This document shows, one piece after another, positions 1 to 64,000 of a DNA stretch of 64,000 nt. Made by a program: the position numbers and the translations under genes. Location of the stretch: contig CAVQBA010000005.1 of the NCBI GenBank assembly GCA_963710605.1, positions 64,001 through 128,000 of the forward strand, in the 5' to 3' direction. This DNA is from an uncultured cyanobacterium (GTDB lineage: Bacteria > Cyanobacteriota > Cyanobacteriia > Cyanobacteriales > Cyanobacteriaceae). Position 1 is the stretch's first letter; each line of letters opens with the position of its first letter. The notes under the pieces are model-generated. The model was not told the DNA's origin. It was given only the letters and a program-made list of their open reading frames with translations, and ran no database searches.

Positions 1-1240
1 CAACAGCTACTTTAGCGGCTTCTATATTTCCTGTATGCCCAACCATATCGGGGTTGGCGTAATTTACGATTACCATCGAATAAATACTTTTATCGATCGC
101 TTTACAAGTAATATCTGTTAATTCAACCGCTGACATAGCAGGTGCTTGGTCATATGTTGAAACCATTGGGCTAAAGACTAATTCTCTGTCCTCTCCTTCT
201 AGAGGTTGTTCTAAACCACCATTAAAGAAATAGGTAACGTGAGGATATTTTTCAGTTTCCGAAGCCCGAAATTGTTTTAATCCAGCGTCGGCAACTACTT
301 CTCCGAGAATATTAGTCAGGTGTTGTGGTGCAAAGGCTACTTCAACTGGTAAATTAGGATCATATTGAGTAAATGTAGCAAAATGAAGGTTATTTATTTT
401 TTCTCTCTCGAAACCATCAAATTCATCCATCATCAAAGCGTAACACATCTGTCTAGCTCGATCAGGACGGAAATTATAAAAGATAATACCATCACCTTCT
501 TCGATTAATCCTTCAGCCACACGAGTTGGCTCAACAAACTCATCGTAAACTTCTTGGGCGTATGATTCTTCTAATATTTGAGTGGCACTTCGAGAATCGA
601 TCGAACTTTCTTTGGTATATAAATCATAAGCTTTTTGGACACGATCCCAACGACGATCTCTATCCATAGCGTAGTAACGTCCACAAACAGTAGCTATTTT
701 ACCTACACCTATTTTTGCGATGTGTTCTTCGATCGTCTTGACAAATTTTACTCCATCAGCAATATTTGTATCTCTACCATCAGTAATTAAATGTACACAA
801 ACTTCTTCAATACCTTGTAACTTACTTAAATCTAATAACCCGACTAAATGATCAATATGAGAATGAACACCACCATTAGAGCATAAACCAATCAAATGTA
901 GCTTAGTTTTTGATTGACTAACATTTTGACAAATTTCTTTTAAAACAGGATTTTCAAATATACTTCCATCTTCTACAGCATCAGAAATTCTGACTAACTC
1001 TTGAGGTACAATACGTCCTGCACCTAAGTTCAGATGTCCTACTTCTGAATTTCCCATTTGTCCATTAGGTAATCCTACTTGCTTTCCAGATGCGTGAATT
1101 AATGTACTTGGGTATGCTTTAAATAAACTATCCATAATCGGTGTTTGTGCTAAAGCGATCGCATTACTGTTATCATTTTCCCGATAACCCCAACCATCTA
1201 AGATGACGAGTACAACTGGAGCTATGGCTGTGTTACTCAT
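1..1240 (-). CDS. gpmI: 2,3-bisphosphoglycerate-independent phosphoglycerate mutase (3' end outside window)
   Basis: Manual translation from ATG at 1240: MSNTAIAPVVLVILDGWGYRE...GLPNGQMGNSEVGHLNLGAGR...GGVHSH...DGRD...YANPDMVGHTG. Absent from the ORF track because it runs off the left edge. Confidence 0.95.
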   Translation of the reverse strand, partial: MSNTAIAPVVLVILDGWGYRENDNSNAIALAQTPIMDSLFKAYPSTLIHASGKQVGLPNGQMGNSEVGHLNLGAGRIVPQELVRISDAVEDGSIFENPVLKEICQNVSQSKTKLHLIGLCSNGGVHSHIDHLVGLLDLSKLQGIEEVCVHLITDGRDTNIADGVKFVKTIEEHIAKIGVGKIATVCGRYYAMDRDRRWDRVQKAYDLYTKESSIDSRSATQILEESYAQEVYDEFVEPTRVAEGLIEEGDGIIFYNFRPDRARQMCYALMMDEFDGFEREKINNLHFATFTQYDPNLPVEVAFAPQHLTNILGEVVADAGLKQFRASETEKYPHVTYFFNGGLEQPLEGEDRELVFSPMVSTYDQAPAMSAVELTDITCKAIDKSIYSMVIVNYANPDMVGHTGNIEAAKVAV

Positions 1241-1647
1241 AATAATTTATCCTGACAATCAAAAATGTTAAAATAGTGGCAATTTTTTGATGATAACACT
1301 GATGTCTAAATAGTTAAAGTTTTTTTTGAGCTTTACATGACATTTGCCTAATAATAGCTAATTAACTATTATTAATACTGATATAATTGTTTAGTTTTGC
1401 TAATAACAATTCGTTACTTTTTCCGAGAATAAAAAATAGAGAACTAGCTTAAAACTTCTTACTCTCTATATAAAATATAGAATAAGTTAACATAGTGATT
1501 ACGTATATTTATCTTAACTATCGTCTTGGTCAGCCTTTAATGTCTTGGTAGATTAAAACTCGCCGTCTGTTAACCGCTTACGTCTGTCGTATTACTAGCG
1601 GGCTTCTGACCACAATTATCAATTACTAATTATTAATTATCATTCCC

Positions 1648-3573
1648 ATGTCGATTAAAACTCCTGTAGAATTTCAAGACGAATTTGACGTAATTATTAT
1701 AGGTGCAGGACATTCAGGTTGCGAAGCGGCTTTAGCAAGTGCCAGACTTGGTTGTCGTACTATGATGTTAACTTTAAACCTCGATCGTATTGCTTGGCAA
1801 CCTTGTAACCCTGCTGTTGGTGGTCCTGCCAAATCTCAACTTACCCACGAAGTCGATGCTTTAGGGGGAGAAATCGGTAAAATGGCCGATCGTACCTATC
1901 TACAAAAAAGAGTACTCAATCTCTCTAGAGGACCTGCTGTATGGGCATTAAGAGCTCAAACAGATAAAAGAGAATACGCCGCCGTGATGAAAAATATTGT
2001 CGAAAACGAACCTAACCTATCTCTACGGGAGGGGATGGTAACGGATTTAGTTTTAGGCAAAAACGATGAGGTTATCGGGATTCAAACTTATTTTGGCACT
2101 TGTTTTAAATGCAAATCTGTGGTATTAACTACAGGTACATTTTTAGGCGGTAAAATCTGGATTGGTGGCAAATCAATGGATGCAGGAAGAGCGGGAGAAT
2201 TCGCCGCCATTGGTTTAACCGATACCCTTAACGAATTAGGTTTTGAAACAGGCAGACTGAAAACAGGTACTCCCGCCAGAGTCGATCGACGTACCGCTGA
2301 TTACAGCAAAATGGAAGTCCAACCTGCGGATACCGAAGTACGTTGGTTTAGCTTCGATCCTGAAGTTTGGGTAGAAAAAGAACAAATGAATTGTTATTTA
2401 ACTCGTACTACCACCGCAACTCATAAATTAATTAAAGATAACTTGCACTTATCGCCAATTTATGGTGGTTTTATTGATTCAAAAGGACCTCGTTATTGCC
2501 CTAGTATTGAAGATAAAATCGTTCGTTTTGCGGATAAAGATAGTCATCAAATATTTATTGAGCCAGAAGGTAGAGATATTCCTGAATTATATATTCAAGG
2601 TTTTTCAACGGGTTTACCTGAAAATATCCAACTAGCAATGTTGCATACTTTACCGGGTTTGGAAAACTGTGTCATGTTACGCCCTGCTTATGCGGTGGAA
2701 TACGACTATTTACCTGCAACTCAATGTTATCCGACTTTAATGACCAAAAAAATTGAAGGATTGTTTTCGGCTGGACAAATTAATGGTACGACAGGATACG
2801 AAGAAGCGGCGGCACAAGGTATTGTTGCGGGTATTAATGCGGCTAAATTTGCTCAAAATAAAGAGATGATTGTTTTTTCTCGTGAGCAAAGTTATCTAGG
2901 TACTTTGATTGATGATTTGTGTACAAAAGATTTACGTGAGCCTTACCGAATGTTAACATCACGATCGGAATATCGTTTGATTTTACGTTCTGATAATGCT
3001 GATAGACGTTTGACTCCTTTAGGTAGAGAAATTGGCTTAATAGACGATTGACGTTGGCAATTGTTTGAATCTAAACAAAAAAATATCATCGCCGAACAAG
3101 AAAGACTCTATGAAACAAGAATTAAAGAAAAAGAAGAAGTAGGGATAAAATTTACTCAATCTACAGGTGAAAAAATTAAATGTGCGATTACTTTATCTGA
3201 ACTATTACGTCGCCCTGGTGTTCATTATTCTAATTTAGAAGAACATAATTTGGGTAATCCTGAACTAAATAAAGCCGAAAAAGAAGGTGCAGAAATAGAG
3301 ATAAAATACTCTGGTTATATCAAACGTCAAGAAACTCAAATCAGAGAAGTTAGTCGTAACAATAATCGTAAATTAGCCGAAAGTTTGGATTATATGTCGA
3401 TTGAAACTCTTTCGATGGAAGCAAGAGAAAAACTGAATAAAGTAAAGCCTCTAACGATTGGGCAAGCATCAAGAATTGGTGGTGTAAATCCTGCTGATAT
3501 TAATGCTTTATTGATTTATTTGGAGGTAAATGGCAGACAACGCAAACAGCAATATAGTGCTTCTAATAATTAA
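1648..3573 (+). CDS. mnmG: tRNA uridine-5-carboxymethylaminomethyl(34) synthesis enzyme MnmG/GidA, split by one in-frame TGA at 3049-3051
   Basis: [58 protein letters not shown]. ORFs 1648..3051 and 3061..3573 are in the same frame (GLIDD*RWQLFE). Confidence 0.93.
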
Positions 3574-3597
3574 CTATTCCCCAATCAACAATTAATT

Positions 3598-4155
3598 ATG
3601 GTTACTACTGTTAAATCTGGTTTAAATTTAGAAGAGTTTTTACAACAACCCGAAACAAAACCTGCTACAGAATTTATTGACGGAAAAATTAGACAAAAAC
3701 CGATGCCTCAAGGACAACATAGTAGAATACAATATAAAATCTGTGCGGTTATAAATAAGGTAACCGAATCTGAGAAAATAGCTTGTGCCTTTCCTGAATT
3801 ACGTTGTAATATCGAAGGACGTTCTCTTGTACCAGATGTAGTTGTCTTTTCTTGGTCGAGAATACCTTTAACTGAAGAGGGAAAAATAGCTAATCGTGTT
3901 GATACATATCCAGATTGGTGTATTGAAATTTTATCTCCAGAGCAAAGTTTAACTCTGGTATTGGATAAATTATTATTTTTGTCGCAATCTGGGACTAAAT
4001 TAGGCTGGTTAATTAATCCTGAAGAAGAGGCTATTTTTGTAATTTTTCCTGAGCAGAAAGTACATTTATTTAAAGGCGATCGTGTTTTACCAGTATTAGA
4101 AAATATTGATTTAAAGTTAACGGTGAATGATATTTTTAGTTGGTTAAAATTTTAG
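3598..4155 (+). CDS. Uma2 family (PD-(D/E)XK-like) putative endonuclease
   Basis: LEEFLQQPETKPATEFIDG...KPMP...FPELRC...VPDV...PDWCIEILSP, typical of cyanobacterial Uma2 proteins. Confidence 0.88.
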   Translation: MVTTVKSGLNLEEFLQQPETKPATEFIDGKIRQKPMPQGQHSRIQYKICAVINKVTESEKIACAFPELRCNIEGRSLVPDVVVFSWSRIPLTEEGKIANRVDTYPDWCIEILSPEQSLTLVLDKLLFLSQSGTKLGWLINPEEEAIFVIFPEQKVHLFKGDRVLPVLENIDLKLTVNDIFSWLKF

Positions 4156-4196
4156 TAAGTTTTAGTTTTTTAAAGGGATATAACGATCGTTTCTCT

Positions 4197-4268
4197 GTAG
4201 GTTGGGTTGAACTAAAAAATCTTGAAGAAATAATGAATACATTAAAAAAAAGAAACCCAACACCTAAC
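4197..4268. repeat. GTAG-type REP-like inverted repeat
   Basis: GTAGGTTGGGTTGA...GAAACCCAACACCTAAC. Related short palindromes at about 28265-28286, 48072-48099 and 58019-58044. Confidence 0.55.
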
Positions 4269-4284
4269 TCTGGCTAAAGTTCAT

Positions 4285-4342
4285 AACCCACCTTGAATTT
4301 AAATTCAAGGCTAATAGTGATCGTTTAATAAATTAAACTTAA
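4285..4342 (+). repeat. Dispersed double-hairpin repeat (family B), copy 1 of 3
   Basis: AACCCACCTTGAA..TTCAAGGCTAATAG..CGTTTAATAAATTAAACTTAA. Similar copies at 21421-21480 (+) and 6847-6906 (-). Confidence 0.7.
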
Positions 4343-4344
4343 TA

Positions 4345-4803
4345 TTAATCTTTTTTACTAGCACTAAGTAAACGAGGTAAAGTCTTCTGATATTTTCTGA
4401 GTCTTTGATAATCTCGCTCGGTAGGATGAGGAAGACGATTCATATCCATGTTGTCTCGCATATCAGCAATTTTAACCTGTAAGGCTAACGGATTAGACGT
4501 TACTCGATCGATATAATCATTGTAATCTTCTCCTTGACGTTTGGTAATCGCATCGATCGCATTTACTATCTGGGGAGGAAAACCTAAATCGACTAAAGTA
4601 TCAAGGGTTAGATCGGAATCTTCTACAGTATCATGAAGTACAGCGACAATTTTTGCTTCAACGGTTTCTAGACTATTCATCACTCTCAAGGGATGTTCGA
4701 TGTAAGGTTTACCTGCTTTATCTAGTTGCCCTTGGTGAGCATCTTTAGCAATTTGTTGGGCTTTCTCTAATAAAGTTTCTAAATCTAGAGGAGATAATGT
4801 CAT
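4345..4803 (-). CDS. Small HD-domain protein, RelA/SpoT-hydrolase (Mesh1/SAH)-like
   Basis: AHQGQLDKAGKPYIEHPLRV, VLHDTVED and VKIADMRDN motifs. Confidence 0.8.
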   Translation of the reverse strand: MTLSPLDLETLLEKAQQIAKDAHQGQLDKAGKPYIEHPLRVMNSLETVEAKIVAVLHDTVEDSDLTLDTLVDLGFPPQIVNAIDAITKRQGEDYNDYIDRVTSNPLALQVKIADMRDNMDMNRLPHPTERDYQRLRKYQKTLPRLLSASKKD

Positions 4804-4888
4804 TGTCTGTTGAGTTTGAGATTAGCTATTTATGGGTTACGGATAAGTTATACCAATTCAAATAAAATTGGCAGTAGTTGTTACAGGT

Positions 4889-4999
4889 AAGTCCCCCAGT
4901 CTCCCCTTTCAAGGGGAGGGGCTGTCACCTGAATTCATTTCAGGTGCTTGTAAGCCCCGTGAGATGCCGAAGGCAGAGGGGTCGGGGATTTAGGGGGAT
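4889..4999 (-). repeat. CCCCCTAAATCCCC...GGGGACTT core repeat carrying nested inserts
   Basis: Ends AAGTCCCC...GGGGATTTAGGGGGAT. Internal 51-bp module 4911-4961 recurs at 37127-37177 with one mismatch. Confidence 0.75.
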
Positions 5000-5175
5000 T
5001 AATCTGTCTTTTTATTTTTTGAATTTAGTATTACTAATAAATTTATTAAAGTCAATCAATATCCATATCTATTCTATTCAAAAAACGATCGTATCTATTT
5101 CAAAGGTAATAATCAATCATATTTGAAAAAAAGCTAAAATTGATTTTAATAATAGCGAACTTTAAAAAAATAAAA

Positions 5176-5829
5176 ATGAAAATTAAGCATCCTATTAATC
5201 TTCATAAGGGTTTAACTGCGATCGTGGTTTTGTCTTTGATGATCGTTTACAATAACTTCAGTATGGTTGCTTGGACTTATCTTGCTCTTCATGGTACTTA
5301 TGGTATTTTATGGTTACTCAAAGATCGTATTTATCCTGATAAACAATGGGAACAAGAAATACCTTTCATATTAGGTATTGTCGGCTTTTTTGTTGTCTGT
5401 TTGTATTGGGTAGCCCCATTTATACTCATTAGTAGTGGAAATGAGGCTTCGCCACCTTTAATTGCCATTGCTATTAGTCTTAATATTTTTGGTGTTTTTC
5501 TTCATTACAGTAGCGATGCTCAAAAATATTACACTCTTAAATATAAATCTGGGTTAATAGATGAAGGTTTTTTTGCACGTTGTCGTAACACTAATTATCT
5601 TGGCGAAATAATGATTTATCTCAGTTTTGCTTTATTAGTACAACATTGGTTACCTTATGTGATTTTAGGATTATTTGCTTGTTTTATTTTTATTCCTAAT
5701 ATGTTGAAAAAAGACAAATCTCTTTCTCGTTATCCCGAATTTGAACAATACAAACAAAATTCTGGGTTGATATTACCTCAACTATTAAACAACAATTCAG
5801 AATCAACATCCTCCGCTCAAGAAAGTTAA
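5176..5829 (+). CDS. DUF1295 / steroid-5-alpha-reductase-like membrane protein
   Basis: Multi-TM; YLALHGTYG, SDAQKY and GFFARCRNTNYLGE motifs. ATG 5176 preferred over TTG 5140. Confidence 0.75.
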   Translation: MKIKHPINLHKGLTAIVVLSLMIVYNNFSMVAWTYLALHGTYGILWLLKDRIYPDKQWEQEIPFILGIVGFFVVCLYWVAPFILISSGNEASPPLIAIAISLNIFGVFLHYSSDAQKYYTLKYKSGLIDEGFFARCRNTNYLGEIMIYLSFALLVQHWLPYVILGLFACFIFIPNMLKKDKSLSRYPEFEQYKQNSGLILPQLLNNNSESTSSAQES

Positions 5830-5838
5830 GTAGATAAA

Positions 5839-6696
5839 ATGCAAGTTAGTCATATTTTTCTTTACCCGATCAAATCTTGTCGGGGAATTAGTTTAAACAA
5901 AGCCCAAATTAAACCTCAAGGTTTGACTGATTACGAACAACAAAAAATATACGATCGACAATTTATGTTAGTAGATGAAAAGGGTAAATTTATTACCCAA
6001 AGACAATATCCTCAACTAGCAACTATTAAAATAGAAATCAATAATAACAACCTATATTTAAGTAGTGAAGAAAATAATATAGGTACTTTTGAGGTAATTC
6101 CTAGTAACGAAGGGGAACAAATAAAAGTAGATATTTGGCGAGATAAAACGATCGCTATTGACCAAGGAGATGAAGTTGCAAATTGGTTTAAACAAGCTTT
6201 AAAAATAAATATTAATTGTCGTTTGGTTCAACAATCCGATGCTCATATTAGGGCCATTAATCCTCGTTATAGTATTAAACGAAATCAACCTGTTAGTTTT
6301 GCCGATGGGTTTCCTTTTTTATTATTAAATACTGCTTCTATAGACGATTTAAATAAACGTTTGAGTGTTAAATATCCCGAAGATAAAATACAAATAGACA
6401 TCGATCGTTTTCGTCCTAATATAGTAGTGGAAACGGACGAACCTTTTATTGAAGATAAATGGAAAAAAATTATCATCGGTGATTGTAGATTTGCTGTCGT
6501 CAAACCTTGTAGCCGTTGTATCATAACTACAACAGACCAATCTACTGGTCATAGAAACGAACTAAAAGAGCCATTACTAACTTTAAGTAATTATCGTAAT
6601 ACCTCTGAAGGTATCATGTTCGGACAAAATGCGATCGCCATCGATCGAAGTACTATTAATTTAGGAGATATAATCAGTATAATTGATAATTTATAA
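5839..6696 (+). CDS. MOSC domain-containing protein
   Basis: YPIKSCRG, DRQFML, SFADGFP, RFRPNIVV, KPCSRC, FGQN. Confidence 0.9.
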   Translation: MQVSHIFLYPIKSCRGISLNKAQIKPQGLTDYEQQKIYDRQFMLVDEKGKFITQRQYPQLATIKIEINNNNLYLSSEENNIGTFEVIPSNEGEQIKVDIWRDKTIAIDQGDEVANWFKQALKININCRLVQQSDAHIRAINPRYSIKRNQPVSFADGFPFLLLNTASIDDLNKRLSVKYPEDKIQIDIDRFRPNIVVETDEPFIEDKWKKIIIGDCRFAVVKPCSRCIITTTDQSTGHRNELKEPLLTLSNYRNTSEGIMFGQNAIAIDRSTINLGDIISIIDNL

Positions 6697-7012
6697 TTGA
6701 TAATTTATAATTGATAATTGATGTTTTCAAATAAACAAAATAATTAGAACTTAAGTATTAGCAATCAGTTTAAAATTGAGGAATAAAAATTTGAGTTTTA
6801 ATAATAATTATTTAAGCTAAAAATAAAATATTTTCGCTATTTTCAATTAAGTTTAATTTATTAAACGAATTATATGAGCGATGACAATGATAATTCAAGG
6901 CGGGTTTAAGACTTAAGTTTGAATATTATTATTACTCTCTCAATCAAGATTAAAATGACTATATAACGTAAAATAAAACTTACTACTTTATCATTAATAA
7001 TTAGTTGAAAGT

Positions 7013-7120
7013 TTACTTTCCAGCACAAGGATTTTTGGACGCACAAGGATTTTTACCAGCACAGGGGTTGTTAGATGCACATGGATTAACACTGACAATA
7101 GCTTCTTTTTGAATATTTGT
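7013..7120 (-). pseudogene. 3' part of a small NPCA-repeat Cys-rich peptide gene
   Basis: Manual translation: ...TNIQKEAIVSVNPCASNNPCAGKNPCASKNPCAGK*. An in-frame TGA lies upstream at 7163-7165 and there is no ATG. Confidence 0.65.
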
Positions 7121-7280
7121 TTTAACGGTAGGAGATATTATCGGTTTTACGGCTAACACAATTCATCATGTTGAAGTAGCTGGGTATGAGCCTGTGGTTA
7201 GTTTTAATATCTCTGGTATCACTGACTATGATTCGAGGTATGAATTCGATCGTCATCAGCAAACAGCGATTAATTTTTAG
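7113..7280 (+). pseudogene. C-terminal remnant of a cupin / cysteine-dioxygenase-like protein
   Basis: Manual translation: IFVLTVGDIIGFTANTIHHVEVAGYEPVVSFNISGITDYDSRYEFDRHQQTAINF*, a cupin motif-2-like GDII...IHxV. Confidence 0.6.
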
Positions 7281-7473
7281 GTAATTAATTCAGCAAAAAT
7301 TATAATTTTTCTTTTTAATAGACCGAACCGACGTGTTTTGATAAGATTTAGAATATGCAATGCAATGGTTTTAATAAATTCAATGGTTAATGTCAGGCTT
7401 TGCCTAACATAATCGATAATTTAAGACAAACTTAATTTTACTTTAAGAAAATAAGGAGTATATTTAAAATTAA

Positions 7474-8643
<1,170 letters not shown>

Positions 8644-8683
8644 ATCTAAATATTATTATTTAGCTAAATTAAATTAAAATATC

Positions 8684-8721
8684 GATCCCCCCAACCCCCC
8701 TTACAGAAGGGGGGCTTTTTC
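8684..8721 (+). terminator. GC hairpin plus T-run after petH (repeat-derived, probable intrinsic terminator)
   Basis: CCCCCCTT-ACAG-AAGGGGGG followed by CTTTTTT. Confidence 0.55.
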
Positions 8722-9070
8722 ATTCTTAAATTTTGTCATTTTTATCACTAAGAAATAGCAGTAAACGTAGCTGTTTTTTTCGCTTTAGTAAAAATACAAT
8801 GTAACCAACGAGCGATCGATCGAGTAGTAATAGCTTCTAGCTATTTACTTTGAGCTTCTAGCTATTTTCGGCTACCGAGAATGAAACAGCCCTGCCCTTA
8901 CAGTACAGAAGAGGGGCTTTTTTGTCGATTTATACTCAAGGCGGATTAGACGATCGAGTTTTAGTAGTATTTTTTGAAAGTGGTCTGATTTTTATCGCAA
9001 ACTGAGGTTGATTATGTTTACAATTATGATGGGTTTATGCTTCGCCCTACTCCTTTTTGCTCGGTAAATT

Positions 9071-9925
9071 ATGAATTTTTTTGCTTTTCAATTTCAATCC
9101 CCAGGACCAATTTTATTAGAAATAGGACCAATTACCTTACGTTGGTATGGCTTATTAATTGCTTGTGCTGTTTTAATTGGTGTCAATGTCTCGCAATATC
9201 TGGGTAAATATCGTAATTTAGATCCTGATACTATTAGTGATTTAGTTGTTTGGTTGGTTGTTGGGGCAATTCCTTGTGCTAGGATTTATTATGTTTTATT
9301 TCAATGGCAGGAATATTCACAACGCCCTGAGGATATTATCGCTATTTGGCAAGGTGGTATTGCTATTCATGGAGCAATTATTGGTGGAACGATCGCAGCG
9401 ATCATTTTTGCTAAATTTAATAAGTTATCTTTTTGGCAAATTACTGATGTGATTGCACCTTCATTAATTTTAGGTCAAGCGATCGGTAGGTGGGGTAATT
9501 TTTTTAATTCGGAAGCTTTTGGCAGACCAACTGATTTACCTTGGAAAGTCTATATTCCTCCTTTTCATCGTCCTATACAATATATTGACGCTGAGTTTTT
9601 TCATCCCACTTTTTTATATGAATCTTTATGGAATTTGTTAGTATTTGCACTTTTGATGTCTCTATTTTTTTGGGGTGTTAGAAATCAAAACAAATTGAAA
9701 GTAGGTACGATCGCTTTTGTTTATTTAATTAGTTATAGTTTGGGTAGAGTTTGGATTGAAGGTTTTAGGATTGATAGTTTGATGTTAGCTGATTTTCGGG
9801 TTGCTCAGTTAATTAGCTTGAGTGCGATCGTTTTTGGTATCTTAGGTTTAGTTTGGTTGTATGTTTGGAAAAAACCATTACCAGATACTTATCAAGCTCA
9901 TCGTCGTCATCATCTCAAAGATTAA
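9071..9925 (+). CDS. lgt: Prolipoprotein diacylglyceryl transferase
   Basis: [45 protein letters not shown]. Confidence 0.97.
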
Positions 9926-10309
9926 TAACCAAAGCAAGCACAGAGACTCGTGGAAAAGCACTAATTAATCACAAATTGCACTTAGGTAGGCTGATAGATT
10001 TTTTTGAGAATACGTCAAAAAAGCCCTTCTTATTTCAAATAAAGATAGTATTTCTAGTGTTATACAATAAGTACTATTGAACTACGATTGTCACCATGAA
10101 TATTGATTACTTTAAGTACTTTAATTAATTTTCTCGTGATTGAATTTAAACAAATTAAATTTTGATCGGTAGATAAACTAAAAAAAGTAGGTTACTCTAA
10201 TATGTCAGGTTAAAATCAAAAAAGACTTTTTAATCGAAAAAATAATTAATCTTGATTAAAATCTTTTTGAAATTAACTCAAACGTGAATCAATTTGGTGA
10301 GTAAGAATC

Positions 10310-11323
10310 ATGGCAGTTCAATTACAGCAAGCTTTATCTGTTGGTAGTTATATATTTGCACAAAGACTACAAGGTAAAAAAAAGTTCCCTTTAGTCTTAA
10401 TGCTAGAACCATTATTTCGCTGTAATCTGGCTTGTCCGGGTTGCGGAAAGATACAACATCCTTTCGAGATACTCAAACAACACTTATCTCCTGAGCAATG
10501 TTTTAAAGCAGTAGAAGAATGTGGTGCACCCGTTGTCTCTATCCCCGGAGGAGAGCCTTTACTTCATCCTCAAATGGGCGAAATAGTTAAAGGATTAGTA
10601 GAAAGAAAAAAATATGTTTATCTTTGCACTAACGGTATATTGTTAGAAGAAAAATTAAATTTATTTGAACCATCTCCTTATCTAACTTTTAGTGTACATT
10701 TAGATGGCTTACAAGAAATACATGATCAGTGTGTTAACCGAGACGGAATATTTGACAAAGCAGTTAAAGCAATTAAAACGGCTAAGGCTAAAGGATTTAG
10801 GGTAACAACCAATACGACTATCTTTGAAGGTACTAAACCTGAAGATATGCAAGAGTTTTTTGATTTTCTGGGAACACTTGATACTGATGGAATGATGATT
10901 TCACCCGGATATAGTTATGAATGGGCGCCAGATCAGGAACATTTTTTAAAAAGAGAACAAACTAAAACTTTGTTTAGAGCAATACTTAATCCTTGGAAAA
11001 CAGGTAAAAAACGTTGGAATTTTAATCATAATCCTCTTTTTCTCGATTTTTTGATGGGTGAGAAAGACTATGAATGTACTCCTTGGGGAAGCCCTAGTTA
11101 TAGTGTCTTAGGTTGGCAAAAGCCTTGCTATCTTCTTAATGAAGGACATTATGATACTTTTCAAGAGTTGTTAGATAATACCGATTGGAGTCAATACGGT
11201 AATAAAAGTGATAATCTTCAATGTGCTGATTGTATGGTTCACTGTGGCTACGAGCCAACTGCGGCTGTAGATGCTTTTAAACTAGAAAACACAGGTAGAG
11301 CAATATCTAGTTTGTTTGGTTAA
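10310..11323 (+). CDS. hpnH: Adenosyl-hopene transferase, radical SAM (hopanoid biosynthesis)
   Basis: [21 protein letters not shown] (CxxxCxxC), [23 protein letters not shown]. Confidence 0.93.
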
Positions 11324-11554
11324 AATAAAGTGTTTTTCAGGTGAACAGATCATTAATCATCAATAATTTGTTTACCTGTATTGGAAATTATTATTTAACT
11401 ATTTATTATGAGCATTTTATATTCTTAGTGAAGTATTTTAATCTGTTAGCAAAGATACAAAATCAAATTTTCTTTTTTTTGATCACAGATAAAGAATAGA
11501 ATAGATATATATTCTGTCAAAAGTAATCATTGTCACATTTATCTATTAATTATT

Positions 11555-11920
11555 ATGACTACAGTATTACTTGTCGAAGATAGTATGCCGACAAGAAAAA
11601 TGATGAGTAAATTATTAGTCAAACAAGGTTTTAAAGTAGAAGCGGCGATCGATGGGATTCAAGCTCTAGAAATATTACCAACTATCGATCCTGATTTAGT
11701 TATTTTAGATATTGTGATGCCAAAAATGAATGGTTATGAATTATGTCGTAAAATAAAATCTAATCCAAAAACTAAAAATGTACCTGTAATAATCTGCTCG
11801 GCAAAAGCAGAAGATTTCGATCGTTATTGGGGAATAAAACAAGGTGCTGATGCTTATATTGCTAAGCCATTTGAAGATAAAGAGTTAATTGCGACTATTA
11901 GGCAATTTATTAAACAATAG
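11555..11920 (+). CDS. pilH: CheY-like response regulator (PilH-type) of the pilus chemosensory cluster
   Basis: Single receiver domain (LLVED, LDIVMP, DRYWGIKQGADAYIAKPF) upstream of cheW and an MCP. Confidence 0.8.
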   Translation: MTTVLLVEDSMPTRKMMSKLLVKQGFKVEAAIDGIQALEILPTIDPDLVILDIVMPKMNGYELCRKIKSNPKTKNVPVIICSAKAEDFDRYWGIKQGADAYIAKPFEDKELIATIRQFIKQ

Positions 11921-12316
11921 TTATTAATTTGCTGGTTGTCAGATAATTATGCTTAACTAAATTATTTACAGAAGTAAAACTTGAGCCAATGCTAATGAAA
12001 AACTAAATCCAAATAAAGATTCAAATAGTTGTCCTTTTTCAATTAAATAATCATCTTAATCTAACCAAAATGCCAGAAAGTAATTCTGTTTTATTCCTCA
12101 AAACAAGAAAATGTTTAATCTCAATGGGTTTTGAATCTAAGTGAAACATTTTTTCTCAACTGATAAATAGCTTCAAATCTACACATCATCATCAGCAATT
12201 TTAAATAAGTTAGCACTAAAAAACAAAATTTAATAACTTAACTAGTCGATCAAAAAAGATAATTAAACTATTATTACGAGTAAATCAATATTATTAATCA
12301 TAATATTTTCAACGAT

Positions 12317-12859
12317 ATGGTAGATAATCAACAATATTCAGATTCAGACAATAACTTGAGTGGTTCTTTAAATATAGAACAACAAGTAACAGAAGAAGTT
12401 CAAGCACCAGAAGGTGAGTTGCATCTTCGCTTTGTTTTACCTTCAGGAGATGAGTTTGCTTTACCTGCATTCGGTATCAGGGAAGTAATGCAACAAGAAG
12501 CTGACCGAATTACATCTGTACCTAATGCGTCACCTTTATTATTAGGAACAATTAATCTAAGGGGAGAAATTATTTGGGTAGCAGATTTAGGGCAATTTTT
12601 AGGCTACCCTAATATGTTAAATACCGATCGTGCTGAAATACCCGTAATTGCTGTAGAAGAACAAGAAACTATTTTAGGATTAGCGGTAGAACAGCTAGGA
12701 GCGATCGAATGGATTAACCTAGAGACAGTACAATTAGCTCGTAATGCTCCTGATCATGTAGCTCCTTATATTCAAGGAGAATGGATTGATGAAAATAGTA
12801 GTTATGTCCGATTATTAGACCAAATTGCTATTTTAAGGTCTGCTCGTTGGGTAGCATAA
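12317..12859 (+). CDS. CheW-like coupling protein (PilI-type)
   Basis: APEGELHLRF, VPNASPLLLGTINLRGEIIWVADLGQFLG. Confidence 0.9.
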   Translation: MVDNQQYSDSDNNLSGSLNIEQQVTEEVQAPEGELHLRFVLPSGDEFALPAFGIREVMQQEADRITSVPNASPLLLGTINLRGEIIWVADLGQFLGYPNMLNTDRAEIPVIAVEEQETILGLAVEQLGAIEWINLETVQLARNAPDHVAPYIQGEWIDENSSYVRLLDQIAILRSARWVA

Positions 12860-12915
12860 AATATATTAATTATTATGATAAAAAACTACAATTAGTTAGA
12901 AAAATAGAGGACAAA

Positions 12916-15705
12916 ATGGTATTAGAAAATGATTATGACGACAAATTTCAATTAGCTAGATCGGCTTATTTAGAAGAAGATTTAGAGCAAGCGGCTGATA
13001 TAATTGATGAAATGACACAACAGTACCCTGATGATCCTAGCGTATTGTTATTAAAAGGACATATTCATTCAAAACATCAAGAATACGATCTAGCTACAAC
13101 ACAATATCAAAAAGTACTGAATCTAACTGAACAAGAAGATCTAACAAAATTAGCAGTAGAAGCCCTCAAGCAAATTGAAAATGTAGTTCCAAACTATTCA
13201 GAAGAAATAAATGAGAATAATGATAGTGATAATGACTATGATAGTGAACTTTTTTCTTTAGATGAGATAGAAGAGCCAGATTTTCAAGATGACATAGAAG
13301 AATTAGAAGATGAAGAATCTAACGATGGCTGGACTGAAAGTATTCAATTTGAGAATATAGAATGGGATGCCGAAGACTTAGAAGAAGAAGAGCTAGAAGA
13401 TCCTACCCTACAACAAAATACACCTTTAAGTAATAATTACGATCGACAACCTTCATCCGCTCAAATTGAAACTGAAGATGCCGAAGAAAATGATACTGCT
13501 GTCAATATTTTACCGATAACGGCAACCAATGATGAGCAATTACAAATCAATGAAGATGAAGCAATTGACGATATTTTTGTCGAATTAGATCCCACTGATT
13601 TTAATTATGATCAAATAAATAATCAACCAGATGATTTTTCGACTGATGATATTGAAGATAATAGTGCACCTACATTTGTAGTTTCTTCTGAAGAACCAGA
13701 ACTTAGAGACTTAGAAGAAATACTTGGGGCAGATAATAACAATAGGTTTTCTGATTTAGATGATGACCCCGCAGACTATAGTTCAGAATTAAGACCGTTA
13801 GATTACAACACAGATAATTTTACACAAGAATCTGATCCTGTTTATCAAAACCAACAAAATCAGGATCAAGAAAATGATCAACCGTTAGTTTTAGATGGAG
13901 AAGATGATTTTTTCTTCGCTCCAGATGAGTTAGACGATATTCCTGATATTGATGCGGAAGAATTACCTGTCTCGAGTATTTTTACTAAAGATAGCCAAGA
14001 AAAGAAAAACTTTAGCAATGGCAATCTAGAGCAAACTAATAAGACTCTTAGTGAGCAAGAAAATGTTTTTGATAATGATTTCGATAATGAAATAACGGGT
14101 AGTTTTACTTTTGACACTCAAAAAATAAATCTTGATTTAGACGAGGACATTAGCTCATCTTCATCTTTCTCTCAAATTTCAGGATTAGGCACAGGTTTAC
14201 AAATAAATCCCGAAGTAGATATAAACCAGGGTAAACTCGCTAATTATTTTAATTTATCTCTATTTAATAAACAGTTAGTTAATGGAGGTATAACAGCGAT
14301 CGTTACGTTTTTAGTTGTTTTGATTGTTAGTTTATTTCAAAATGCAAATAACAATACCGTAGTAGAAGAAGTTACAACCGAAACCGAGGCTGTAGAAGAA
14401 GTAGTACCAACTACAGATTACAGCTCTTTAGGAGAAAATTTGATTTTAGCTTTACTTGCTAGTTTAGCTAGTGGTGGAACAGTACTTGCTTTAGGTTTAC
14501 TAATGAATAGACATATCAAACGTTATATCAACGAATTACGAAATCAGTTTGAATCTATTTATCAAGGTAATTATGAAGTAAAAGTAAATATTTACTCTCA
14601 AGACGAATTAGGAACTTTAGGGGCAGGATTTAATCAAATGGCGAAGATGATTAATACCACCACCACAGAAGCTCGTAAACGGGCAGAAGAAACAGAAAGA
14701 GCTAGAGAAGACTTACAACGTCAGGTAATTCGTCTCCTAGATGATGTAGAAGGAGCGGCTAGAGGAGATTTAACCGTCCAAGCAGAGGTAACCGCTGACG
14801 TATTAGGAGCTGTAGCAGATGCCTTTAATTTAACTATCACTAATCTGCGTAAAATTGTTAAACAAGTACAACAAGCGGCGATACAAGTAAACAAAGCGAG
14901 TGCGGATAGTGAAGTTTTTGCTCGTAATCAATCTAGTGATGCGTTGAGAATGGCAGAGGAATTAGCCGTAACTCTTAACTCGGTACAAATGATGACTGAT
15001 TCAATTCAACGGGTAGCCGAAAATGCTCAAGAAGCGGAGGAAGTTGCTCGATCGTCTAGTGTTACTGCTCTTAAAGGTGGTGATGCGGTAGAAAGAACGG
15101 TGTCAGGTATTTTACAAATTAGAGAAACGGTTTCTGAAACTACTCGTAAGGTAAAACGTTTAGCTGAAGCATCTCAACAAATTTCGACGATCGTTGCTGT
15201 TATTTCCCAAATTTCTTCTCGAACCAACCTTCTGGCTTTAAATGCTTCTATTCAAGCGGCTAGGGCAGGAGATGCCGGTCGTGGATTTGCGATCGTTGCT
15301 GATGAAGTCCGTCAGTTAGCCGATCGTTCAGCTAAATCATTACAAGAAATTGAACAAATCGTTTTACAAATTCAAACAGAAACAGGCTCGGTTATGACGG
15401 CGATGGAAGAAGGTATCCAACAGGTGAGAGATGTAACCGAACGTTCCGAACAAGCAAAACGATCGCTAGAAGATATTATTCAAGTATCTAATCGTATTGA
15501 CGCTCTAGTACGTTCAATTACCGCTGATACCGACGAACAAAGAGAAAACTCTCGTGGTGTAGCTAAAGTAATGCAGGCAGTAGAATTAACCGCTCAAGCA
15601 ACATCTCAAGAATCACAACGAGTAGCTGGTTCGTTACAAAACTTAGTGGGAATTGGTAAAGATTTGATCTCTTCGGTAGAACGTTTTAAAGTTGATGATC
15701 ATTAG
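12916..15705 (+). CDS. pilJ: Methyl-accepting chemotaxis protein (PilJ-type): TPR, long acidic region, 2 TM, HAMP, MA domain
   Basis: RTNLLALNASIQAARAGDAGRGFAIVADEVRQLA; HAMP DELGTLGAGFNQM. ATG 12916 has GAGG upstream. Confidence 0.88.
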   Translation: MVLENDYDDKFQLARSAYLEEDLEQAADIIDEMTQQYPDDPSVLLLKGHIHSKHQEYDLATTQYQKVLNLTEQEDLTKLAVEALKQIENVVPNYSEEINENNDSDNDYDSELFSLDEIEEPDFQDDIEELEDEESNDGWTESIQFENIEWDAEDLEEEELEDPTLQQNTPLSNNYDRQPSSAQIETEDAEENDTAVNILPITATNDEQLQINEDEAIDDIFVELDPTDFNYDQINNQPDDFSTDDIEDNSAPTFVVSSEEPELRDLEEILGADNNNRFSDLDDDPADYSSELRPLDYNTDNFTQESDPVYQNQQNQDQENDQPLVLDGEDDFFFAPDELDDIPDIDAEELPVSSIFTKDSQEKKNFSNGNLEQTNKTLSEQENVFDNDFDNEITGSFTFDTQKINLDLDEDISSSSSFSQISGLGTGLQINPEVDINQGKLANYFNLSLFNKQLVNGGITAIVTFLVVLIVSLFQNANNNTVVEEVTTETEAVEEVVPTTDYSSLGENLILALLASLASGGTVLALGLLMNRHIKRYINELRNQFESIYQGNYEVKVNIYSQDELGTLGAGFNQMAKMINTTTTEARKRAEETERAREDLQRQVIRLLDDVEGAARGDLTVQAEVTADVLGAVADAFNLTITNLRKIVKQVQQAAIQVNKASADSEVFARNQSSDALRMAEELAVTLNSVQMMTDSIQRVAENAQEAEEVARSSSVTALKGGDAVERTVSGILQIRETVSETTRKVKRLAEASQQISTIVAVISQISSRTNLLALNASIQAARAGDAGRGFAIVADEVRQLADRSAKSLQEIEQIVLQIQTETGSVMTAMEEGIQQVRDVTERSEQAKRSLEDIIQVSNRIDALVRSITADTDEQRENSRGVAKVMQAVELTAQATSQESQRVAGSLQNLVGIGKDLISSVERFKVDDH

Positions 15706-15788
15706 TATTAAATAGCAAAGAGCAAAGATAAGATGAAGGATGAAATATTAATCATCAATTCTCAGTTGATAAATGGCGTTAGTTCATA

Positions 15789-16573
15789 ATGAATAAATTA
15801 TATAAACAATTTTCGACCTTATTTGAACGTTTATCAGCTGGAATTTTTTTAACTGGGCAAATTATAGTTCACATTCTACAAGCTAAAATTTATCGCCTTA
15901 ATACTATCCAACAAATGATATTTGTGGGCCAGCCTCAATCGCCATCGCTATCATCACAGCCGCTTTTGTCGGAATGGTTTTTACGATTCAAGTAGCTAGA
16001 GAATTTATCTATTTTGGAGCAACTACAGCAGTAGGGGGTGTTTTAGCGATCGCTTTAACTCGTGAGCTTGCTCCTGTTTTAACCGCAGTTGTTTTAGCAG
16101 GAAGAGTCGGTAGTGCCTTCGCCGCAGAGCTTGGTACAATGAAAGTCACAGAACAAATTGATGCTCTTTATATCCTCAAAACTGATCCGATTGACTATTT
16201 AGTTATACCCAGAGTCTTAGCTTGTTGTTTTATGTTACCTGTATTAACGATCATTTCTTTGTTAGTTGGTATCACCGCAGGCTTAGTGATTGCTGATTCA
16301 CTTTACGACATTTCCACAACTATTTTTCTCGAATCGATACGTAACTTTTTAAAGGTATGGGATATCTTCGCTTGTGTGATAAAATCAATGATTTTTGGTG
16401 GCGTTATTGCTATTATTGGTTGTAATTGGGGTTTAACTACTACTGGTGGGGCAAAAGGAGTCGGTAAATCTTCTACCGCCGCCGTTGTAATCTCTTTGAT
16501 TGCTATTTTCATCCTGAATTTTATTCTCTCTTTACTTATGTTTCAGGGTACAGGTGGCGGTGTGATTGGGTAA
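15789..16573 (+). CDS. mlaE: MlaE/Ycf63 lipid ABC transporter permease, one-base frameshift near 15926-15930
   Basis: Adding one C restores VGPASIAIAIITAAFVGMVFTIQ; RELAPVLTA, GSAFAAELGTMKVTEQIDAL. Confidence 0.9.
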
Positions 16574-16641
16574 TGAGTAATGAGTAATAAGTAAGGAGTA
16601 ATGAGTATTAATTGCTAATTACTAATTGCTAATCCCTAATC
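16571..16641. repeat. Heptamer tandem repeats (STRR-like)
   Basis: TAATGAG repeated, then CTAATT(G/A) units. Confidence 0.6.
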
Positions 16642-16729
16642 CCTCATCTGTTCACTGTAATTGTTGAGTTTTGTAAATTTCAGTTACAATAGCCTATAGT
16701 TTAGGCATTTTTTTACTTTCGTTGTATAT

Positions 16730-17959
16730 ATGATTAATAATTCATTACTGATAGCTAGTGCGATCGCACTTTTATCTGTTATCTGGGTAGAAATAGTGAG
16801 AGATACTTATCATCTTGTCTCTCATTTATGGCAGCCATTATATCGATTACATTCTTGGCATCATCGTATTTTTAAACCTGATTTGTCAGTTAAAAACGAA
16901 ACTATTTATCGTCAAGCAAATTGGTATAATGACTTACCTGAATCTTTAGTCATGTTACTTTTTAGTTTTGCTTATGTCTTTTTTATCTTTTCTCAAGGTT
17001 GGGTAATACCAGAATATCAATGGTTAGTGTGGGCAGGCTCTTTTTATACATTAGCATTTAGTTTAGGAGCGATCGCTCGTGGAGTCGGATTTCCTTACGC
17101 TGATGCGATTACCGATGTTACTCATCGTCAAGGAGAATTTGCGGATATTCCGGCTAACTTTTTGGTTAATCGTACTTACCATTGGCGACATCATTTTGAC
17201 GATCAAGATGCTTATTTTTGCGGTACATTAAGTTTAGTCGATCGAATTCTAGGTACTGCTTTGTCTTTAAAAGGAAAAAAAATTGCCGTTACCGGTGCAA
17301 GTGGTACATTAGGGCAAGCTTTAATCAAACAACTACACAGAAAAGGGGCAAAAGTTACTGCCTTAACTTCTCGCACCGAACCATTATCAATTAATGTTGA
17401 TGGTAAACAAATCGAGATTAATACTGTTACATGGCAAACAGGGCAAGAATCTTTATTAAAAGATATTTTTGCGAAAACTGATATTTTGATTATTAATCAT
17501 GGTATTAATGTTCACGGACAAAAAACAGCCGAAGCGATTGAAAAGTCGTATGAAATCAATACATTTTCTGGTTGGCGTTTACTTGAATTATTCCTGACAA
17601 CAGTTAAGACAAATAAAGAAAAAGCGACTAAAGAAATATGGGTAAATACCTCAGAAGCAGAAGTAAATCCAGCTTTTAGCCCACTTTACGAAATGAGTAA
17701 AAGAACAATGGGAGAGTTAGTTACCATGAAAAGAATTAATGCTCCTTGTATTATCAGAAAACTAATTTTAGGACCATTTAAAAGCGATTTAAACCCTGTT
17801 GGTGTTATGTCTGCTCAATGGGTAGCTAAACAAATAGTCAATTTAGCAGTTAGAGATTTTCGAGATATCATTGTTACTATTAATCCTTTAACTTATTTAC
17901 TTTTTCCTCCTAAAGAATTAATAACTAATATTTACTTCAAATTGTTTACTAAAGAATAA
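16730..17959 (+). CDS. Bifunctional sterol desaturase / short-chain dehydrogenase
   Basis: His boxes HSWHH and HWRHH; Rossmann motif VTGASGTLG; WVNTSEAEV...PLYEMSK. Confidence 0.88.
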   Translation: MINNSLLIASAIALLSVIWVEIVRDTYHLVSHLWQPLYRLHSWHHRIFKPDLSVKNETIYRQANWYNDLPESLVMLLFSFAYVFFIFSQGWVIPEYQWLVWAGSFYTLAFSLGAIARGVGFPYADAITDVTHRQGEFADIPANFLVNRTYHWRHHFDDQDAYFCGTLSLVDRILGTALSLKGKKIAVTGASGTLGQALIKQLHRKGAKVTALTSRTEPLSINVDGKQIEINTVTWQTGQESLLKDIFAKTDILIINHGINVHGQKTAEAIEKSYEINTFSGWRLLELFLTTVKTNKEKATKEIWVNTSEAEVNPAFSPLYEMSKRTMGELVTMKRINAPCIIRKLILGPFKSDLNPVGVMSAQWVAKQIVNLAVRDFRDIIVTINPLTYLLFPPKELITNIYFKLFTKE

Positions 17960-18185
17960 AAACCATATTTATAGAACTGGTTTTTGCCTCATAAATATTA
18001 TTGAAAAATACTAGTTTAATTAATAAACATATTATTAATTACTCTTTAATAAATAAGAAAATAGAAACATTATTAAAAGACGTTATTATTAGTTATTTTG
18101 TTGATTAATCCCTAAAATAATTCACGATCGAAAAAAAACAAGCTAAAGTAGAAGTATTAAGTTTTATAACGTAAGAGGTTAGTAA

Positions 18186-18995
18186 ATGCTAGAACTTTAT
18201 CAATTTGAATTATCTCCATTTGCCGAAAAAGTAAGATTAATTCTTGACTATAAAGGCTTACCATACAAAAAAGTAGAAGTTACCCCCGGTATTGGGCAAT
18301 TAGAACTTTACAAAATCTCTGGGCAAAGACAAGTGCCTGTTTTAAAAGACGGAGATGTCGTCATCGCTGATTCTACTCAAATTGCGATGTATTTAGACCA
18401 AAAATACCCAGAAAAGCCTTTGATGCCTATTGATGGGGCGGCAAAAGGGCAATGCCTTTTAATCGAAGAATGGGCTGATGAATCTTTTGCTACTAAAATA
18501 CGTAAATCTTTGATTGGTGGTTTGAATCAATATCAAAATTTCCGTACTTCCTTGTTACCAAATAATACACCAGATATCTTAAAGACTGTTGTTGGTGCTA
18601 TTCCTTCAGAATTATTAACTGCTGTTGGTACAGGTGTTGGTATGGGTAATAATATTTTTAAAGATGCCCAAAAAAACGTTAAAAAGGATTTAGATTCTTT
18701 AACTTTGATTTTACAAAGCCAACCTTATTTGACAGGTGATGAGCCAACTTTAGCTGACTTTACCGTTGCTTCTTTGACTACATTACTCAAATTTCCTATT
18801 ATTGCTTATTTTGATTTACCGATTGATTTAGAAGGTAAAGGTATTCCTGATATTGCTGATAATAGTGCCTATGAGTTTTTCTTTGCTTGGCGTGATCGTC
18901 TTTATGCTGAATATCGTCAACCTATCGATAAATCTATTGGTGGTAACTTTGGTGGCGGTAGTGACATTCCACCAACAACGATCGTAATTGAATAA
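18186..18995 (+). CDS. Glutathione S-transferase family protein
   Basis: LYQFELSPFAEKVR, GQRQVPVL, DSTQIAMYL, PTLADF. Confidence 0.92.
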   Translation: MLELYQFELSPFAEKVRLILDYKGLPYKKVEVTPGIGQLELYKISGQRQVPVLKDGDVVIADSTQIAMYLDQKYPEKPLMPIDGAAKGQCLLIEEWADESFATKIRKSLIGGLNQYQNFRTSLLPNNTPDILKTVVGAIPSELLTAVGTGVGMGNNIFKDAQKNVKKDLDSLTLILQSQPYLTGDEPTLADFTVASLTTLLKFPIIAYFDLPIDLEGKGIPDIADNSAYEFFFAWRDRLYAEYRQPIDKSIGGNFGGGSDIPPTTIVIE

Positions 18996-19327
18996 TTTAT
19001 TATACAATCATTAAATCTATTTTTAGTAATTTAACTACAATATTTATTACTATTATGATTTGTTTAGTAGAGATAGGGAATTCCTTGTCTCTGCTAATTA
19101 ATTTTGCCATAATCATTCATTTTATTCTTTCTTTTTCTCTTTTTCTCAACTAAACTCGAACGTACTATTGAGCTAAAAATGATCGACTATTTTACTTACT
19201 TTCAAAAAAACCTTATAAGTTACTCAATAATAAAGCCGAAAACTAGTTGATGTTTGACAGATATTGTGAACCCAAATTTTGGATTTAAAGAGTTTGTTTA
19301 TCTATCTCCCTCTCTCTTGTGCTCCAT

Positions 19328-19419
19328 CTTCCTCTCTTTTTCTCTGCGTACTCTGTCTTGAAAAGTTGTTCATGGGGGAGACCCCCAAGACCACACTTTT
19401 CGCTGCGTACTCTGCGGTT
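19328..19419 (+). repeat. CTCTGCGTACTC-type small repeat with a nested ~50-bp insert
   Basis: Same flanks without the insert at about 46746-46787. Confidence 0.65.
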
Positions 19420-19508
19420 AATTCTCTTCAAAATCCATAAATGTCTCAACCCGCTTATTAACTACTATATAATATATTTCACGTAATATTTATCATCTAA
19501 ATTGATAA

Positions 19509-20189
19509 TTAATTAGATGATATTTTGTTCTTCTTAAAAGAATCGGGTTTAATTAACCATACTCCTAAGTAGAAAAAAGGTGTATCGAAAAGGGCAAAAA
19601 ATAACTTAAATAAAAATCCGTTAATAAATAATGAAGGTAATTTATCGATCGTAATTACACCAAATAAACCGATAATTAATAATACTAAACCAGTATCAAT
19701 AATTTGTGATACTATAGTTGAGCCATTATTTCTTAACCATAAATACTTACCCTTCGTCAAATTTTTCCAAAAGTGAAATAAACGAATATCAATTAATTGA
19801 GCGGTTAAATAAGCAATCAACGAAGCAATTACCGCAGGAGTAAATGAACCAAAAACTTGATTAAAGGTAACTTGATCAACTGTTGACCATTCAGTAGCAG
19901 GTAAATAGTTAGCGATCGAGATTATAATCAAAATAACCAGACTACTCACAAAACCCGCAATTACTAATTGATTAGCTTTTCCTTCTCCATATATTTCTGA
20001 AATTAAATCAGTACATAAAAAAGTGATTGGATAAGGAATAATTCCTACTGATAGTTCTAAGTTTAGATTAAAAAAAGAAAAAGTAAAAAACTTTTGAAAA
20101 ATTAAATTAGAACAAATTAAACAAGCAATAAAAATGGAAACTAAAATTAAAAATATTTGTGATTCTTTCTTTTCTTCTTGTAAATTCAT
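19509..20189 (-). CDS. Queuosine precursor transporter (YhhQ/VUT family)
   Basis: YPITFLCTDLISEIYG, SLIAYLTAQLIDI, LWLRNNGSTIVSQIIDT, DTPF. Confidence 0.9.
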   Translation of the reverse strand: MNLQEEKKESQIFLILVSIFIACLICSNLIFQKFFTFSFFNLNLELSVGIIPYPITFLCTDLISEIYGEGKANQLVIAGFVSSLVILIIISIANYLPATEWSTVDQVTFNQVFGSFTPAVIASLIAYLTAQLIDIRLFHFWKNLTKGKYLWLRNNGSTIVSQIIDTGLVLLIIGLFGVITIDKLPSLFINGFLFKLFFALFDTPFFYLGVWLIKPDSFKKNKISSN

Positions 20190-20485
20190 CTTAAAAAGCG
20201 TTTTGTTAAATACAGTAATTAATAGTATTTTTTAGTTTTAGTTTAGTTATACAGAAAAATAATGAATAATTTACTAAATATTAAATAAGAACAAAGTTCG
20301 GCAAATGTTTTTGTAGATTGAGGATTTGATAGCGAGATTGCTGTGGTATTACAAATACGTGGTTTAATTGGTCATTATCTCATTAATCTTCTCAATCAAC
20401 GAGAACTTAAGTAAAAAGAAATAGCTAAATCAAATTAGATACTATTATTTACTATAGAACTGTATTTTATTGTTATTAAGTTATA

Positions 20486-21199
20486 TTATTTAGATTTATT
20501 TCTTATTTTAATTTGACGATAAAATTGAGCTAACTTATCATTAGGGATACCCAAATAATAACCACTAATCATCAATTGATTAATTAAGGTAGTTTTAAAT
20601 AAGCCTAATTTTTCCCAACGTCTAGCTGATGTAGTTACGGCTTCTGAAGTTAAATAAACTGTACCCTTTTTTTGCAATTTTTTAATTAAAGAAAAATCTT
20701 CCATAATCTTTAAATTATTAAAACCATTTACATTTTCAAATTGCTTTTTAGTGAGGAAAATAGCTTGATCTCCATAAGGTAAAGATAAAAATTGCGATCG
20801 AAATGTCACTAGTTTTTCTAACCAACGATAGATTGGTTTTTGACTATCAATTTGTAAACGAAACGCACCTGCTACAAAATCTTTTTTGCTAATTATTTTA
20901 GCTATTATTTGCGGAAAGTCTTCAGGTAAAAAAGTATCCCCATGTAAAAATAATAAGATATTTCCACGAGCTTCTTTTGCTCCTAAATTCATTTGATAAC
21001 TACGACAAAGTTTAGGAGAACAAATAACTTTTAAACCTAAATTTTCAATTATTTCCACTGTTTTATCGTTACTACCGCCATCAACAAAAATAATTTCTAC
21101 TGATGGATATTTAATCAATTTATCGATAGTTTGAGTAATAACTTTTTCTTCATTAATTACAGGAATAATAATAGAAATAGATTCTTTTTTAGTAATCAT
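20486..21199 (-). CDS. GT2 glycosyltransferase (TIGR04283-like)
   Basis: SIIIPVINEE, VDGGSND, QMNLGA, LFLHGDT, LPYGDQAIF, MED, TSARRW. Confidence 0.88.
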   Translation of the reverse strand: MITKKESISIIIPVINEEKVITQTIDKLIKYPSVEIIFVDGGSNDKTVEIIENLGLKVICSPKLCRSYQMNLGAKEARGNILLFLHGDTFLPEDFPQIIAKIISKKDFVAGAFRLQIDSQKPIYRWLEKLVTFRSQFLSLPYGDQAIFLTKKQFENVNGFNNLKIMEDFSLIKKLQKKGTVYLTSEAVTTSARRWEKLGLFKTTLINQLMISGYYLGIPNDKLAQFYRQIKIRNKSK

Positions 21200-21206
21200 A
21201 AAATTA

Positions 21207-21368
21207 TATAGCAATTATCACCATTATGAAGGACAAAAAGATCCCCACGTGGTCCCTAACCAACAAAAGCGAAGCATCCTTACTCCTCCCCCTTACGAAG
21301 GGGGATAAGAGGGGGATAGGGGACTTGAAAATAATTAATATACACTCATAATTATGGGAAACGCTATA
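21207..21368 (+). mobile_element. MITE with TATAGC...GCTATA ends, copy carrying nested inserts
   Basis: Left end TATAGCAATTATCACCATTA and right end TATGGGAAACGCTATA shared with 26063-26171 and 37038-37239. Confidence 0.8.
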
Positions 21369-21627
21369 GTCATTTTAATTAAGATTAAGACAGTAAGAAC
21401 AATACTAAACTAAAGTATTAAACCCGCCTTGAACTGTCGTGCAAGGCTAATATCCTGTTCGTTTAATAAATTAAACTTAAAGTTAGATGTAGTACTCGTG
21501 TCTTATTTTAAGTTAAAACAAATATACTAATTGATAAGATAGCATTATTTAATGATATTAGTACGTTTTGATCCCCTTAAAGTATTCTTAAAAAAGGAAC
21601 TTACAGAATAAAACTATTAACTATTAA

Positions 21628-23765
21628 CTATTTGACGATTTCGCCAAAATCAGCTAAAACACGGCTATTATTACGTAATAAACCTAATAAATTTAAGCGA
21701 TTGGTTTTGATTGCTTCATCTTCTGCCATGACTAAAACACTATTTTCACCATCAAAAAAGTTAGAGATAATCGGATTGATTTCTAATAGTGCATCGACTA
21801 AAAGTTGATAATTACGATCGTCTTTTGCTTTTTGAGTAATCGGTGCTAATTTTTGTAAAGCTTGATAAAGTGCTTCTTCAGCAGTCGAAGTAAACAAATC
21901 AGAATTAACTACTCTAAGGGGATTTAATTGTTGTTTATCTAAACTACCTTTATCGGCTAATTTAGTCGATCGATTTACTGTGGCATATATTTGTCCTAAC
22001 AATCCATTACTACGAATTGATTGTAAAAATAAAGCTCGATCACGAACATCAAGTAAATTAGTTAAAGCACGATTAATATATTCTTTATCGTTATTACTTC
22101 CTAAAACAGCATTGACTAAATCATAATCAATTTTTAACTCGTCTTGTAAAAGAGTATTAATTCGTTGTAAGAAAAAAGCTTGAATTATTTCTAACGGTGA
22201 AGATTTATCAGAATGAGAAGCAGTAAAATCTTGACACGATTGAGTTACCAATTCTTGTAGGTTGAGATTAAGATTTCCATGCCAAACAATATTGATGATA
22301 CCATTAGCCGCTCTTCTTAACGCAAAAGGATCACTAGAGCCAGTTGGCAACATACCTAAACCAATGATACCAACGATCGTATCAAGTCGATCGCTAATTC
22401 CCACAATTTGCCCATTAATTGTATCGGGCATAATATCTCCTGCATTTCTAGGTAGATAATGTTCAAAAATACCTTTAGCTACAGTAGCAGACTCACCACT
22501 AACTAGGGCATATTTTTCGCCCATAATTCCTTGCAAATTAGGAAACTCATACACCATTTGGGTAACTAAATCTGCTTTACACAAAGAAGCGGTGCTATCT
22601 ACTTCATTAGTTTGTGCTTCATCTAAATTTAATTGTTCGCAAATTTGCTGACTAATACTGATGATACGGTTAACTTTATCGTGAATTGAACCTAAATCTT
22701 CTTGAAAGGTAACATTTTCCAATTCAGGTAAATAAGTTTCTAAATGTTCATCACAATCAGCTTGATAGAAAAACTGAGCATCAGCTAATCTAGCTCTAAT
22801 TACTTTAGCATTACCCGTGGCGATAATCTCTGACTTGTCAGGATCGCCATTAGAAATAGTGATAAAGTAAGGCATCAGTTTGCCATCGTCGTCTCTAACA
22901 GGAAAATAACGCTGATGCTTAACCATTACCGTAGTAATTACTTCTGCGGGTAAGTTTAAATATTCGGCTTCAAATTTACCTAAAACAGCAGTCGGAAATT
23001 CAACTAAGTTAGTCACCTCAGTCAATAAATCAGGATAAATGTCTGCTTTACCACCAACTATATCTGCTAAATTTTTGATTTTATCTTTGATCAGATGACG
23101 ACGATTAGCAACATCAACTAAAATAAATGCTTTTTCTAACTCTAAAACATAATCATTAGCGTGGTTAATTTCAATGTCTTCTGGATGAAGGATGCGATGC
23201 CCACGACAAATACGATCGCTTTTTAAAACACTACTACCAGAGATTAACTCAAAAGGTAGTACTTCGTCTTCCCATAAAGAAATAATAGTCCGTATCGGAC
23301 GAGGAAAACGAACATCTCCATCACCCCACCGCATAAATCTTCTTCCTTCTAAACCATCAATCCATTGAGGTACTAATGAAGTTAAAATTTCACTTGTTTT
23401 CTGCCCTTTAATTTTTTTATCAACAAAAACAAACTCTCCTTTACTTGTTTCTTTAATTTGAAAATCATCAAGAGAAACACCTTGTTTACGAGCAAAACCT
23501 TCGGCGGCTTTAGTTGGTTTACCGTCTTTAAATGCAACCTTAATGGGTGGCCCTTTATTTCTTCTTCTCGATCGAGTTGCTGGTTTTCTAAACCTTCTAT
23601 GTATAATGCTAAACGTCTAGGCGTGCCATAAAACTTAATTTGATCAGGATGCAAAAACTGTTTGGCTAAATCTTCTCGCACACATTTTTGCCATTGAGAT
23701 ATAGCACTATCAATAAAATCAGCAGGTAGTTCTTCAGTACCAATTTCTAGAAGGAAGTTAGGCAT
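21628..23765 (-). CDS. glyS: Glycine-tRNA ligase beta subunit, one-base frameshift near 23551-23556
   Basis: [17 protein letters not shown]; adding one base restores [54 protein letters not shown]. Confidence 0.95.
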
Positions 23766-23842
23766 ATTATCGTTACATTTACAATCGTTTTCGTTTCTTT
23801 CTCATTATCAACTATTGCTAATCAATAATCAACAGTTAGAAT

Positions 23843-24003
23843 AATTGACAATTGACAATTGACAATTGACAATTAATATTTTCTACTTATTACTTATTAC
23901 TTTTTACTTCTACTTTCCTATTCCCTATTCCCTATTCCCTATTCCCATTCCCCATTCCCTATTCCCTATTCCTCATTCCCTATTCCCTATTCCCTATTCC
24001 CTA
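23843..24003. repeat. Compound heptamer tandem repeats (STRR-like)
   Basis: AATTGAC x4, TACTTAT-like units, then a long TTCCCTA/TTCCCA array. Confidence 0.85.
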
Positions 24004-24025
24004 GTTGCGGTATAATTATTAGTTA

Positions 24026-24245
24026 GGATGATCGCCTCCTTCTTCCACATTTTAGGCTCGATCGATCGTATTTGTCGGCTTCAATAGGTCGTACATTTAG
24101 GTTAGTCGAAGTATAAATTTAGAGTTAGATGAATTGATTCTGAGTGACTTAAGTCGGGTTATCTTCTCTTAAAAAAGAGATTTAATTACGCTAGTTATTA
24201 AGAATTTTTTGCCAACAAAAGCCCGAATGTGAAGGAGGTGTTTAG
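24026..24245 (+). ncRNA. Candidate structured small RNA (unassigned)
   Basis: TATAAT at 24011-24016; 24033-24058 is complementary to 24220-24240; no ORF. Confidence 0.4.
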
Positions 24246-24330
24246 TCCGATAGCACTAATTTGTACACATCTATCTATTGTGAATTAGTGCGTTTCAAGA
24301 ATTAAATAGTCCGTTGACAAAAAAACTAAC

Positions 24331-25536
24331 ATGACATCAGTAAATATAAAATCATTTTCACAGTCTGCTTTAAAAGAATTAGCAGAATCCCAGACTCAGT
24401 CTCCTTGTCTTTCGCTATATATGCCAACTGTAATGGCTGGACGAGAAACTCGTCAAAATTCAATTCGATTTAAAAATTTATTAGGGCAATCGGAAGAAAT
24501 TTTGAATGCAGAAGACGAAAACACTAGTAAAAAAATGCTCAAGTCTTTGGAAGCTTTGATCGATGACAATGACTTTTGGCAACATCAATCTGAAGGGTTA
24601 GCTGTTTTTTGTTCCCCAGAAGGAATAGAGTGCTATCAAGTGCCTAGTACTTTTCAAGAAGTAGTGATGGTAGGCAATGGTTTTTATCTTCGTCCTTTAA
24701 TTCCGCTTTTACTAGAAGCTAAAGAGTTTTTTGTACTTTCCTTAAGTCAAGGAAAAATTCGTCTTTTTAATAGTATGACTAATCAGGGGCAGGAGATTGA
24801 TTTAGGAGATGAAGAAGAGTTTCCTACTAGTGTAGAATCTGCATTACGTTTTGATGATCCAGAAGCACAACTTCAATCTCATTCAAGCGGTGGTACTTCT
24901 AGTGGTGATTCGGCGGCAATTTATCATGGGCAAGGAGTTGCTGGTACTGATAATAAAGAAGAAATTGAGCGATTTTTTCAAATAATTCACCCAAAAATTG
25001 AAGGGATACTCAAAGATACAAATGCTCCTTTAATACTTGCAGGTGTAGATTTTCTTCAACCTATTTATCGATCGGTTAGTAATTATCCTAAAATTCTTGA
25101 ATCAAGTATTAGCGGTAATGTCGAGCATTTAGGAATAGAAGAAATTTGTCAACAAGGATGGGATATTGCTAGTGAATTTTTCCAACAAGAGCATCAACAA
25201 GTAATTGAACAGTTTAAACAACAAAAAAATACTAACCCTGAGCTTTGTGCTCAAACTTTAGAAGAAGTAGTTTTTGCCGCCCTTGATGGTTTAGTCGATA
25301 GTTTACTTCTTGTTTCTACTGATCAAAAACAACAATGGGGGCGTGTTGATAATATTAAAAGACTAATTGAAATCGAACAAGAGCCTAAAAATGATTCTTC
25401 TGTTGAAGAGCTTTTGAATCTTGCCGCCGTTAATACTTTTAGTAAAGGTGGTAATGTTTATCTTGTGTCTGAGGAAGATGATGTCTCTATTGAAGGGGCG
25501 GCGGCTCTTTTAAGAGGTCCTGTAATGGTTCGTTAA
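24331..25536 (+). CDS. Bacterial archaeo-eukaryotic release factor homolog (baeRF3/baeRF7-like)
   Basis: PCLSLYMPT, NSIRFKNLL, DFWQHQSEGLAVF, FYLRPLIP, LQSHS...YHGQG, PLILAGV, C-terminal GGNVY...AALLR. Confidence 0.75.
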   Translation: MTSVNIKSFSQSALKELAESQTQSPCLSLYMPTVMAGRETRQNSIRFKNLLGQSEEILNAEDENTSKKMLKSLEALIDDNDFWQHQSEGLAVFCSPEGIECYQVPSTFQEVVMVGNGFYLRPLIPLLLEAKEFFVLSLSQGKIRLFNSMTNQGQEIDLGDEEEFPTSVESALRFDDPEAQLQSHSSGGTSSGDSAAIYHGQGVAGTDNKEEIERFFQIIHPKIEGILKDTNAPLILAGVDFLQPIYRSVSNYPKILESSISGNVEHLGIEEICQQGWDIASEFFQQEHQQVIEQFKQQKNTNPELCAQTLEEVVFAALDGLVDSLLLVSTDQKQQWGRVDNIKRLIEIEQEPKNDSSVEELLNLAAVNTFSKGGNVYLVSEEDDVSIEGAAALLRGPVMVR

Positions 25537-25732
25537 TCAAGACAATAATACAATTAACTATTGTCTAATGAATCTTTGAAACCAAATCCTACTTTTCAAA
25601 GTACAACAATAACTAAATCTAATTAAGAATAAAACCTCTTGCTTCGTACAAGAGGTAAAAAAATACTTTCAAAGGAGTTTCAATCTTCTTTTTTTTAGTT
25701 GAAGAGGCAATTATTGAATGATTTTGATCGTT

Positions 25733-26023
25733 TTAGTTTGTTAATGTAATAAGCACAAATGGTTGGACAATAATAGTGGGAAATTGTTGAGTTGGGTTTT
25801 GATTCCATTGACTTAATTGCTCAGCAGTTGGTTTTTGTAATAATTGTTCGCTGATCCAATTTTGAACTTGATCAGCTTTGTTTTGAGCGATCGCATAACC
25901 AGCATCAATCAAATCTAGTGGCGGATAAACGATAATTAAACTATCTTTTTGAGCATGAGGAATTAAATCTTTCCAATCAATAGGGGCAGTTTGTTCTTCT
26001 AACCTAGTTCTAATATCAGACAT
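25733..26023 (-). CDS. DUF2288 family protein
   Basis: WKDLIPHA, LDLIDAGYAIA, IIVQPFVL. Confidence 0.8.
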   Translation of the reverse strand: MSDIRTRLEEQTAPIDWKDLIPHAQKDSLIIVYPPLDLIDAGYAIAQNKADQVQNWISEQLLQKPTAEQLSQWNQNPTQQFPTIIVQPFVLITLTN

Positions 26024-26062
26024 CAATCAATTATATTTATTTTAGTTCCACATTAAATAGTA

Positions 26063-26171
26063 TATAGCAATTATCACCATTACGAGGTACATATCGATCC
26101 CCCTAAATCCCCCTTGTTAAGGGGGACTTGTCGATCGCTAACTGTACTTCACAAGTATGGGAAACGCTATA
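26063..26171 (+). mobile_element. MITE with TATAGC...GCTATA ends, minimal copy
   Basis: 109 bp; outer ~40 bp on each side identical to the inverted copy at 37038-37239; TA flanks. Confidence 0.85.
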
Positions 26172-26224
26172 TACAGATAATAGTGAACAGTAAATAGATA
26201 ACAGGTGATAAGTAATAGGTCAAC

Positions 26225-26285
26225 AAAGGGCAAAAGGAAAAGGGTAAAGGGCAAAGGGTAAGAGGCAAAAGTAAAAAGTAAAAAG
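26225..26285. repeat. Heptamer/hexamer tandem repeats (AAAGGGC-like)
   Basis: AAAGGGC/AAAGGGT/AAAAGT units. Confidence 0.6.
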
Positions 26286-26405
26286 TTATTTATTGTCAAT
26301 TGTCAATTCTTTTTCATCCTTCATCCTTTTGGTATAGTTAATCTATATTAATTTAGATTGAATATTGAGAATATATAATCGATAATTGATAGTTAATAAT
26401 GAAAA

Positions 26406-27149
26406 ATGATAACTATGAGTGATATTACCGTTGTTTTAATTGAAGATCACGATTTGACTCGTATCGGTTTGGTAGCGGCAATTAATCAGTTTGATAATAT
26501 CAAAGTGGTAGGAGATGCGGCTAATGGTAATGATGGTTTGAAAGTTTTGACCCAAAATCATCCTGATATTGCCATCATTGATATCGGTTTACCTGATATT
26601 GACGGGATTGAATTGACTGAGAAATTTAAACAGTCTCTAGTTCAAAAAGAAAAACAGACTAAAGTGATCATTTTGACAATGCACACTCAAGAAGACTCTG
26701 TCTTGGCTGCATTCGCCGCAGGTGCAGATTCTTATAGTTTGAAAGATGTTAGTTTAGAAAATCTTAATCAAGCAATTAAAATTACTTACGAAGGGGATTC
26801 TTGGATTGATCCGGCGATCGCACGTGTTGTTTTGCAACAAGCGAAAAAAATTAAACCACTTAATCCGATAGAAACTCAATTAGAAATAGATCCTTCTTTA
26901 AGTAGTCGTGAAATAGAATCATTAGATCCAGAATCCCAAAAAATTGTTGATAATTTTCCTCTCACCGATCGAGAATTAGAAGTATTAGAATTAATTGTCG
27001 CTGGTTGTAACAATGCTCAAATAGCAGAAAAACTCTTCGTCAGTGTTGGTACTATTAAAACCCATGTTCGCAATATTTTAAATAAGTTATGTGTTGACGA
27101 TCGTACTCAAGCGGCTGTTTGTGCCTTACGTTCTGGTTTAGTAGAATAA
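26406..27149 (+). CDS. NarL/LuxR family DNA-binding response regulator
   Basis: Receiver (LIEDH, IDIGLPD) plus LuxR HTH (LTDRELEVL...TIKTHVRNILNKL). Confidence 0.93.
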   Translation: MITMSDITVVLIEDHDLTRIGLVAAINQFDNIKVVGDAANGNDGLKVLTQNHPDIAIIDIGLPDIDGIELTEKFKQSLVQKEKQTKVIILTMHTQEDSVLAAFAAGADSYSLKDVSLENLNQAIKITYEGDSWIDPAIARVVLQQAKKIKPLNPIETQLEIDPSLSSREIESLDPESQKIVDNFPLTDRELEVLELIVAGCNNAQIAEKLFVSVGTIKTHVRNILNKLCVDDRTQAAVCALRSGLVE

Positions 27150-27256
27150 CATTATTGAGACTTCGAGCCATAGTCGTTGAAGAATTATTGATTAGTTAAG
27201 ATAAAATCGATGTGAGGGATGAGGTGAAAATTAACATTTAATAAACACGATAGATT

Positions 27257-28242
27257 ATGAATTTGACTCAAAAGTCTTCTACTTTGTTTAAAGATTTACG
27301 CAATGATATTCAGCCTTTGATGGTTGTGAATCCTTTATACGGATTAGCAAGAGTGTTTGTTTTAGGTTCGCTTTCTTTACTATTAACTGACTTAGCGTGG
27401 ACATCTTTTTTTAATAATTTGTTAGTTTTTAGTATTTTTACTTTTTTAACGGCTATATCTTATGCTTTTTTGTTAATTTGTACTCATGATGCTATTCATC
27501 ATACTTTGACAGGATGGGTTTGGTTTGACGAAACAATTGCTAGAATTATTTCTTATCCTATTTTGTCGGGAGTAGGTACTTATTCTGAATTACATCATCT
27601 TCATCATGGTTGGAATGGGATTAATTTAAACGATCCAGAAAGAGTACAATTAACTCAATCAGAATACGAACGATTACCTTTACTCAGACAATGGTATTAT
27701 CGTCATCAATGGTTTGTAGATATATTTATCGTCGGCTCTATTGGTTTAATTATTAAAAATTTTGTCAAAGGATGGAAGCATCGAAACGATCGTCCTCGTT
27801 TACCCTTACAATTAACGATCGATATTTTAGGTATAGTAGTTGTTCATAGTATTTTATTAGCTTTGGTAATCTCTCAAAATCAGTTGTGGCGTTACTTATT
27901 ATTTTGGTTGATTATCGATCGAGTAATAGGTGCGATATTGCAAACAAGAGATCATTTAGAACATTACGGTAAATGGAAAAGGTAGGAGGGCAACAACTAA
28001 CTCAACTTTATGCGACCAGAAATTTGCAAGTTAATCCGATCGTTGGCTGGCTGATGGGAGGATTAGATTATCATGCGGTACATCATGCTTTTCCCCAAAT
28101 TCCCTTTTATCAATTATCAAAAGCTTATCTAATTGTTCAAAACTCTTTACAAAAACATGATTTACCATTAATGGATGTTCAAGGTGGTTACATCAAAACA
28201 GCTTTAGAATTAAGTAAAACACCTAGCTTGATTGAAGGCTAA
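27257..28242 (+). CDS. Fatty-acid desaturase family protein, one-base frameshift near 27974-27980
   Basis: His boxes HDAIH and HHLHH in the first ORF and HAVHH in the second ORF. Confidence 0.85.
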
Positions 28243-28321
28243 ATTAAGGGTACAAATCAACATCAGGGTGCAAGCCATGCACCCCTAAGACATCTAAAGT
28301 CAATAGTTAACTATTGATCGA

Positions 28322-28597
28322 TTAGCCACCAGCTACAGCAGGAACAATACTAACTTCATCGCCATCATTTAACTTAGTATCGACATTGTCTAAAAAGCGA
28401 ATATCTTCACTATTGACATAGAAATTTAAGAAGCGACGAGGATTACCTTGCTCATCACAAAGACGAGATTTAATCCCTGGGCAATCATTTTCTAAAGCAT
28501 CAATTAATTCTTGAATTGTATCGGCAGAACATTCGATCGTTGCTTTGTCTTTGGTGAATTTTTGTAAGGGAGTGGGAATTAATACTTTAACAGCCAT
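28322..28597 (-). CDS. MoaD/ThiS family sulfur-carrier protein
   Basis: [11 protein letters not shown]...[10 protein letters not shown]...IVPAVAGG with C-terminal GG. Confidence 0.92.
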
Positions 28598-28726
28598 GAT
28601 TTTTGATAAAGATTGATTTTTAATAAAGTTAACAGACAAAAAAAAACTAACTAGAAGTTAGTAATTGATGATTGATAATGAGTAACTAATAAAATTCATT
28701 ACTCATTATTCATTATTCATTATTCC

Positions 28727-30031
28727 TTAAACTAGTACTTGTTGCCACTCTAAACGATCGAGTGTACGAGAGCGTTCTAAAGCACGTTCAAAACTATCTA
28801 ATTTAGGTTCAATAACTAAAGGCTCGCTAATATGTCCTTGTACTGCTTCTTGAGTTTTTAAACCATTACCAGTGATATAAACAACTGTTTTTTCATCAGG
28901 ATCGATTTTACCCGCTTCAACTAGTTTTTTCAAGACAGCAATAGTTGTACCACCTGCGGTTTCAGTAAAGATACCTTCAGTTTCAGCTAGAAGTTTCATT
29001 CCTTCGATAATTTCAGCATCAGTAACTGATTCGATATTACCATTGGTTTTACGAGCAATATCTAAAGCGTACATTCCGTCTGCTGGATTACCAATAGCGA
29101 TCGATTTAGCGATTGTATTTGGTTTAACGGGAGTAACAAAATCTCTGCCTTCTTTGAATGCTTGAGCGATAGGAGAACAACCTTCAGCTTGAGCACCACT
29201 AAAACGAACAGGTTTATCATCAACTAAACCAACTTTGACAAATTCTTGGAAACCTTTATGTATTTTGGTAAATAACGAACCAGAAGCTAAAGGTGCAACA
29301 ATATGATCAGGTAATTCCCAACCTAATTGCTCAGCTACTTCAAAACCTAATGTTTTAGAGCCTTCAGAATAATAAGGACGTAGATTGATATTCACAAAAC
29401 CCCAACCGTAGCTGTTACCAACTTCACAACAAAGACGGTTAACTTGATCGTAGTTACCATTAACTGCCATCAAAGTTGGATTGTAGATTAATGTACCCAA
29501 TATTTTCCCAGCTTCTAAATCAGCAGGAATAAATACACAACAGTCTAAACCAGCATGAGCGGCGATCGCCGCAGTAGAATTAGCTAAGTTACCAGTACTA
29601 GCACAAGATACTGTGGTAAAACCTAATTCTTTAGCACGAGTTAAAGCGACGGAGACTACTCTATCCTTAAAGCTAAGAGTAGGCATATTAACAGCATCAT
29701 TTTTAATATAAAGATTTTTCAAACCCAAACGACTAGCTAAGCGATTTGATTTAACTAAAGGAGTCATTCCTGTACCTACATCGATCGGATTTTCGCTTTC
29801 TACAGGCAAAAATGCTTTGTAACGCCAGATTGAATTAGGACCATTTGCAATACTTTCACGAGATACCTGTGCTTTGATTGCGTCATAATCATAAGCTACT
29901 TCTAAGGGTGCAAAGGTTTCTTCGCATATATGACGAGCTTCTAGAGGGTATTCAGTACCACCTTCTTTGGAAACCAATTTAGTGAAAGTCGGTTTAAATT
30001 TGTTGCTGGTTTTCTCAATCGCTTGAGTCAT
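28727..30031 (-). CDS. thrC: Threonine synthase (PLP-dependent)
   Basis: PTLSFKDR, CASTGN, EGSKT, ETAGG, TGNGLK; co-oriented with the MoaD/ThiS gene. Confidence 0.9.
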   Translation of the reverse strand: MTQAIEKTSNKFKPTFTKLVSKEGGTEYPLEARHICEETFAPLEVAYDYDAIKAQVSRESIANGPNSIWRYKAFLPVESENPIDVGTGMTPLVKSNRLASRLGLKNLYIKNDAVNMPTLSFKDRVVSVALTRAKELGFTTVSCASTGNLANSTAAIAAHAGLDCCVFIPADLEAGKILGTLIYNPTLMAVNGNYDQVNRLCCEVGNSYGWGFVNINLRPYYSEGSKTLGFEVAEQLGWELPDHIVAPLASGSLFTKIHKGFQEFVKVGLVDDKPVRFSGAQAEGCSPIAQAFKEGRDFVTPVKPNTIAKSIAIGNPADGMYALDIARKTNGNIESVTDAEIIEGMKLLAETEGIFTETAGGTTIAVLKKLVEAGKIDPDEKTVVYITGNGLKTQEAVQGHISEPLVIEPKLDSFERALERSRTLDRLEWQQVLV

Positions 30032-30330
30032 TATGTTCTCCTTGTGTACTTAACTCGTAAAAGTTGTTAGTTTGAAATTAATCTTTAAAAATGCCTGTTG
30101 AAAATTAGTATAACAACTTACATTTCTTTTAGCAAATATACCCGACTATTTTAGTCTGGATTATAATTCTGTTTAGTTAAGATTACTCTTTTGCTTCTTT
30201 ATCAAACAGAGTTGTTTTGTTAAAAAAAAAGAGTTAAATAGATAATTTAGATGAAGTTGATTGACACTAACCCCTGTAAGTACTGAGTATCATCTCACCG
30301 CTAAAATTACTTACTCGACCACATCAGAGG

Positions 30331-32475
30331 TTAAAGTATTCGACAATTCTCAAATTTGGAAAATACTTGTTTTAATACTTCTAAATTAAATGGTTTGGTA
30401 ATATAATCATCCATCCCTACATCAAAACAAACTTGACGATCGTTTTCCATCGCATTTGCAGTTAAAGCGACAATATAAGGTTGTTTATCTAAATTTTGAC
30501 GAATCCATTTAGTTGCTTCTAAACCATTTAATTGAGGCATTTGCATATCCATTAAAATAAGATCATAAAAGTTATTTTGAACAGATTGAATTACCTCAAT
30601 TCCATTTTTGGCTGTATCAGCTTTATAGCCAAGTTTTTTTAAAGATAACAAAGCTACTTTTTGATTAACTAAATTGTCTTCAGCTAAAAGAATTTTAAGT
30701 AGGAAATGTTGAGAATGTTGATTGTCTTTATTATTAGGAAAAGACAGTGATTTTGGGCTAATTGATTTATTTTCAGACTCAGACAAATTCTCAGCAATAC
30801 TGCTAGGAAAACTTAGGTAAAAAGTAGAGCCGACATTCAATTCACTTTCTAGCCAAATTTTACCATTCATCATCTGAGCTAATCGTTGACTAATATTTAA
30901 TCCTAATCCTGTACCACCATAATTACGAGAAGCAAAACTACTCACTTGCGAAAAAGGGCGAAATAATAAATGTTGGTTTTCTGGAGAGATACCAATTCCT
31001 GTATCTTTGATAGTTAATAAAACAATCTGCTCAGATTTAGTTGTTTTTTCTTTTTGAGGTAAACTGGTTGTTTCGATTTCTGCTGTAATTGTTATTTTTC
31101 CTTGCTCAGTAAATTTAATTGCATTACCAATCAAGTTGATTAAAATTTGCCTGACACGAACAATATCTCCTTTTATATAAGTAGGAAAAGAATTATCGAC
31201 ATTAAAAATTAATTCTAGTTTTTTTCGTTCGATCTCAAATTGAAACAAACGAAAAACATTATTGATTATCGCCACCAGATTAAAAGATTTATCTTCTATT
31301 TTTAAGCTTCCAGATTCAATTTTTGCCAAATCTAAAAGATCATTGATAATAGTTAATAAAACATCAGCACTACCTTGAATCGTCTCGATAAAATCTTGTT
31401 GAGTATTATTCAAAGCCGTTTCTTGTAATAAATTTGTCATGCCAATAATACCGTTCATCGGCGTTCTAATTTCATGACTTATCATGGATAAAAAGTCACT
31501 TTTGGCTTGATTAGCTAATTCGGCTTCTTGCTTTTTTTTCTCCGCTATTTTGCGAGACTTAAGTAAACTTAGTTGGCTTTTTTTTAGTTTTTCCAGATTC
31601 ATTTCCCATCGATCGTATTGCCTTACAGCTGCATTTTGAGAGGCTTCGAGTAATTGAGTCAGTGTGTTTATTTGTGAGTATAATTCTTCTTTTTCTTTTT
31701 GAGAATCTAATTTTTGATTCGGTAATTGTGGGGAATTTTTTGTTGAGATAAATACTTGTGAGGTAGAAGTAAAGGGTAGAATTGCACTTTTGACACTTAA
31801 TGCTAGTAAGCTAAATAGTTGTGCGACGTTATAAGAGATTTTTACTCGTGAAAATATAATAATACTAAATAAATTACCATCAGATATTAACCCGCCAAAA
31901 CCTAGTACAGATTTAACTTTGAAAGGAATTATAAAATTATCTTGAGCGGGAATAAAAGGACTATCAACGGCTGAAGGAACATAAAAAACATTATATTTTT
32001 TACTTTCTGCTTCTATAAGTACTTCAGGTTTAACATCAATTATCGTTTTGATATCTAATCCGAACTGATAGATCAATTGAGACATCATCCTTATTTTATT
32101 AACTTGCTCTTCATTTATCAAGGGAATTACTTGATGACTAGTAGAGTTGTGACAATCGTTCCAATTTTTTTCTTGCCCCCTAGTTGCCAGTAATGTCAAA
32201 CATTTACAATTATCATCGATCGAATCTTGTTCAAAAAATTGTTGGTCAACTAATTGTTGTAAATCATTATCTAAATTTTTGTAAGTATGAGTTTTAAAAC
32301 ATCTAATTAAAACACTTGCTTTATTTTCGGTTGTCTGATCAACTAAATTGTCGTAAAGATAATTGATAATTCGGTTAGCAACTTCTTCCATTGAAGAGGC
32401 GTTTTGATTCATTGTACGAATATCTAAATCGCACCTTATCATATCTTTTAAACTAAATTGTTGTAGATTATACAT
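30331..32475 (-). CDS. Hybrid sensor histidine kinase/response regulator
   Basis: H-box [12 protein letters not shown]-box [11 protein letters not shown]1 DTGIG, G2 GGTGLGL, receiver ILMDMQMP; soluble N-terminal domain. Confidence 0.93.
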
Positions 32476-32690
32476 ATAATATTCTAAAAAATATTAAGCA
32501 TTTTTGATTTAATTAGCTCTTTGAATTAGATCAAACTGATGAATACATAATAACGATTTAAAGCAAGATTAATTATTATTTTATTTTAATTTAAATAACA
32601 GTTTTGATGATGGTGGTTAACTTATATTAGTAAACTATTAATTACTTGTTAAGACAATTTGGGTAAAAAAACGAGTTTTATAGATTAGGA

Positions 32691-33941
32691 CTAAAGATTA
32701 TTTTGCACTAATTCAATCGCTGTTTTCAAGCTAGTAGTTATTTTAATTGGTAAATCATCGATCGTTTCCTCTTTTTGCTCAAGTATTTCACCAGATAAAG
32801 GTCGAATAATCCAATTTATTTCTCGTTGAGGAAGAGAAGATTTAGCAATTTTTTTAGAATAGATTCTTTTTTCTCTAATACCAGTTGGTCTTTCTACTCT
32901 TTCTTCATTCTCTAAATTACGTTCATGATTTTGTTGCTGATAATAACTAGTAATTTTAGTTAGTAAAATATCAATAAAATTGTCTTCGTTGGAATGATTG
33001 ACAAATACAGTTTTTATTTTTTCTGATTGAATAATTTTTAAAAGAATATTGTAAATATTATTTTGCCAGTATTGTTCAGTTTTAAACGGTAATATATAGC
33101 AAGTGTCTATATTTTTCTTTACTTGTTTAAAAGCATTAATAATTAAACTATTATGATCTATATTATCACTAATTATGGCTATACTACCGTCAATATTAAT
33201 CTTCAAATACTGATAATTTTCTTGAATATTAATCAGCTTTTTACTATCTAAAGTATTATTTGTTTTAGTCTCAGAATTTAATTCTAAATCAATGTAATTT
33301 AATAAATTAAGATGACGATCTAAAGCATAATTATTAGCTCTTATTTTGCCATCTAACGCCATAAACTCACCATTTTGATTTATCCCTAGAGGATTTATTT
33401 CCACCAAATCTAAATCATACTGTATCAAAAGATGATACATTTTCTCAATAATATCAGACACTCGAATAATCAAGTTACTATCTAAACCCATTTTCTTTGC
33501 TAAAGTACGAGCATAAAAAGGAGAAAACTCTTCTTCTATCACACAGGTATGTAAATTTTGAAATAAAAGTTCTAAATTTTCTCCTCCTTGAGCTGAACCT
33601 AACAAAATTGGTTTTTTAAGAGCATAATCAATTATAATTGCCAGAAAAAGCTCATTTTCAACATCGTAACGACTTTCAGCTAAGATGACTTGAGGGTATT
33701 CACCTTGAATTGATAAATTAAATAAAGATTGAGCTACAGCGATCGCATCGATTGTATTTTCGACAAACCGAACACCACCATATTTCATTCTTTCACTCGC
33801 TAAGACTTGTGATTTTAAAACTACAGGATAAGGAATTTGCAAATTTTTTAAATCACTAGCATCATATAAAGTTTGAGAAGGTAATACAGGGATATCTACC
33901 TGTGCAAATAGTTGTTTGGCTTGATACTCTAATAAATCCAT
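32691..33941 (-). CDS. sucC: Succinyl-CoA ligase beta-like ATP-grasp protein with divergent C-terminal half
   Basis: MDLLEYQAKQLF, PVVLKSQV, LVEINPL, MALDGK. Confidence 0.75.
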   Translation of the reverse strand: MDLLEYQAKQLFAQVDIPVLPSQTLYDASDLKNLQIPYPVVLKSQVLASERMKYGGVRFVENTIDAIAVAQSLFNLSIQGEYPQVILAESRYDVENELFLAIIIDYALKKPILLGSAQGGENLELLFQNLHTCVIEEEFSPFYARTLAKKMGLDSNLIIRVSDIIEKMYHLLIQYDLDLVEINPLGINQNGEFMALDGKIRANNYALDRHLNLLNYIDLELNSETKTNNTLDSKKLINIQENYQYLKINIDGSIAIISDNIDHNSLIINAFKQVKKNIDTCYILPFKTEQYWQNNIYNILLKIIQSEKIKTVFVNHSNEDNFIDILLTKITSYYQQQNHERNLENEERVERPTGIREKRIYSKKIAKSSLPQREINWIIRPLSGEILEQKEETIDDLPIKITTSLKTAIELVQNNL

Positions 33942-34264
33942 AAATAAAATTAATCGCTAAAAATAGAAAATAATGATGCTCTAAAAATGTTTTAATAAAT
34001 CTAGATGAAACTGTCGTAGCTAAAGAAACAAACGAAAATAACTAAAAACAAGCAAAAAAATAGTAGATTATTTAATAACCTAATATTTTCTGATTTCTTT
34101 TAGATGAAGACAAAGCAAATTGTCAATTATTCTTGGTGCTTTTTAATCCATCATAATTGATTTATTCTCTGGTTTATCTTTTCTTGATACTTTACACAAT
34201 ACAGATAATTAATAAGTGTGAGAGTATTACCCATCCATCTATACGCTGAGGATGGGTAGTTCAT

Positions 34265-36442
34265 CTATTCGCCATTATCTTGATTTATTTCTGGGCGAGT
34301 TAAACGATTTAATAAATTTTGAGCGTTTCTATAACCTATTTCATTCCCTTGTTGTTCGTATAATTGTCGGGCTTTTTCTGCGTCAGCAATCGCTTTTTCT
34401 AACTCTCCTTTTAAAGCGTAAAGATTTCCCCGATTGTAGTAAGTATCTGCATAATTAGGATTAATTTCGATCGCTTTGTTATAGTCAGCTAAAGCTAATT
34501 CCCATTTTTGTTGCTCATCGTAAACAAGTCCTCGATTATTATAAACATCAACATAATTAGGATTGATTTCGATCGCTTTAGTATAATCAGCTAACGCTAA
34601 CTCCCATTTTTGTTGCTTGAAGTAAAGATTACCTCGATTATAGTGAGCGTTAACATAATCAGGGTTGATTTCGATTGCTTTAGTATACTCAGCAATAGCT
34701 AATTCTAATTGATTTTGATTAGAGTAAACAAGTCCTCGATTATAATAAGCATTAACATAATTGGGATCAATTTCAATCGCTTTGTTATACTCAGCAATGG
34801 CTAATTCCCACTTCTGTTGATTATAATAAACAAGTCCTAGATTGTTATAAGCATTGATGAAATTAGGATTAAGTTCGATCGCTTGGGTATAGTCAGCAAT
34901 CGCTAATTCCCATTGTTGTTGAGTATAATAAATAAGTCCCCGATTATAATAAGCATTAATATAACTAGGATTAATTTCGATCGCTTTGGTATAATCAGCA
35001 ATGGCTAATTCCCACTTCTGTTGGTCTTCATAAACAATTCCTCGATTATAATAAGCATTAATATAGCTAGGATCAAGTTCGATCGCTTTGGTATAATCAG
35101 TAATCGCTAATTCCCATCTTTTTTGGTTGAAGTAAACAAGTCCTCGATTATAATGAGCATTAACATAATCAGGGTTAAGTTCGATCGTTTTGGTATAGTC
35201 AGAAAGAGCTAATTCCCATCTTTTTTGGTTGTAGTAAACAATTCCTCGATTGTAATAAGCATTAACATAATTAGAATCTAGTTCGATCGCTTGGGTATAG
35301 TCAGCAATAGCTAATTCCCATTTTTTTTGATCGGAGTAAAGATTACCTCGATTATAATAAGCATTAAAATAATTAGAATCTAGTTCGATCGCTTTAGTAT
35401 AGTCGGCAATGGCTAAATCTAATTGGTTTTGATTAGAGTAAACAAGTCCTCGATTATAATAAGCATTAACATAATTAGGGTTAAGTTCGATCGCTTTAGT
35501 ATAATCAGCAAGTGCTAAATCCCATTCTTTTTGGTTGTAATAAACAAGTCCTCGATTATAATAGGCATTGACATAATTACGATCTAGTTCGATCGCTTTA
35601 TTGTACTCAACAATAGCTAAATCCCATTTTTTCTGGTTGTAATAAACAAGTCCCCGATTATAATAAGCATTGACATAATTAGGATCAAGTTCGATTATTT
35701 TGTTATATTCAGCAAGAGCTAAATCCCATTTGTTTTGCTTATCGTAAATAATCCCTCGATTATTATAGGCATTAACATAAGTAGGATCAAGTTCGATTGT
35801 TTTGTCATACTCAGCTAAAGCTAATTCTAATTGGTTTTGATTAGAGTAAACAAGTCCCCGATTATAATAAGCATTGACATAATTAGGATCAAGTTCGATC
35901 GCTTGGGTATAATCAACTAAAGCTAATTCCCATTTCCGTTGCTTAAAGTAAACATTACCTCGATTATAGTGAGCGTTAACATAATTAAAATCAAGTTCGA
36001 TCGCTTTAGTATAATCAGCAATTGCTAATTCCAATTTGTTTTGATTAGAGTAAACTAGTCCTCGATTATAATAACCATTAACATAATTAGGATCAATTTC
36101 GATCGCTTTGTTATACTCCGCAATCGCTAATTCCCACTTCTGTTGATTATGATAAACAAGTCCTAAATTGTTATAAGCATCAACAAAATTAGGATTAAGT
36201 TCGATCGCTTTGTTATACTCCGCAATCGCTAATTCCCATTGTTGCTCAACTCTATAGATATTTCCTTGATTGTAGTAGCTAGCCGTAGCTTCATCAATTT
36301 GATTATTTTGAGCTATTTGCCGATTTTTCTCTTCACTGATACGAGGTTTTTCAATTAAGTTATTGGTGGTAGCTAAATTAAATGCCTTAGCAGAGTTAGG
36401 GAAATAAAGTAGCAAAATAATTAGACCAATGTATTTTTTCAT
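34265..36442 (-). CDS. Signal-peptide-bearing tetratricopeptide repeat protein, 19 tandem TPRs
   Basis: 34-aa / 102-bp units AYYNRGLVY...A.A.Y.KAIEL.P.Y; hydrophobic N-terminus ending AKA. Confidence 0.92.
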   Translation of the reverse strand: MKKYIGLIILLLYFPNSAKAFNLATTNNLIEKPRISEEKNRQIAQNNQIDEATASYYNQGNIYRVEQQWELAIAEYNKAIELNPNFVDAYNNLGLVYHNQQKWELAIAEYNKAIEIDPNYVNGYYNRGLVYSNQNKLELAIADYTKAIELDFNYVNAHYNRGNVYFKQRKWELALVDYTQAIELDPNYVNAYYNRGLVYSNQNQLELALAEYDKTIELDPTYVNAYNNRGIIYDKQNKWDLALAEYNKIIELDPNYVNAYYNRGLVYYNQKKWDLAIVEYNKAIELDRNYVNAYYNRGLVYYNQKEWDLALADYTKAIELNPNYVNAYYNRGLVYSNQNQLDLAIADYTKAIELDSNYFNAYYNRGNLYSDQKKWELAIADYTQAIELDSNYVNAYYNRGIVYYNQKRWELALSDYTKTIELNPDYVNAHYNRGLVYFNQKRWELAITDYTKAIELDPSYINAYYNRGIVYEDQQKWELAIADYTKAIEINPSYINAYYNRGLIYYTQQQWELAIADYTQAIELNPNFINAYNNLGLVYYNQQKWELAIAEYNKAIEIDPNYVNAYYNRGLVYSNQNQLELAIAEYTKAIEINPDYVNAHYNRGNLYFKQQKWELALADYTKAIEINPNYVDVYNNRGLVYDEQQKWELALADYNKAIEINPNYADTYYNRGNLYALKGELEKAIADAEKARQLYEQQGNEIGYRNAQNLLNRLTRPEINQDNGE

Positions 36443-37037
36443 TTTGGGTAATGAATATTTTATTAAAATATCAACGTATTAAATAATTAAGTATCCTTAT
36501 TCTAAGATAATTTGATAATTTAGTAATTTAAGCAAAAAAACAGATATCAAAAAAGTTTACGAAATCTATTAACCCAAATGAAAATACTTCTAAAGACTAG
36601 ATTGTCTTTCTTTTCTTACTTTGCCTAGATACTTACTATTTCTGGCTTCTAAAGCTCTTGCTTGGTCATAAAAATGATTAATATCGATCGTATTAAGTAA
36701 TATTAAGTTATCAGTAAATGAATCAAATTAATTAGTATTACAATCATTGCTAATTACTCATTAATCGCACCCTATCAAAACACGATCAAGCATTTTATTA
36801 TATAGTCTTATACAAATAACAATGAAACGATTTTTGGATTGAGGATTGAAATTTTAGTTTAATTAATTAAACACTTTTTACATAATTCGACTACCGCTAA
36901 GTACAAGTTGCTGAAATTGAATTTCGGAAGTTCGCTCAATTTCCTCGTCAGTCTAAATTTAGTTTGTAGCGGATTCTATTAGCATTGCAATGATAATTAA
37001 TTATTCGACGGGTTTTATACTTCTACTTAAAATATTA

Positions 37038-37239
37038 TATAGCGTTTCCCATACTTGTGAAGTACAGTTAGCGATCGACAAGTCCCCATAAATAAAAGCG
37101 AAGCATCCTTAAATTTCCCCCTTACAAAGGGGAGGGGCTGTCACCTGAATTGATTTCAGGTGCTTGTAAGCCCCGTGGCAAGGGGGATGGGGACCAGTGG
37201 GGGATCGATATGTACCTCGTAATGGTGATAATTGCTATA
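37038..37239 (-). mobile_element. MITE with TATAGC...GCTATA ends, inverted copy with several nested inserts
   Basis: Flanks identical to 26063-26171; interior has modules shared with 4911-4961 and 21265-21282. Confidence 0.85.
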
Positions 37240-37462
37240 ATTACTATTTCATCTATTTATTAAAACGACTATAGCTATCCTACTATTAAATCATTTGTGA
37301 AAAATTAACTAATAATTGAAAGTAATAAAATTATTAAATATACTGACTTCTGACTCTTTTCTCCACAAAAAAGAAGGGAGCAAGCAAAGCATTTTGCCTA
37401 TCCCTTAATTCTTTGTTTTATCTTATTGTCTATCTGTTTTTACTTAATAAAGAGCTTTCAAA

Positions 37463-38020
37463 TTAACTAGAAGTTTGAGTGGCAAACATTTCTTTTAACT
37501 TGTTTAATTCATCAGCCCAACGTGGGTCAGGTTGTACAGATTGAGATACTGAGCCACTACGAGAAGTTTTACTTTTATCAGTATTTTTACGACCTTTTTT
37601 ACCTTTATTTTCATTACGACGAGGTTTGTTCTCATCGTTACTAAGTGTAGGCGTACTAGTAGGAGTAGCTGTTGTTGTTGTTTGCTCTTCATCAGAGGTA
37701 GTTGCATTTTCAGCTTCACCTTCTGGGGTATTGTTTTTACGAGGTAATGCTTTTTCAATTAACAAGATAAAATCGCTACCATCTTCATCCTTATAGACTT
37801 CACCATTATAAATAAAGGGCTTTTCATTATATTTACTAATAAATTCTTCTGCGGCTTCATCAGTCGGTACGGTAACAAAGCCAAACCCACGACATTCTTT
37901 TTTCTTTCTTTCTCTAATTAGTTTGGTGGAGAAAGAAGGTTCAAATTCACTGAACATTCCTTCAAAATTTTCTTTTTCGATCGCCGCTTTAGGTAACTTA
38001 ACATAAAGACGTACAGACAT
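37463..38020 (-). CDS. RRM-domain RNA-binding protein (long cyanobacterial Rbp type)
   Basis: MSVRLYV, RNP1 CRGFGFVTV, IEKALPR, C-terminal QPDPRWADEL; GGAGG upstream of ATG 38020. Confidence 0.85.
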   Translation of the reverse strand: MSVRLYVKLPKAAIEKENFEGMFSEFEPSFSTKLIRERKKKECRGFGFVTVPTDEAAEEFISKYNEKPFIYNGEVYKDEDGSDFILLIEKALPRKNNTPEGEAENATTSDEEQTTTTATPTSTPTLSNDENKPRRNENKGKKGRKNTDKSKTSRSGSVSQSVQPDPRWADELNKLKEMFATQTSS

Positions 38021-38447
38021 TTGGTTTTCCTCCATTGGTGTAATTATTTTTGCTAAGTAAATTTATAAAATTACTACAGATTAACTCTGATTTTCACAAT
38101 AAATGAGCTAGTAAACTCGCATTTGAGTAACTAACTCTAGATGATTGATTTATCAACTTGATTTCATCTTGAGATGAACTAGTTAAAATCATTGACTTTG
38201 TTCTTATTAATTTATTTATGAGAGTTTTTTTAATCGTTTCTTTAATATTAAGAATAATCTGAACTTTTACTGTTTTACTTTATATTCTTGTATTTGCCTG
38301 ATCACCCTATATCGTATCACACTTGTTATCTTCTGTTAAGTATTATTTCTTATCACTTTGGCTTGATTAGTTATTTGTTATCTTAAAAATTGAGTAATTT
38401 TAGCGTTAACAGCGATCGTCAAATAATAATCGATTATTGCTCAAACT

Positions 38448-40043
38448 TTAAGCGATCGAACTTAATTTTAAATTAGGGTGATCAGCTTGTAACTGATTCA
38501 CATTCCAAGCATTACGGAATAGTAACACAGGACGATCGAGTGCATCTTTCACTGTCATGGTATTAAAAACACGTCCAATTTCAGCCAAAGCATCCCAACC
38601 ATCAACTACCCAACGAGCAACACTGTAAGGTAAAGGCTCTAAATTAGTTTCCACATTATATTCACTCTGCATTCTAAATTGTACTACTTCAAATTGCAAC
38701 TGCCCTACAGCGGCTAAAATTGGATCACGAATAAAATCATCCGCCGCCGACATTACTTGAATCGCACCTTCTTCTTGTAATTGTCCGATTCCTTTTTGAA
38801 ATTGTTTAAATTTAGAAGGGTTAGGATTTTTTAAATAACAAAATAATTCAGGAGAAAACGAAGGAATACCTTCATACTCTAGTTTTTGACCTAAATAAAT
38901 CGTATCACCGATCGCAAATACCCCTGGGTTATTCAAACCGATAACATCACCAGGATAAGCGTGAGCAATTGATTCTCTACCAGAGGCAAATAATTTTTGG
39001 GGGTGAGACAAACGCACTGTCTTACCAGAGCGAGCATGAGTCACAGTCATATCTTTTTCAAACTTGCCTGTACAGACTCGGATAAATGCAACCCTATCTC
39101 TATGTTTCGGGTCCATATTTGCCTGTAATTTGAAGACAAAACCACTAAAATCAGGATGAGTCGGTTCTAAATTACCTATATTTGATTTTCTAGGTGTGGG
39201 TGATAAAGCATAATCTAGAAAAGATTCTAAAAATAAACGCACCCCAAAATTAGTCATTGCTGAACCAAAAAATACAGGTGTCATTTCTCCTTTATGAATT
39301 GCTTCTAAGTCAAGTTTTTCCCCAATCTCATCAAGAATTTCAATTTCTTCAAGGGTTTTGGCGTATAATTCTTCACCAATATATTCGACTAAACGATCGT
39401 CTCCTGCGGGGATTAAAGTTTCGGGAATCTCTTTACTACCATGAGCGATTCTTTCAAATAAATGAAACATTTTTTGACGACGATCGTAAACACCTTTAAA
39501 GTAATCACCATTACCAATCGGATAATTAACAGGATAAGTCTTTAAACCTAACTCTTGTTCAATCTCATCTAATAACTCTAACGCCTCTCGCCCTGGACGA
39601 TCCATTTTATTAACAAAAGTAAAAATGGGCAACTTACGTAATTTACAAACTTCAAACAACTTACGAGTTTGAGGCTCTAAACCCTTAGCCGCATCAATTA
39701 ACATCACCGCATTATCTGCCGCCGCTAAAGTACGATAAGTATCTTCACTAAAGTCTTGGTGTCCGGGAGTATCTAGTAGATTGATTTGATAATCTTCGTA
39801 GGCAAATTGTAAAACAGTAGAAGTAATTGAAATACCTCTTTGTTTTTCTAATTCCATCCAATCAGAAGTTACTCTTCTTTGTTCACCACGAGCTTTAACC
39901 GCACCCGCTTGATGAATAGCACCCCCATAAAGTAAAAGTTTTTCGGTCAGGGTTGTTTTACCCGCATCAGGGTGAGAAATAATCGCAAAATTACGACGTT
40001 TATTAACAGCAGAGATTAATTCTTGTTCGATCGTTGCAGACAT
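38448..40043 (-). CDS. prfC: Peptide chain release factor 3
   Basis: [50 protein letters not shown]. Confidence 0.97.
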
Positions 40044-40293
40044 TAATTATTTGTTTAATAGTTGATATTGGATAGTTAATAGTTAGTTTTATTTTTACCG
40101 AAGAAGCGTATTGCTCAACTAGCACAAATTATTTTACACCAAAACTAATTAATTTTTTCGTGTTTAAGGCGTAAAAGTTCTTACCGCATAAACTAAAACT
40201 TAGATTAAACGACAATTTTAGTTGTAATTAACAAAAAGAAATGCTTTAAAATATTGATATAATTTTTTTATTATATCTTATAACATTATTCTT

Positions 40294-40911
40294 ATGACTA
40301 AAATAGAAGAAATATCAGGAAATAACATAACAGAAATATCAGAAAAACAAATAGAAGAACAGAAATTACAAGAAATTTACTTAATTTTATCTCAAATGTT
40401 TAAAAGAGAAGAAATAGCGGCTAAAGCTATTGTTGGTTGTTTGTATGATATTGCTACGGTTAATGTGGTTAATCGATATGTTGGTATTTGGGGAATCAAT
40501 CAAACTCTTAAATATCTAGCACGTTTTCCACGCCCTATTGTCAAAACCTTAGCTGTTAAGTTATATGTGCAACCTCGATGCCCTAAATTGATCACTGATT
40601 GGTTTTTTACTTTAGTCGAATTTCCGATTCAAACGGCTCAAATAATAGAAGGAGATAGAACGCATATTGAAGTAGAAGAAGAGCAAAAACAGATTCAAGT
40701 TGAGACTTTACCCGTTCGTTTAGAGCAAGAAGAGCAAAAGCAAAGAAAAATTAAGTCTTTGCAAGGACAAGTCAGAATATTGACAGGTACATTAGTCACC
40801 ACGATTGTTGTTTTTAGCGGTAGCATTTTGTGGGTTGCTAATAACTTACAAGTTAATCCACTAGATTTATTAACCACAACTCAAGCAAAAACTGTTGATT
40901 ACGAGCAGTAA
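40294..40911 (+). CDS. Hypothetical protein with C-terminal coiled coil and TM helix
   Basis: 205-aa ORF; hydrophobic ILTGTLVTTIVVFSGSILWV. Confidence 0.65.
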   Translation: MTKIEEISGNNITEISEKQIEEQKLQEIYLILSQMFKREEIAAKAIVGCLYDIATVNVVNRYVGIWGINQTLKYLARFPRPIVKTLAVKLYVQPRCPKLITDWFFTLVEFPIQTAQIIEGDRTHIEVEEEQKQIQVETLPVRLEQEEQKQRKIKSLQGQVRILTGTLVTTIVVFSGSILWVANNLQVNPLDLLTTTQAKTVDYEQ

Positions 40912-41515
40912 TCACTAAATAGTCTCTGAGTAGATATCTACCTAGAATTACTTTTTGTTTCAGTTAATCAAAGATTTGGTACGTTAATCAAGCAGTATAT
41001 ACATTGAGCAATCGATCGTAACTGCTAATTTTTTTGCTCAAATTTCACCTATATATCTAACTATGAGACTTCTAGTCTTGATAAATTTATCGGTTGTGGG
41101 AACGATCATCTTAAGGAATACGTCTTAATTAGTAGATGTTAAATAGAAAATCAATTTAAATATATCATATAAGTAAATCTAAACTGATTAAATAGTAGTT
41201 TTAAAATAAAATTAACCGCTTAATTTTAATATGATATAATAGAAATTAAGTGATGATAAGAAAAGCTATTTTTACTCGATGAGTAAGAACAATTATAATA
41301 TGAAAAATTCATTCTATGTGAGTGAAATACTGACTGAAGAATATAGTCATATCTCAAGATTTATCCCAACAATACCATGACTTATTGAGTTGTCTAAATA
41401 TTTTAATCTCAGCTTAATAATTGTTCGTTATGATAGATAAATTAATGTTCAATACAAGTAAGCGAAAGTATTTATAAATCTTGTTTATTATGATCATTTA
41501 TCGGGAGTTGCCTTA

Positions 41516-41971
41516 ATGATTTCAATTTCATCACCCCCCACTATACGTAGTTGGAAAACTGTTAGTTTTGCTTCGACACTGCACCTTTATCCCATCCTCG
41601 ATTTGCTTCTCAAAAAAATCCCGACACAACTTCATCCAGAAATTAGATTAGGATTGCAAGAAGCATTAGTAAACGCCGCTAAGCATGGTAACAGACTCGA
41701 TCCTTGTAAAACAGTAAAAGTCAAGTTTTGCTATAAAAAAAGTGAATATTCATGGATAGTATGCGATCAAGGCGACGGTTTTGAGCAAGAATCAAATTAT
41801 TCTTTTGATGATGAAAATTTACCTGCGGTGGAAGCTGAAAACGGCAGAGGATTCTGTCTTTTACATCAAATTTTTGATCGTGTTACTTGGAATCCTCAAG
41901 GTACAAAAGTAGAACTATACAAACAAGTTGATCATAACTTACCAAATTATTCTCGATTTAAATTTTATTAG
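41516..41971 (+). CDS. pmgA: Anti-sigma-factor-like ATP-binding protein (PmgA-type)
   Basis: SFASTLHLYPILDLLL, EIRLGLQEALVNAAKHGN, DQGDGF, ENGRG. Confidence 0.82.
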   Translation: MISISSPPTIRSWKTVSFASTLHLYPILDLLLKKIPTQLHPEIRLGLQEALVNAAKHGNRLDPCKTVKVKFCYKKSEYSWIVCDQGDGFEQESNYSFDDENLPAVEAENGRGFCLLHQIFDRVTWNPQGTKVELYKQVDHNLPNYSRFKFY

Positions 41972-42055
41972 ATTTTGAGCATTGAAACTAAAGTTATTAG
42001 CTCATAGTTTAATAGTCATTAAAATTTAATAAGTACTAATCACAGATAAAACAAA

Positions 42056-42349
42056 TTATGATTGATTAGGTATTTTTTTATGCCCATGAGAAGGGCAAGG
42101 AAGAGGTTTAATACTTTTATCTAACCATCCTTGTGCTTGGCTAATTCTTTCTAAAGCTTCTTGCGTTTCATCGTTTAAGAGATAGACTAAACCAGAGGCT
42201 AGTTGTTGTAAAGCTTGGGCTTTACGATCGTTTTTTAGTTTATGCCAATCATAGCTACTAATAGTGAGTTTTAAAGCAAGTAGTTGTGCTAATTCTAACT
42301 CACTTAAATTTTGCTCGGTAGAATTATTAACTGGGGATTGAGTATTCAT
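42056..42349 (-). CDS. Conserved cyanobacterial protein (DUF6439-like)
   Basis: LELAQ...DWHKLK...GWLD...PCPSHG; convergent with pmgA. Confidence 0.7.
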   Translation of the reverse strand: MNTQSPVNNSTEQNLSELELAQLLALKLTISSYDWHKLKNDRKAQALQQLASGLVYLLNDETQEALERISQAQGWLDKSIKPLPCPSHGHKKIPNQS

Positions 42350-42398
42350 GTGGTTATAATTAAGTACAATAAATAATGTAATCGTTTTTTATTGTAAG

Positions 42399-42761
42399 AT
42401 GTCTAACGAACAAAAAGCTTCCGAATCCGCAACACAAGTTAGTATAGAAGAGCAGATTACTGAGATAGAAGCCTCATTAGACAAAATAAAACAGCGTTAT
42501 CAACAAATAGAAATAGATAATCTCAGAAAAACTGAATTAATCGAGCAAAAATCGGCAATAAAAGAAAAACTCCCAAAAAATAAACAAGATTCTCTCAAAA
42601 GTGAATTGCAATACATCGAAGACGAATTAAACGAGATAGAAGTACGTTTAGAAAGCGAATTATTTAAATGGAGTAATTTTATTGAACCCTTTTGGCAAAT
42701 AGTCCGTTTTGTCGGGATCGGGATTGTGATAGGTTGGTTTTTAAATGTTTATAATGGCTAG
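42399..42761 (+). CDS. Coiled-coil protein with C-terminal TM helix
   Basis: Heptads, then LES...EPFWQIVRFVGIGIVIGW. Confidence 0.7.
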   Translation: MSNEQKASESATQVSIEEQITEIEASLDKIKQRYQQIEIDNLRKTELIEQKSAIKEKLPKNKQDSLKSELQYIEDELNEIEVRLESELFKWSNFIEPFWQIVRFVGIGIVIGWFLNVYNG

Positions 42762-42801
42762 TTTTTAAAAAATCAAAACCTAGATTATTAGTTAAGACTG
42801 A

Positions 42802-43149
42802 TTAATGACGATGAGGTTGTTTGACTATATCGATCGTACCATCACGAGTATATTCAAAAATATAACGATTATTTTCTCTCAACAAGTAAGTTTTGAGTAC
42901 ATCAAAATTATTTTTAAAAGCTATTTTTTCATATTCCCAATATTCCCAACATTTACCCGGTGCGAGAGAAAAATTTTTTCGAGTATTATAATCTTCATCA
43001 AACATGGTAAAACCATGAGTCACTTTAGTATAGTTGCAGATATAAAAACCATCATCAGTATGATCAGCCAAAGCTGATTTAGTTGTCACATTAGAAACGG
43101 CTAAGGCACATACTAAACTAGTAGAAAAAGCAATCAACTTCTTGTACAT
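42802..43149 (-). CDS. Small putative secreted protein
   Basis: Signal peptide MYKKLIAF...SALA followed by an aromatic-rich beta-type domain with two Cys. Confidence 0.6.
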   Translation of the reverse strand: MYKKLIAFSTSLVCALAVSNVTTKSALADHTDDGFYICNYTKVTHGFTMFDEDYNTRKNFSLAPGKCWEYWEYEKIAFKNNFDVLKTYLLRENNRYIFEYTRDGTIDIVKQPHRH

Positions 43150-43414
43150 AAAAATCAACGATTATTTTTGCGATATTAACTGATACATAATAACAAGTCT
43201 ATAGATTAGTCCTAGTCTTAATGATGATAAGTAATTGTGAATTGTAATGAATATTGATAATTGTTTACTTATTTTAATTACTTTAAAAGTCAAATAGATA
43301 CTGTTATCAAAAAAAGAAGATGTAAATGAAATACTGTTCTTGTCGTAAAATAGAGCATTTTTTGATTATAGTTGAGATATAACGGTATTTAAATATCAAC
43401 TATCAACTACTTAA

Positions 43415-45619
43415 ATGAGTATCAATAAAACTACTCAAATTCTCAGTATTATCGAAAAGCGTCGCCCTCTCGCTCTGCAAATCAAAAATGTTGAGGATAA
43501 TCTTCGCTCTCTTATCAATACCTTAATCGATCTGGAAAGTTATAAAAACCAATTAATAACCAAAATTGATGAATCTCATATTGTCGGACGTTTACAAGAA
43601 ATAGATTGCTCAAAAATCCAAACCGAGATAGAAACCGAGTTATTAGCCTTAGCCAAACTAAAAGGACGTTTTGAACGTGATACTCTTAATATTGGTGTTA
43701 TCGGTAGAGCAAGACAGGGTAAAAGCCGTTTACTTCAAAGTCTGACAGGGCTAACTAGTGCGGAGATTCCTGATGGTGATTTACAAGATTGTACAGGTGT
43801 TCGCAGTACTATTCATCATAATGCCAATGTGGAAACTTATGGCGAAGTTTGGTTTTATTCAGTGCAATCGTTTCTTAATCAAATTATTATTCCTTATTAC
43901 GAAAAATTACAACTAGGTTCTCGTCCTGCTAATTTGGAAGTCTTTAAGCAAAATCCATTGCCACCATTACCAGAGAATTTGAAAGGATATGCTAACGCCG
44001 AAGCAATGTATGAGCATCTTAGACGTTATCACGAGCATTTCAATCGATATTCGTCTTTACTCCAAAGTACTTCTCCTCGCCGCATTAGTAAAGAGGAAAT
44101 AAGGCAATATGTTGCTCAAGATGATAGACAAGGAGAACGTATTTATCTCAATTATTTAGCGGTTAGAGATGTCAAAATCACTTGTCAGTTTCCTGATGAG
44201 CAAGTTGGTAAAATCGCCCTGATAGATATGCCGGGGTTAGGTGATACAGGAATAGGTGATGAAGAGCGTTTAGTTAAAACATTAGGAGAAGATGTCGATC
44301 TAGTTTTACTAGCAAGGATGCCTAAACCGGCGGGGGATTCTTGGACGAGAGAAGATACTCAGCTTTATGACTTAGCCAAAGATTCTTTGATTGAGTTACC
44401 TTTTGAGCAATGGTCTTTTTTAGTACTTAATCATCTTAAAGCACATCCTAAATATGGTGATAATTTTACCGCTTGTCAAGGGTTTGTACAAACGATGAGT
44501 CAAAAAGGAATCAATGTCGCTAATTATGTGATTGCCGATTGCTCTAACCAAGAAGAGGCAGGGGCATTATTAGATTTAATTTTAAATTATATGCAACAGC
44601 AAATAGTCGGTTTAGATCGTTTATATGCTCGTACTTGTCAAGAAAGATTGATGATGCTTCAGGCGACAGTAAATGCTGAGTTAGTTAAAGCACAAACTGT
44701 TTTAGGAGAGATAAGCGATCGAGATAAATGGTATCCTTTATTCTTGATGTTGTTTAATGATTTGTGGAGTAGTTTAACTAATAATTTAGAAAACTTGCTC
44801 GAAGAATTACGAGAAAAACGAGATCAACAAGATTGGGATTTCAAACAAAAAGTAGATAAAGCCTTAGAAGCTTGTCGGCAAGATACAGGTATTCCTGCGG
44901 TGACAGAAATTGAAAGAATCGGCAAACAAGAAAAAGGTTATCCTAATGCTTATTACCAATTACTTAATCAAATTCGTCCTCATTTATCACAACATTTTTT
45001 ATTACTTGACGAAGGATTAAAAAAAGGTATAGATAAAGTAAAAACTGAAGTCGCAGAAGTTATCGCCGATAGTGGTAGTTTACAAAATATGACTACTGCT
45101 ACTGAGATTGAATTTTTAGAGCAGATGACAGAATTAATTCCTGAATCTTTAACTCAACTAAAATTAGGATTTACAATTTTAACTAATTTTACTTTGCAAT
45201 ATCGAGGAATGATTCAACACCGTATTCGGCAACATTTAGATAACCTTGTACCGAACGAAACAGATTTACAATTATCGACTTCACCTACTGCTCAAGAAGT
45301 CTCAGATTTACTACATACAGCTCATGCTGAGGCTTTATATGCTTGTGAAGGGGCATTAGATGATTTGTTAGCTGAACCATCTCAGGCGGCGTTTGCGATC
45401 GTGGAGGAGTTTTTAGATCAAATTTTACGGGCAAAAGAGGCAAAAGATCAATGGCGTATTTTGACAGAAGAATTTCGATCGCAAATTTGGCGTGATCAAT
45501 TCACTCAATTAGGAGAAAAAACCCGAACCAGAAAACAATGGTTAGAGTTAGTGGCTACTGCTGTAAGTCATAATCAAATAAGTGCTTGGCAATTTTTAGA
45601 TATACGAGGAGAAAATTAA
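43415..45619 (+). CDS. Dynamin-like/TRAFAC P-loop GTPase with long helical N- and C-terminal regions
   Basis: G1 GRARQGKS, G2-like DCTG, G3 DMPG, G4-like VLNH; 734 aa. Confidence 0.8.
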   Translation: MSINKTTQILSIIEKRRPLALQIKNVEDNLRSLINTLIDLESYKNQLITKIDESHIVGRLQEIDCSKIQTEIETELLALAKLKGRFERDTLNIGVIGRARQGKSRLLQSLTGLTSAEIPDGDLQDCTGVRSTIHHNANVETYGEVWFYSVQSFLNQIIIPYYEKLQLGSRPANLEVFKQNPLPPLPENLKGYANAEAMYEHLRRYHEHFNRYSSLLQSTSPRRISKEEIRQYVAQDDRQGERIYLNYLAVRDVKITCQFPDEQVGKIALIDMPGLGDTGIGDEERLVKTLGEDVDLVLLARMPKPAGDSWTREDTQLYDLAKDSLIELPFEQWSFLVLNHLKAHPKYGDNFTACQGFVQTMSQKGINVANYVIADCSNQEEAGALLDLILNYMQQQIVGLDRLYARTCQERLMMLQATVNAELVKAQTVLGEISDRDKWYPLFLMLFNDLWSSLTNNLENLLEELREKRDQQDWDFKQKVDKALEACRQDTGIPAVTEIERIGKQEKGYPNAYYQLLNQIRPHLSQHFLLLDEGLKKGIDKVKTEVAEVIADSGSLQNMTTATEIEFLEQMTELIPESLTQLKLGFTILTNFTLQYRGMIQHRIRQHLDNLVPNETDLQLSTSPTAQEVSDLLHTAHAEALYACEGALDDLLAEPSQAAFAIVEEFLDQILRAKEAKDQWRILTEEFRSQIWRDQFTQLGEKTRTRKQWLELVATAVSHNQISAWQFLDIRGEN

Positions 45620-45622
45620 TCA

Positions 45623-46612
45623 ATGCAAGAATTACAAGTAACCATGTTAGGTCCTAGCGGGGTCGGTAAAACAACGCTTTTAACCGCAGTTTACGATCAA
45701 TTTGAAGAAAATATTGGAGCGACTGATTTAGAGTTTAAACCTGATGACGAAAGTTTGGGTATTATTGATGATAATTTGATTGCTTTAAAAAGTTTAACCG
45801 ACGTTTATGAAGCCAAAGGTAGAACAGGAATTGAAGGTACAGAAGCGATCGCAGGTCCTGAATCTTTACGCTCTTTTTTATTCGGTTTAGGCAAAAAAGC
45901 TCAAACACCATCAATGCAAATCCGTTTTCGTGATTATCCCGGTGGTTATCATGAATCAACCGCTTCTGGTAGTGAAAGAAAATTTGTCAAGGAGTTGTTA
46001 TCCGAATCGGCTGCTGTTTTAATAGCGATCGATGCACCTGCTTTAATGGAGCGTAATGGGAAATATCATAATCAAATTAATCGTCCTGATCAAATCAAAG
46101 ATCTTTTTCGTTTAGCGTATCAAGACTTAGACTCTCCTCGTTTAGTTATTTTCGCCCCGATTAAATGTGAAAAATATCTAAGGAATAAAAAGTCAACTCA
46201 AGAATTAATCGATCGAGTTAAAGAAGGATACGATCGACTTATTAATTATTTTAATGCCGAACAACTTAGCCCTCATATCGTTAGTGTTGTTACACCTGTG
46301 CAAACAGTCGGTAGTGTTGTCTTTTCTCGTTTAGAAGTTGATGAGGATAATAACCCTCGTTTTTTCTTTCGTAAAGTCAAACATGATGCAGAATATAACC
46401 CCCAAGACAGTGAACAACCGCTACGTTACTTATTGCGATTTTTACTCGCACTGCATCTTAAACAACGTAATACATGGGGAATATTTAACTTTTTAAGAGA
46501 TTGGTTAAAATTAGATGATCATCTTAAAGATGCCGTCGCTCAATTTGCTAGAGGTTGCAAAACTAACAATGGTTTTGAAGTCTTAAAAGGAGAAAGTTTA
46601 CTTAAAATTTAA
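45623..46612 (+). CDS. Small TRAFAC-type GTPase domain protein
   Basis: G1 GPSGVGKT, G3 DYPGG, G4-like IKCE; starts 3 bp after the upstream stop. Confidence 0.8.
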   Translation: MQELQVTMLGPSGVGKTTLLTAVYDQFEENIGATDLEFKPDDESLGIIDDNLIALKSLTDVYEAKGRTGIEGTEAIAGPESLRSFLFGLGKKAQTPSMQIRFRDYPGGYHESTASGSERKFVKELLSESAAVLIAIDAPALMERNGKYHNQINRPDQIKDLFRLAYQDLDSPRLVIFAPIKCEKYLRNKKSTQELIDRVKEGYDRLINYFNAEQLSPHIVSVVTPVQTVGSVVFSRLEVDEDNNPRFFFRKVKHDAEYNPQDSEQPLRYLLRFLLALHLKQRNTWGIFNFLRDWLKLDDHLKDAVAQFARGCKTNNGFEVLKGESLLKI

Positions 46613-46631
46613 CTTGAAATAGTATAAAAGC

Positions 46632-46787
46632 GATCCCCCTAAATCCCCCTTAAAAAAGGGGACTTGAAAATAAGAAATTTATTTTATAATGAACGCAAAT
46701 AGTATTCAAAAGCGATCGTTTACAATCAACTCTCTCCCTCTCCCTCTTCCTCTCTTTTCTCTGCGTACTCAGCGTACTCTGCGGTTT
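46632..46787. repeat. Cluster of small dispersed repeats inside the GTPase operon
   Basis: CGATCCCCCTAAATCCCCCTTAAAAAAGGGGACTT and CTCTGCGTACTCAGCGTACTCTGCGG. Confidence 0.7.
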
Positions 46788-46963
46788 AACATCACAAACA
46801 ATAAACATCATCAATCAGTTCATTTTATGTAGATAATAATTATAGCTGTTCGTAAAATTATAAATACATATTTTTAGGGTGACTTTAAGCTAAAGAGTTT
46901 ATAGCTTATAGCTAAAAACAAGATAATTAATACATAACTTCATATAAATATAAATTACCAATC

Positions 46964-48046
46964 ATGACAATATACATTCAAAGTCGAGGTAAACCACAAC
47001 CTAAAGACTATAAATGGCAAAAAGTAAGAGCGAATAATTTAATATTTGAAAGATCCACCTATACTAAAAAGAATAAAAGTAGGAGAATTAATCGAAAGTA
47101 AAAAATATTCTCTTGTTGTCGCCAGAAACGATCGTGAATTAGTTTTTTTGGTGACAGGTTTATCATAGCGACAGAATTGATTATCAAAATCGGCAGATTC
47201 GTAATACTTTGGCTTGGGTAGAAATGGATACACCTGAAAATGAACAAATTATTCGCTCTCTTGCGGTATTGGCTTTAACTAATCCTCAGTTATTAGAAGA
47301 TAAAGTCAATCAAAGCGTTATGGAAACTGATATAGTGGTAATCATGATTATCCTTTTGAAGTCGATCGAGAGCAAATATGAGCAATTACCTTATATTGTA
47401 GATGTCCAAAATAATGATAATGCCAATTTGAATAATTACTTTGGTAACAGTAGCTTAGAATTGCAAACTCAAATTGGTTTAGAGTTACAAGATAATTGTT
47501 TGCCTCATCGAGATGGTATCTTGGTTCTACTAACTACTTTAAAAACTGAATCTAGCTTACAAAATTATCAAGTATGGCGTGGTTTATCAACCAAAATTCC
47601 TAATCAAGAATTGAGATTAGTTAAAACTCAAGCATCACAAATCGAAAAAAAAAAGCCAATACTGGTCACTACTCCTCTTACAGTACGATCGTATTACTAA
47701 TTCTAATTTTCGGTTAAATCCTCAGCCAAATAGCGAGTCAGTAGAGAACAATAATAATCCTCTTGACTGGGAAAATGTCTTTGATGAGGTAACACAATTT
47801 TTTAATAAAGGATTGGATGTTAATAGCTTAGAGAAACAACAAAAAGAAGAGTTATATTGCTTAGTGGAATTGATGAGTAAATTAATTCGATTAAAACAAA
47901 AAGCAAGTAGAGGAAAACTAAATCAACAAGATTTACAAGTGCTAGAACAAACTCATCAGGTAGTCTTAAAATATCATCGTTCGATCGTCCAAATATTGCA
48001 AACTAATAACGATAACTCTAATTGCGATCGAGAATGGATTCCGTGA
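46964..48046 (+). pseudogene. Multiply frameshifted third gene of the GTPase operon (GTPase-associated, probably membrane-anchored)
   Basis: Pieces in shifting frames: MTIYIQSRGKPQPKDYKW / YSLVVARNDRELVFLVTGL / SDRIDYQNRQIRNTLAWVE / VWRGLS..EKK(A10) / YWSLLLL-STIVLLILIF / LNPQPNS...DREWIP*. Confidence 0.65.
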
Positions 48047-48228
48047 ATATAAACCGATCGATATCAATACCGTAGGGGTTGAACACTGTTCAACCCTTAT
48101 TGTTTAATGACAAATCCTTAAGGGTGGGAATAATACAAATTACAACAAAATTAATAATTTTTTGCAAGTATTAACGCGATCGCATTAGAATTGTAATAGG
48201 TATGATACCGAAAATAATTAAGGAAATA

Positions 48229-50160
48229 ATGACTAACAGTTCAACAGTAGAGAAAAAAACCTCAAAAGCAGAAAAAAGAAAAGAGGATAGTAATTTTTTA
48301 AGAGAGCCAGTCGCCACCGAATTAAAGCAAGATACAACCCATTTTACTGAAGATGGGCTTCAAATTCTTAAATTTCATGGCTCTTATCAACAAGATAATC
48401 GTGACAATCGTAAAAAAGGGCAAGAAAAAGATTATCAATTCATGTTACGTACTCGTAGCCCAGGTGGATTTATTCCCCCAGAATTATACCTAACCCTCGA
48501 TCGATTATCTGAAGAATATGGTAATCATACTTTAAGAGCAACCACCAGACAAGGTTATCAAATCCACGGTATTCTCAAAAAAGATCTCAAACCAGTGATC
48601 AGTAATATCGTTAAAAGTATGGGTTCTACCTTAGGTGCTTGTGGCGATCTCAACCGTAACGTCATGGCACCTCCCGCTCCTTTTAGAGACCGTCCTGAGT
48701 ATCGATATGCTTTAGAATACGCCGATAAAATAGCTGATCTTTTAACTCCTCAAACAGATGCTTATTATGAGATTTGGTTAGATGGAGAAAAAGCGATTAC
48801 AGCAGAAGAAGCACCTGAGGTTAAAGCCGCACGAGAAAAAAATGGTACAGGAACAGTTTTTCATGATAATCCTGAACCAATTTATGGTACTTACTATATG
48901 CCTCGTAAGTTCAAATGTGGGATAACTGTACCAGGAGATAATTCGATCGATGTTTATACTAACGATTTGAGCTTGGTTGTTATTACTAACTCTAAAGGTG
49001 AACTACAAGGCTTTAATGTTCTAGCAGGTGGTGGTTTAGGGCGTACTCATCGCAAAGAACAAACTTTTGCTCGTACAGCTGATGAAGTCGGTTTTGTTGC
49101 TAAAGACGATATTTACGATTTAGTTAAAGCTGTCATTGCTACTCAAAGAGATTATGGCGATCGTGTCGATCGTCGTCATGCTCGTTTAAAATATTTAATG
49201 AACGATTGGGGTGTAGAAAAATTCCGTACCAAAGTTGAAGAATATTTAGGCAAAAAACTCAAACCTTATAAAAAACTTCGTAAATGGAAATATGAAGACT
49301 ATTTAGGTTGGTACGAACAAGGAGATGGTAAACTCTTTTTTGGTGTATCTGTCGAAAATGGACGCATCAAAAATGAAGGCAAATTCCAACTTAAACAAGC
49401 CTTAAAAGATGTCATCGAAAAATATAACTTACCAACTCGTTTGACACCTAATCATAATATTGTTCTTTACGAAATTGAGCCTCAATGGCAAGAAGATATT
49501 AATAATATCTTTTTAAATCATGGTATTATTATTGATCCTAAAGATATCAATCATTTAACTCGTTATACCATGGCGTGTCCTGCTCTACCTACTTGTGGTT
49601 TAGCAACAACCGAATCAGAAAGAATTATCCCTAATGTTACCGAAAGAATCGATATTTTATTAGCTAAACTAGGTATCGCTAAAGAAACCTTCGTAATCCG
49701 TATGACAGGATGTCCTAATGGATGTGCTAGACCATATATGGCAGAATTAGGTTTTGTCGGTGATTCCCCTAATGTGTACCAAATGTGGCTTGGTGGATGT
49801 CCAAATCAAAGCCGTTTGGCTAGAACTTATGTTGATAAACTTCATCTTGATGATTTAGAAACCTTTTTAGAGCCTTTACTTGTCTTTTTCCGTAATGATA
49901 AAAAAAGAGGTGAAAGTTTCGGTGATTTTTGTAATCGGGTTGATTTTCCTGCTCTTAAAGAATACCAAGAAAAATACGATCCTTCTATGGCTCAATTGTC
50001 TCAAGGTAGAAAATCTCAGCAAAAAAGAAACGAACATCGTATTAGCGTCAATGAACAATGGTATCAAAAATTAAAAACTATTGCCGGGGAAGAAAATAAA
50101 GCAATGAGTCAAATCGTTTCTGATGCTCTAGATGCTTATTTTTCATCAACCACAGATTAA
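48229..50160 (+). CDS. sir: Ferredoxin-sulfite reductase
   Basis: [28 protein letters not shown], siroheme/FeS motifs [11 protein letters not shown] and [12 protein letters not shown] before ATG 48229. Confidence 0.95.
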
Positions 50161-50204
50161 TAATCGATCGTTAATTTTTAATTGAAGAATTATATTTCAC
50201 TTTT

Positions 50205-50232
50205 AAAGCCCTATAATTTGGGGCTTTTTTTT
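50205..50232 (+). terminator. Probable intrinsic terminator after sir
   Basis: AAAGCCC-TATAATTTG-GGGCTTT followed by a T-run. Confidence 0.6.
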
Positions 50233-50906
50233 GGACGATCGAGCGGAAGGCTTGGCACTGTGCGATCGAGTTTTTAAGCTTTAATATTACTCTATTTGAA
50301 CAACTAAAATATTCAATAAATATTATTTTTATCCGTTTTTTTAAGTTACTCAAAAAATATCTTTACTCAAACTCAAATTGATTATAACCATACTTATATT
50401 TAGCTAAAGGATATTTTAATTAATCAACGGGTAAATTTAGTTTAAATGATTGATACATTCAATAATTATTTTACTTTTTCCCTTTGCCCTTAGCACGAGT
50501 GCCCCTTGTGCTATATCTAAATCAGCTAATTATTGAAGTAATTAATTAACTCATCAATAGAATTTAAAACCGATCGCTATGTTTGTAAGTGAAAATATTA
50601 TTAATTCTGCCTAAGCTCTTTAAATATATAAAAGAAAAAACACTACAAATATTATTGATTTATCGATTCTTAACTAGTACATAGTTTCGTCAGTTGAGTA
50701 AATTTAATTCGAGCTATTAGATCGACAATTATACCAACATAAAATTATTGAGTTTCTCAATTTAACAATTGTTTTAATGATTTTAAACTGTAAAAAATAA
50801 TACAAATCACTAATTAATATTAGTTAAAATTTATGATAACTTTTAAACAATGCAAGAAATTTGCTAAAGTGAATAAAATTGTTGTAATTTTAAGACAAGA
50901 TAAACT

Positions 50907-53900
50907 GTGATTAACCGAGATTCTATACCATTATTTATCTTTCATACGCAAAAGGCAATTTCTTCATTTATAAATAATGAAATTTTTACGGCTAACTTAC
51001 ATCTAAATCAAGCTAAAGAATATATCGATCGTGTCAATATCGATCAAATACGTGAATCGTACTTTTGTTTTTATGATTCTTTAGTAGCTATCGCCATGAT
51101 AGATAACAATGAGACTGATTGGTTATCGCAACAAGAAAAAGTCGAAGCAAATCAAAATCAGTTACTACAATTTAACCAAGACTTTGACCATAATTATTTA
51201 TCTCAGTGGCAATTAGTAGAAGCCGAAAAATATCGAATTATCGATCAAAAATTAGAAGCGATCGAATTATACGACAATGCTATCGCTACAGCAAAAGAAA
51301 AAGAAGATTTTTTAATCGAAGCCTTAGCTAACGAGTTAGCCGCCAAATTTTATCTAGCTTGGGGAAAAACAAAAATAGCTAAAGTATATTTAAAAGAGGC
51401 TTATGATTACTACCATAGTCAAGGTTTAATCGCTAAAATTGTTTATTTAGCTCAATATTATTCCGAATTACTCAACCCCAGCATTAATCATTTTTTGGAT
51501 TCAGAAGATGGTTGTTATATACCTACTGATATTAGCCCTGTTGGTATTTATCATTGTGATGCTCAAGGGCAATGTATTTATGCTAATTCCAAAACTAGAG
51601 AATTAAAAGGCTTAACTCTAAAAGAAATCTTAAATGATGGTTGGACAAAAAGATTACATCCAGACGATCGTTTACCTGTGTATAATAGTTGGCTTTCTTT
51701 TGTCAAGCAATCTAAACTAAACTTAAACTTAGAATTTAAACAGGAAATGCGTTTTATTCATCCTGAAAAAGGTCTAGTTTGGATTTACTCACAAGCAATG
51801 GCTCAACGGAATGAAAAAGGAGAAGTAACGGGTTTTATCGGTATTTCTGTTGATATAACTGACGTTAAAGAATTAGAAATTGTTCAACAAACTTCGGCGA
51901 ACAAACTCGAAGATATTCTTGACAATAGTGCGGCAGTTATTTCTTGTTTCCATCTATATCCTGATTTGAGTTGGCAATATCAATATTATTCTGAGGGTAG
52001 CAAAAGTATCTTCGGTTACAGTCATTCAGAATTGTTAGCCGACCAAAAGTTATGGCTTTCTCGAATTATACCTGAAGACATAGAAAATACTATTTTTCCG
52101 AGTCTCAAATCGACTCAAGAGAAAAGAATCAGTACAGGAAATCTTGTTTTTCGTTTTCGACATAAAGATAATTCGATTCGTTGGATTAGTGAAAGTTTTA
52201 CTGCCAGACAGCATTTAGAGCAAGACTGTTTAATTGTCACGACTATTAGTATTGATATTACGGCTAAAAAACAAGCCGAAGAAGCCCTCAAGCATTCAGA
52301 AGCAAAATTACGATCGATTTTAGAAAATGCCCCTAATTATATTATCCAAGTCGATCGACAACACAATATTTTATTTATTAATCGTTTAGGAGAAGGATAT
52401 ACTTTAGAAAGCGTAATTGGTCATAGTGTGGAAGAATTTACTCTTCCTCAAAGTCACGAAATTCAAGCAGAAGCGATCGCTCAAGTATTTGATACAGGTA
52501 AAACACAAACAGTAGAAATTGAGGCACTTGGAGACAACCAAGTCAAGGCTGTTTACGAAACAAAATTTGTACCTGTGATCAAAAATCAACAGGTAGAATC
52601 AGTAATTATAATGGCAACGGATATTACTGCCAGAAAACAAGCACAAGCAACGATCGAAAATTTGGTTATCGATACATCCTCAGTCACAGGAGAAAACTTT
52701 TTTCCTGTCTTAGCTCAACAAATTGCTCAAACATTACAGATATCTGATGTTTTAGTCTCCCGTAAAAATAACCAACAACTAGAAACTCTAAGTTGGTATA
52801 GCAATGGTGAGATAAAAGACAATTGTGTTTATCCCATTTGTCATAGCCCCTGCGAAACAACCATCGAACAATCAAGCCATTACTGTATCCAAAATGTACA
52901 GCAACAGTATCCTCAAGATCGAGAATTAAAGGATATGAATGCCGAAAGTTATATGGGAGTAGCATTAAAAAACAAAACAGGAGAGGTAATTGGGGTATTA
53001 TGTATTTTCGATCGACAACCTTTACCAAAAAATTATCTATTTATTCAAAATATCTTAAAAATTTTTGGTACTCGTGCCGCCGCAGAATTAGAAAGACTAG
53101 AAGTAGAAGAGGCTTTACGTAATCTCAATCAGGAATTAGAAGAAAGAATCAATCGACGTACTTTAGCATTAGCTAGCTCACAAAAAGATTTGAGAACTAT
53201 TTTTAACAGTGTTGATGAAGCAATTTTTATTCATGATTGGCAAGGGAATATTTTAGATGTTAACGCACGAGGATTAGAATTATTTACGACGACTAAAAAA
53301 CAAATTTCTCAAATGACATTTGTTCAATTATTACAACCGCCCTTCACAGAAAAACAACTATCCGATAATTATCAAAAATTAAAACAAGGAGAAAACCTAA
53401 ATTTAGAGTGGCAAGCAAAACGTCCTTATGATAACTTTATTTTTGAGGTAGAGGTATCTTTAAAAAAAATTACCATTAACAATATTGACATAGTTTTAGC
53501 AGTAGTAAGAGATATAACCAAGCAAAAACAAGCAAAAGTGCAATTACAAGAATCTCGTAATATGTTGAAGTTGGTGTTAGACACTATTCCTCAAAGAGTT
53601 TTTTGGAAAGATCTTAATTTAAAATATTTAGGTTGTAATTCTACCTTTGCTCAAGATACTAATTTAACCTGTGAAGAAATTATTGGGAAAAGTGATTTTG
53701 ATTGTATTTGGAAAAATTGGGCTCAAAGATATGAAGATGATGATGCAATAGTAATAAATAGTCTTATTCCCAAATTAAATTATGAAGAACCAACATTTAT
53801 TAATAATGATCAAAAAAGATGGGTACGAACTAGTAAAATACCTTTAACTAATAGCCAAAATGAAGTTATTGGTGTTTTAGGTTGTTACGAAGATATTACC

Positions 53901-56228
53901 GAACAAAAACAAATAGAAGAAAAATTAAAAGAAAACCAAAGGCGTTTACGATTTGCCTTAGAAGGTTCAGAAAACGGCGTTTGGGATTGGAATATTGAGC
54001 AAAAAACAGTGTTTTATTCCCCTCAATGGAAAAAGATGCTCGGCTACGAAGTAGATGAAATAGAACATACTTTCGAGCAATGGGAAAGTTTACTTCATCC
54101 TGAAGATAAAGATTCATGTTCTCGGTTAATTAATCAACATCTTGATGGTATTACCTCAATCTACATTAACGAACACCGTTTACGCTGTAAAGACGGAAGT
54201 TATAAATGGATAATGGCAAGGGGAAAGATACTTGAATGGACAGATGATGGTAAACCCTTAAGAACATTTGGTACTCATACCGATATTAGCGATCGTAAAT
54301 TAGCTGAAGAAAAACTAATAGAAGCTCAACGATTTTCTCAAAGAATAACTGAAAATACACCGAACATTATTTATATTTATGATTTAGTTGAAAATCGTAA
54401 TATATATTGTAATCGTGAACTATTTCAAATCCTTGGTTATAGTCCTGAAGAAGTTCAAAACATGGGTTCGCAACTATTTGAGTTTTTAATTCATCCTGAT
54501 GATTTACAAAGACTAATTCAGTATCAACAACAAATTTTAAAGCTTAAAAATCATGAAGTTTGCGAAATAGAATATCGTATTCGTCATGCCGATGGTAGTT
54601 GGCGTTATTTACTTGATCATGTTAGTGTTTTTAGACGAGACCAAAATGGTTTAGTTATTCAGTATATCGGTTCTAGTCAAGATATTACCGAACGTAAACA
54701 AACAGAATTATTACTCAAACAAGTCAATCTTGAATTAGAAGCAAGAGTCAAACAACGTACGATCGAATTAGAAAAAGCCAAAGAAAAAGCCGAGTCAGCT
54801 AATCAAGCTAAAACTAGTTTTTTAGCAAACATGAGTCATGAGTTACGTACTCCCTTAAATGGAATTATGGGTTATGCCCAAATTTTACAAACATCTAACT
54901 ACATACTAGTAGAAGATAAAAAAAATATACAGCTTATTTATCAATGTGGTTCTCATTTGTTAAACCTAATTGAAGATATTTTAGATATTTCAGCGATCGA
55001 AGTTGGTAAAATGCAACTATATCCTCAAGAGTTTTTTCTGCCTAGTTTATTAAAAGAAGTCGTCGTAGTTTGCCAACTCAAAGCCCAAAACAAAAATTTG
55101 GAATTAATTTATACACCTAACCCTTTAATTCCCAAAATTATTATTCAAGATCAAAGACGTTTAAAACAAGTTTTACTTAATTTACTTAGTAATGCCATCA
55201 AATTTACTCGTCAGGGAAAAATTACTTTAAAAATTGATTTCAAGCCTGATTTATTACTAAACAAAAAGCTTAATCAAGAAATTAGTTTAACGGCAAATAG
55301 TGGTATGCTCTATTTTGAAGTAAAAGATACAGGTATCGGACTTTCTACTGAGCAATTAAAAACTATTTTTCTGCCCTTTGAGCAAGTTGGTTCAGTCGAA
55401 CAAAAATCTCATGGTACAGGATTAGGTTTATCTATTTGCCAAAATATTCTCAAGTTGATGAATAGTGAATTAAAAGTTGAAAGTAGTTTAGGTAAAGGTA
55501 GTACTTTTTCTTTTACTTTACCCGTTGCTACATCTAATCAACAATCACAAAACATATACTCAATTTTACCTAGTAATATTATCGGTTACGAAGGTCAAAA
55601 AAAGAAAATTTTGATCGTGGACGATCGTATCAACAACAGAAAAATACTCGAACAGATATTACAACCGATCGGGTTTATTGTCAAAGAAGCTAGTGATGGT
55701 ATTGAAGGTTTAGAGAAGGTAGTTTATTTTGAACCAGATTTAATTATTCTTGATTTGGTTATGCCGAATATGGACGGTTGGAAAATGCTTGAACATTTAC
55801 GCCAAATGCCTCAAGGAAAAGATACACAAGTAATCATTTATACAGCCAATGTAGCTAATAAGCAAGAACTTGAACGATCTACTTTACTTGATTGTTGTGC
55901 TTTTATTTCTAAACCTGTTAATATTGCTACGTTACTAAATCAAGTTAGTCAAGCCCTTAATCTATCTTGGATTTATGATACTTCCTCAGCGATCGAAGAA
56001 AATGATTTGAGTGAAAATACAATTATTGATTTTCCACCCCAAGATATTTTAGTCAAATTGTACGATATAAGTAAACAAGGTCGTTTGAGTTCACTAATAA
56101 AAGAAGTTAAAAAACTGACAAAATCAGATATCAAATACCAAGCGTTTGCAAATCATCTTCAATATTTAGCTGAAGAGATGGAATTCAAAGAAATTGAACA
56201 GTTTTTATCTAGACAGATTACACAGTAG
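50907..56228 (+). CDS. Large multi-PAS/GAF hybrid histidine kinase
   Basis: Repeated PAS/PAC units (HPDD...DIT), GAF (ESYMGV...GVLCIFD), H-box MSHELRTPLNG, G2 GTGLGL, receiver LDLVMP. Confidence 0.93.
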   Translation: MINRDSIPLFIFHTQKAISSFINNEIFTANLHLNQAKEYIDRVNIDQIRESYFCFYDSLVAIAMIDNNETDWLSQQEKVEANQNQLLQFNQDFDHNYLSQWQLVEAEKYRIIDQKLEAIELYDNAIATAKEKEDFLIEALANELAAKFYLAWGKTKIAKVYLKEAYDYYHSQGLIAKIVYLAQYYSELLNPSINHFLDSEDGCYIPTDISPVGIYHCDAQGQCIYANSKTRELKGLTLKEILNDGWTKRLHPDDRLPVYNSWLSFVKQSKLNLNLEFKQEMRFIHPEKGLVWIYSQAMAQRNEKGEVTGFIGISVDITDVKELEIVQQTSANKLEDILDNSAAVISCFHLYPDLSWQYQYYSEGSKSIFGYSHSELLADQKLWLSRIIPEDIENTIFPSLKSTQEKRISTGNLVFRFRHKDNSIRWISESFTARQHLEQDCLIVTTISIDITAKKQAEEALKHSEAKLRSILENAPNYIIQVDRQHNILFINRLGEGYTLESVIGHSVEEFTLPQSHEIQAEAIAQVFDTGKTQTVEIEALGDNQVKAVYETKFVPVIKNQQVESVIIMATDITARKQAQATIENLVIDTSSVTGENFFPVLAQQIAQTLQISDVLVSRKNNQQLETLSWYSNGEIKDNCVYPICHSPCETTIEQSSHYCIQNVQQQYPQDRELKDMNAESYMGVALKNKTGEVIGVLCIFDRQPLPKNYLFIQNILKIFGTRAAAELERLEVEEALRNLNQELEERINRRTLALASSQKDLRTIFNSVDEAIFIHDWQGNILDVNARGLELFTTTKKQISQMTFVQLLQPPFTEKQLSDNYQKLKQGENLNLEWQAKRPYDNFIFEVEVSLKKITINNIDIVLAVVRDITKQKQAKVQLQESRNMLKLVLDTIPQRVFWKDLNLKYLGCNSTFAQDTNLTCEEIIGKSDFDCIWKNWAQRYEDDDAIVINSLIPKLNYEEPTFINNDQKRWVRTSKIPLTNSQNEVIGVLGCYEDITEQKQIEEKLKENQRRLRFALEGSENGVWDWNIEQKTVFYSPQWKKMLGYEVDEIEHTFEQWESLLHPEDKDSCSRLINQHLDGITSIYINEHRLRCKDGSYKWIMARGKILEWTDDGKPLRTFGTHTDISDRKLAEEKLIEAQRFSQRITENTPNIIYIYDLVENRNIYCNRELFQILGYSPEEVQNMGSQLFEFLIHPDDLQRLIQYQQQILKLKNHEVCEIEYRIRHADGSWRYLLDHVSVFRRDQNGLVIQYIGSSQDITERKQTELLLKQVNLELEARVKQRTIELEKAKEKAESANQAKTSFLANMSHELRTPLNGIMGYAQILQTSNYILVEDKKNIQLIYQCGSHLLNLIEDILDISAIEVGKMQLYPQEFFLPSLLKEVVVVCQLKAQNKNLELIYTPNPLIPKIIIQDQRRLKQVLLNLLSNAIKFTRQGKITLKIDFKPDLLLNKKLNQEISLTANSGMLYFEVKDTGIGLSTEQLKTIFLPFEQVGSVEQKSHGTGLGLSICQNILKLMNSELKVESSLGKGSTFSFTLPVATSNQQSQNIYSILPSNIIGYEGQKKKILIVDDRINNRKILEQILQPIGFIVKEASDGIEGLEKVVYFEPDLIILDLVMPNMDGWKMLEHLRQMPQGKDTQVIIYTANVANKQELERSTLLDCCAFISKPVNIATLLNQVSQALNLSWIYDTSSAIEENDLSENTIIDFPPQDILVKLYDISKQGRLSSLIKEVKKLTKSDIKYQAFANHLQYLAEEMEFKEIEQFLSRQITQ

Positions 56229-56409
56229 AAGCAGTAAGGAGTGTTTATTCTTAACTATCAATTTTTCACTCTTAACTCAAAAACACCTAAAACCTAAAAC
56301 CTAATTTCATTGTCAATTACGGTTAATAGATGTATGATCAAAGCAGAAAGATCATTAATAAAATCTTAATTTTTTTCCCTCAATATTACCAACATTCCCA
56401 TCATATTTC

Positions 56410-57279
56410 ATGAGACATCGGAATATAAGTCCAGACAGTGCCCTTGGTTTAGTTTCAACCTATAGTTTCCCCGCAATAGTTGGTACAGCAGATATGATGC
56501 TAAAATCAGCAGAAGTGATGCTAGTAGGCTACGAAAAAATTGGCGGAGGTCATTGTACTGCGATCGTTAGAGGTAATATCGCCGATGTCCGTTTAGCAGT
56601 AGAAGAAGGTGCGAGAATGGCTGAACAAATCGGTCAATTACACACTAAATTGATTATTGCTCGTCCGATGCCAAACCTAGAAGCTATTTTCCCGATCGGT
56701 AGTCAGTTAGCCCAAATGGCACAACAAACCAGAGGTTATAGTCGTTTAAGTAATCGATCGATTGGTTTGATTGAAACTAGGGGTTTTCCCGCAATGGTAG
56801 CCGCCGCTGATGCGATGCTAAAATCGGCTGATGTACAATTAGCTTCCTATGAAACGATCGGTGCTGGTTTATGTACTGCTATTATTAGAGGCTCAGTCGC
56901 TAACGTCGCTGTAGCGATCGAAGCAGGTATGGCAGAAGCCGAAAGAATCGGCGATTTGAATTCAGTGATGATTATTCCTCGTTTATTAGAAGATTTAGAA
57001 CATACTTTACCTGTAGCCAATTACTGGTTAGATGAAGAGGAAGACAAAGAACAACCATTACCAAACTTTGCGACTAAACAAAGACGTAAACCCAAAAAAC
57101 GTAAGTTGGTTGCTTTACCTGAATTAGAAAAAATTCCTCTTTCTTTTGAAACTAGAGAAAAAGTCCAGCAAGAAGCTACCTTAGAGTCTCAGTTGGAATT
57201 AGAAGAGCCATTAGAAAAACCGCTAGAACAACCTTTAGAAATGATTGAAATAGATGCCGAAATCGAAGATGATGAATAA
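56410..57279 (+). CDS. ccmO: Tandem-BMC carboxysome shell protein (CcmO-type)
   Basis: Two BMC domains (ALGLVST.SFPAIVGTADMMLKSA; IGLIETRGFPAMVAAADAMLKSA) plus an acidic tail. Confidence 0.85.
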   Translation: MRHRNISPDSALGLVSTYSFPAIVGTADMMLKSAEVMLVGYEKIGGGHCTAIVRGNIADVRLAVEEGARMAEQIGQLHTKLIIARPMPNLEAIFPIGSQLAQMAQQTRGYSRLSNRSIGLIETRGFPAMVAAADAMLKSADVQLASYETIGAGLCTAIIRGSVANVAVAIEAGMAEAERIGDLNSVMIIPRLLEDLEHTLPVANYWLDEEEDKEQPLPNFATKQRRKPKKRKLVALPELEKIPLSFETREKVQQEATLESQLELEEPLEKPLEQPLEMIEIDAEIEDDE

Positions 57280-57359
57280 CGATCGTCGTATTAACTAAAG
57301 TGTTTTATCTTAATTCTTTTTTACGTTGGAGGATTAATTTATAGTACAATCGATCGAGA

Positions 57360-57968
57360 TTATTTAACTTTTGAGTCATCACTTGCTCGATTTGCCCGTT
57401 TATACTTCAATTGATATTCTCGTCGTTGCTTAGTCACTTCATAAAGTACAATTCCGCTGGTCGTACCCAAATTAAGACTTTCAATCATGCCAAACATAGG
57501 AATCGAGACACAAAACTCGCTTTTTTCGACTGCCATATCACTAATCCCAAGACTCTCATTTCCAAACCAGACTGCTAATCTTGGCTGAGTATAATCTGCC
57601 TCGTGAAGCACCTCGTTTTTCTTGCCTTTCATATGTGGTGAGGTGACAATAGAGACAAATCTATTTTTTTCTAAATGTTCAAAACATTGTTCGGTGCTAT
57701 CAAATCTTTTCACAAAACTCCATTTAATCGCAGAAACGGAAATTTTAGATAGTAACTTACGCTCACGCATTTGTTGCCAATCATCTGGTAAAGTTTTTTT
57801 TTGATCTACTATGTAGGTTTTCTCTACGCCTAAAGCATTTACATTACGGATGATAGTAGCAATATTGATCATGTCAACAGGATTTTCAATTACGGCAATT
57901 AGATTTTTACAACGGTAATCTTTTATTTTCTCTGCTCTTTTTCTGACATTACTTTTTGTTTTTTCCAT
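57360..57968 (-). CDS. TrmH/SpoU family RNA methyltransferase
   Basis: VIENP...NIATIIR, FGNESLGIS, IPMFGMIESLNL. Confidence 0.9.
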   Translation of the reverse strand: MEKTKSNVRKRAEKIKDYRCKNLIAVIENPVDMINIATIIRNVNALGVEKTYIVDQKKTLPDDWQQMRERKLLSKISVSAIKWSFVKRFDSTEQCFEHLEKNRFVSIVTSPHMKGKKNEVLHEADYTQPRLAVWFGNESLGISDMAVEKSEFCVSIPMFGMIESLNLGTTSGIVLYEVTKQRREYQLKYKRANRASDDSKVK

Positions 57969-58088
57969 TTTCTCCTTTATCTACTATTTTATAGTTATAT
58001 CAAATACAAAAAATACTTCAGGGCGTAAGCATATACACCCCTACAACAAATATAAAACTAACATTACTTACTTAAAACTCTTATTATT

Positions 58089-58436
58089 TTAATTTATTCT
58101 ATATTTAATATGATGTTGTTGACATAAAGACGTTATTTCACCGACTTGATTTTGTAAGAGGTTTTTAATTATATATTTTCGATCGTCACTAATTGCTTTA
58201 TATAATCTCATCAATGATATATCCTTTGAATTAGGATCAATATCATGAATAAATCTGATTGCTTCGATTGTAGTAGTATAACGATCGAAATATAAAGTTA
58301 GTTGATATTCTAATTCAATCTCAAGGTAACCTTCGATAATATTGCCATTTATTTTGTAACCACACTTTGAGCAAGATTGTATTTCACGTACACAAGACAC
58401 ATTTACATATTCTCCACCTTTTGATAAAGTTGGCAT
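58089..58436 (-). CDS. Hypothetical protein, possible Zn-ribbon (true start may be upstream)
   Basis: CSKCG; the frame stays open upstream through NNCPCCK. Confidence 0.5.
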   Translation of the reverse strand: MPTLSKGGEYVNVSCVREIQSCSKCGYKINGNIIEGYLEIELEYQLTLYFDRYTTTIEAIRFIHDIDPNSKDISLMRLYKAISDDRKYIIKNLLQNQVGEITSLCQQHHIKYRIN

Positions 58437-58497
58437 TTTACAACAAGGGCAATTATTTAATTTACTTTCACCAATGCCGTAGCCATTTATTATGTTT

Positions 58498-59211
58498 CTA
58501 AACTGGGTTGCTCAATCTAGCTACTTTCAAAAAAATAGTAAAAATTAGCTTCAGACAATATTTCATTATAATTGAAGATAGAATAAAAAATAATAAGCTC
58601 AAGATAATCAAAGGAGTAGTAAAGAAAAATAGTTTATTCGCAGTCTGAGTGAGCATCGATATATCTATATTCAGAAAATATACTAAATCAAAGGGTATAG
58701 TTTGAAACAAATTAACGTCTGAATAATAACTAAAAAAAGCCATAACATAAAACGAGACAGCCATTAAGAAATACATACCTGATATGAGAATCACTGCTTC
58801 TTTTTTAAATGCTAATGTCACGAATAAATAAACTATCAAAGTTCCTAAGAAAAAAGCGGCTGCTGTCGAATTCGTCATCAAACTTGGACAATAATTAAAA
58901 ATTCCTATCGATAACAATATACAGCTTATTTTTAAGGATACATTCTGTTCAAGCTGAAAAACAAAAGATTTAGCTATTACTTCTGAGTCATTTTCTCTAG
59001 CCCATTTTCCTAAGTTTTTTCTATATCTATTTAGGCTAAAATCTTTAATTTTTCTGGCAAATATAATAATTTTTCTTCTTATAAAATAGACACATAAACA
59101 AGATACACTTAAAAGTATAATCCATTGAAGGAAAGTAAAATTTTTAAAAAAGCAAAAAACTTCTATTCTAAAAAATAGTAAAACAGATAATATCCAACCT
59201 AAAAACTTCAT
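58498..59211 (-). CDS. Hypothetical polytopic membrane protein
   Basis: Several hydrophobic segments; AAGGAG 6 nt before the ATG. Confidence 0.6.
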   Translation of the reverse strand: MKFLGWILSVLLFFRIEVFCFFKNFTFLQWIILLSVSCLCVYFIRRKIIIFARKIKDFSLNRYRKNLGKWARENDSEVIAKSFVFQLEQNVSLKISCILLSIGIFNYCPSLMTNSTAAAFFLGTLIVYLFVTLAFKKEAVILISGMYFLMAVSFYVMAFFSYYSDVNLFQTIPFDLVYFLNIDISMLTQTANKLFFFTTPLIILSLLFFILSSIIMKYCLKLIFTIFLKVARLSNPV

Positions 59212-59556
59212 CGCTCGCTCCTTTGTATTAACTATTCACATTTAGAGTCAATTTTAATCTTTAGTCAATGAGTCTAAGTTAAATTAGCCTAGACTAATGT
59301 AATCCAAATTACTATGATTATATTGAATTTTTTTCTGAACTACCTTAATCTTTACATTTATAAATAAAACAAAAAAACTTTTTTACTCAAAGATAGTTGT
59401 GATATTCTTACGGTACAACAATTGCTTGGATATGAAAGATGTTAAAACAACAATAATTTATCTCATTTATTTAATCGTTGTAGAAGTATTGAGAATTTTA
59501 GCTACTCTACATTCGTTGTGTCTTTCGGAGATTACTATCTGTTTTATAATTAAAAG

Positions 59557-60585
59557 ATGGAAAAACTTACTTTAACTCGCCCCGACGATTTTCATTTACA
59601 TTTACGTGATGGGGAAGCACTCAAAGCTGTTTTACCCCATACGGTGCGTACCTTTGCTCGTGCGATCGTTATGCCTAACTTGAAACCGCCGATACGATCG
59701 TATTTCGATGCTAAAGCTTATCGTGATCGGATCATTAAAGCAATACCCGCAGGCAAAAAGTTTGAGCCATTAATGACACTTTATCTGACTGATAACACAA
59801 CACCTGAAGATATTATTACCGCCAAAGCATCTGAGTTTGTAAAAGCAGTTAAATATTACCCCGCAGGTGCAACTACTAATTCAGAATCTGGTGTCACTGA
59901 TATTCGTAAATGCGATCGTGTTTTCTCAGCGATGCAGGAAGTTGATTTACCTTTATTGTTGCACGGAGAAGTAACCCATAAAGATGTTGATATATTCGAT
60001 CGTGAAAAAGTATTTATCGAGCAATATTTAATTCCTTTAAGACAACGTTTTCCGAAACTACGTATTGTCCTTGAACATATTACTACCTTAGATGCAGTCA
60101 AATTTGTTCTCGCTAATGACAACATAATGGCAACCATTACACCACAACATTTGTTATTTAATCGTAATAGTATCTTCAATGGTGGTATTCGCCCTCATTA
60201 TTATTGCCTACCAATTTTGAAACGAGAAACGCATCGTCAAGCACTTTTAGAAGCCGCCACTTCTGGTAATCCCAAGTTTTTTCTAGGCACTGATAGTGCG
60301 CCCCATTCACGTGATAAAAAAGAAAATGATTGTGGTTGTGCAGGTTGTTATTCAGCTTTACACGCTATTGAATTATATGCCGAAGTTTTTGAAAGTGTTA
60401 ATGCACTAGATAAATTAGAAGCTTTTGCCAGTTTTTATGGAGCAGATTTTTATCAACTTCCCCGTAATACCGAGCAAATTACCTTGATTAAAAACACTTG
60501 GCGTATTCCTGATAAACTTCCATTCACTGACTCTGAAATTGTACCTTTACGTGCAGGAGAAGAGATAACTTGGCAAATGGCATGA
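59557..60585 (+). CDS. pyrC: Dihydroorotase (homodimeric type)
   Basis: [50 protein letters not shown]. Confidence 0.97.
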
Positions 60586-60683
60586 CCAAATTAGAAGCAA
60601 AATATTGAAACTAATCTACTTAAATTATGTTGGTAAATAGTTGAGGTAATTAAGATTGGTTGTTTAAGTAATTTTTATCAATG

Positions 60684-60872
60684 TTAATCTTTCCATTGTG
60701 TGCGACGATATCGCTTCCAATTTTTCATTCTTTTGCGAGTGTTAAGGGATTCGTAACACCATCGGTTCGATTTTAAACACCATTCACATAATCTTAATTC
60801 AGGATATATTTTTACTGCTCTATATCGAAAACTTTCAAATTGAGGATAATCATATTGATCGTATTGTAGTCC
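60684..60872 (-). pseudogene. 3' part of a small basic host gene interrupted by the IS/intron insertion
   Basis: GLQYDQYDYPQFESF...CEWC...KNWKRYRRTQWKD*; exactly 63 codons starting at the inferred IS end. Confidence 0.55.
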
Positions 60873-60873
60873 T

Positions 60874-63216
60874 ATCGGGTAAGGTTTGAGGGTCACCCCT
60901 CGCACCTCCCCTAGAACCGTACGTGTCAGTTTCCCAACATACGGCTCAAGCCTCACTTCAAGCCTTTGACTTGGTTTTTGAATGTACCTGTTTGTGACAA
61001 GCTTTATGCAGATGTACAAGGTTGTCAGCGGAATCATTACCGCCATCTGATACTGGTACGATGTGATGGGTTTCCAGCTCTTCTCCATTGAATAGATATT
61101 CTCCACAAATTTGGCATTTCCAATTTTGATTTACAGCTACTTGATAGTATTTACTACCTTTTGCCCAGTAATTTTTGCCCTGTTTTAATTTGCGGTTGTT
61201 CCAGTATTCACGGAGTGAGGGATTATCTGGACTAGCGTTGCCTCTGACTTTGACGTGTCTGATGATAGGGGTTCTAGCTATATTGTATAGGATACGAGTT
61301 TCTCTTTTCCTTTTCTTCCAGTTCCTTTACACATGAACCACCGTTTACTTCCTCTGAAGCGATGAAAATATTTGTTTTAATACCATCTTTTTGATTTGTT
61401 GGGATGTCTTCTTTTAGCCCAACGATAAAGGTAATGCCATACTCGATTTTCGATGTATGAGAAGGTTTCTTTGCTAACTGCACCTCTGTAGTAATTAGCA
61501 AAACCTCTGAGAAGTGGATTCAATTTTCTGATAACATTTTCTTGAGTCCGACGCCTTCATTTCTGATAGTGTTTTCCCTATCTTTTTACAGAAGGCAAGT
61601 ACTTTTTCTTTTTGAGGTTTAATCAATAACTTCCCTTTGTATTGGCGAAGGTTGAATCCTAAAAAGTCGAATCCGTCTTCTATATGAACTATCCTTGTCT
61701 TCTCAGCACTGATTTCTAGTTTTCTTTCGGATAACCATTGTCTTTATCTGGATAGATATAGTTTCTAAAGATTCTTTATCTTTTGCAGTGATTACAAAAT
61801 CATCTGCATATCTTATAAATCCTAGTTTTTTATTTTGGAACTTAACAAACTCTTCTAAACCATGTAAACCAATGTTGGCTAATAATGGACTAATCACTCC
61901 ACCTTGTGGTGTTCCAGCCTCAGTTGAGTTATAAACTCCCTTTATCTATGTATCCAGCTTTTAACCATTCTTTATTATAGCTCATTGGGATGAGATTCAA
62001 TCATAGTTTAGAATAGATTCATGAGAAATGTTATCGAAGAAACCTTTTATATCAGTGTCTAGAACCCATTTGTCTCTATTTAATTTACCACCCATGAGTC
62101 TTTTAAAACATTGCTCGATGGCATCCTGACAGCTTCGACCACATCTGAACCCATAGGTGTTAGGTTCAAATATGGCTTCCCATTCGGATTCTAGTGTATT
62201 TTTGACTATTGCTTGTGCAACTCTATCTCTCACATTTGGGATTCCGAGAGGACGTTTCTTGCCATTAGATTTGGGTATGTAAACCCGTTTTGTTGGAGCT
62301 GCTCTTGGCATTTTCCATTCATTGACAAGTTTTACTCGCTGTGCAGGGGTGTTTATCACCTCTTTGTCTATCCCTGCGGTTTGCTTTCCGTATTGACTTG
62401 AGTAATTTGTCTTACACTTAACAATAGGTTTGACAGACTCTTATTATCAATTTTTGCAGCCTTCTTAGCTGTTTCCATTGACCAAGTTTTCTGGCACGGA
62501 AAATTCGGCCTCGCAAATTCTTAACAACTTTATAGAGCTTTACGCCAGTTGACCTGACTCCAGTCCTTTAATTGTCTATTGTCTCCATTTATCAAAATTG
62601 CTTTTGACATCTAACTTTTAACTCCGTTTAGAATCGTTGTGTTTTCGTTTTGTCCGTATAAGACCTAGAGCAACGTCTGCTTTTACTTTCGTTCAGGGGC
62701 AAATTTTGAACCCCTATCTCAATAATTACAATCAAGCATTCGCTTCTTGCTCCATCTTTTACCCTCCAGAGATTTCCGTTTTTGTTACCTCAAACCTACT
62801 CATTGTTTGAGACTCTGTTGGGCTTACCCTGTTGTATCTTTTGGAGTTTTAATGTGGTTAGGATGGTTGACTATTGTGCGATGGAGGTTTTATTTCTACT
62901 TCCTTGTTAAAGTCAAGAACAAGGAATTATCCATTTACCATTTTGGTTCAAAGTCTATCAGGGATAATTTGACTTTTTCGGGAGTAACGCACTTTAATCA
63001 TCAACTTAGGCTACGTTCATCCTTCCACATCTTTCCCTCTAGCTCCTTACCGCTTAATCCCTAGCAGTTACGGCTACTTTTTAGGGTCTGCATTCCAACT
63101 GTTTCGTTACCTACTCGGTTGTGACCAAACTCTTTTGAGTTTTTTCTATGAGGGCAGGTGGTAGAAAACACCTGGGAGCTACACGCTCTGTTCCAATCGA
63201 CCAGTTCAGGTCGCAC
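60874..63216 (-). mobile_element. Group II intron (probably IIB, chloroplast-like class)
   Basis: 5' end GTGCG at 63216; domain V GAGCCGTATGTTGGGAAACTGACACGTACGGTTC at 60947-60914; domain VI ending CCCGAT at 60874; internal RT-maturase-HNH remnants. Confidence 0.93.
60958..62610 (-). pseudogene. ltrA: Intron-encoded reverse transcriptase/maturase/HNH, multiply frameshifted
   Basis: MSKAIL...DWSQVNW; RVYIPKSNGKKRPLGIP, YGFR.GRSCQDAI, DIKGFFDNI, GTPQGGVISPLLANI, RYADDF, GFDFLGF, HHIVP...NLVHLHKACHKQVH, spread over different frames. Confidence 0.9.
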
Positions 63217-63400
63217 TGACATACTCCCGTCGCGCATGGGCGAGGGATTCTCCTCAACTCAACAAGTCTTTGAGAGAAGGGAGCGTTTTATCCTGACTGC
63301 CGCCCACAGCCAGCTTTTTAATTAGCAACGCAGAATTGTAGTCTCGGTCGCAGCTTAAACCACAGCTATCACATTCGTGCCAACGGTCACTTAGAGTTTT
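63217..63400 (-). ncRNA. IS200/IS605 right end / predicted TnpB omegaRNA (reRNA) scaffold; 5' boundary approximate
   Basis: After the tnpB stop: GAGAATCCCTCGCCCATGCGCGACGGGAGTATGTCA, a subterminal hairpin plus TCA(A) terminus. Overlap with the tnpB 3' end is assumed from family knowledge. Confidence 0.6.
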
Positions 63401-64000
63401 ACTGACTCTATTTAGACATTGACTACAATGCTGGCTAGTTCCTCTTGGATTAACTTTGACAATTCTAGTGCCGTACTTTTGGGCGACTATTTCTACTATT
63501 TCTAGGAAGTTCCCGACGGCATTGTCACTCCAAGATTTATTCATTCCAGAAGAAGAAGATTGTCCGTTCTTGACGAAAATACCGTCAACTTTCTTTGGCT
63601 TATTTCTACGCAACATGTTGCGGATTTTTAAATCCTCAATGGCTAAAACACTACAACTACTAGCTAATTTATGTGCCTGGTTATAGTGCCAATCTTTTCT
63701 AGCCCGCGCTATTTTTTGATGAAGTCTAGATATTGCCCGTCGCACGAGTCTTTTCGCCTTCACTGAACGGGTTTTATCTTCTAGTTTTCTCTGTAATTTA
63801 GCTAGTTTAGATTGAGATTTTCTAAGATGTCTTTGAGGTAAGGCTTGGTTTTCATTTGAATCTACATATAGTTTTTCGAGTCCAACGTCTATTCCAATTG
63901 TGTTTGAAAGAGTAGCAACTGTATCTATCTCTATTTCAGGAATAGATTTGTCTTCCACTGACAAGTTTACGTAGTAGCCATCTGCTTTTCTAGTTACAGA
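63254..64000 (-). CDS. tnpB: IS200/IS605-family RNA-guided endonuclease TnpB (5' end outside window)
   Basis: RuvC-I GIDVG, RuvC-II AIEDL, Zn finger CSQC/CDSC, RuvC-III DRDYNSA; frame open to the window edge (SVTRKADGYYVNL). Confidence 0.95.
   Translation of the reverse strand, partial: SVTRKADGYYVNLSVEDKSIPEIEIDTVATLSNTIGIDVGLEKLYVDSNENQALPQRHLRKSQSKLAKLQRKLEDKTRSVKAKRLVRRAISRLHQKIARARKDWHYNQAHKLASSCSVLAIEDLKIRNMLRRNKPKKVDGIFVKNGQSSSSGMNKSWSDNAVGNFLEIVEIVAQKYGTRIVKVNPRGTSQHCSQCLNRVSKTLSDRWHECDSCGLSCDRDYNSALLIKKLAVGGSQDKTLPSLKDLLS

Follow-up and report, generated by a model that had tools for sequence, protein, structure and literature searches.

Three genes on the forward strand lie at positions 43415-48046 of the window, i.e., the whole stretch of 64,000 nucleotides that was analysed. 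Gene A (43415-45619) is intact and encodes a predicted large GTPase of dynamin type with 734 amino acids, and 3 bases behind it begins the likewise intact gene B (45623-46612), whose predicted product is a DO-GTPase2-like small GTPase of 329 amino acids. A preliminary description had pointed to two P-loop GTPases 3 bp apart, and their motifs were found as claimed in both open reading frames. A spacer of 351 bp built of short dispersed repeats (46613-46963) separates B from a pseudogene of the third gene, C (46964-48046, forward strand). Directly 3' of the C remnant stands a terminator-like hairpin with a 13-pair stem (48072-48100, forward strand), which probably closed the operon in its original form; similarity to a genome of the same genus starts only at 48140, beyond the hairpin. 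The flanks are housekeeping genes, as had been stated. Upstream of A there are a DUF6439 gene and a gene for an anti-sigma-type kinase, and the downstream gene starting at 48202, which we take to encode ferredoxin-sulfite reductase, is present in all 20 family genomes searched.

The C reading frame is co-oriented with A and B and opens at 46964 with MTIYIQSRGKPQPKDYKW. The profile of intact relatives matches the local C in three frames (46964-47068, 47049-47174, and 47167-47604), and the middle piece contains a TAG stop. An A10 run (47645-47654) precedes a hydrophobic remnant of 10-12 residues in a fourth reading (47682-47711), left over from the transmembrane (TM) helix, and a coiled-coil, helical tail is encoded by an ORF at 47813-48046. 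The frames follow each other as 2, 0, 1, 0, 2, which requires at least four frame changes besides the premature stops, and the local C is a pseudogene. The remnants of the TM helix and the helical tail of this third gene had thus been correctly noticed at first sight, but the extent of its decay had not been recognised. The B-C spacer repeats have at least 39 further matches in the genome (30-88 bases, 77-97% identity; 40 scored of 194 first-look candidates), and the B-C gap of intact cassettes, as we call the recurring A-B-C arrangement, usually does not exceed a few tens of bases, compared with the 351 bp found here.

Properties of the three protein families

Protein A consists of an N-terminal stretch of about 90 amino acids, a G domain with the motifs GRARQGKS (97-104), DMPG (271-274), and N339, and about 430 further amino acids in which no domain was detected; no hydrophobic segment or TM helix was found in it (top 19-residue Kyte-Doolittle mean 0.95). 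The Dynamin_N model (PF00350) was matched at E≤1e-3 by 19 of 21 A members (best 1.3e-10), with about 135 of the 168 model positions covered in the members shown singly, with ordinary GTPases being matched as well in 13 of 14 control genomes. The window protein scored 18.5 bits, under the cut-off of 27 bits, and the A profile produced only P-loop-level matches to PDB sequences, the best being IRGb10 (E 0.01). By the Dynamin_N matches of its family, A counts among the large dynamin-type GTPases. Its orthologues share 52-75% identity. The mean column identity in the A alignment, 66%, exceeds what is expected of an arms-race component and counts against defence.

Protein B carries the P-loop GPSGVGKT, the motif DYPGG, and, at the usual place of NKxD, KCE (IKCE in the window protein). 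The catalytic Gln after the DxxG motif (DYPGG) is absent, so B would need help for GTP hydrolysis. The DO-GTPase2 model (PF19993) was matched at E≤1e-3 by 36 of 37 B-family members (best 1.4e-11); the window protein, with 25.6 bits, remained slightly under the 27-bit cut-off and the orthologue from Nonomuraea reached 43.4 bits. MMR_HSR1 was matched by six of the 37 members. In the alignment, the P-loop of most B proteins begins at most about 12 residues from the N-terminus, and the N-terminal extensions of some members contain no zinc-ribbon-like Cys pairs. On sequence grounds, B is a small TRAFAC GTPase and a distant member of the DO-GTPase2 family.

No Pfam or NCBIfam family matched the C proteins. 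The C profile recovered 585 representative proteins (clusters at 50% identity) at E≤1e-3, and nearly all of the best 150 of the 585 matched from within their first 14 residues. Behind a conserved N-domain of about 205 amino acids come a single TM helix and an outer tail that varies greatly; intact relatives measure 240-440 amino acids, with a maximum of 743. The helix was predicted in 55 of 57 C proteins from cassette loci, its N-side being richer in K/R in 42 of the 55 and its C-side in two, and C is accordingly predicted to be a single-pass membrane protein with a cytoplasmic N-domain and the tail outside. The tails comprise He_PIG Ig repeats (five, two, or one), WD40, a coiled coil, or no tail domain, and their type differs from clade to clade. 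C is also the fastest-evolving component, followed by B and then A, as seen from mean pairwise identities of 38.4% for the C N-domain, 51.8% for B, and 58.6% for A in the same 53 triads.

In the predicted C structure (pLDDT 88), residues 1-112 follow the order beta-beta-alpha-beta-beta-beta-alpha-alpha, which is the canonical order of the longin fold. Longin/roadblock domains of GTPase regulators filled the best 8 rows of the wide VIA search with this model and the best 18 rows of the second one. They likewise led the list of Foldseek, which had been proposed for C at the outset, with a weak match (E 5.7e-3). The best longin match is weak as well (Z 4.9, rmsd 4.6 Å, 124 residues), and the longin matches have 5-10% identity, Z of 4.9 or lower throughout, and no sequence similarity; the resemblance could reflect a common alpha/beta arrangement. 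Pairs of a small GTPase with a longin/roadblock regulator include MglA-MglB in bacteria, the Asgard Roadblock-Longin proteins, and, among eukaryotes, Rag-Ragulator, FLCN-FNIP, GATOR1, Mon1-Ccz1, and the DENN proteins. That B lacks the catalytic Gln and would depend on assistance for hydrolysis is a further parallel to such pairs. C resembles them in its best structural matches, though these are weak, and in the order of elements, and the tandem duplicate of the C domain in one protein recalls the dimeric use of such folds. It differs from them in its membrane anchor and outer domain, and its GAP/GEF activity is putative. Profilin-longin-like domains are reported in a recent preprint, with reference to unpublished observations, to be frequent companions of GTPases in candidate anti-selfish-element systems, according to the part of that source available to us (10.64898/2026.10.19.760177).

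Distribution and genomic context of the cassette

Among 77 sampled loci, 66 were informative in that their sequence continued for 2.2 kb or more past A in the downstream direction. A, B, and C stood in this order in 57 of them, two had A and B, and seven had A only; A is broken or shortened in at least two of the nine loci from which C is absent. A sample of loci from relatives showed A-B-C in nine of nine, and all three genes are present in a locus of the actinomycete Nonomuraea. The repetition of one gene order at other loci puts the arrangement far outside what chance would produce. The ternary module that had been proposed from the window is borne out by this neighbourhood survey, itself suggested beforehand, and failure of the genes to co-occur is contradicted.

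In a collection with one genome per species, 358 stretches encode an A relative. Within the phylum, A has a patchy distribution (31 of 401 genomes, 25 of 156 genera), and B was found in 14 of 41 relatives. Five genomes, including that of the window, contain two A matches, copies of the cassette were seen on plasmids, and the A tree requires 39 changes of family label compared with a minimum of 25. The cassette is accessory and mobile in character. It has no conserved fourth gene across its loci, and its flanks vary. An ORF of 118 amino acids with a signal-peptide-like start on the reverse strand of the window (42802-43158) corresponds to the small secreted protein noted earlier, whose lack of relation to the module had not been recognised: neither this ORF nor four other window neighbours occurred in the other cassette loci examined.

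Conflict or mobile-element domains occur in roughly 17 of the 86 immediate neighbours that were scanned. As the others are housekeeping or of no assigned function, a defence island is not evident. PADLOC, another of the suggested checks, returned nothing significant at the cassette, with best E values of 4e-5 (JAB, off-target) and 1e-4 (LeoBC), and there were no matches to phage records or to a pathway family in NCBIfam or Pfam. A different signal comes from fusions of A to AAA_35/STAND and HEPN_Swt1, present in nine protein clusters, at the cassette locus L038, and in the window genome's own paralogue, which suggests a conflict role. This paralogue belongs to a second, HEPN-fused system (G000:C6) whose genes A', B', and C' are open; B' is 35% identical to B, and C', which has no TM helix, is only distantly related to C.

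Comparison with known GTPase systems

The DO-GTPase/GAP1 systems have been described as GTPase-centric conflict systems, in which GAP1 of the N2 type often has a TM helix at its end, followed by cadherin/Ig-like domains; cyanobacteria are not among the host phyla named in the portion of the paper accessible to us (Kaur, Burroughs, Iyer, Aravind 2020, eLife, PMC7159879). As far as that account extends, the cassette resembles these systems in the match of B to the DO-GTPase2 model, in a conserved third protein, non-enzymatic, whose gene immediately follows that of the GTPase, in the TM helix and Ig-like outer domains at the end of some C members, which recall GAP1-N2, and in the combination of constant GTPase switch parts with a variable sensing part. 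Set against the same account, the second GTPase of the cassette is a Dynamin_N-type protein of 730 amino acids and not a DO-GTPase1/2 paralogue, zinc ribbons are missing from the N-terminus of B, and the loci contain no effector gene array; a GASH component was not noticed in them, and FNIII families were not matched among the 86 neighbours at E≤1e-5. The GAP1 Pfam models (GAP1-N, -M, and -C) matched none of 39 C proteins at E≤0.01, the GAP1-N2 model (PF20013) had matches in a single genome among 151 from the order, none of them at a C gene, and hhalign of the C profile with one true GAP1 gave a probability of 0.1%. Among named families, the GAP1-N1/N2 clusters rank closest to the C N-domain by ESM language-model features (0.77-0.82), which is to be taken as a lead only. 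The earlier comparison with paired-GTPase conflict systems is partly supported, by the DO-GTPase2 matches and the HEPN/STAND fusions but not by the GAP1 models. We read the cassette as a relative of the DO-GTPase/GAP1 systems that is probably not a member of them.

Bacterial dynamins with a role in phage defence include the two-gene dynamin/Leo operon, in which P-loop mutations abolish defence (Millman et al. 2022, preprint, 10.1101/2022.05.11.491447), and DynA of B. subtilis (PMC12998192). In the parts of these sources at hand, the likeness lies in an accessory operon that encodes a large GTPase of dynamin type, with membrane action proposed for those systems. The defence dynamins described there come either as a pair of consecutive dynamin-like proteins or as a single protein with two heads, whereas the cassette has a single dynamin-type gene together with a small GTPase and a C-like anchor, both of which they lack. 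The PADLOC LeoBC model matched about 100 N-terminal residues of A (E 1e-4 to 0.095) and LeoA had no PADLOC match at the cassette; with one dynamin-type gene only, a weak LeoBC match, and no LeoA, the Dynamin/Leo (Eleos) system was rejected.

Jilly et al. 2018 (PMC5827413) reported many cyanobacterial dynamin-like proteins with a proposed membrane function and set their clades by the downstream gene, which in the 'HSR1' clade encodes a GTP-binding protein. The match of some B members to MMR_HSR1 recalls this clade, compared here by its description only. The P-loop of A continues with RLLQSL, in contrast to the L/INALL/I extension described in that survey, and the sections of it available to us mention no third gene.

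A candidate switch and its alternatives

The cassette is probably an undescribed membrane-anchored GTPase switch system serving conflict or defence, and we lean, by a narrow preference, towards regarding the region as a decaying local copy of such a self-contained, membrane-linked A-B-C cassette. C would be a receptor-like anchor whose outer tail senses something at the envelope, with a phage or another invader the likeliest candidate, and whose cytoplasmic longin-like domain, of the GAP/GEF-platform type, would control the nucleotide state of B. B may then recruit A to the membrane or release it, and A would oligomerise and reshape or seal the membrane; in variants of A with a STAND-type ATPase and HEPN RNase, RNA cleavage and cell suicide could be triggered instead. 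The defence role suggested initially finds backing in the conflict-pointing fusions, but not in PADLOC, the neighbours, or the phage records. A bolder proposal, which we put forward tentatively, is a new class of bacterial transmembrane-signalling GTPases acting as an outside-in immune sensor of the envelope, where receptor-like C, with a fast-changing outer domain and a longin-type domain in the cytoplasm, sets B and B commands the dynamin-like mechano-enzyme A or, in fused variants, the STAND/HEPN suicide RNase. Such a system would parallel, in prokaryotes, the eukaryotic combination of small GTPase, longin regulator, and dynamin.

The same parts could instead form an accessory module for membrane remodelling or repair with no role in conflict. 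In this case C would mark a membrane site and B act as the switch, and A would tubulate, fuse, or seal the cytoplasmic or thylakoid membrane under envelope stress or in development. The Dynamin_N type and high conservation of A, the membrane anchor of C, the mostly housekeeping neighbours, the lack of a PADLOC hit, and the wealth of cyanobacterial dynamin-like proteins of proposed membrane function, as far as seen in PMC5827413, agree with such a module. We consider it somewhat doubtful, given the patchy occurrence (31/401), the plasmid copies, the two A matches in five genomes, the repeated fusion of A to HEPN RNase and STAND ATPase, and the highly variable outer tail of C, which is easier to reconcile with the detection of varied external targets than with one uniform cellular task. 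That the genes are chance neighbours or parts of a characterised housekeeping pathway is extremely improbable, as only the housekeeping flanks in the window speak for it, while order and tight spacing are kept in 57/66 loci from many cyanobacterial families and one actinomycete, none of the window's flanking genes is found beside the cassette at other loci, and no NCBIfam or Pfam pathway family was matched.

Decay, the other element of the favoured reading, has to be weighed against a still working local A-B pair, with C dispensable or C' supplied in trans. Both proteins are full length and retain all columns invariant in their alignments, and an intact C-like gene exists in the second system. 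However, C' is distant, B' shares just 35% identity with B, the fast-evolving C N-domain presumably bears specificity, and loci without C are few (9/66), some with a damaged A. Moreover, of 67 sequences the window A has the highest number of departures at near-invariant columns (18 of 220), among them H125D next to the invariant C126-T127. A functional pair thus seems unlikely to us, and with C lost, repeats in the spacer, and excess substitutions in A, the window copy is probably inactive or heading for loss.

Should the preferred reading of a conflict switch prove right, an unstudied three-part GTPase machine exists in cyanobacteria and in one actinomycete or more, which would extend the GTPase-centred conflict systems by a receptor-like branch anchored in the membrane, provide a defined upstream switch for bacterial dynamin-like proteins, and offer a simple bacterial model of longin-type control over small GTPases. 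The cassette is a concrete, clonable candidate system for cyanobacteria, where phage defences are poorly charted, and its anchor protein C defines a sizeable family outside Pfam and NCBIfam. The genome of the window itself yields a more modest result: its copy is eroding, a course typical of accessory systems subject to gain and loss.

The cassette copy in the window

In the window, gene A (43415-45619, forward strand), for a 734-aa putative dynamin-type large GTPase, is separated in the ORF listing by 3 bases from the co-oriented gene B (45623-46612, forward strand), for a 329-aa DO-GTPase2-like GTPase. The GTPase motifs quoted in the preliminary description are all present, i.e., GRARQGKS and DMPG in A, and GPSGVGKT, DYPGG and IKCE in B. 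The third gene, C, which in relatives encodes a protein with a membrane anchor, is a pseudogene here. Its reading frame begins at 46964 with MTIYIQSRGKPQPKDYKW and meets a stop after 45 codons, and intact C relatives align by tblastn to the window DNA in three different frames. Pieces of the N-domain lie on the forward strand at 46964-47068 (family profile positions 2-37), 47049-47174 (positions 31-72, containing a TAG) and 47167-47604 (positions 71-212); further along the same strand, a run of ten A (47645-47654) stands upstream of a hydrophobic remnant of 10-12 residues (47682-47711), which belongs to a different reading again and runs into a stop, and an ORF for the helical tail occupies a further frame (47813-48046). 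The frame changes at least four times, with premature stops in addition, and we take these frameshifts as real, because at least four fall within 1.1 kb while the ORFs nearby, of 734, 652 and 1773 aa, are uninterrupted.

The spacer between B and C (46613-46963) measures 351 bp, as against a few tens of bases or less in most intact cassettes, and is made up of short repeats dispersed over the genome, with at least 39 further matches at 77-97% identity. Its segments ~19-80 and ~127-193 (spacer numbering) are found again at numerous places on each of the seven contigs and look like small intergenic or MITE-like elements. After the C remnant comes a terminator-like hairpin with a 13-pair stem (48072-48100, forward strand), and a same-genus contig can be aligned to the window only from 48140 onward; the extent 43415..48046 proposed in the preliminary description therefore brackets the original operon well.

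A and B of the window are full length and retain every invariant column of the family alignments. Window A is off consensus at 18 of the 220 columns with a conservation of 90% or more in a set of 67 sequences, the highest count of all (median 4), and five of its substitutions are unique in this set, including H125D beside the invariant C126-T127; window B deviates at 7 of 97 columns, against a median of 2, and ranks seventh among 42. The terminal branch of window A in the FastTree of A is also long (0.5 vs a median of 0.1). Together with the loss of C, these substitutions and the long branch suggest relaxed constraint on the window copy, and low G+C and thin sampling may contribute to the deviation of window A.

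The genome containing the window comprises 3.93 Mb in 7 contigs. The window has a G+C content of 33% and contains GCGATCGC, which we take to be the cyanobacterial HIP1 palindrome, 12 times, and its genes have their named relatives almost exclusively in cyanobacteria. No Rfam family was matched in 42700-48300, no tRNA gene was found in 36000-56000, and promoter-like sites did not exceed their frequency in shuffles. The small secreted neighbour was rejected as a part of the module, as none of the window's own neighbours stands beside the cassette at other loci. Considered as core genes that might border a clean insertion of the block, the gene at 48202-50160, presumably for sulfite reductase, and DUF6439 are both present in 20/20 family genomes, yet not syntenic there. 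The last ~45 codons of the 48202 gene encode a stretch resembling a ribbon-helix-helix motif; this end is kept in all 20 family genomes, where the matches extend to residue 648-651, and its sole PDB hint was the antitoxin EndoAI (E 0.32). Some 750 bp downstream of this gene, a 1773-aa ORF (50907-56228) looks like a hybrid histidine kinase that has multiple PAS/GAF domains and a receiver domain.

Co-inheritance and distribution of the three genes

The three genes are co-inherited. Homologues of B are present in 14 of 41 related genomes, and 9/9 relatives' loci carry an A of 720-745 aa, a B of 313-340 aa and a C that starts with M-x-I-Y-[VI]-x-S-R-G or a variation of it. Scanning one genome for each prokaryote species yielded 358 stretches encoding an A relative, from which 77 loci were kept; gene content was judged by profile scans of the locus ORFs in the 66 loci that extend 2.2 kb or more downstream of A, the other 11 being too short for this count. 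A, B and C occur together in 57 of these 66 loci, so that the ternary module put forward in the preliminary description is a conserved one, and the prospect raised there that the genes might not co-occur in other genomes is not borne out. Two loci have A and B without C and seven have A alone; in at least two of the seven, A itself is split or cut short, and some of the others may contain large insertions (cf. L061, with 6.4 kb between A and B). No fourth conserved gene was found across the loci. Over the same 53 triads, mean pairwise identity is 58.6% for A, 51.8% for B and 38.4% for the C N-domain, with B above C in 99.7% of 1378 pairs.

By record title, the hosts of the 77 loci are cyanobacteria with one exception, some MAGs being untitled. 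This exception is a full triad on a 6.6-kb contig (PXAW01000204.1, locus L030) of a 'Hyphomicrobiales' MAG; its A is sister to a sequence of the cyanobacterium Thainema at a branch length of 0.06, and the contig is therefore probably a mis-binned cyanobacterial one rather than a proteobacterial copy. The only clear case found outside cyanobacteria is the filamentous actinomycete Nonomuraea gerenzanensis (L101, replicon positions 7244196-7248404), where a search of plasmid records revealed a full triad that is unannotated in the record (A 1.9e-210, B 2.6e-95, C 6.2e-17). Near-full-length relatives of A stand in eight plasmid records, namely seven cyanobacterial plasmids, one of them with a match spanning only 84% of A, and this 11.85-Mb Nonomuraea replicon. 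Within the phylum, A was detected in 31 of 401 sampled genomes (25 of 156 genera), all in the window's order, and five genomes, the window's own among them, have two matches each. Family labels require 39 changes (minimum 25) on a FastTree built from 78 A sequences, in which window A clusters with Leptolyngbyaceae, Calothrix and Oculatellaceae, apart from the copies of its own family. A had no match in phage records, and literature searches, with subscription journals outside their coverage, found no publication describing the A-B-C triad.

The encoded proteins

The triad encodes two GTPases. Dynamin_N is matched by 19 of 21 A members, over ~135 of 168 model positions in those shown singly, and window A scores below the threshold; because this model picks up ordinary GTPases too, in 13 of 14 control genomes, it is moderate evidence for a dynamin type. 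A lacks any hydrophobic segment, and its many invariant residues include five cysteines (C126, C257, C354, C376 and C644 in window numbering, across 21 proteins, without CxxC pairs). DO-GTPase2 is matched by 36 of 37 B members, and the B alignment shows a P-loop, an invariant D-x-x-G without a glutamine after it, and an invariant C-E at the usual place of NKxD. NCBIfam returned only weak P-loop matches, and no significant relative of solved structure was found among PDB chains for A and B with single sequences and profiles, or for C with a profile.

C matched no family in Pfam, NCBIfam or PADLOC, so the PADLOC comparison suggested in the preliminary description brought no assignment. With the profile of its N-domain, 585 representative proteins were recovered at E<=1e-3, of which 450 also pass E<=1e-10. 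C combines a membrane anchor with a conserved domain that faces the cytoplasm and an outer part that varies. The conserved part covers about the first 205 residues, with W18, S41, R69, P171, W195 and R196 invariant (Gloeocapsopsis numbering), and is followed by a linker and one transmembrane helix, which is predicted in 55 of the 57 C proteins of the loci; of the remaining two, one is cut by a contig end and one lay outside the motif-based test. Since Lys and Arg are richer on the N-side of the helix in 42 of the 55 proteins and on the C-side in two, the N-domain is assigned to the cytoplasm. Among the best 150 of the 585 representatives, 112 have the motif and a helix and 21 the motif without a helix, while 16 were missed by the motif pattern and one was too short. 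Beyond the membrane, C continues for 0 to 455 residues. In one clade this outer stretch holds He_PIG Ig-like domains (five, two or one of them), the sister clade has WD40 repeats there, and coiled coil occurs in others. The C domain is duplicated in tandem in one protein, and two adjacent C genes occur in one locus.

AlphaFold2 gave a confident model for the C of Gloeocapsopsis (pLDDT 88, pTM 0.74), in which residues 1-112 follow the order beta-beta-alpha-beta-beta-beta-alpha-alpha, which we take to be that of longin domains. The Foldseek comparison, also proposed earlier, gave no match to this model at E<=1e-3; its leading rows, all above that value, were TagF, DENND10, GATOR1 and FLCN-FNIP2. 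With VIA-align, the best score (Z 4.9, 124 residues, rmsd 4.6 Å) was to an Asgard Roadblock-Longin domain, and in a second look the top 18 rows were without exception longin or roadblock domains from GTPase regulators, with GAF and PAS domains coming next; as these scores lie in the range that the tool calls unreliable, the consistent theme of a longin-type fold is a lead.

Fused forms, related systems and a candidate mechanism

A is recurrently fused to a HEPN RNase. Longer forms of A were found only as ~1300-aa proteins (9 clusters), which carry an AAA_35/STAND-type ATPase at the N-terminus together with a Swt1-like HEPN domain; one of them (L038, HEPN_Swt1 at 7e-30) is nested among unfused forms in the tree. 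A more distant second system lies outside the window in the same genome (L022, G000:C6:430000-442000, minus strand 3089-10755). Its 1333-aa A' joins an ATPase of the AAA_22/AAA_16 type and a HEPN_Swt1 domain to an A-like GTPase, and is followed by a 318-aa DO-GTPase2-like B', a 250-aa C-like C' that has no transmembrane helix, and a pentapeptide-repeat protein of 425 aa. These fused variants point to conflict.

The nearest described systems are the DO-GTPase/GAP1 systems (PMC7159879). The cassette resembles them in the family of B and in a downstream non-enzymatic partner, and it resembles their N2 type, which has a transmembrane-plus-cadherin ending, in the transmembrane helix and Ig/cadherin-like ending of that partner. 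Unlike these systems, the cassette has no second DO-GTPase and no zinc ribbon, C lacks a detectable GAP1 domain, and no GASH or FNIII component was recognised (PMC7159879). In language-model features, GAP1-N clusters were the named families nearest to C (0.77-0.82), which is only a lead, and scanning metagenomes with a true GAP1 protein brought up no relative of it. The two-gene dynamin defence system and DynA have only the dynamin-type GTPase in common with the cassette.

We hypothesize that C could be a sensor of an outside or envelope event, whose cytoplasmic domain would regulate B, a GTPase without the catalytic glutamine; B would in turn control A at the membrane, and A would remodel or seal the membrane or fire the fused RNase. 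We lean towards such a conflict-type mechanism, running from C through B to A. The conflict-type GTPase module of the preliminary description is supported by the DO-GTPase2 family of B and the HEPN fusions of A, but C shows no detectable GAP1 domain. Nor did a defence island emerge: in a scan of 86 of the 136 immediate neighbours, from which short ORFs, contig-end ORFs and near-duplicates from close relatives were omitted by hand, ~17 carry conflict or mobile-element domains (Uma2 in five, CHAT and AAA_35 in two each, GmrSD, PIN, VWA, PAAR and transposases), and the remainder are housekeeping or unknown. A membrane-remodelling role outside conflict, the other function considered earlier for these genes, could share the dynamin type of A and the anchor of C and would sit with such neighbours, and the HEPN fusions speak for conflict; we regard this role as rather improbable, and the conflict-type mechanism is the one we prefer.

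Variant cassettes were also seen. On plasmid pSTA7437.02 of Stanieria cyanosphaera PCC 7437 (L102, 92988-100894), an A-like dynamin family protein (36% identity) is followed by a 389-aa DO-GTPase1/2-like GTPase and by 992-aa and 473-aa proteins without a family match, with an NB-ARC gene upstream and an IS4 transposase downstream. A distinct, mostly Nostocales subtype (L034, L041, L042, L044, L045, L047, L048, L054-L057, L064, L066, L069, L082, L086, L087 and L094) has an A ~45% identical to window A. In five of its loci, a conserved ~150-160-aa ORF without family follows the cassette. The B of this subtype, of ~424 aa, has an insert of ~100 residues reading as coiled coil, and its C starts with M-x-x-F-E-I-Y-V-K-T-S-A and has the domain end WRGFA.

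Follow-up and report, generated by a model that had tools for sequence, protein, structure and literature searches.

The window analysed here, a stretch of 64,000 nucleotides from an uncultured cyanobacterium, ends within an IS608-like element of the IS200/IS605 family, which lies on the minus strand with divergent tnpA and tnpB genes and whose right end is interrupted by a group II intron (Table 1). TnpB matched the Pfam families OrfB_IS605, Cas12f1-like_TNB, and HTH_OrfB_IS605, and its zinc-ribbon motifs (CxxC..CxxC) are intact. A first-pass annotation of this DNA had reported that all three RuvC acidic residues are retained, and D214 (GIDVG), E298 (AIEDL), and D396 (DRDYN) indeed align with the RuvC motifs of solved TnpB-type nucleases. 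TnpA is a Y1 HUH transposase (Pfam Y1_Tnp, E 4e-35) with HAH at residues 77-79 and a C-terminal tyrosine within KKYVQNQ. The nearest relatives of this TnpB were found in Xenococcaceae/Pleurocapsa MAGs, and no description of the TnpB family was found in the literature searched. The IS is present as a single copy in the source genome, and one MAG contains seven copies of related elements with seven different flanks on each side. Comparison with intron-free copies made the IS ends base-exact and also brought out TTAT, which lies directly 5' of a conserved CT(T/C)T start in the copy studied and in 9/10 relatives (the tenth, L053, was unaligned there) and is the probable target-adjacent motif of this TnpB family. 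The ends carry subterminal imperfect hairpins, no inverted terminal repeats, and conserved tetranucleotides at set distances, which match the distances given for IS608 in passages of He et al. (PMC3201880).

Table 1 Features at the interrupted right end of the IS, in window coordinates.
Feature	Position	Strand	Remarks
Host flank, GGACTACAATACGATCAATA	60853..60872	-	Would be guide after splicing only; guide role inferred
Last IS base (A of TCA/A)	60873..60873	-	Cut off from the IS by the intron; 14/14 relatives
Group II intron, 2,343 nt, 5' GTGCG ... 3' GAT	60874..63216	-	Junctions, Rfam, homologues
Intron domains V and VI	60879..60949	-	Catalytic AGC, GAAA tetraloop, bulged A 7 nt from the 3' splice site (inspection)
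RT/maturase/HNH pseudogene of the intron	60962..62610	-	10 private frameshifting indels and in-frame stops
Candidate EBS3 (U)	62873..62873	-	Would pair with the +1 A, last IS base; tentative; coordinate counted from motif position
EBS1 loop, CUUGACUUU	62909..62917	-	UGAC pairs with GUCA at -4..-1; U-U mismatch at -5
EBS2, UACUCCCG	62979..62986	-	8/8 complementary to IBS2 (CGGGAGUA), exon positions -13..-6
Right-end imperfect hairpin (CCCTCGC...GCGA-C-GGG), then AGTATGTCA	63217..63244	-	IS608-like end minus its last base
Presumed omegaRNA scaffold, last ~180 nt of tnpB and 37 nt to the interrupted right end	63217..63435	-	Alignment of 9 sequences
tnpB, 3' part	63254..64000	-	Rest of gene past window end
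tnpB, full	63254..64528	-	424 aa
Divergent tnpA (Y1/HUH, 163 aa) and IS left end	~64527..65045		Outside window; ORF calls, locus L015

Downstream of the tnpB stop codon (63256-63254), the minus strand reads ...GAATCCCTCGCCCATGCGCGACGGGAGTATGTCA, and the IS sequence breaks off with ...GGGAGTATGTCA at 63217. The intron starts at 63216 with GTGCGACC and stops at 60874 with ...CCTTACCCGAT; A (60873) and the host flank follow, which gives A-GGACTACAATACG at the junction. These are the junctions of the first-pass annotation, which had proposed a sense-oriented group II intron splitting the terminal TCAA of an IS200/IS605 right end. The 14 relatives of this IS that lack an intron (TnpB 71-83% identical) all end with ...GTCAA, at the position that had been predicted for intron-free copies, and the base that comes after varies among them (G,T,T,T,A,A,T,A,T,C,T,T,A,T). 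Because all of them end with TCAA and then diverge, the intron is placed within TCA/A, 1 nt inside the IS right end. The title of the annotation, which located the insertion exactly at the scaffold/guide junction, was thus one base off, although its own text already had the tetranucleotide split. As it had also noted, the DNA end has changed from TCAA to TCAG, and the host-derived sequence that would serve as guide, GGACUACAAUACGAUC..., is found only downstream of the intron. The intron-free TCAA ends 10 nt 3' of the foot of the right hairpin, a geometry shared with IS608 as described in part of PMC3201880, and GAAT stands immediately 5' of this hairpin. Compensatory changes were observed in 7/8 predicted pairs of the hairpin, which includes the IBS2 bases. 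The 874 nt adjoining the intron matched another genome of the family only from base 294, which belongs to a neighbouring gene, and no IS-free allele was found by this comparison.

Rfam RF00029 (group II domains V/VI) matched 60949-60879 on the minus strand with 53.4 bits, compared with a gathering score of 40, and the intron therefore differs in class from the group I introns of IStrons, as had been stated from the outset. Seven homologous introns in related genomes are 75-85% identical over the aligned pieces. In these homologues the exact match starts at GTGCG and stops at ...CCC(G/A)(A/C)T, from which the intron length of 2,343 nt follows, and both ends fit group II boundaries (5' GUGYG and 3' AY). 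Given one compensatory change in domain V (G-C to A-U) and a score well above the Rfam threshold, the ribozyme may still work. The intron is present as a single copy in the source genome.

The last 13 nt before the intron, CGGGAGTA-UGUCA, correspond to IBS2 and IBS1. Across the seven homologous introns, which occupy five different site types, the exon-binding segments EBS2 and EBS1 co-vary with the 5' flank, and the EBS1 loops of homologues fit their own flanks (6/6 in L036, and 8/8 with one G-U in L037). The best alignment column for EBS3, column 367, agrees with the +1 base in 6/7 introns, and none agrees in all seven. Because EBS2, EBS1, and the candidate EBS3 pair with the own last 13+1 bases of the IS, the intron entered the IS and not the reverse. 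Three paralogous ISs in the source genome (at C6, C4, and C1) carry the target as GG(G/A)AGTATGTCA without an intron, identical to that of the invaded copy in two of them and different at one base in the third.

The gene for the intron-encoded protein (IEP) has decayed. Its 10 private indels, none of which is a multiple of three, compare with 0, 0, and 1 in three intact relatives; tblastn alignments revealed stops and frame changes, and Pfam recovered fragments of RVT_1 only. Intact homologues of 555-556 aa are encoded by L036, L037, and L039, and that of L037 has RVT_N, RVT_1, GIIM, and HNH domains. Since the own maturase/RT gene of the intron is destroyed, any splicing would now depend on a distantly related maturase of another intron in the genome. 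Related introns carry at least two IEP genes there that look full-length, 58% and 52% identical, and these could supply maturase in trans; intact IEP genes lie at G000:C5:23239-24888 and C6:939118-937457. In tnpA and tnpB (1,767 bp together), there are 0 frameshifts or stops, and in the IEP gene (1,668 bp) there are 10 frameshifts. Under neutral decay of both at this site since the insertion, such a split would have a probability of approximately 7e-4, and therefore the IS genes seem to have stayed under selection. Such selection would fit an IS that is still working despite, or through, the intron.

By analogy with the known TnpB system, the region 63217..63435 is presumed to be the omegaRNA scaffold. 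Its consensus fold from nine sequences comprises 54 pairs, of which 14 show compensatory changes, in a region that is also protein-coding and whose hairpin is also needed as DNA. A search of 60800-63700 against Rfam with a permissive threshold gave no omegaRNA-like match. According to parts of the preprint of Meers et al. (PMC10055086), the TnpB guide is whatever DNA follows the right end. In the DNA, the intron is now the right flank of the IS, and thus the guide of an unspliced RNA would match the joint left by TnpA excision, with TTAT+TGCGACCTGAACTGG as its predicted target. The guide of a spliced RNA would match the ancestral site without IS and intron, with TTAT+GGACTACAATACGATC as its predicted target, and neither guide would be simply "wrong". 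The predicted spliced junction would read ...GUAUGUCA-AGGACUAC..., with the spliced guide starting GGACUACAAU (GGACUAC...) and the intron guide UGCGACCUGAAC. The 16-mer of the host flank is unique in the assembly.

Other intron copies and their flanks, which the first-pass annotation had suggested searching for, were found in related genomes. In G012 (contig C27), a related intron, with 84-85% identity where the two align, splits the TCA/C of a different TnpB element, the TnpB of which is 32% identical to that of the window; all 19 intron-free copies of that element end with TCAC and then diverge, and the intron occupies one of the three matching IS ends in G012. A third TnpB element, in G043 (contig C122), has a related intron 12 nt short of its end. 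An order-wide census of the 18-nt 5' end of the intron gave 50 matches in 33/401 genomes. TnpB was detected directly upstream of the intron 5' end in 3/45 distinct 5' flanks, a set that leaves out L038, which lies within a tnpB ORF of G017, and the match at the start of contig C80 in G261; the tblastn queries were the 10 TnpBs of the source genome, with which distant TnpBs may be missed. Given that so few flanks have TnpB upstream, the intron lineage is not specific to TnpB ends, and other copies of it sit at sites without right-end-type hairpins. Furthermore, a scan of metagenome contigs for the junction motif gave 69 matches in 68 stretches, only one of which (L215, a G012-type junction) is preceded by TnpB and followed by an RT gene in sense orientation. 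One other match, L189, was rejected as a junction, having a reverse-strand RT match only, and the remaining ones look like chance or unrelated sequences. The site type of L036 and L041 (...GGGTAGTTCA) was rejected as a third right end, as the motif follows ordinary host genes (after an SBP_bac_5 gene, and between der and argS); no TnpB could be demonstrated at these sites. The three or more strikes of the lineage on TnpB right ends would reflect target-sequence affinity for a conserved, transcribed IS terminus. Conserved omegaRNA 3' termini would be recurrent landing sites of one intron lineage, with three TnpB families invaded, and this would hold even for a dead-end insertion.

Our analyses suggest, with fair probability, a nested mobile-element insertion by which this IS copy was inactivated or at the least changed. 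A group II intron encoding a protein with RT, maturase (X), and HNH endonuclease domains would have retrohomed in sense orientation into the last bases of the IS608-like element, with EBS2 pairing with CGGGAGUA, EBS1 with (U)GUCA, and EBS3 probably with the final A. Given this pairing with the IS terminus, the entire recognition site would lie inside the IS, and the intron would have landed between bases 3 and 4 of TCAA. At the DNA level, the TnpA cleavage tetranucleotide would have become TCAG and the intron DNA the new right flank. At the RNA level, the tnpB-omegaRNA transcript would pass from the scaffold directly into the 2.3 kb intron, so that scaffold and host-derived guide would be joined only upon splicing. 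Since the 3' arm of the right-end hairpin doubles as IBS2, folding of the scaffold may compete with binding of the exon by the intron. TnpB guide RNAs are defined by the transposon end, and an intron placed a single base short of it offers a natural example of a guide physically parted from its scaffold; one locus could give two guides, one intron-derived and the other host-derived.

The arrangement is probably not an evolved regulatory gate. A splicing-gated guide RNA, by which only spliced transcripts would give TnpB a scaffold with the host-flank guide, is in our estimation unlikely, although the geometry makes it logically necessary if the RNA is made. Homing of the IS by TnpB into empty TTAT+GGACTAC... 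sites, with the intron hitch-hiking, would then need splicing, but no target of the spliced guide was found beside TTAT in the assembly. The intron is in sense orientation and its domains V and VI look sound, and its EBS/IBS pairing is intact enough for exon recognition despite the EBS1 mismatch at -5. TnpA and TnpB have remained intact while the IEP decayed; however, that decay has left the intron with a dead maturase, and of the possible trans maturases in the genome the nearest is only 58% identical. That an intron sits at -1 in a second IS family too might be taken as more than coincidence, and a precedent for conflict between a transposon-borne intron and omegaRNA is given for group I IStrons in sections of PMC10690162. 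Nevertheless, there is no sign of spread (a single copy here, one intron-bearing copy in G012, and a true junction in 1/69 metagenome matches), and no intron has entered the three paralogous ISs, whose targets are identical or differ at one base. If splicing does occur, the locus would suggest a design principle, namely splice-dependent guide activation.

We think it similarly improbable that the intron is neutral for the IS. If TnpA still cleaved after TCAG, excision would leave TTAT/TGCGACCTGAAC..., and the unspliced omegaRNA, with the intron 5' end as guide, would direct TnpB to the TTAT/TGCGACCTGAAC joint, which would allow peel-paste-and-restore without splicing. Under the pairing scheme of IS608, the change of the last position from A to G would presumably turn an A:T pair into G:T, and, as a point against neutrality, the last scaffold base changes from A to G as well, which may affect TnpB. 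Passages of He et al. (PMC3201880) describe a 4-nt guide sequence, located 5' of the IS608 hairpin, that recognises the cleavage site by base pairing and has GAAT as its counterpart here, but they also report that mutating the right tetranucleotide (TCAA to AGAG) or deleting it abolished the robust synaptic complex. By construction the guide is the DNA following the right end (PMC10055086, in part), and tnpA and tnpB are intact, both in favour of this reading; yet none of the 14 relatives is an IS copy ending with TCAG, and the IS is single-copy in the source genome.

Lower still do we rate a joint reading, in which a cyanobacterial intron sub-lineage has adapted its three exon-binding sites (EBS1 to EBS3) to the conserved terminal 14 bases at the right ends of IS200/IS605 elements, its placement between scaffold and guide gating TnpB homing. 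Every IS copy would then be a homing site regardless of its flank, and the empty-site guide would arm TnpB only after splicing, making transposon homing conditional on intron activity. The intron would be co-copied when TnpB-induced breaks are repaired from the allele with IS and intron, so that transposase, RNA-guided nuclease, and retroelement would form a selfish alliance of three.

An IStron-like composite that transposes as one unit is disfavoured and appears very improbable, although IS and intron are physically fused and IStrons show, in parts of PMC4227781, that fused elements of this kind can move. The intron 3' end carries neither a right-end hairpin nor TCAA, only one copy exists here and in G012, and the intron is of group II rather than group I. 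Lastly, IS200/IS605 elements insert without target duplication, so that adjacency alone cannot give the order of events, but insertion of the IS beside a pre-existing intron is already contradicted, and hardly credible, given the last IS base (A) on the far side of the intron, an EBS2 complementary at 8/8 positions to IS sequence (not expected if the IS came later), and the same split in a second IS with C as terminal base.

Among known systems, the element itself is closest in architecture to IS608, as described in sections of He et al. (2011, PMC3201880). In both, tnpA (Y1 HUH) and tnpB are divergent and the imperfect subterminal hairpins contain a bulged base; both also have TTAY 18-19 nt 5' of the left hairpin, the same spacing of TCAA from the right hairpin, and GAAT. 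In contrast to IS608, the left tetranucleotide is TTAT rather than TTAC, TnpB has 424 aa, and the copy is interrupted. For the intron, stem-loop targeting offers a second comparison: class C introns after terminators and attC-associated introns target DNA stem-loops (PMC7923331 and PMC8919778, both in part), and insertion at a short and constant distance on the 3' side of a conserved hairpin is common to these and to the present case. The targeting observed here, however, is explained by 8+4 bp of EBS/IBS pairing, the lineage is also found at hairpin-less sites, and relatives of the intron encode an HNH endonuclease domain. Class C introns are not known to have such a domain.

Some group II introns home naturally to insertion sequences, for example RmInt1 in ISRm2011-2. 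There, as here, a multicopy mobile element provides a safe, transcribed landing site, and the target is picked by EBS1/EBS2 pairing; nesting of group II introns in other mobile elements is also described in parts of PMC8919778. Unlike in those cases, the site is neither a transposase ORF nor a spacer but the functional 3' end of a guide-RNA scaffold together with the TnpA cleavage tetranucleotide, and therefore the insertion would change its host element at two levels, the DNA end and the RNA product. In the literature searched, with supplements and subscription journals outside its scope, no IS200/IS605 right end or omegaRNA was described as harbouring a group II intron.

IStrons, which are chimeras of group I introns with IS200/IS605/IS607 elements according to parts of Tourasse et al. 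(2014, PMC4227781) and of the preprint of Zedaveinyte et al. (2023, PMC10690162), likewise bring a self-splicing intron and a TnpB/omegaRNA transposon onto one transcript, on which intron folding and guide-RNA formation may compete. Whereas the intron of an IStron is the outer part of the element, the one described here is a maturase-dependent group II intron 1 nt before the right end. The composite is single-copy with no sign of transposition as a unit, and the intron probably arrived by EBS/IBS-directed retrohoming. If splicing occurs at this locus, the conflict between intron and guide RNA known from group I IStrons would extend to maturase-dependent group II introns.

The first 657 nt of the intron were searched against 20 genomes of the same family, nine of which matched, including the window's own genome (G000), and seven related introns, 75-85% identical over aligned pieces, were taken in full for comparison. 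The window corresponds to G000:C5:64001-128000. In all seven, similarity opens exactly at GTGCG and closes at ...CCC(G/A)(A/C)T, and the first base of the 3' flank is variable (A, C, T, C, A, A, A and G, own copy included). Because of these similarity bounds and the flanks of the related introns, we set the limits of the intron as listed in the table, and the anatomy proposed in the first-pass annotation was borne out to the base.

Relatives of the IS were collected by scanning genome contigs with the TnpB protein. Close TnpB relatives were found in Xenococcaceae/Pleurocapsa-type cyanobacterial MAGs, one of which holds seven copies. The right end reads ...(hairpin)...GTCAA in all 14 intron-free relatives examined (71-83% identical), with the exact form ...AGTATGTCAA in 11 of them; past GTCAA the sequences are unrelated and the next base is variable. 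At the left end, TTAT abuts a conserved CT(T/C)T start followed by a hairpin (CCCTCAC..GTGA-T-GGG) in the window's element and in nine of ten relatives (the tenth, L053, gave no alignment at this end), and the flanks ahead of TTAT are unrelated among copies. TTAT is found 18-19 nt ahead of the left hairpin, and the last base of TCAA falls 10 nt beyond the right one. A study of IS608 (PMC3201880) describes the same geometry, with TTAC 19 nt 5' and TCAA 10 nt 3' of the hairpins, and with a 4-nt guide sequence ahead of each hairpin that reads the tetranucleotide; the window's IS has TTAT where IS608 has TTAC. Given these shared ends and the IS608-like geometry, the terminus of the IS is TCAA, as first proposed, and the intron splits it into TCA and A. 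The split therefore stands, but the placement at the exact end of the element does not, since the intron lies one base inside it.

Coordinates of features at the locus and of related elements in the same genome (window positions unless a contig is named)
Feature	Position	Strand	Basis or remark
tnpB stop codon	63256-63254	minus	ORF reading
IS right-end sequence ...GAATCCCTCGCCCATGCGCGACGGGAGTATGTCA	stops at 63217	minus	37 bases past tnpB stop
Group II intron	63216..60874	minus	2,343 nt; starts GTGCGACCTGAACTGG..., ends ...GGTGACCCTCAAACCTTACCCGAT, then A-GGACTACAATACGATCAATA
EBS2 UACUCCCG	62986-62979	minus	8/8 complement of exon -13..-6, CGGGAGUA
EBS1 loop	62917-62909	minus	UGAC facing GUCA at -4..-1
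Intron domains V/VI	60949-60879	minus	Rfam model, 53.4 bits (gathering score 40)
140-aa ORF	60684-61106	minus	
Right flank ACTACAATACGATCAA	60855-60872	minus	
Inverted near-copy TTGATTGTATTGTAG	about 65156-65172		L015, the own locus extended past the window end
Paralogous tnpA/tnpB element	G000:C6:839795-841490		
Paralogous tnpA/tnpB element	G000:C4:1206970-1208666		
Paralogous tnpA/tnpB element	G000:C1:121617-123308		
Other IEP gene	G000:C5:23239-24888		58% identity
Other IEP gene	G000:C6:939118-937457		52% identity
Group II intron RT gene cluster	G000:C5:11,000-30,000		outside window
Group II intron RT gene cluster	G000:C6:936,500-946,400		outside window

Exon-binding sites (EBS) were compared in a domain I alignment of eight related introns. 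Both EBS2 and the EBS1 loop of the window's intron pair with the IS terminus, with a U-U mismatch at -5 in EBS1, where the nearest relative carries a matching A. In other introns, the segment homologous to EBS2 varies with the intron's own flank (AUCCCGC and GCGGGGU, UCAUUCAUC and GAUGAAU, CUAGC and GCUAG, AGUCC and GGACU), and EBS1 loops fit their own flanks as well (6/6 in the related intron L036, and 8/8 with one G-U in L037). In a crude all-against-all table, the diagonal was the row maximum, sometimes tied, in 5/7 rows for EBS2 and 6/7 for EBS1. Furthermore, a candidate column fits the +1 base in six of seven introns, with U in the window's intron facing the final A of the IS, and from the alignment we tentatively assign it as EBS3. 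Because the EBS pair with the IS terminus, the full recognition site is IS sequence, as retrohoming of the intron into the IS would produce, whereas an IS landing beside an existing intron would not be expected to give this result. The explanation with the best support is that a group II intron, guided by EBS/IBS pairing, inserted into the conserved terminus of an IS608-like element.

This intron lineage has hit IS200/IS605-type termini repeatedly. On G012:C27, a related intron with 84-85% identity across the aligned parts and a partial deletion of its ORF lies between ...GCGTGGGAGTGTCA and CTAAGC, downstream of a TnpB that shares just 32% identity with that of the window. All 19 intron-free copies of that element, from six genomes, this one among them, end ...TCAC before unrelated flanks, so the insertion splits TCA/C at the same -1 position. 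On G043:C122, the related intron measures 2,341 nt and is found 99 nt past the last aligned residue of a third TnpB and 12 nt before the element end; the TAAATACTGCAC after it recurs as the tail of two intron-free copies, beyond which the flanks diverge. In G017 (L038, G017:C1:3305486), a related intron of 1,879 nt with a truncated ORF interrupts a tnpB ORF right behind the RuvC-region peptide ...EAYTSKASFL. TnpB sites are not the only ones used by the lineage: the 18-nt 5' end of the intron gave 50 matches, spread over 33 of the 401 genomes that were sampled within the order, and a detectable TnpB lay directly upstream in 3 of the 45 distinct 5' flanks compared, a set that leaves out the G017 intra-ORF copy and one contig-start match. 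A metagenome scan for the junction motif returned 69 matches, of which one was a true TnpB-end/intron junction (G012 type), so the arrangement is recurrent but rare.

A second, well-conserved landing site of the same lineage, ...ATGTCAAAAGAGGAC(T/A)CCCGTT(RN) directly before the intron, was seen at L039 (G013:C128), L040 (G017:C1:213692), L044 (G004:C5), L028 (G003:C147) and L145 (G062:C230), and in part at L033 (G019:C116). In two of the three such copies with a known 3' flank (L039 and L044), AACGGGAG, 30-40 nt downstream, is complementary to the 5' flank, and the 3' flank of the G004 copy opens with a truncated second GTGCGAC; this landing site may represent a small repeat element that has so far escaped recognition, or a twintron-like arrangement. 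At least four intron copies on several contigs of G054 (L130, L158, L159, L161; contig-end matches too) follow ...TTAGTTGGGGATGAATGACGAC, and two in G017 follow ...GGGATGAATTG(T/C)GAC. A ~35-nt hairpin motif, ...ACCCCG(T/A)YCTCCT.(hairpin).GGGTAGTTCAT, is found on its own between genes in several genomes, namely at L111 (G019:C26, between der and argS), L113 (G012:C95), L041 (G009:C1, after an SBP_bac_5 gene) and L036 (G014:C5), with a related intron or intron fragment directly after ...TTCA in two cases, and could represent a solo right end or a PATE-like remnant. At the window's locus, the 140-aa ORF spans the intron HNH region and the 3' splice site into the flank (...YPELRLCEWCLKSNRWCYESL...) and had no match in a Pfam search; its flank part may be the remnant of a small host gene. 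The right-flank motif, if R is allowed at one position, has just two occurrences in the genome. Its inverted near-copy lies ~110 nt beyond the left end of the IS, so a long-range inverted repeat may have been present at the pre-insertion site.

Three relatives (L036, L037 and L039) have intact ORFs of 555-556 aa for the intron-encoded protein (IEP), with RVT_N, RVT_1, GIIM and HNH domains in L037. The IEP ORF of the window's copy is broken into pieces, with 10 private indels, none a multiple of three, against 0, 0 and 1 in the three intact relatives, and tblastn revealed stops and shifts of frame along its whole length. Where alignment columns are otherwise invariant, private substitutions reach 11.8% in the 5' ribozyme part (6.0-7.6% in the three intact relatives) and 13.3% (10/75 columns) in the 3' part (0-4.4%), an excess to which divergence of the lineage may contribute. 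In domain V, which is well formed, the AGC triad and a GAAA loop are present together with a compensatory change from G-C to A-U; the bulged A of domain VI lies 7 nt from the intron end. This copy is maturase-dead and single-copy. Other IEP genes in G000 give single-frame matches that cover nearly the full query. Some genes in the dense RT clusters on C5 and C6 are fragmented and possibly nested, and in the C6 cluster pieces of tnpA and tnpB lie between them.

No second close copy of the IS was found in its own genome, and the intron is absent from all three paralogous elements there, whose TnpB proteins are 58-59% identical to the window's. A pair of these elements share 99.5% identity, a frameshift breaks the C4 tnpB, and the tetranucleotides at the left flanks of the three show no obvious resemblance. 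Their right ends read ...GG(G/A)AGTATGTCAC, with ...GTATGTCAC then T in all three. The window's exact IBS2/IBS1 sequence is present in two and differs by one base in the third; as these matching targets lack the intron, it is not homing in G000 now.

The IS genes are uninterrupted. tnpB extends beyond the window end to a 424-aa ORF with OrfB_IS605, Cas12f1-like TNB and HTH_OrfB_IS605 domains, and its divergently transcribed neighbour encodes a 163-aa Y1_Tnp transposase. The first-pass annotation was also right that TnpB keeps its RuvC acidic residues: the motifs GIDVG (D214), AIEDL (E298) and DRDYN (D396), accompanied by two CxxC pairs, align to solved TnpB-type nucleases. Presuming that the IEP decayed after insertion, the chance under random placement that all ten frameshifts fall in the IEP gene (1,668 bp) and not in the two IS genes (1,767 bp) is ~7e-4, so the IS genes, if so, stayed under selection. 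This point is the main argument against reading the locus as a simple dead fossil.

We then consider the proposal that splicing gates the TnpB guide RNA (omegaRNA). When the terminal ~220 nt of nine copies of the element were folded to a consensus, 54 pairs were predicted, 14 with compensatory changes, and the right-end hairpin, also folded as a single sequence, has such changes in 7/8 predicted pairs. IBS2 forms the 3' arm of this hairpin (...CGGGAG), so the intron's pairing with the exon and the folding of the last scaffold hairpin are predicted to be mutually exclusive. Unspliced RNA would present the scaffold and then G-UGCGACCUGAACUGG..., a guide whose 16-mer occurs in the assembly only at the intron's own 5' end, after GTCAG and not the probable target-adjacent motif TTAT. 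The spliced guide would be GGACUACAAUACGAUC, which is unique in the assembly, where no TTAT-joined empty site for it was found. Neither guide would have a target unless an excision event had occurred or an IS-free allele was present; the unspliced one would fit the joint remaining if TnpA cuts after TCAG, and the spliced one a site without both IS and intron. A splicing-gated guide RNA follows logically from this geometry, but we regard it as unlikely; the fuller 'alliance' version seems slightly more doubtful still.

The main texts of the open literature searched yielded no account of a group II intron inserted in the right end or the omegaRNA of an IS200/IS605 element. We class the locus as an intron nested within an IS, a group II parallel to the conflict described for IStrons. 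The intron/omegaRNA antagonism of group I IStrons, as described in one study (PMC10690162), resembles the predicted competition between intron binding and scaffold-hairpin folding at this group II locus.

Follow-up and report, generated by a model that had tools for sequence, protein, structure and literature searches.

A decayed, putative group IIB intron in the right end of a cyanobacterial IS605-group element

The locus described here lies at one edge of the window, by which we mean the whole 64,000-nucleotide stretch of DNA that was analysed, taken from the genome of an uncultured cyanobacterium of the family Cyanobacteriaceae (assembly GCA_963710605.1, contig CAVQBA010000005.1, positions 64,001 to 128,000). 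A group II intron begins 37 bases past the stop codon of a tnpB gene and in the same orientation as that gene, with the exon ...CGGGAGTATGTCA ending at position 63217 and GTGCGAC opening the intron at 63216 (Table 1). The tnpB frame runs from stop to stop over 436 codons without internal stops and extends beyond the window edge to the window-equivalent position 64564. Pfam recognizes the domains OrfB_IS605, Cas12f1-like_TNB and HTH_OrfB_IS605 in its product, the D..E..D motifs are visible in this intact gene, and phmmer relates the protein to the solved ISDra2 TnpB chains 8H1J and 8BF8 (E about 5e-24). Just past the window edge, divergent from tnpB and on the opposite strand, lies a reading frame for a Y1_Tnp (IS200-like) transposase (E 4e-35). 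With Y1 tnpA and tnpB side by side, the element therefore falls in the IS605 group of the IS200/IS605 family. DNA searches found no second copy of this IS in the other contigs of the genome, so that it is single-copy, and neither an orthologous copy nor an intron-free allele in 19 further family genomes.

Table 1. Coordinates of the intron, its exon-binding sites and the flanking IS features (positions of the window; all features on the minus strand)
Feature	Position	Strand	Description or basis
tnpB, 3' part	63257..64000	-	stop codon 63256..63254; Pfam and phmmer
IS right end (5' exon of the intron)	63217..63250	-	sequence read; related empty ends
Right-end foot GAAT	63250..63247	-	sequence read
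Subterminal hairpin	5' arm 63246..63240; 3' arm 63233..63226	-	arms CCCTCGC and GCGA(C)GGG, loop CCATGC; sequence read
IBS2 CGGGAGTA	63229..63222	-	complement to EBS2
IBS1 ATGTCA	63222..63217	-	complement to EBS1
TCA, first three bases of terminal TCAA	63219..63217	-	sequence read
Group II intron, 2343 nt	60874..63216	-	5' GTGCGAC to 3' ...ACCTTACCCGAT
EBS2 TACTCCCG	62979..62986	-	intron nt 231-238; 8/8 complement of exon -13..-6
EBS1 hairpin	62900..62926	-	stem and 9-nt terminal loop; covariation, consensus fold
EBS1 stem TTCCTTGTT / AACAAGGAA	62926..62918 / 62908..62900	-	sequence read
EBS1 loop CTTGACTTT	62917..62909	-	sequence read
EBS1 TGACTT	62915..62910	-	intron nt 302-307, within terminal loop
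Candidate EBS3, T	62873..62873	-	intron nt 344; opposite first 3' exon base A
Intron-encoded protein remnant (RT ... HNH), pseudogene	60961..62610	-	tblastn, Pfam
Domains V and VI	60879..60949	-	Rfam RF00029, 53.4 bits (cut-off 40), model positions 1-77 of 77
First 3' exon base A	60873..60873	-	putative last IS base, completing TCAA; 3' junction alignment and foot/terminus covariation

The hallmarks of a group II intron are present, namely a 5' GUGYG (GTGCG at 63216) and a domain V that matches the full model, and group II was the sole Rfam family above threshold in the window. The 3' splice site follows ...ACCTTACCCGAT, whose last base is 60874, as judged from an alignment with six homologs in which the flanks diverge past ...ACCC(G/A)(A/C)T; the junction is common to all seven aligned introns, and the intron end fits the AY pattern. 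The bulged branch A of domain VI was read by eye only. The genome contains 12 domain V matches and one copy of this intron, to which the nearest paralog is 66-70% identical.

The protein encoded by homologous introns combines the Pfam domains RVT_1, GIIM and HNH, and open protein frames are found in the relatives L059, L060 and L063. A tblastn search with the intact 555-aa L060 protein recovers the window's version in three pieces, lying in frames 1, 3 and 1, with two frameshifts and 11 in-frame stops; Pfam finds RVT_1 on three of the fragments and HNH on the last, with no GIIM match in the decayed copy. The intron copy in the window is a fossil, and its protein gene is a pseudogene. Any splicing at the present day would thus presumably require a maturase acting in trans; a look for public sequencing data, RNA included, that contain the intron with its exons listed none. 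Among solved structures, the protein remnant is closest to a maturase reverse transcriptase, 6ME0 chain C (E 7e-26), whose entry we take to derive from the T. elongatus CL/IIB1 intron group. We assign the intron to group IIB and putatively to the chloroplast-like type, with the protein placed by its nearest solved chain, 6ME0_C, only.

The 5' exon of the intron is the right end of the IS, and related, uninterrupted right ends are available for comparison in the same genome. Three tnpB elements with 57-59% protein identity end in ...GGGAGTATGTCAC or ...GGAAGTATGTCAC, beyond which the sequences diverge. More broadly, we read the right-end terminus in the flanks of 22 tnpB loci of this genome and matched a foot to a terminus in 21, with GAAT..TCAA in nine and GAAG..TCAC in 11; the odd 21st locus was a spurious regex match within another intron, and the real end there is again GAAT...TCAA. 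This covariation between foot and terminus is real, because the regex left both final bases free. In IS608, the tetranucleotide that is cleaved pairs with the one at the foot, and by analogy the pattern seen in these elements appears to agree with that scheme. All nine loci with a GAAT foot terminate in TCAA, and the window's element also has a GAAT foot. Given this foot, an exon that ends in TCA and an A as the first 3' exon base, the intron stands one base short of the IS end and splits the terminal TCAA after its third base, the last base of the element presumably being the A beyond the intron.

A preliminary description of the locus had proposed that the intron entered the right end of an IS200/IS605 element at the 3' arm of its terminal hairpin, and the target is indeed such a right end. 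IBS2 reaches into the 3' arm of the subterminal hairpin, where it spans the bulged C and GGG, and takes in the AGTA that follows. The same description regarded the IS end as a multicopy landing pad, which is an overstatement. Four exact copies of the 12-nt target GGGAGTATGTCA are present in the genome, each at the right end of a tnpB element, and seven right ends are found when one mismatch is allowed; but the IS itself is single-copy, and of the four exact targets the window's alone is filled, the other three being empty.

Recognition of this target appears to rest on two stretches of intron sequence. The segment TACTCCCG is complementary to CGGGAGTA at eight of eight positions, and TGACTT pairs with ATGTCA at five of six, leaving a T.T mismatch at exon position -5. 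Everything that the preliminary description reported here (a stem with its loop, and two segments complementary to the exon) is present at the minus-strand coordinates of Table 1. As a control for chance, we searched dinucleotide shuffles for an 8-nt Watson-Crick complement between the last 20 exon bases and the first 400 intron bases, and found one in 3.2% of 2000 shuffles. The complementarity by itself is only modestly unlikely and is weak evidence, and homologs were therefore gathered for comparison. The homolog set comprised 50 loci with a mapped 5' junction and at least 25 exon bases, and the covariation set 42 non-redundant introns, after L064-L068 and L180 had been dropped (six truncated or misaligned introns) and duplicates collapsed.

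When the EBS1 columns of these 42 introns were compared with the last six bases of each intron's own exon, pairing was complete in 27, reached five of six in nine and four of six in two, and fell to three of six in three and to two of six in one. Thus, the EBS1 loop 6-mer pairs with its own IBS1 at five or more of six positions in 36/42 homologs, as against 6.2% of non-cognate intron/exon combinations at the 5/6 level. In the EBS2 region, the longest duplex averages 5.8 bp with the intron's own exon and 4.3 bp with non-cognate exons, and an 8-bp run such as that of the window is found in 1.5% of non-cognate pairs. In addition, an RNAalifold consensus of domain I from 18 sequences shows compensatory changes in 55 of 80 pairs; in this fold, EBS2 is unpaired within an internal loop, immediately 3' of the conserved helix strand CTGCG, and EBS1 belongs to the loop that caps a covarying hairpin. 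It is the homolog comparison that decides the matter: on these comparative grounds, we identify the two segments as EBS2 and EBS1. The preliminary description had made this assignment and had named a fold of domain I and EBS/IBS covariation among the ways to check it; both agree with it, the consensus fold through the loops that it gives to the two segments and the covariation through the gap between cognate and non-cognate pairing.

A third contact can be suggested with less assurance. Group IIB introns use a single EBS3-IBS3 pair, and group IIA introns use delta-delta'. In the column of intron nt 344, our candidate EBS3, the base pairs with the opening base of the 3' exon in six of the seven introns with a mapped 3' junction, five of these pairs being Watson-Crick. 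The assignment is tentative because another column also scored 6/7.

The single mismatch between EBS1 and its exon had been taken in the preliminary description as the record of an ancestral target ending in AAGTCA. That proposal did not survive comparison: among the 21 right-end termini read in the window's genome none ends in AAGTCA, and the EBS1 of the closest homolog carries the matching A. Because no such end is found, the sister intron has A and the protein gene has decayed, a later substitution is the simpler reading, and the mismatch is most simply viewed as a putative A-to-T change in a decaying copy.

This closest homolog (L045/L058), at 85% identity and in another genome, follows a tnpB gene recognized by Pfam and occupies the equivalent site of a related IS, where the exon ends in ...GGGAGTGTCA at the junction, the 3' exon starts with C and the foot is GAAG. 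Its EBS2 core is that of the window's intron, and its EBS1, TGACAT, pairs with its own exon at six of six positions. The small lineage made up of the window's intron and L045/L058 does use the right-end terminus.

We consider it probable that an ORF-containing group IIB intron of the RT-maturase-HNH type retrohomed into an IS605-group element, at its right end, by means of EBS pairing and then decayed, where both the retrohoming pathway and the order of events are what we infer. The target would have been chosen by RNA-DNA pairing, with EBS2 TACTCCCG contacting CGGGAGTA, including part of the 3' arm of the hairpin, and EBS1 making a second contact with (A)TGTCA, and the candidate EBS3, T344, probably pairs with the last base of the element. 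Because even diverged tnpB elements have a conserved right-end terminus, a genome offers several near-identical sites. Following insertion, the copy would have decayed, its protein gene becoming a pseudogene and its EBS1 acquiring the single change. Several observations weigh against this explanation: the exact site and specificity are common to two loci only (the window and L058), both decayed; at the DNA level the genome has a single copy of the IS, and three of the four exact targets are empty; EBS1 pairing in the window reaches only 5/6; and, as set out below, only 2/25 loci of an independent metagenome sample are IS-related, and 11 of 19 IS-related genome loci are known from motifs alone.

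How far this habit extends beyond the small lineage can be judged from a wider survey. Relatives of the intron at 69-90% identity were found in nine of 20 family genomes, the window's own included, and in an order-level sample relatives occurred in 58 of 401 genomes at E up to 1e-20; two candidates were scored per genome in that search, so that the 50 loci are a sample and not a census. Of these loci, 19 are related to IS200/IS605 elements through their ends or tnpB and 31 are not. A tnpB coding sequence lies upstream on the same strand at eight loci (the window, L058, L061, L068, L149, L150, L160 and L167; two of the eight introns lie inside the reading frame), the right-end terminus motif is present where no reading frame was found at six (L059, L067, L152, L148, L169 and L151), and a left-end-like hairpin, GGACTCCCGTT, precedes the intron at five (L062, L063, L064, L066 and L153). 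Thus, 11 of the 19 were recognized by sequence motifs without a tnpB reading frame. An empty copy of the hairpin GGACTCCCGTT stands upstream of one tnpB in the window's genome. About nine further loci lie within or beside other group II introns, and 22 have their target elsewhere. For metagenomes, an 18-nt seed from the intron start gave 80 parsed loci, many of them GC-rich coding sequence; filtering by blastn similarity past the seed defined 25 intron loci, with six too short to judge. Two of the 25 are IS-related, one being an L058-type right end and the other a left-end-like hairpin. A search for the junction pattern in 185,579 species genomes returned 77 matches, one of them intron-like (L115); the other 76, unrelated sequence without intron continuation, were set aside as chance matches.

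The preliminary description had gone further and proposed a lineage specialised on tnpB elements that would land as a rule on the multicopy right end, the mismatch being the mark of an ancestral AAGTCA target. This view draws some strength from the second genome in which the same site is used, from the conservation of the terminus over diverged tnpB genes, with seven right ends within one mismatch in this genome, and from the 19 IS-related loci of the clade. We nevertheless regard it as unlikely, as 31 of the 50 genome loci and 23 of the 25 metagenome loci are not IS-related, each genome has one filled site with no sign of proliferation, no AAGTCA end is present in the genome and the sister intron has an A that matches TGTCA. 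The expectation that the 5' exons of homologous introns would be IS200/IS605 ends is likewise borne out in part, for 19/50 genome loci with the sister intron among them, but not for the remaining genome loci or for most of the metagenome sample. As a description of the intron clade, specialisation on tnpB does not stand; judging from the targets sampled, IS ends are a recurrent but not exclusive target of the wider clade.

The introns that do meet right ends do not all read the same sequence. EBS1 TGAACT goes with an exon ending in ...GGGGTAGTTCA at the junction in L059, L067 and L152, and ACATCC or ATATCC goes with an exon ending in ...GGAGGATGT in L148, L169 and L160. Together with TGACAT, these make three EBS1 types (TGACAT, TGAACT and ACATCC), each of which reads the right-end termini of a different IS subgroup. 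It is tempting to speculate that the clade has evolved at least three EBS1/EBS2 specificities for the last 10-13 bases of right ends, with insertion inside the terminal TCA|N disabling the cleavage of that end by TnpA and splitting scaffold from guide, and that some of its introns also read the left-end-like hairpin; we think this distinctly unlikely. If it were true, the IS would have lost its DNA mobility, and the RNA-guided homing of TnpB would depend on splicing across a 2.3 kb ribozyme, perhaps as a group II version of the conflict between intron and guide RNA in IStrons.

IStrons are reportedly chimeras of a group I intron with IS605 or IS607 elements (Tourasse 2014, PMC4227781). A conflict between the group I intron of an IStron and the guide RNA is described in Zedaveinyte 2023 (PMC10690162). 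In IStrons and in the window's locus alike, the self-splicing intron has sequence in common with a tnpB transposon's end and with the guide RNA of that transposon. The two differ in that the IStron intron is a group I ribozyme and part of a DNA-mobile transposon, whereas the window holds a group II retroelement that has invaded and interrupted an end. The window contains group II matches only in Rfam, and no group I ribozyme that forms one unit with the IS. A composite IS-intron unit was also considered and set aside, there being no second copy to support it.

A narrower form of functional coupling would have the intron, seated between guide-RNA scaffold and guide, block excision of the IS and tie attachment of the guide to splicing. 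Its position one base before the IS end, where it splits the terminal tetranucleotide, speaks for such a coupling, as do the shared orientation of intron and tnpB, the intact tnpB gene and the recurrence of three EBS1 specificities at right-end termini; according to PMC10055086, moreover, the TnpB guide starts at the right-end boundary, and the IStron conflict (PMC10690162) offers a described parallel. Against it, the intron's own maturase is dead, and the role of foot and terminus in cleavage is carried over from IS608. In addition, no Rfam model matches the scaffold region: at permissive thresholds, no guide-RNA family was found in the 5' exon region or in the three related IS copies, and a sub-threshold snoRNA match was taken as noise. 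We hold this coupling to be very unlikely. Chance juxtaposition, in which an IS moved beside an intron already in place or the segments are complementary by accident, has in its favor that an 8-nt complement, taken by itself, turns up in 3.2% of shuffles, but it is hardly credible given that the complementary segments sit exactly in the exon-covarying columns of 42 homologs, that the element's last base lies beyond the intron, so that its end is interrupted and not abutted, and that a second genome has the same arrangement.

Retrohoming into the right end by EBS pairing, the explanation that we prefer, is not unprecedented among cyanobacterial introns. Mohr, Ghanem and Lambowitz 2010 (PMC2882425) describe T. 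elongatus CL/IIB1 introns that form EBS-defined families and occupy a conserved site of ISEL1 or other introns; ISEL1 is an IS200-family element, and insertion there is named as a mechanism of proliferation. The window's intron resembles family F4 of Thermosynechococcus elongatus, as described there, in being a cyanobacterial, putatively CL/IIB1-type intron inside an IS and, as in F4/ISEL1, its nearest relative (L045/L058, 85%) lies at the same site of a related IS. In that account, three F4 copies occupy ISEL1 in one genome and mobility was tested, whereas the window's intron is represented by one decayed copy per genome. In the window's genome, we found one intron copy and one of four targets filled, and not several copies at one conserved IS site. 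A second precedent is Kapitonov, Makarova and Koonin 2016 (PMC4810608), who note that IS605 elements of Anabaena and Nostoc contain group II introns with an RT-HNH protein; the introns there (PCC 7107) share with the window's the phylum, the kind of intron protein and the family of the host element. As far as the accessible text goes, that paper devotes one sentence and figure S9 to them, without an EBS/IBS analysis or a stated position.

The insertion just 3' of a hairpin also brings to mind another class of group II intron. Group IIC introns enter DNA behind attC sites or terminator hairpins; they have no EBS2 and recognize the hairpin by its structure. The attC association is recorded in PMC7923331. 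Unlike group IIC introns, the window's intron pairs EBS2 with IBS2 over 8 bp and carries an HNH domain, and its relatives are also found in coding sequence without a hairpin. In view of this EBS2 pairing and of the relatives that insert where there is no hairpin, a IIC-like, structure-read target was rejected.

The homing of cyanobacterial group IIB introns into IS200-family elements is already published (PMC2882425; PMC4810608). Our literature search, confined to one collection of papers, found no paper with a group II intron at the right-end terminus or tied to the TnpB guide RNA, and what is possibly new here is the exact position, within the terminal tetranucleotide, which is also the switch from scaffold to guide of the TnpB RNA. 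The window's intron provides a well-controlled example of retargeting through changes in EBS1 and EBS2, and it adds base-level detail to the known habit of cyanobacterial introns of residing in other mobile elements. If its position affects excision of the IS or targeting by TnpB, it would form a link between retroelements and RNA-guided transposon nucleases.

Among 21 tnpB right ends in the genome that harbors the window, the last base of the foot, the tetranucleotide 5' of the right-end hairpin, covaries perfectly with the last base of the element. The foot GAAT is accompanied by the terminus TCAA at nine loci and GAAG by TCAC at 11, the 21st being a spurious regex match inside another intron, where the real end reads GAAT...TCAA. 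At L059, one of the loci with a homologous intron, the foot is GAAA and the terminus TCA|T. On C7, the terminus GGGAGTATGTCAC of a right end directly abuts tnpB C-terminal-like coding sequence, with the hairpin missing, and this fusion may represent a deletion derivative.

Besides the right ends, the region upstream of a tnpB on C6 contains a short hairpin element, GGACTCCCGTT ... AACGG.GAG, with TGTCAA before it. The same element is found beside unrelated genes in other genomes, where its loop always holds a clade intron. It could be a left end, or else an element associated with a palindrome. Two more 5' exons recur at metagenome loci of clade introns, one ending in ...GAGTAGCAA..GATAC, and the other consisting of a GC hairpin and then ...GCAAGCTTCG plus one more base (A, T or G).

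Features of the genome (G000; contigs C2 to C7) and window, with numbered loci (L) of homologous introns
Feature	Position	Strand	Loci
Terminus/tnpB-like fusion	G000:C7:155679	minus	
Second group II intron	G000:C4:1257356-1260110		
Twintron	G000:C2 about 7219		
Twintron	G000:C5 about 26622		
Domain V cluster	C5:11-30 kb		
Hairpin element	G000:C6:490531	minus	L062, L063, L064, L066, L153, L236
Two recurring 5' exons, first list			L192, L209, L215, L220, L232, L248, L253, L259, L267
Two recurring 5' exons, second list			L191, L217, L244, L263, L264
Frame 3' of IS end	window 60684..60873	minus	

A second group II intron, belonging to a different lineage, lies in the genome outside the window. It starts with GTGCGATTCGTTC and splits the 3' tail of another tnpB (31% identical); the right end of that tnpB element (GAAT foot ... 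TCAA) lies approximately 100 nt 3' of the intron. Five domain V hits are clustered on C5. Twintrons occur as well: one is formed by an intron after base 19 of another intron, and another by an intron within the reverse-transcriptase reading frame of its host intron.

In the window, the frame that runs on 3' of the IS end would encode a short Cys-/Trp-rich C-terminal peptide, with its stop at 60684. The IS may have landed in or beside a small gene.
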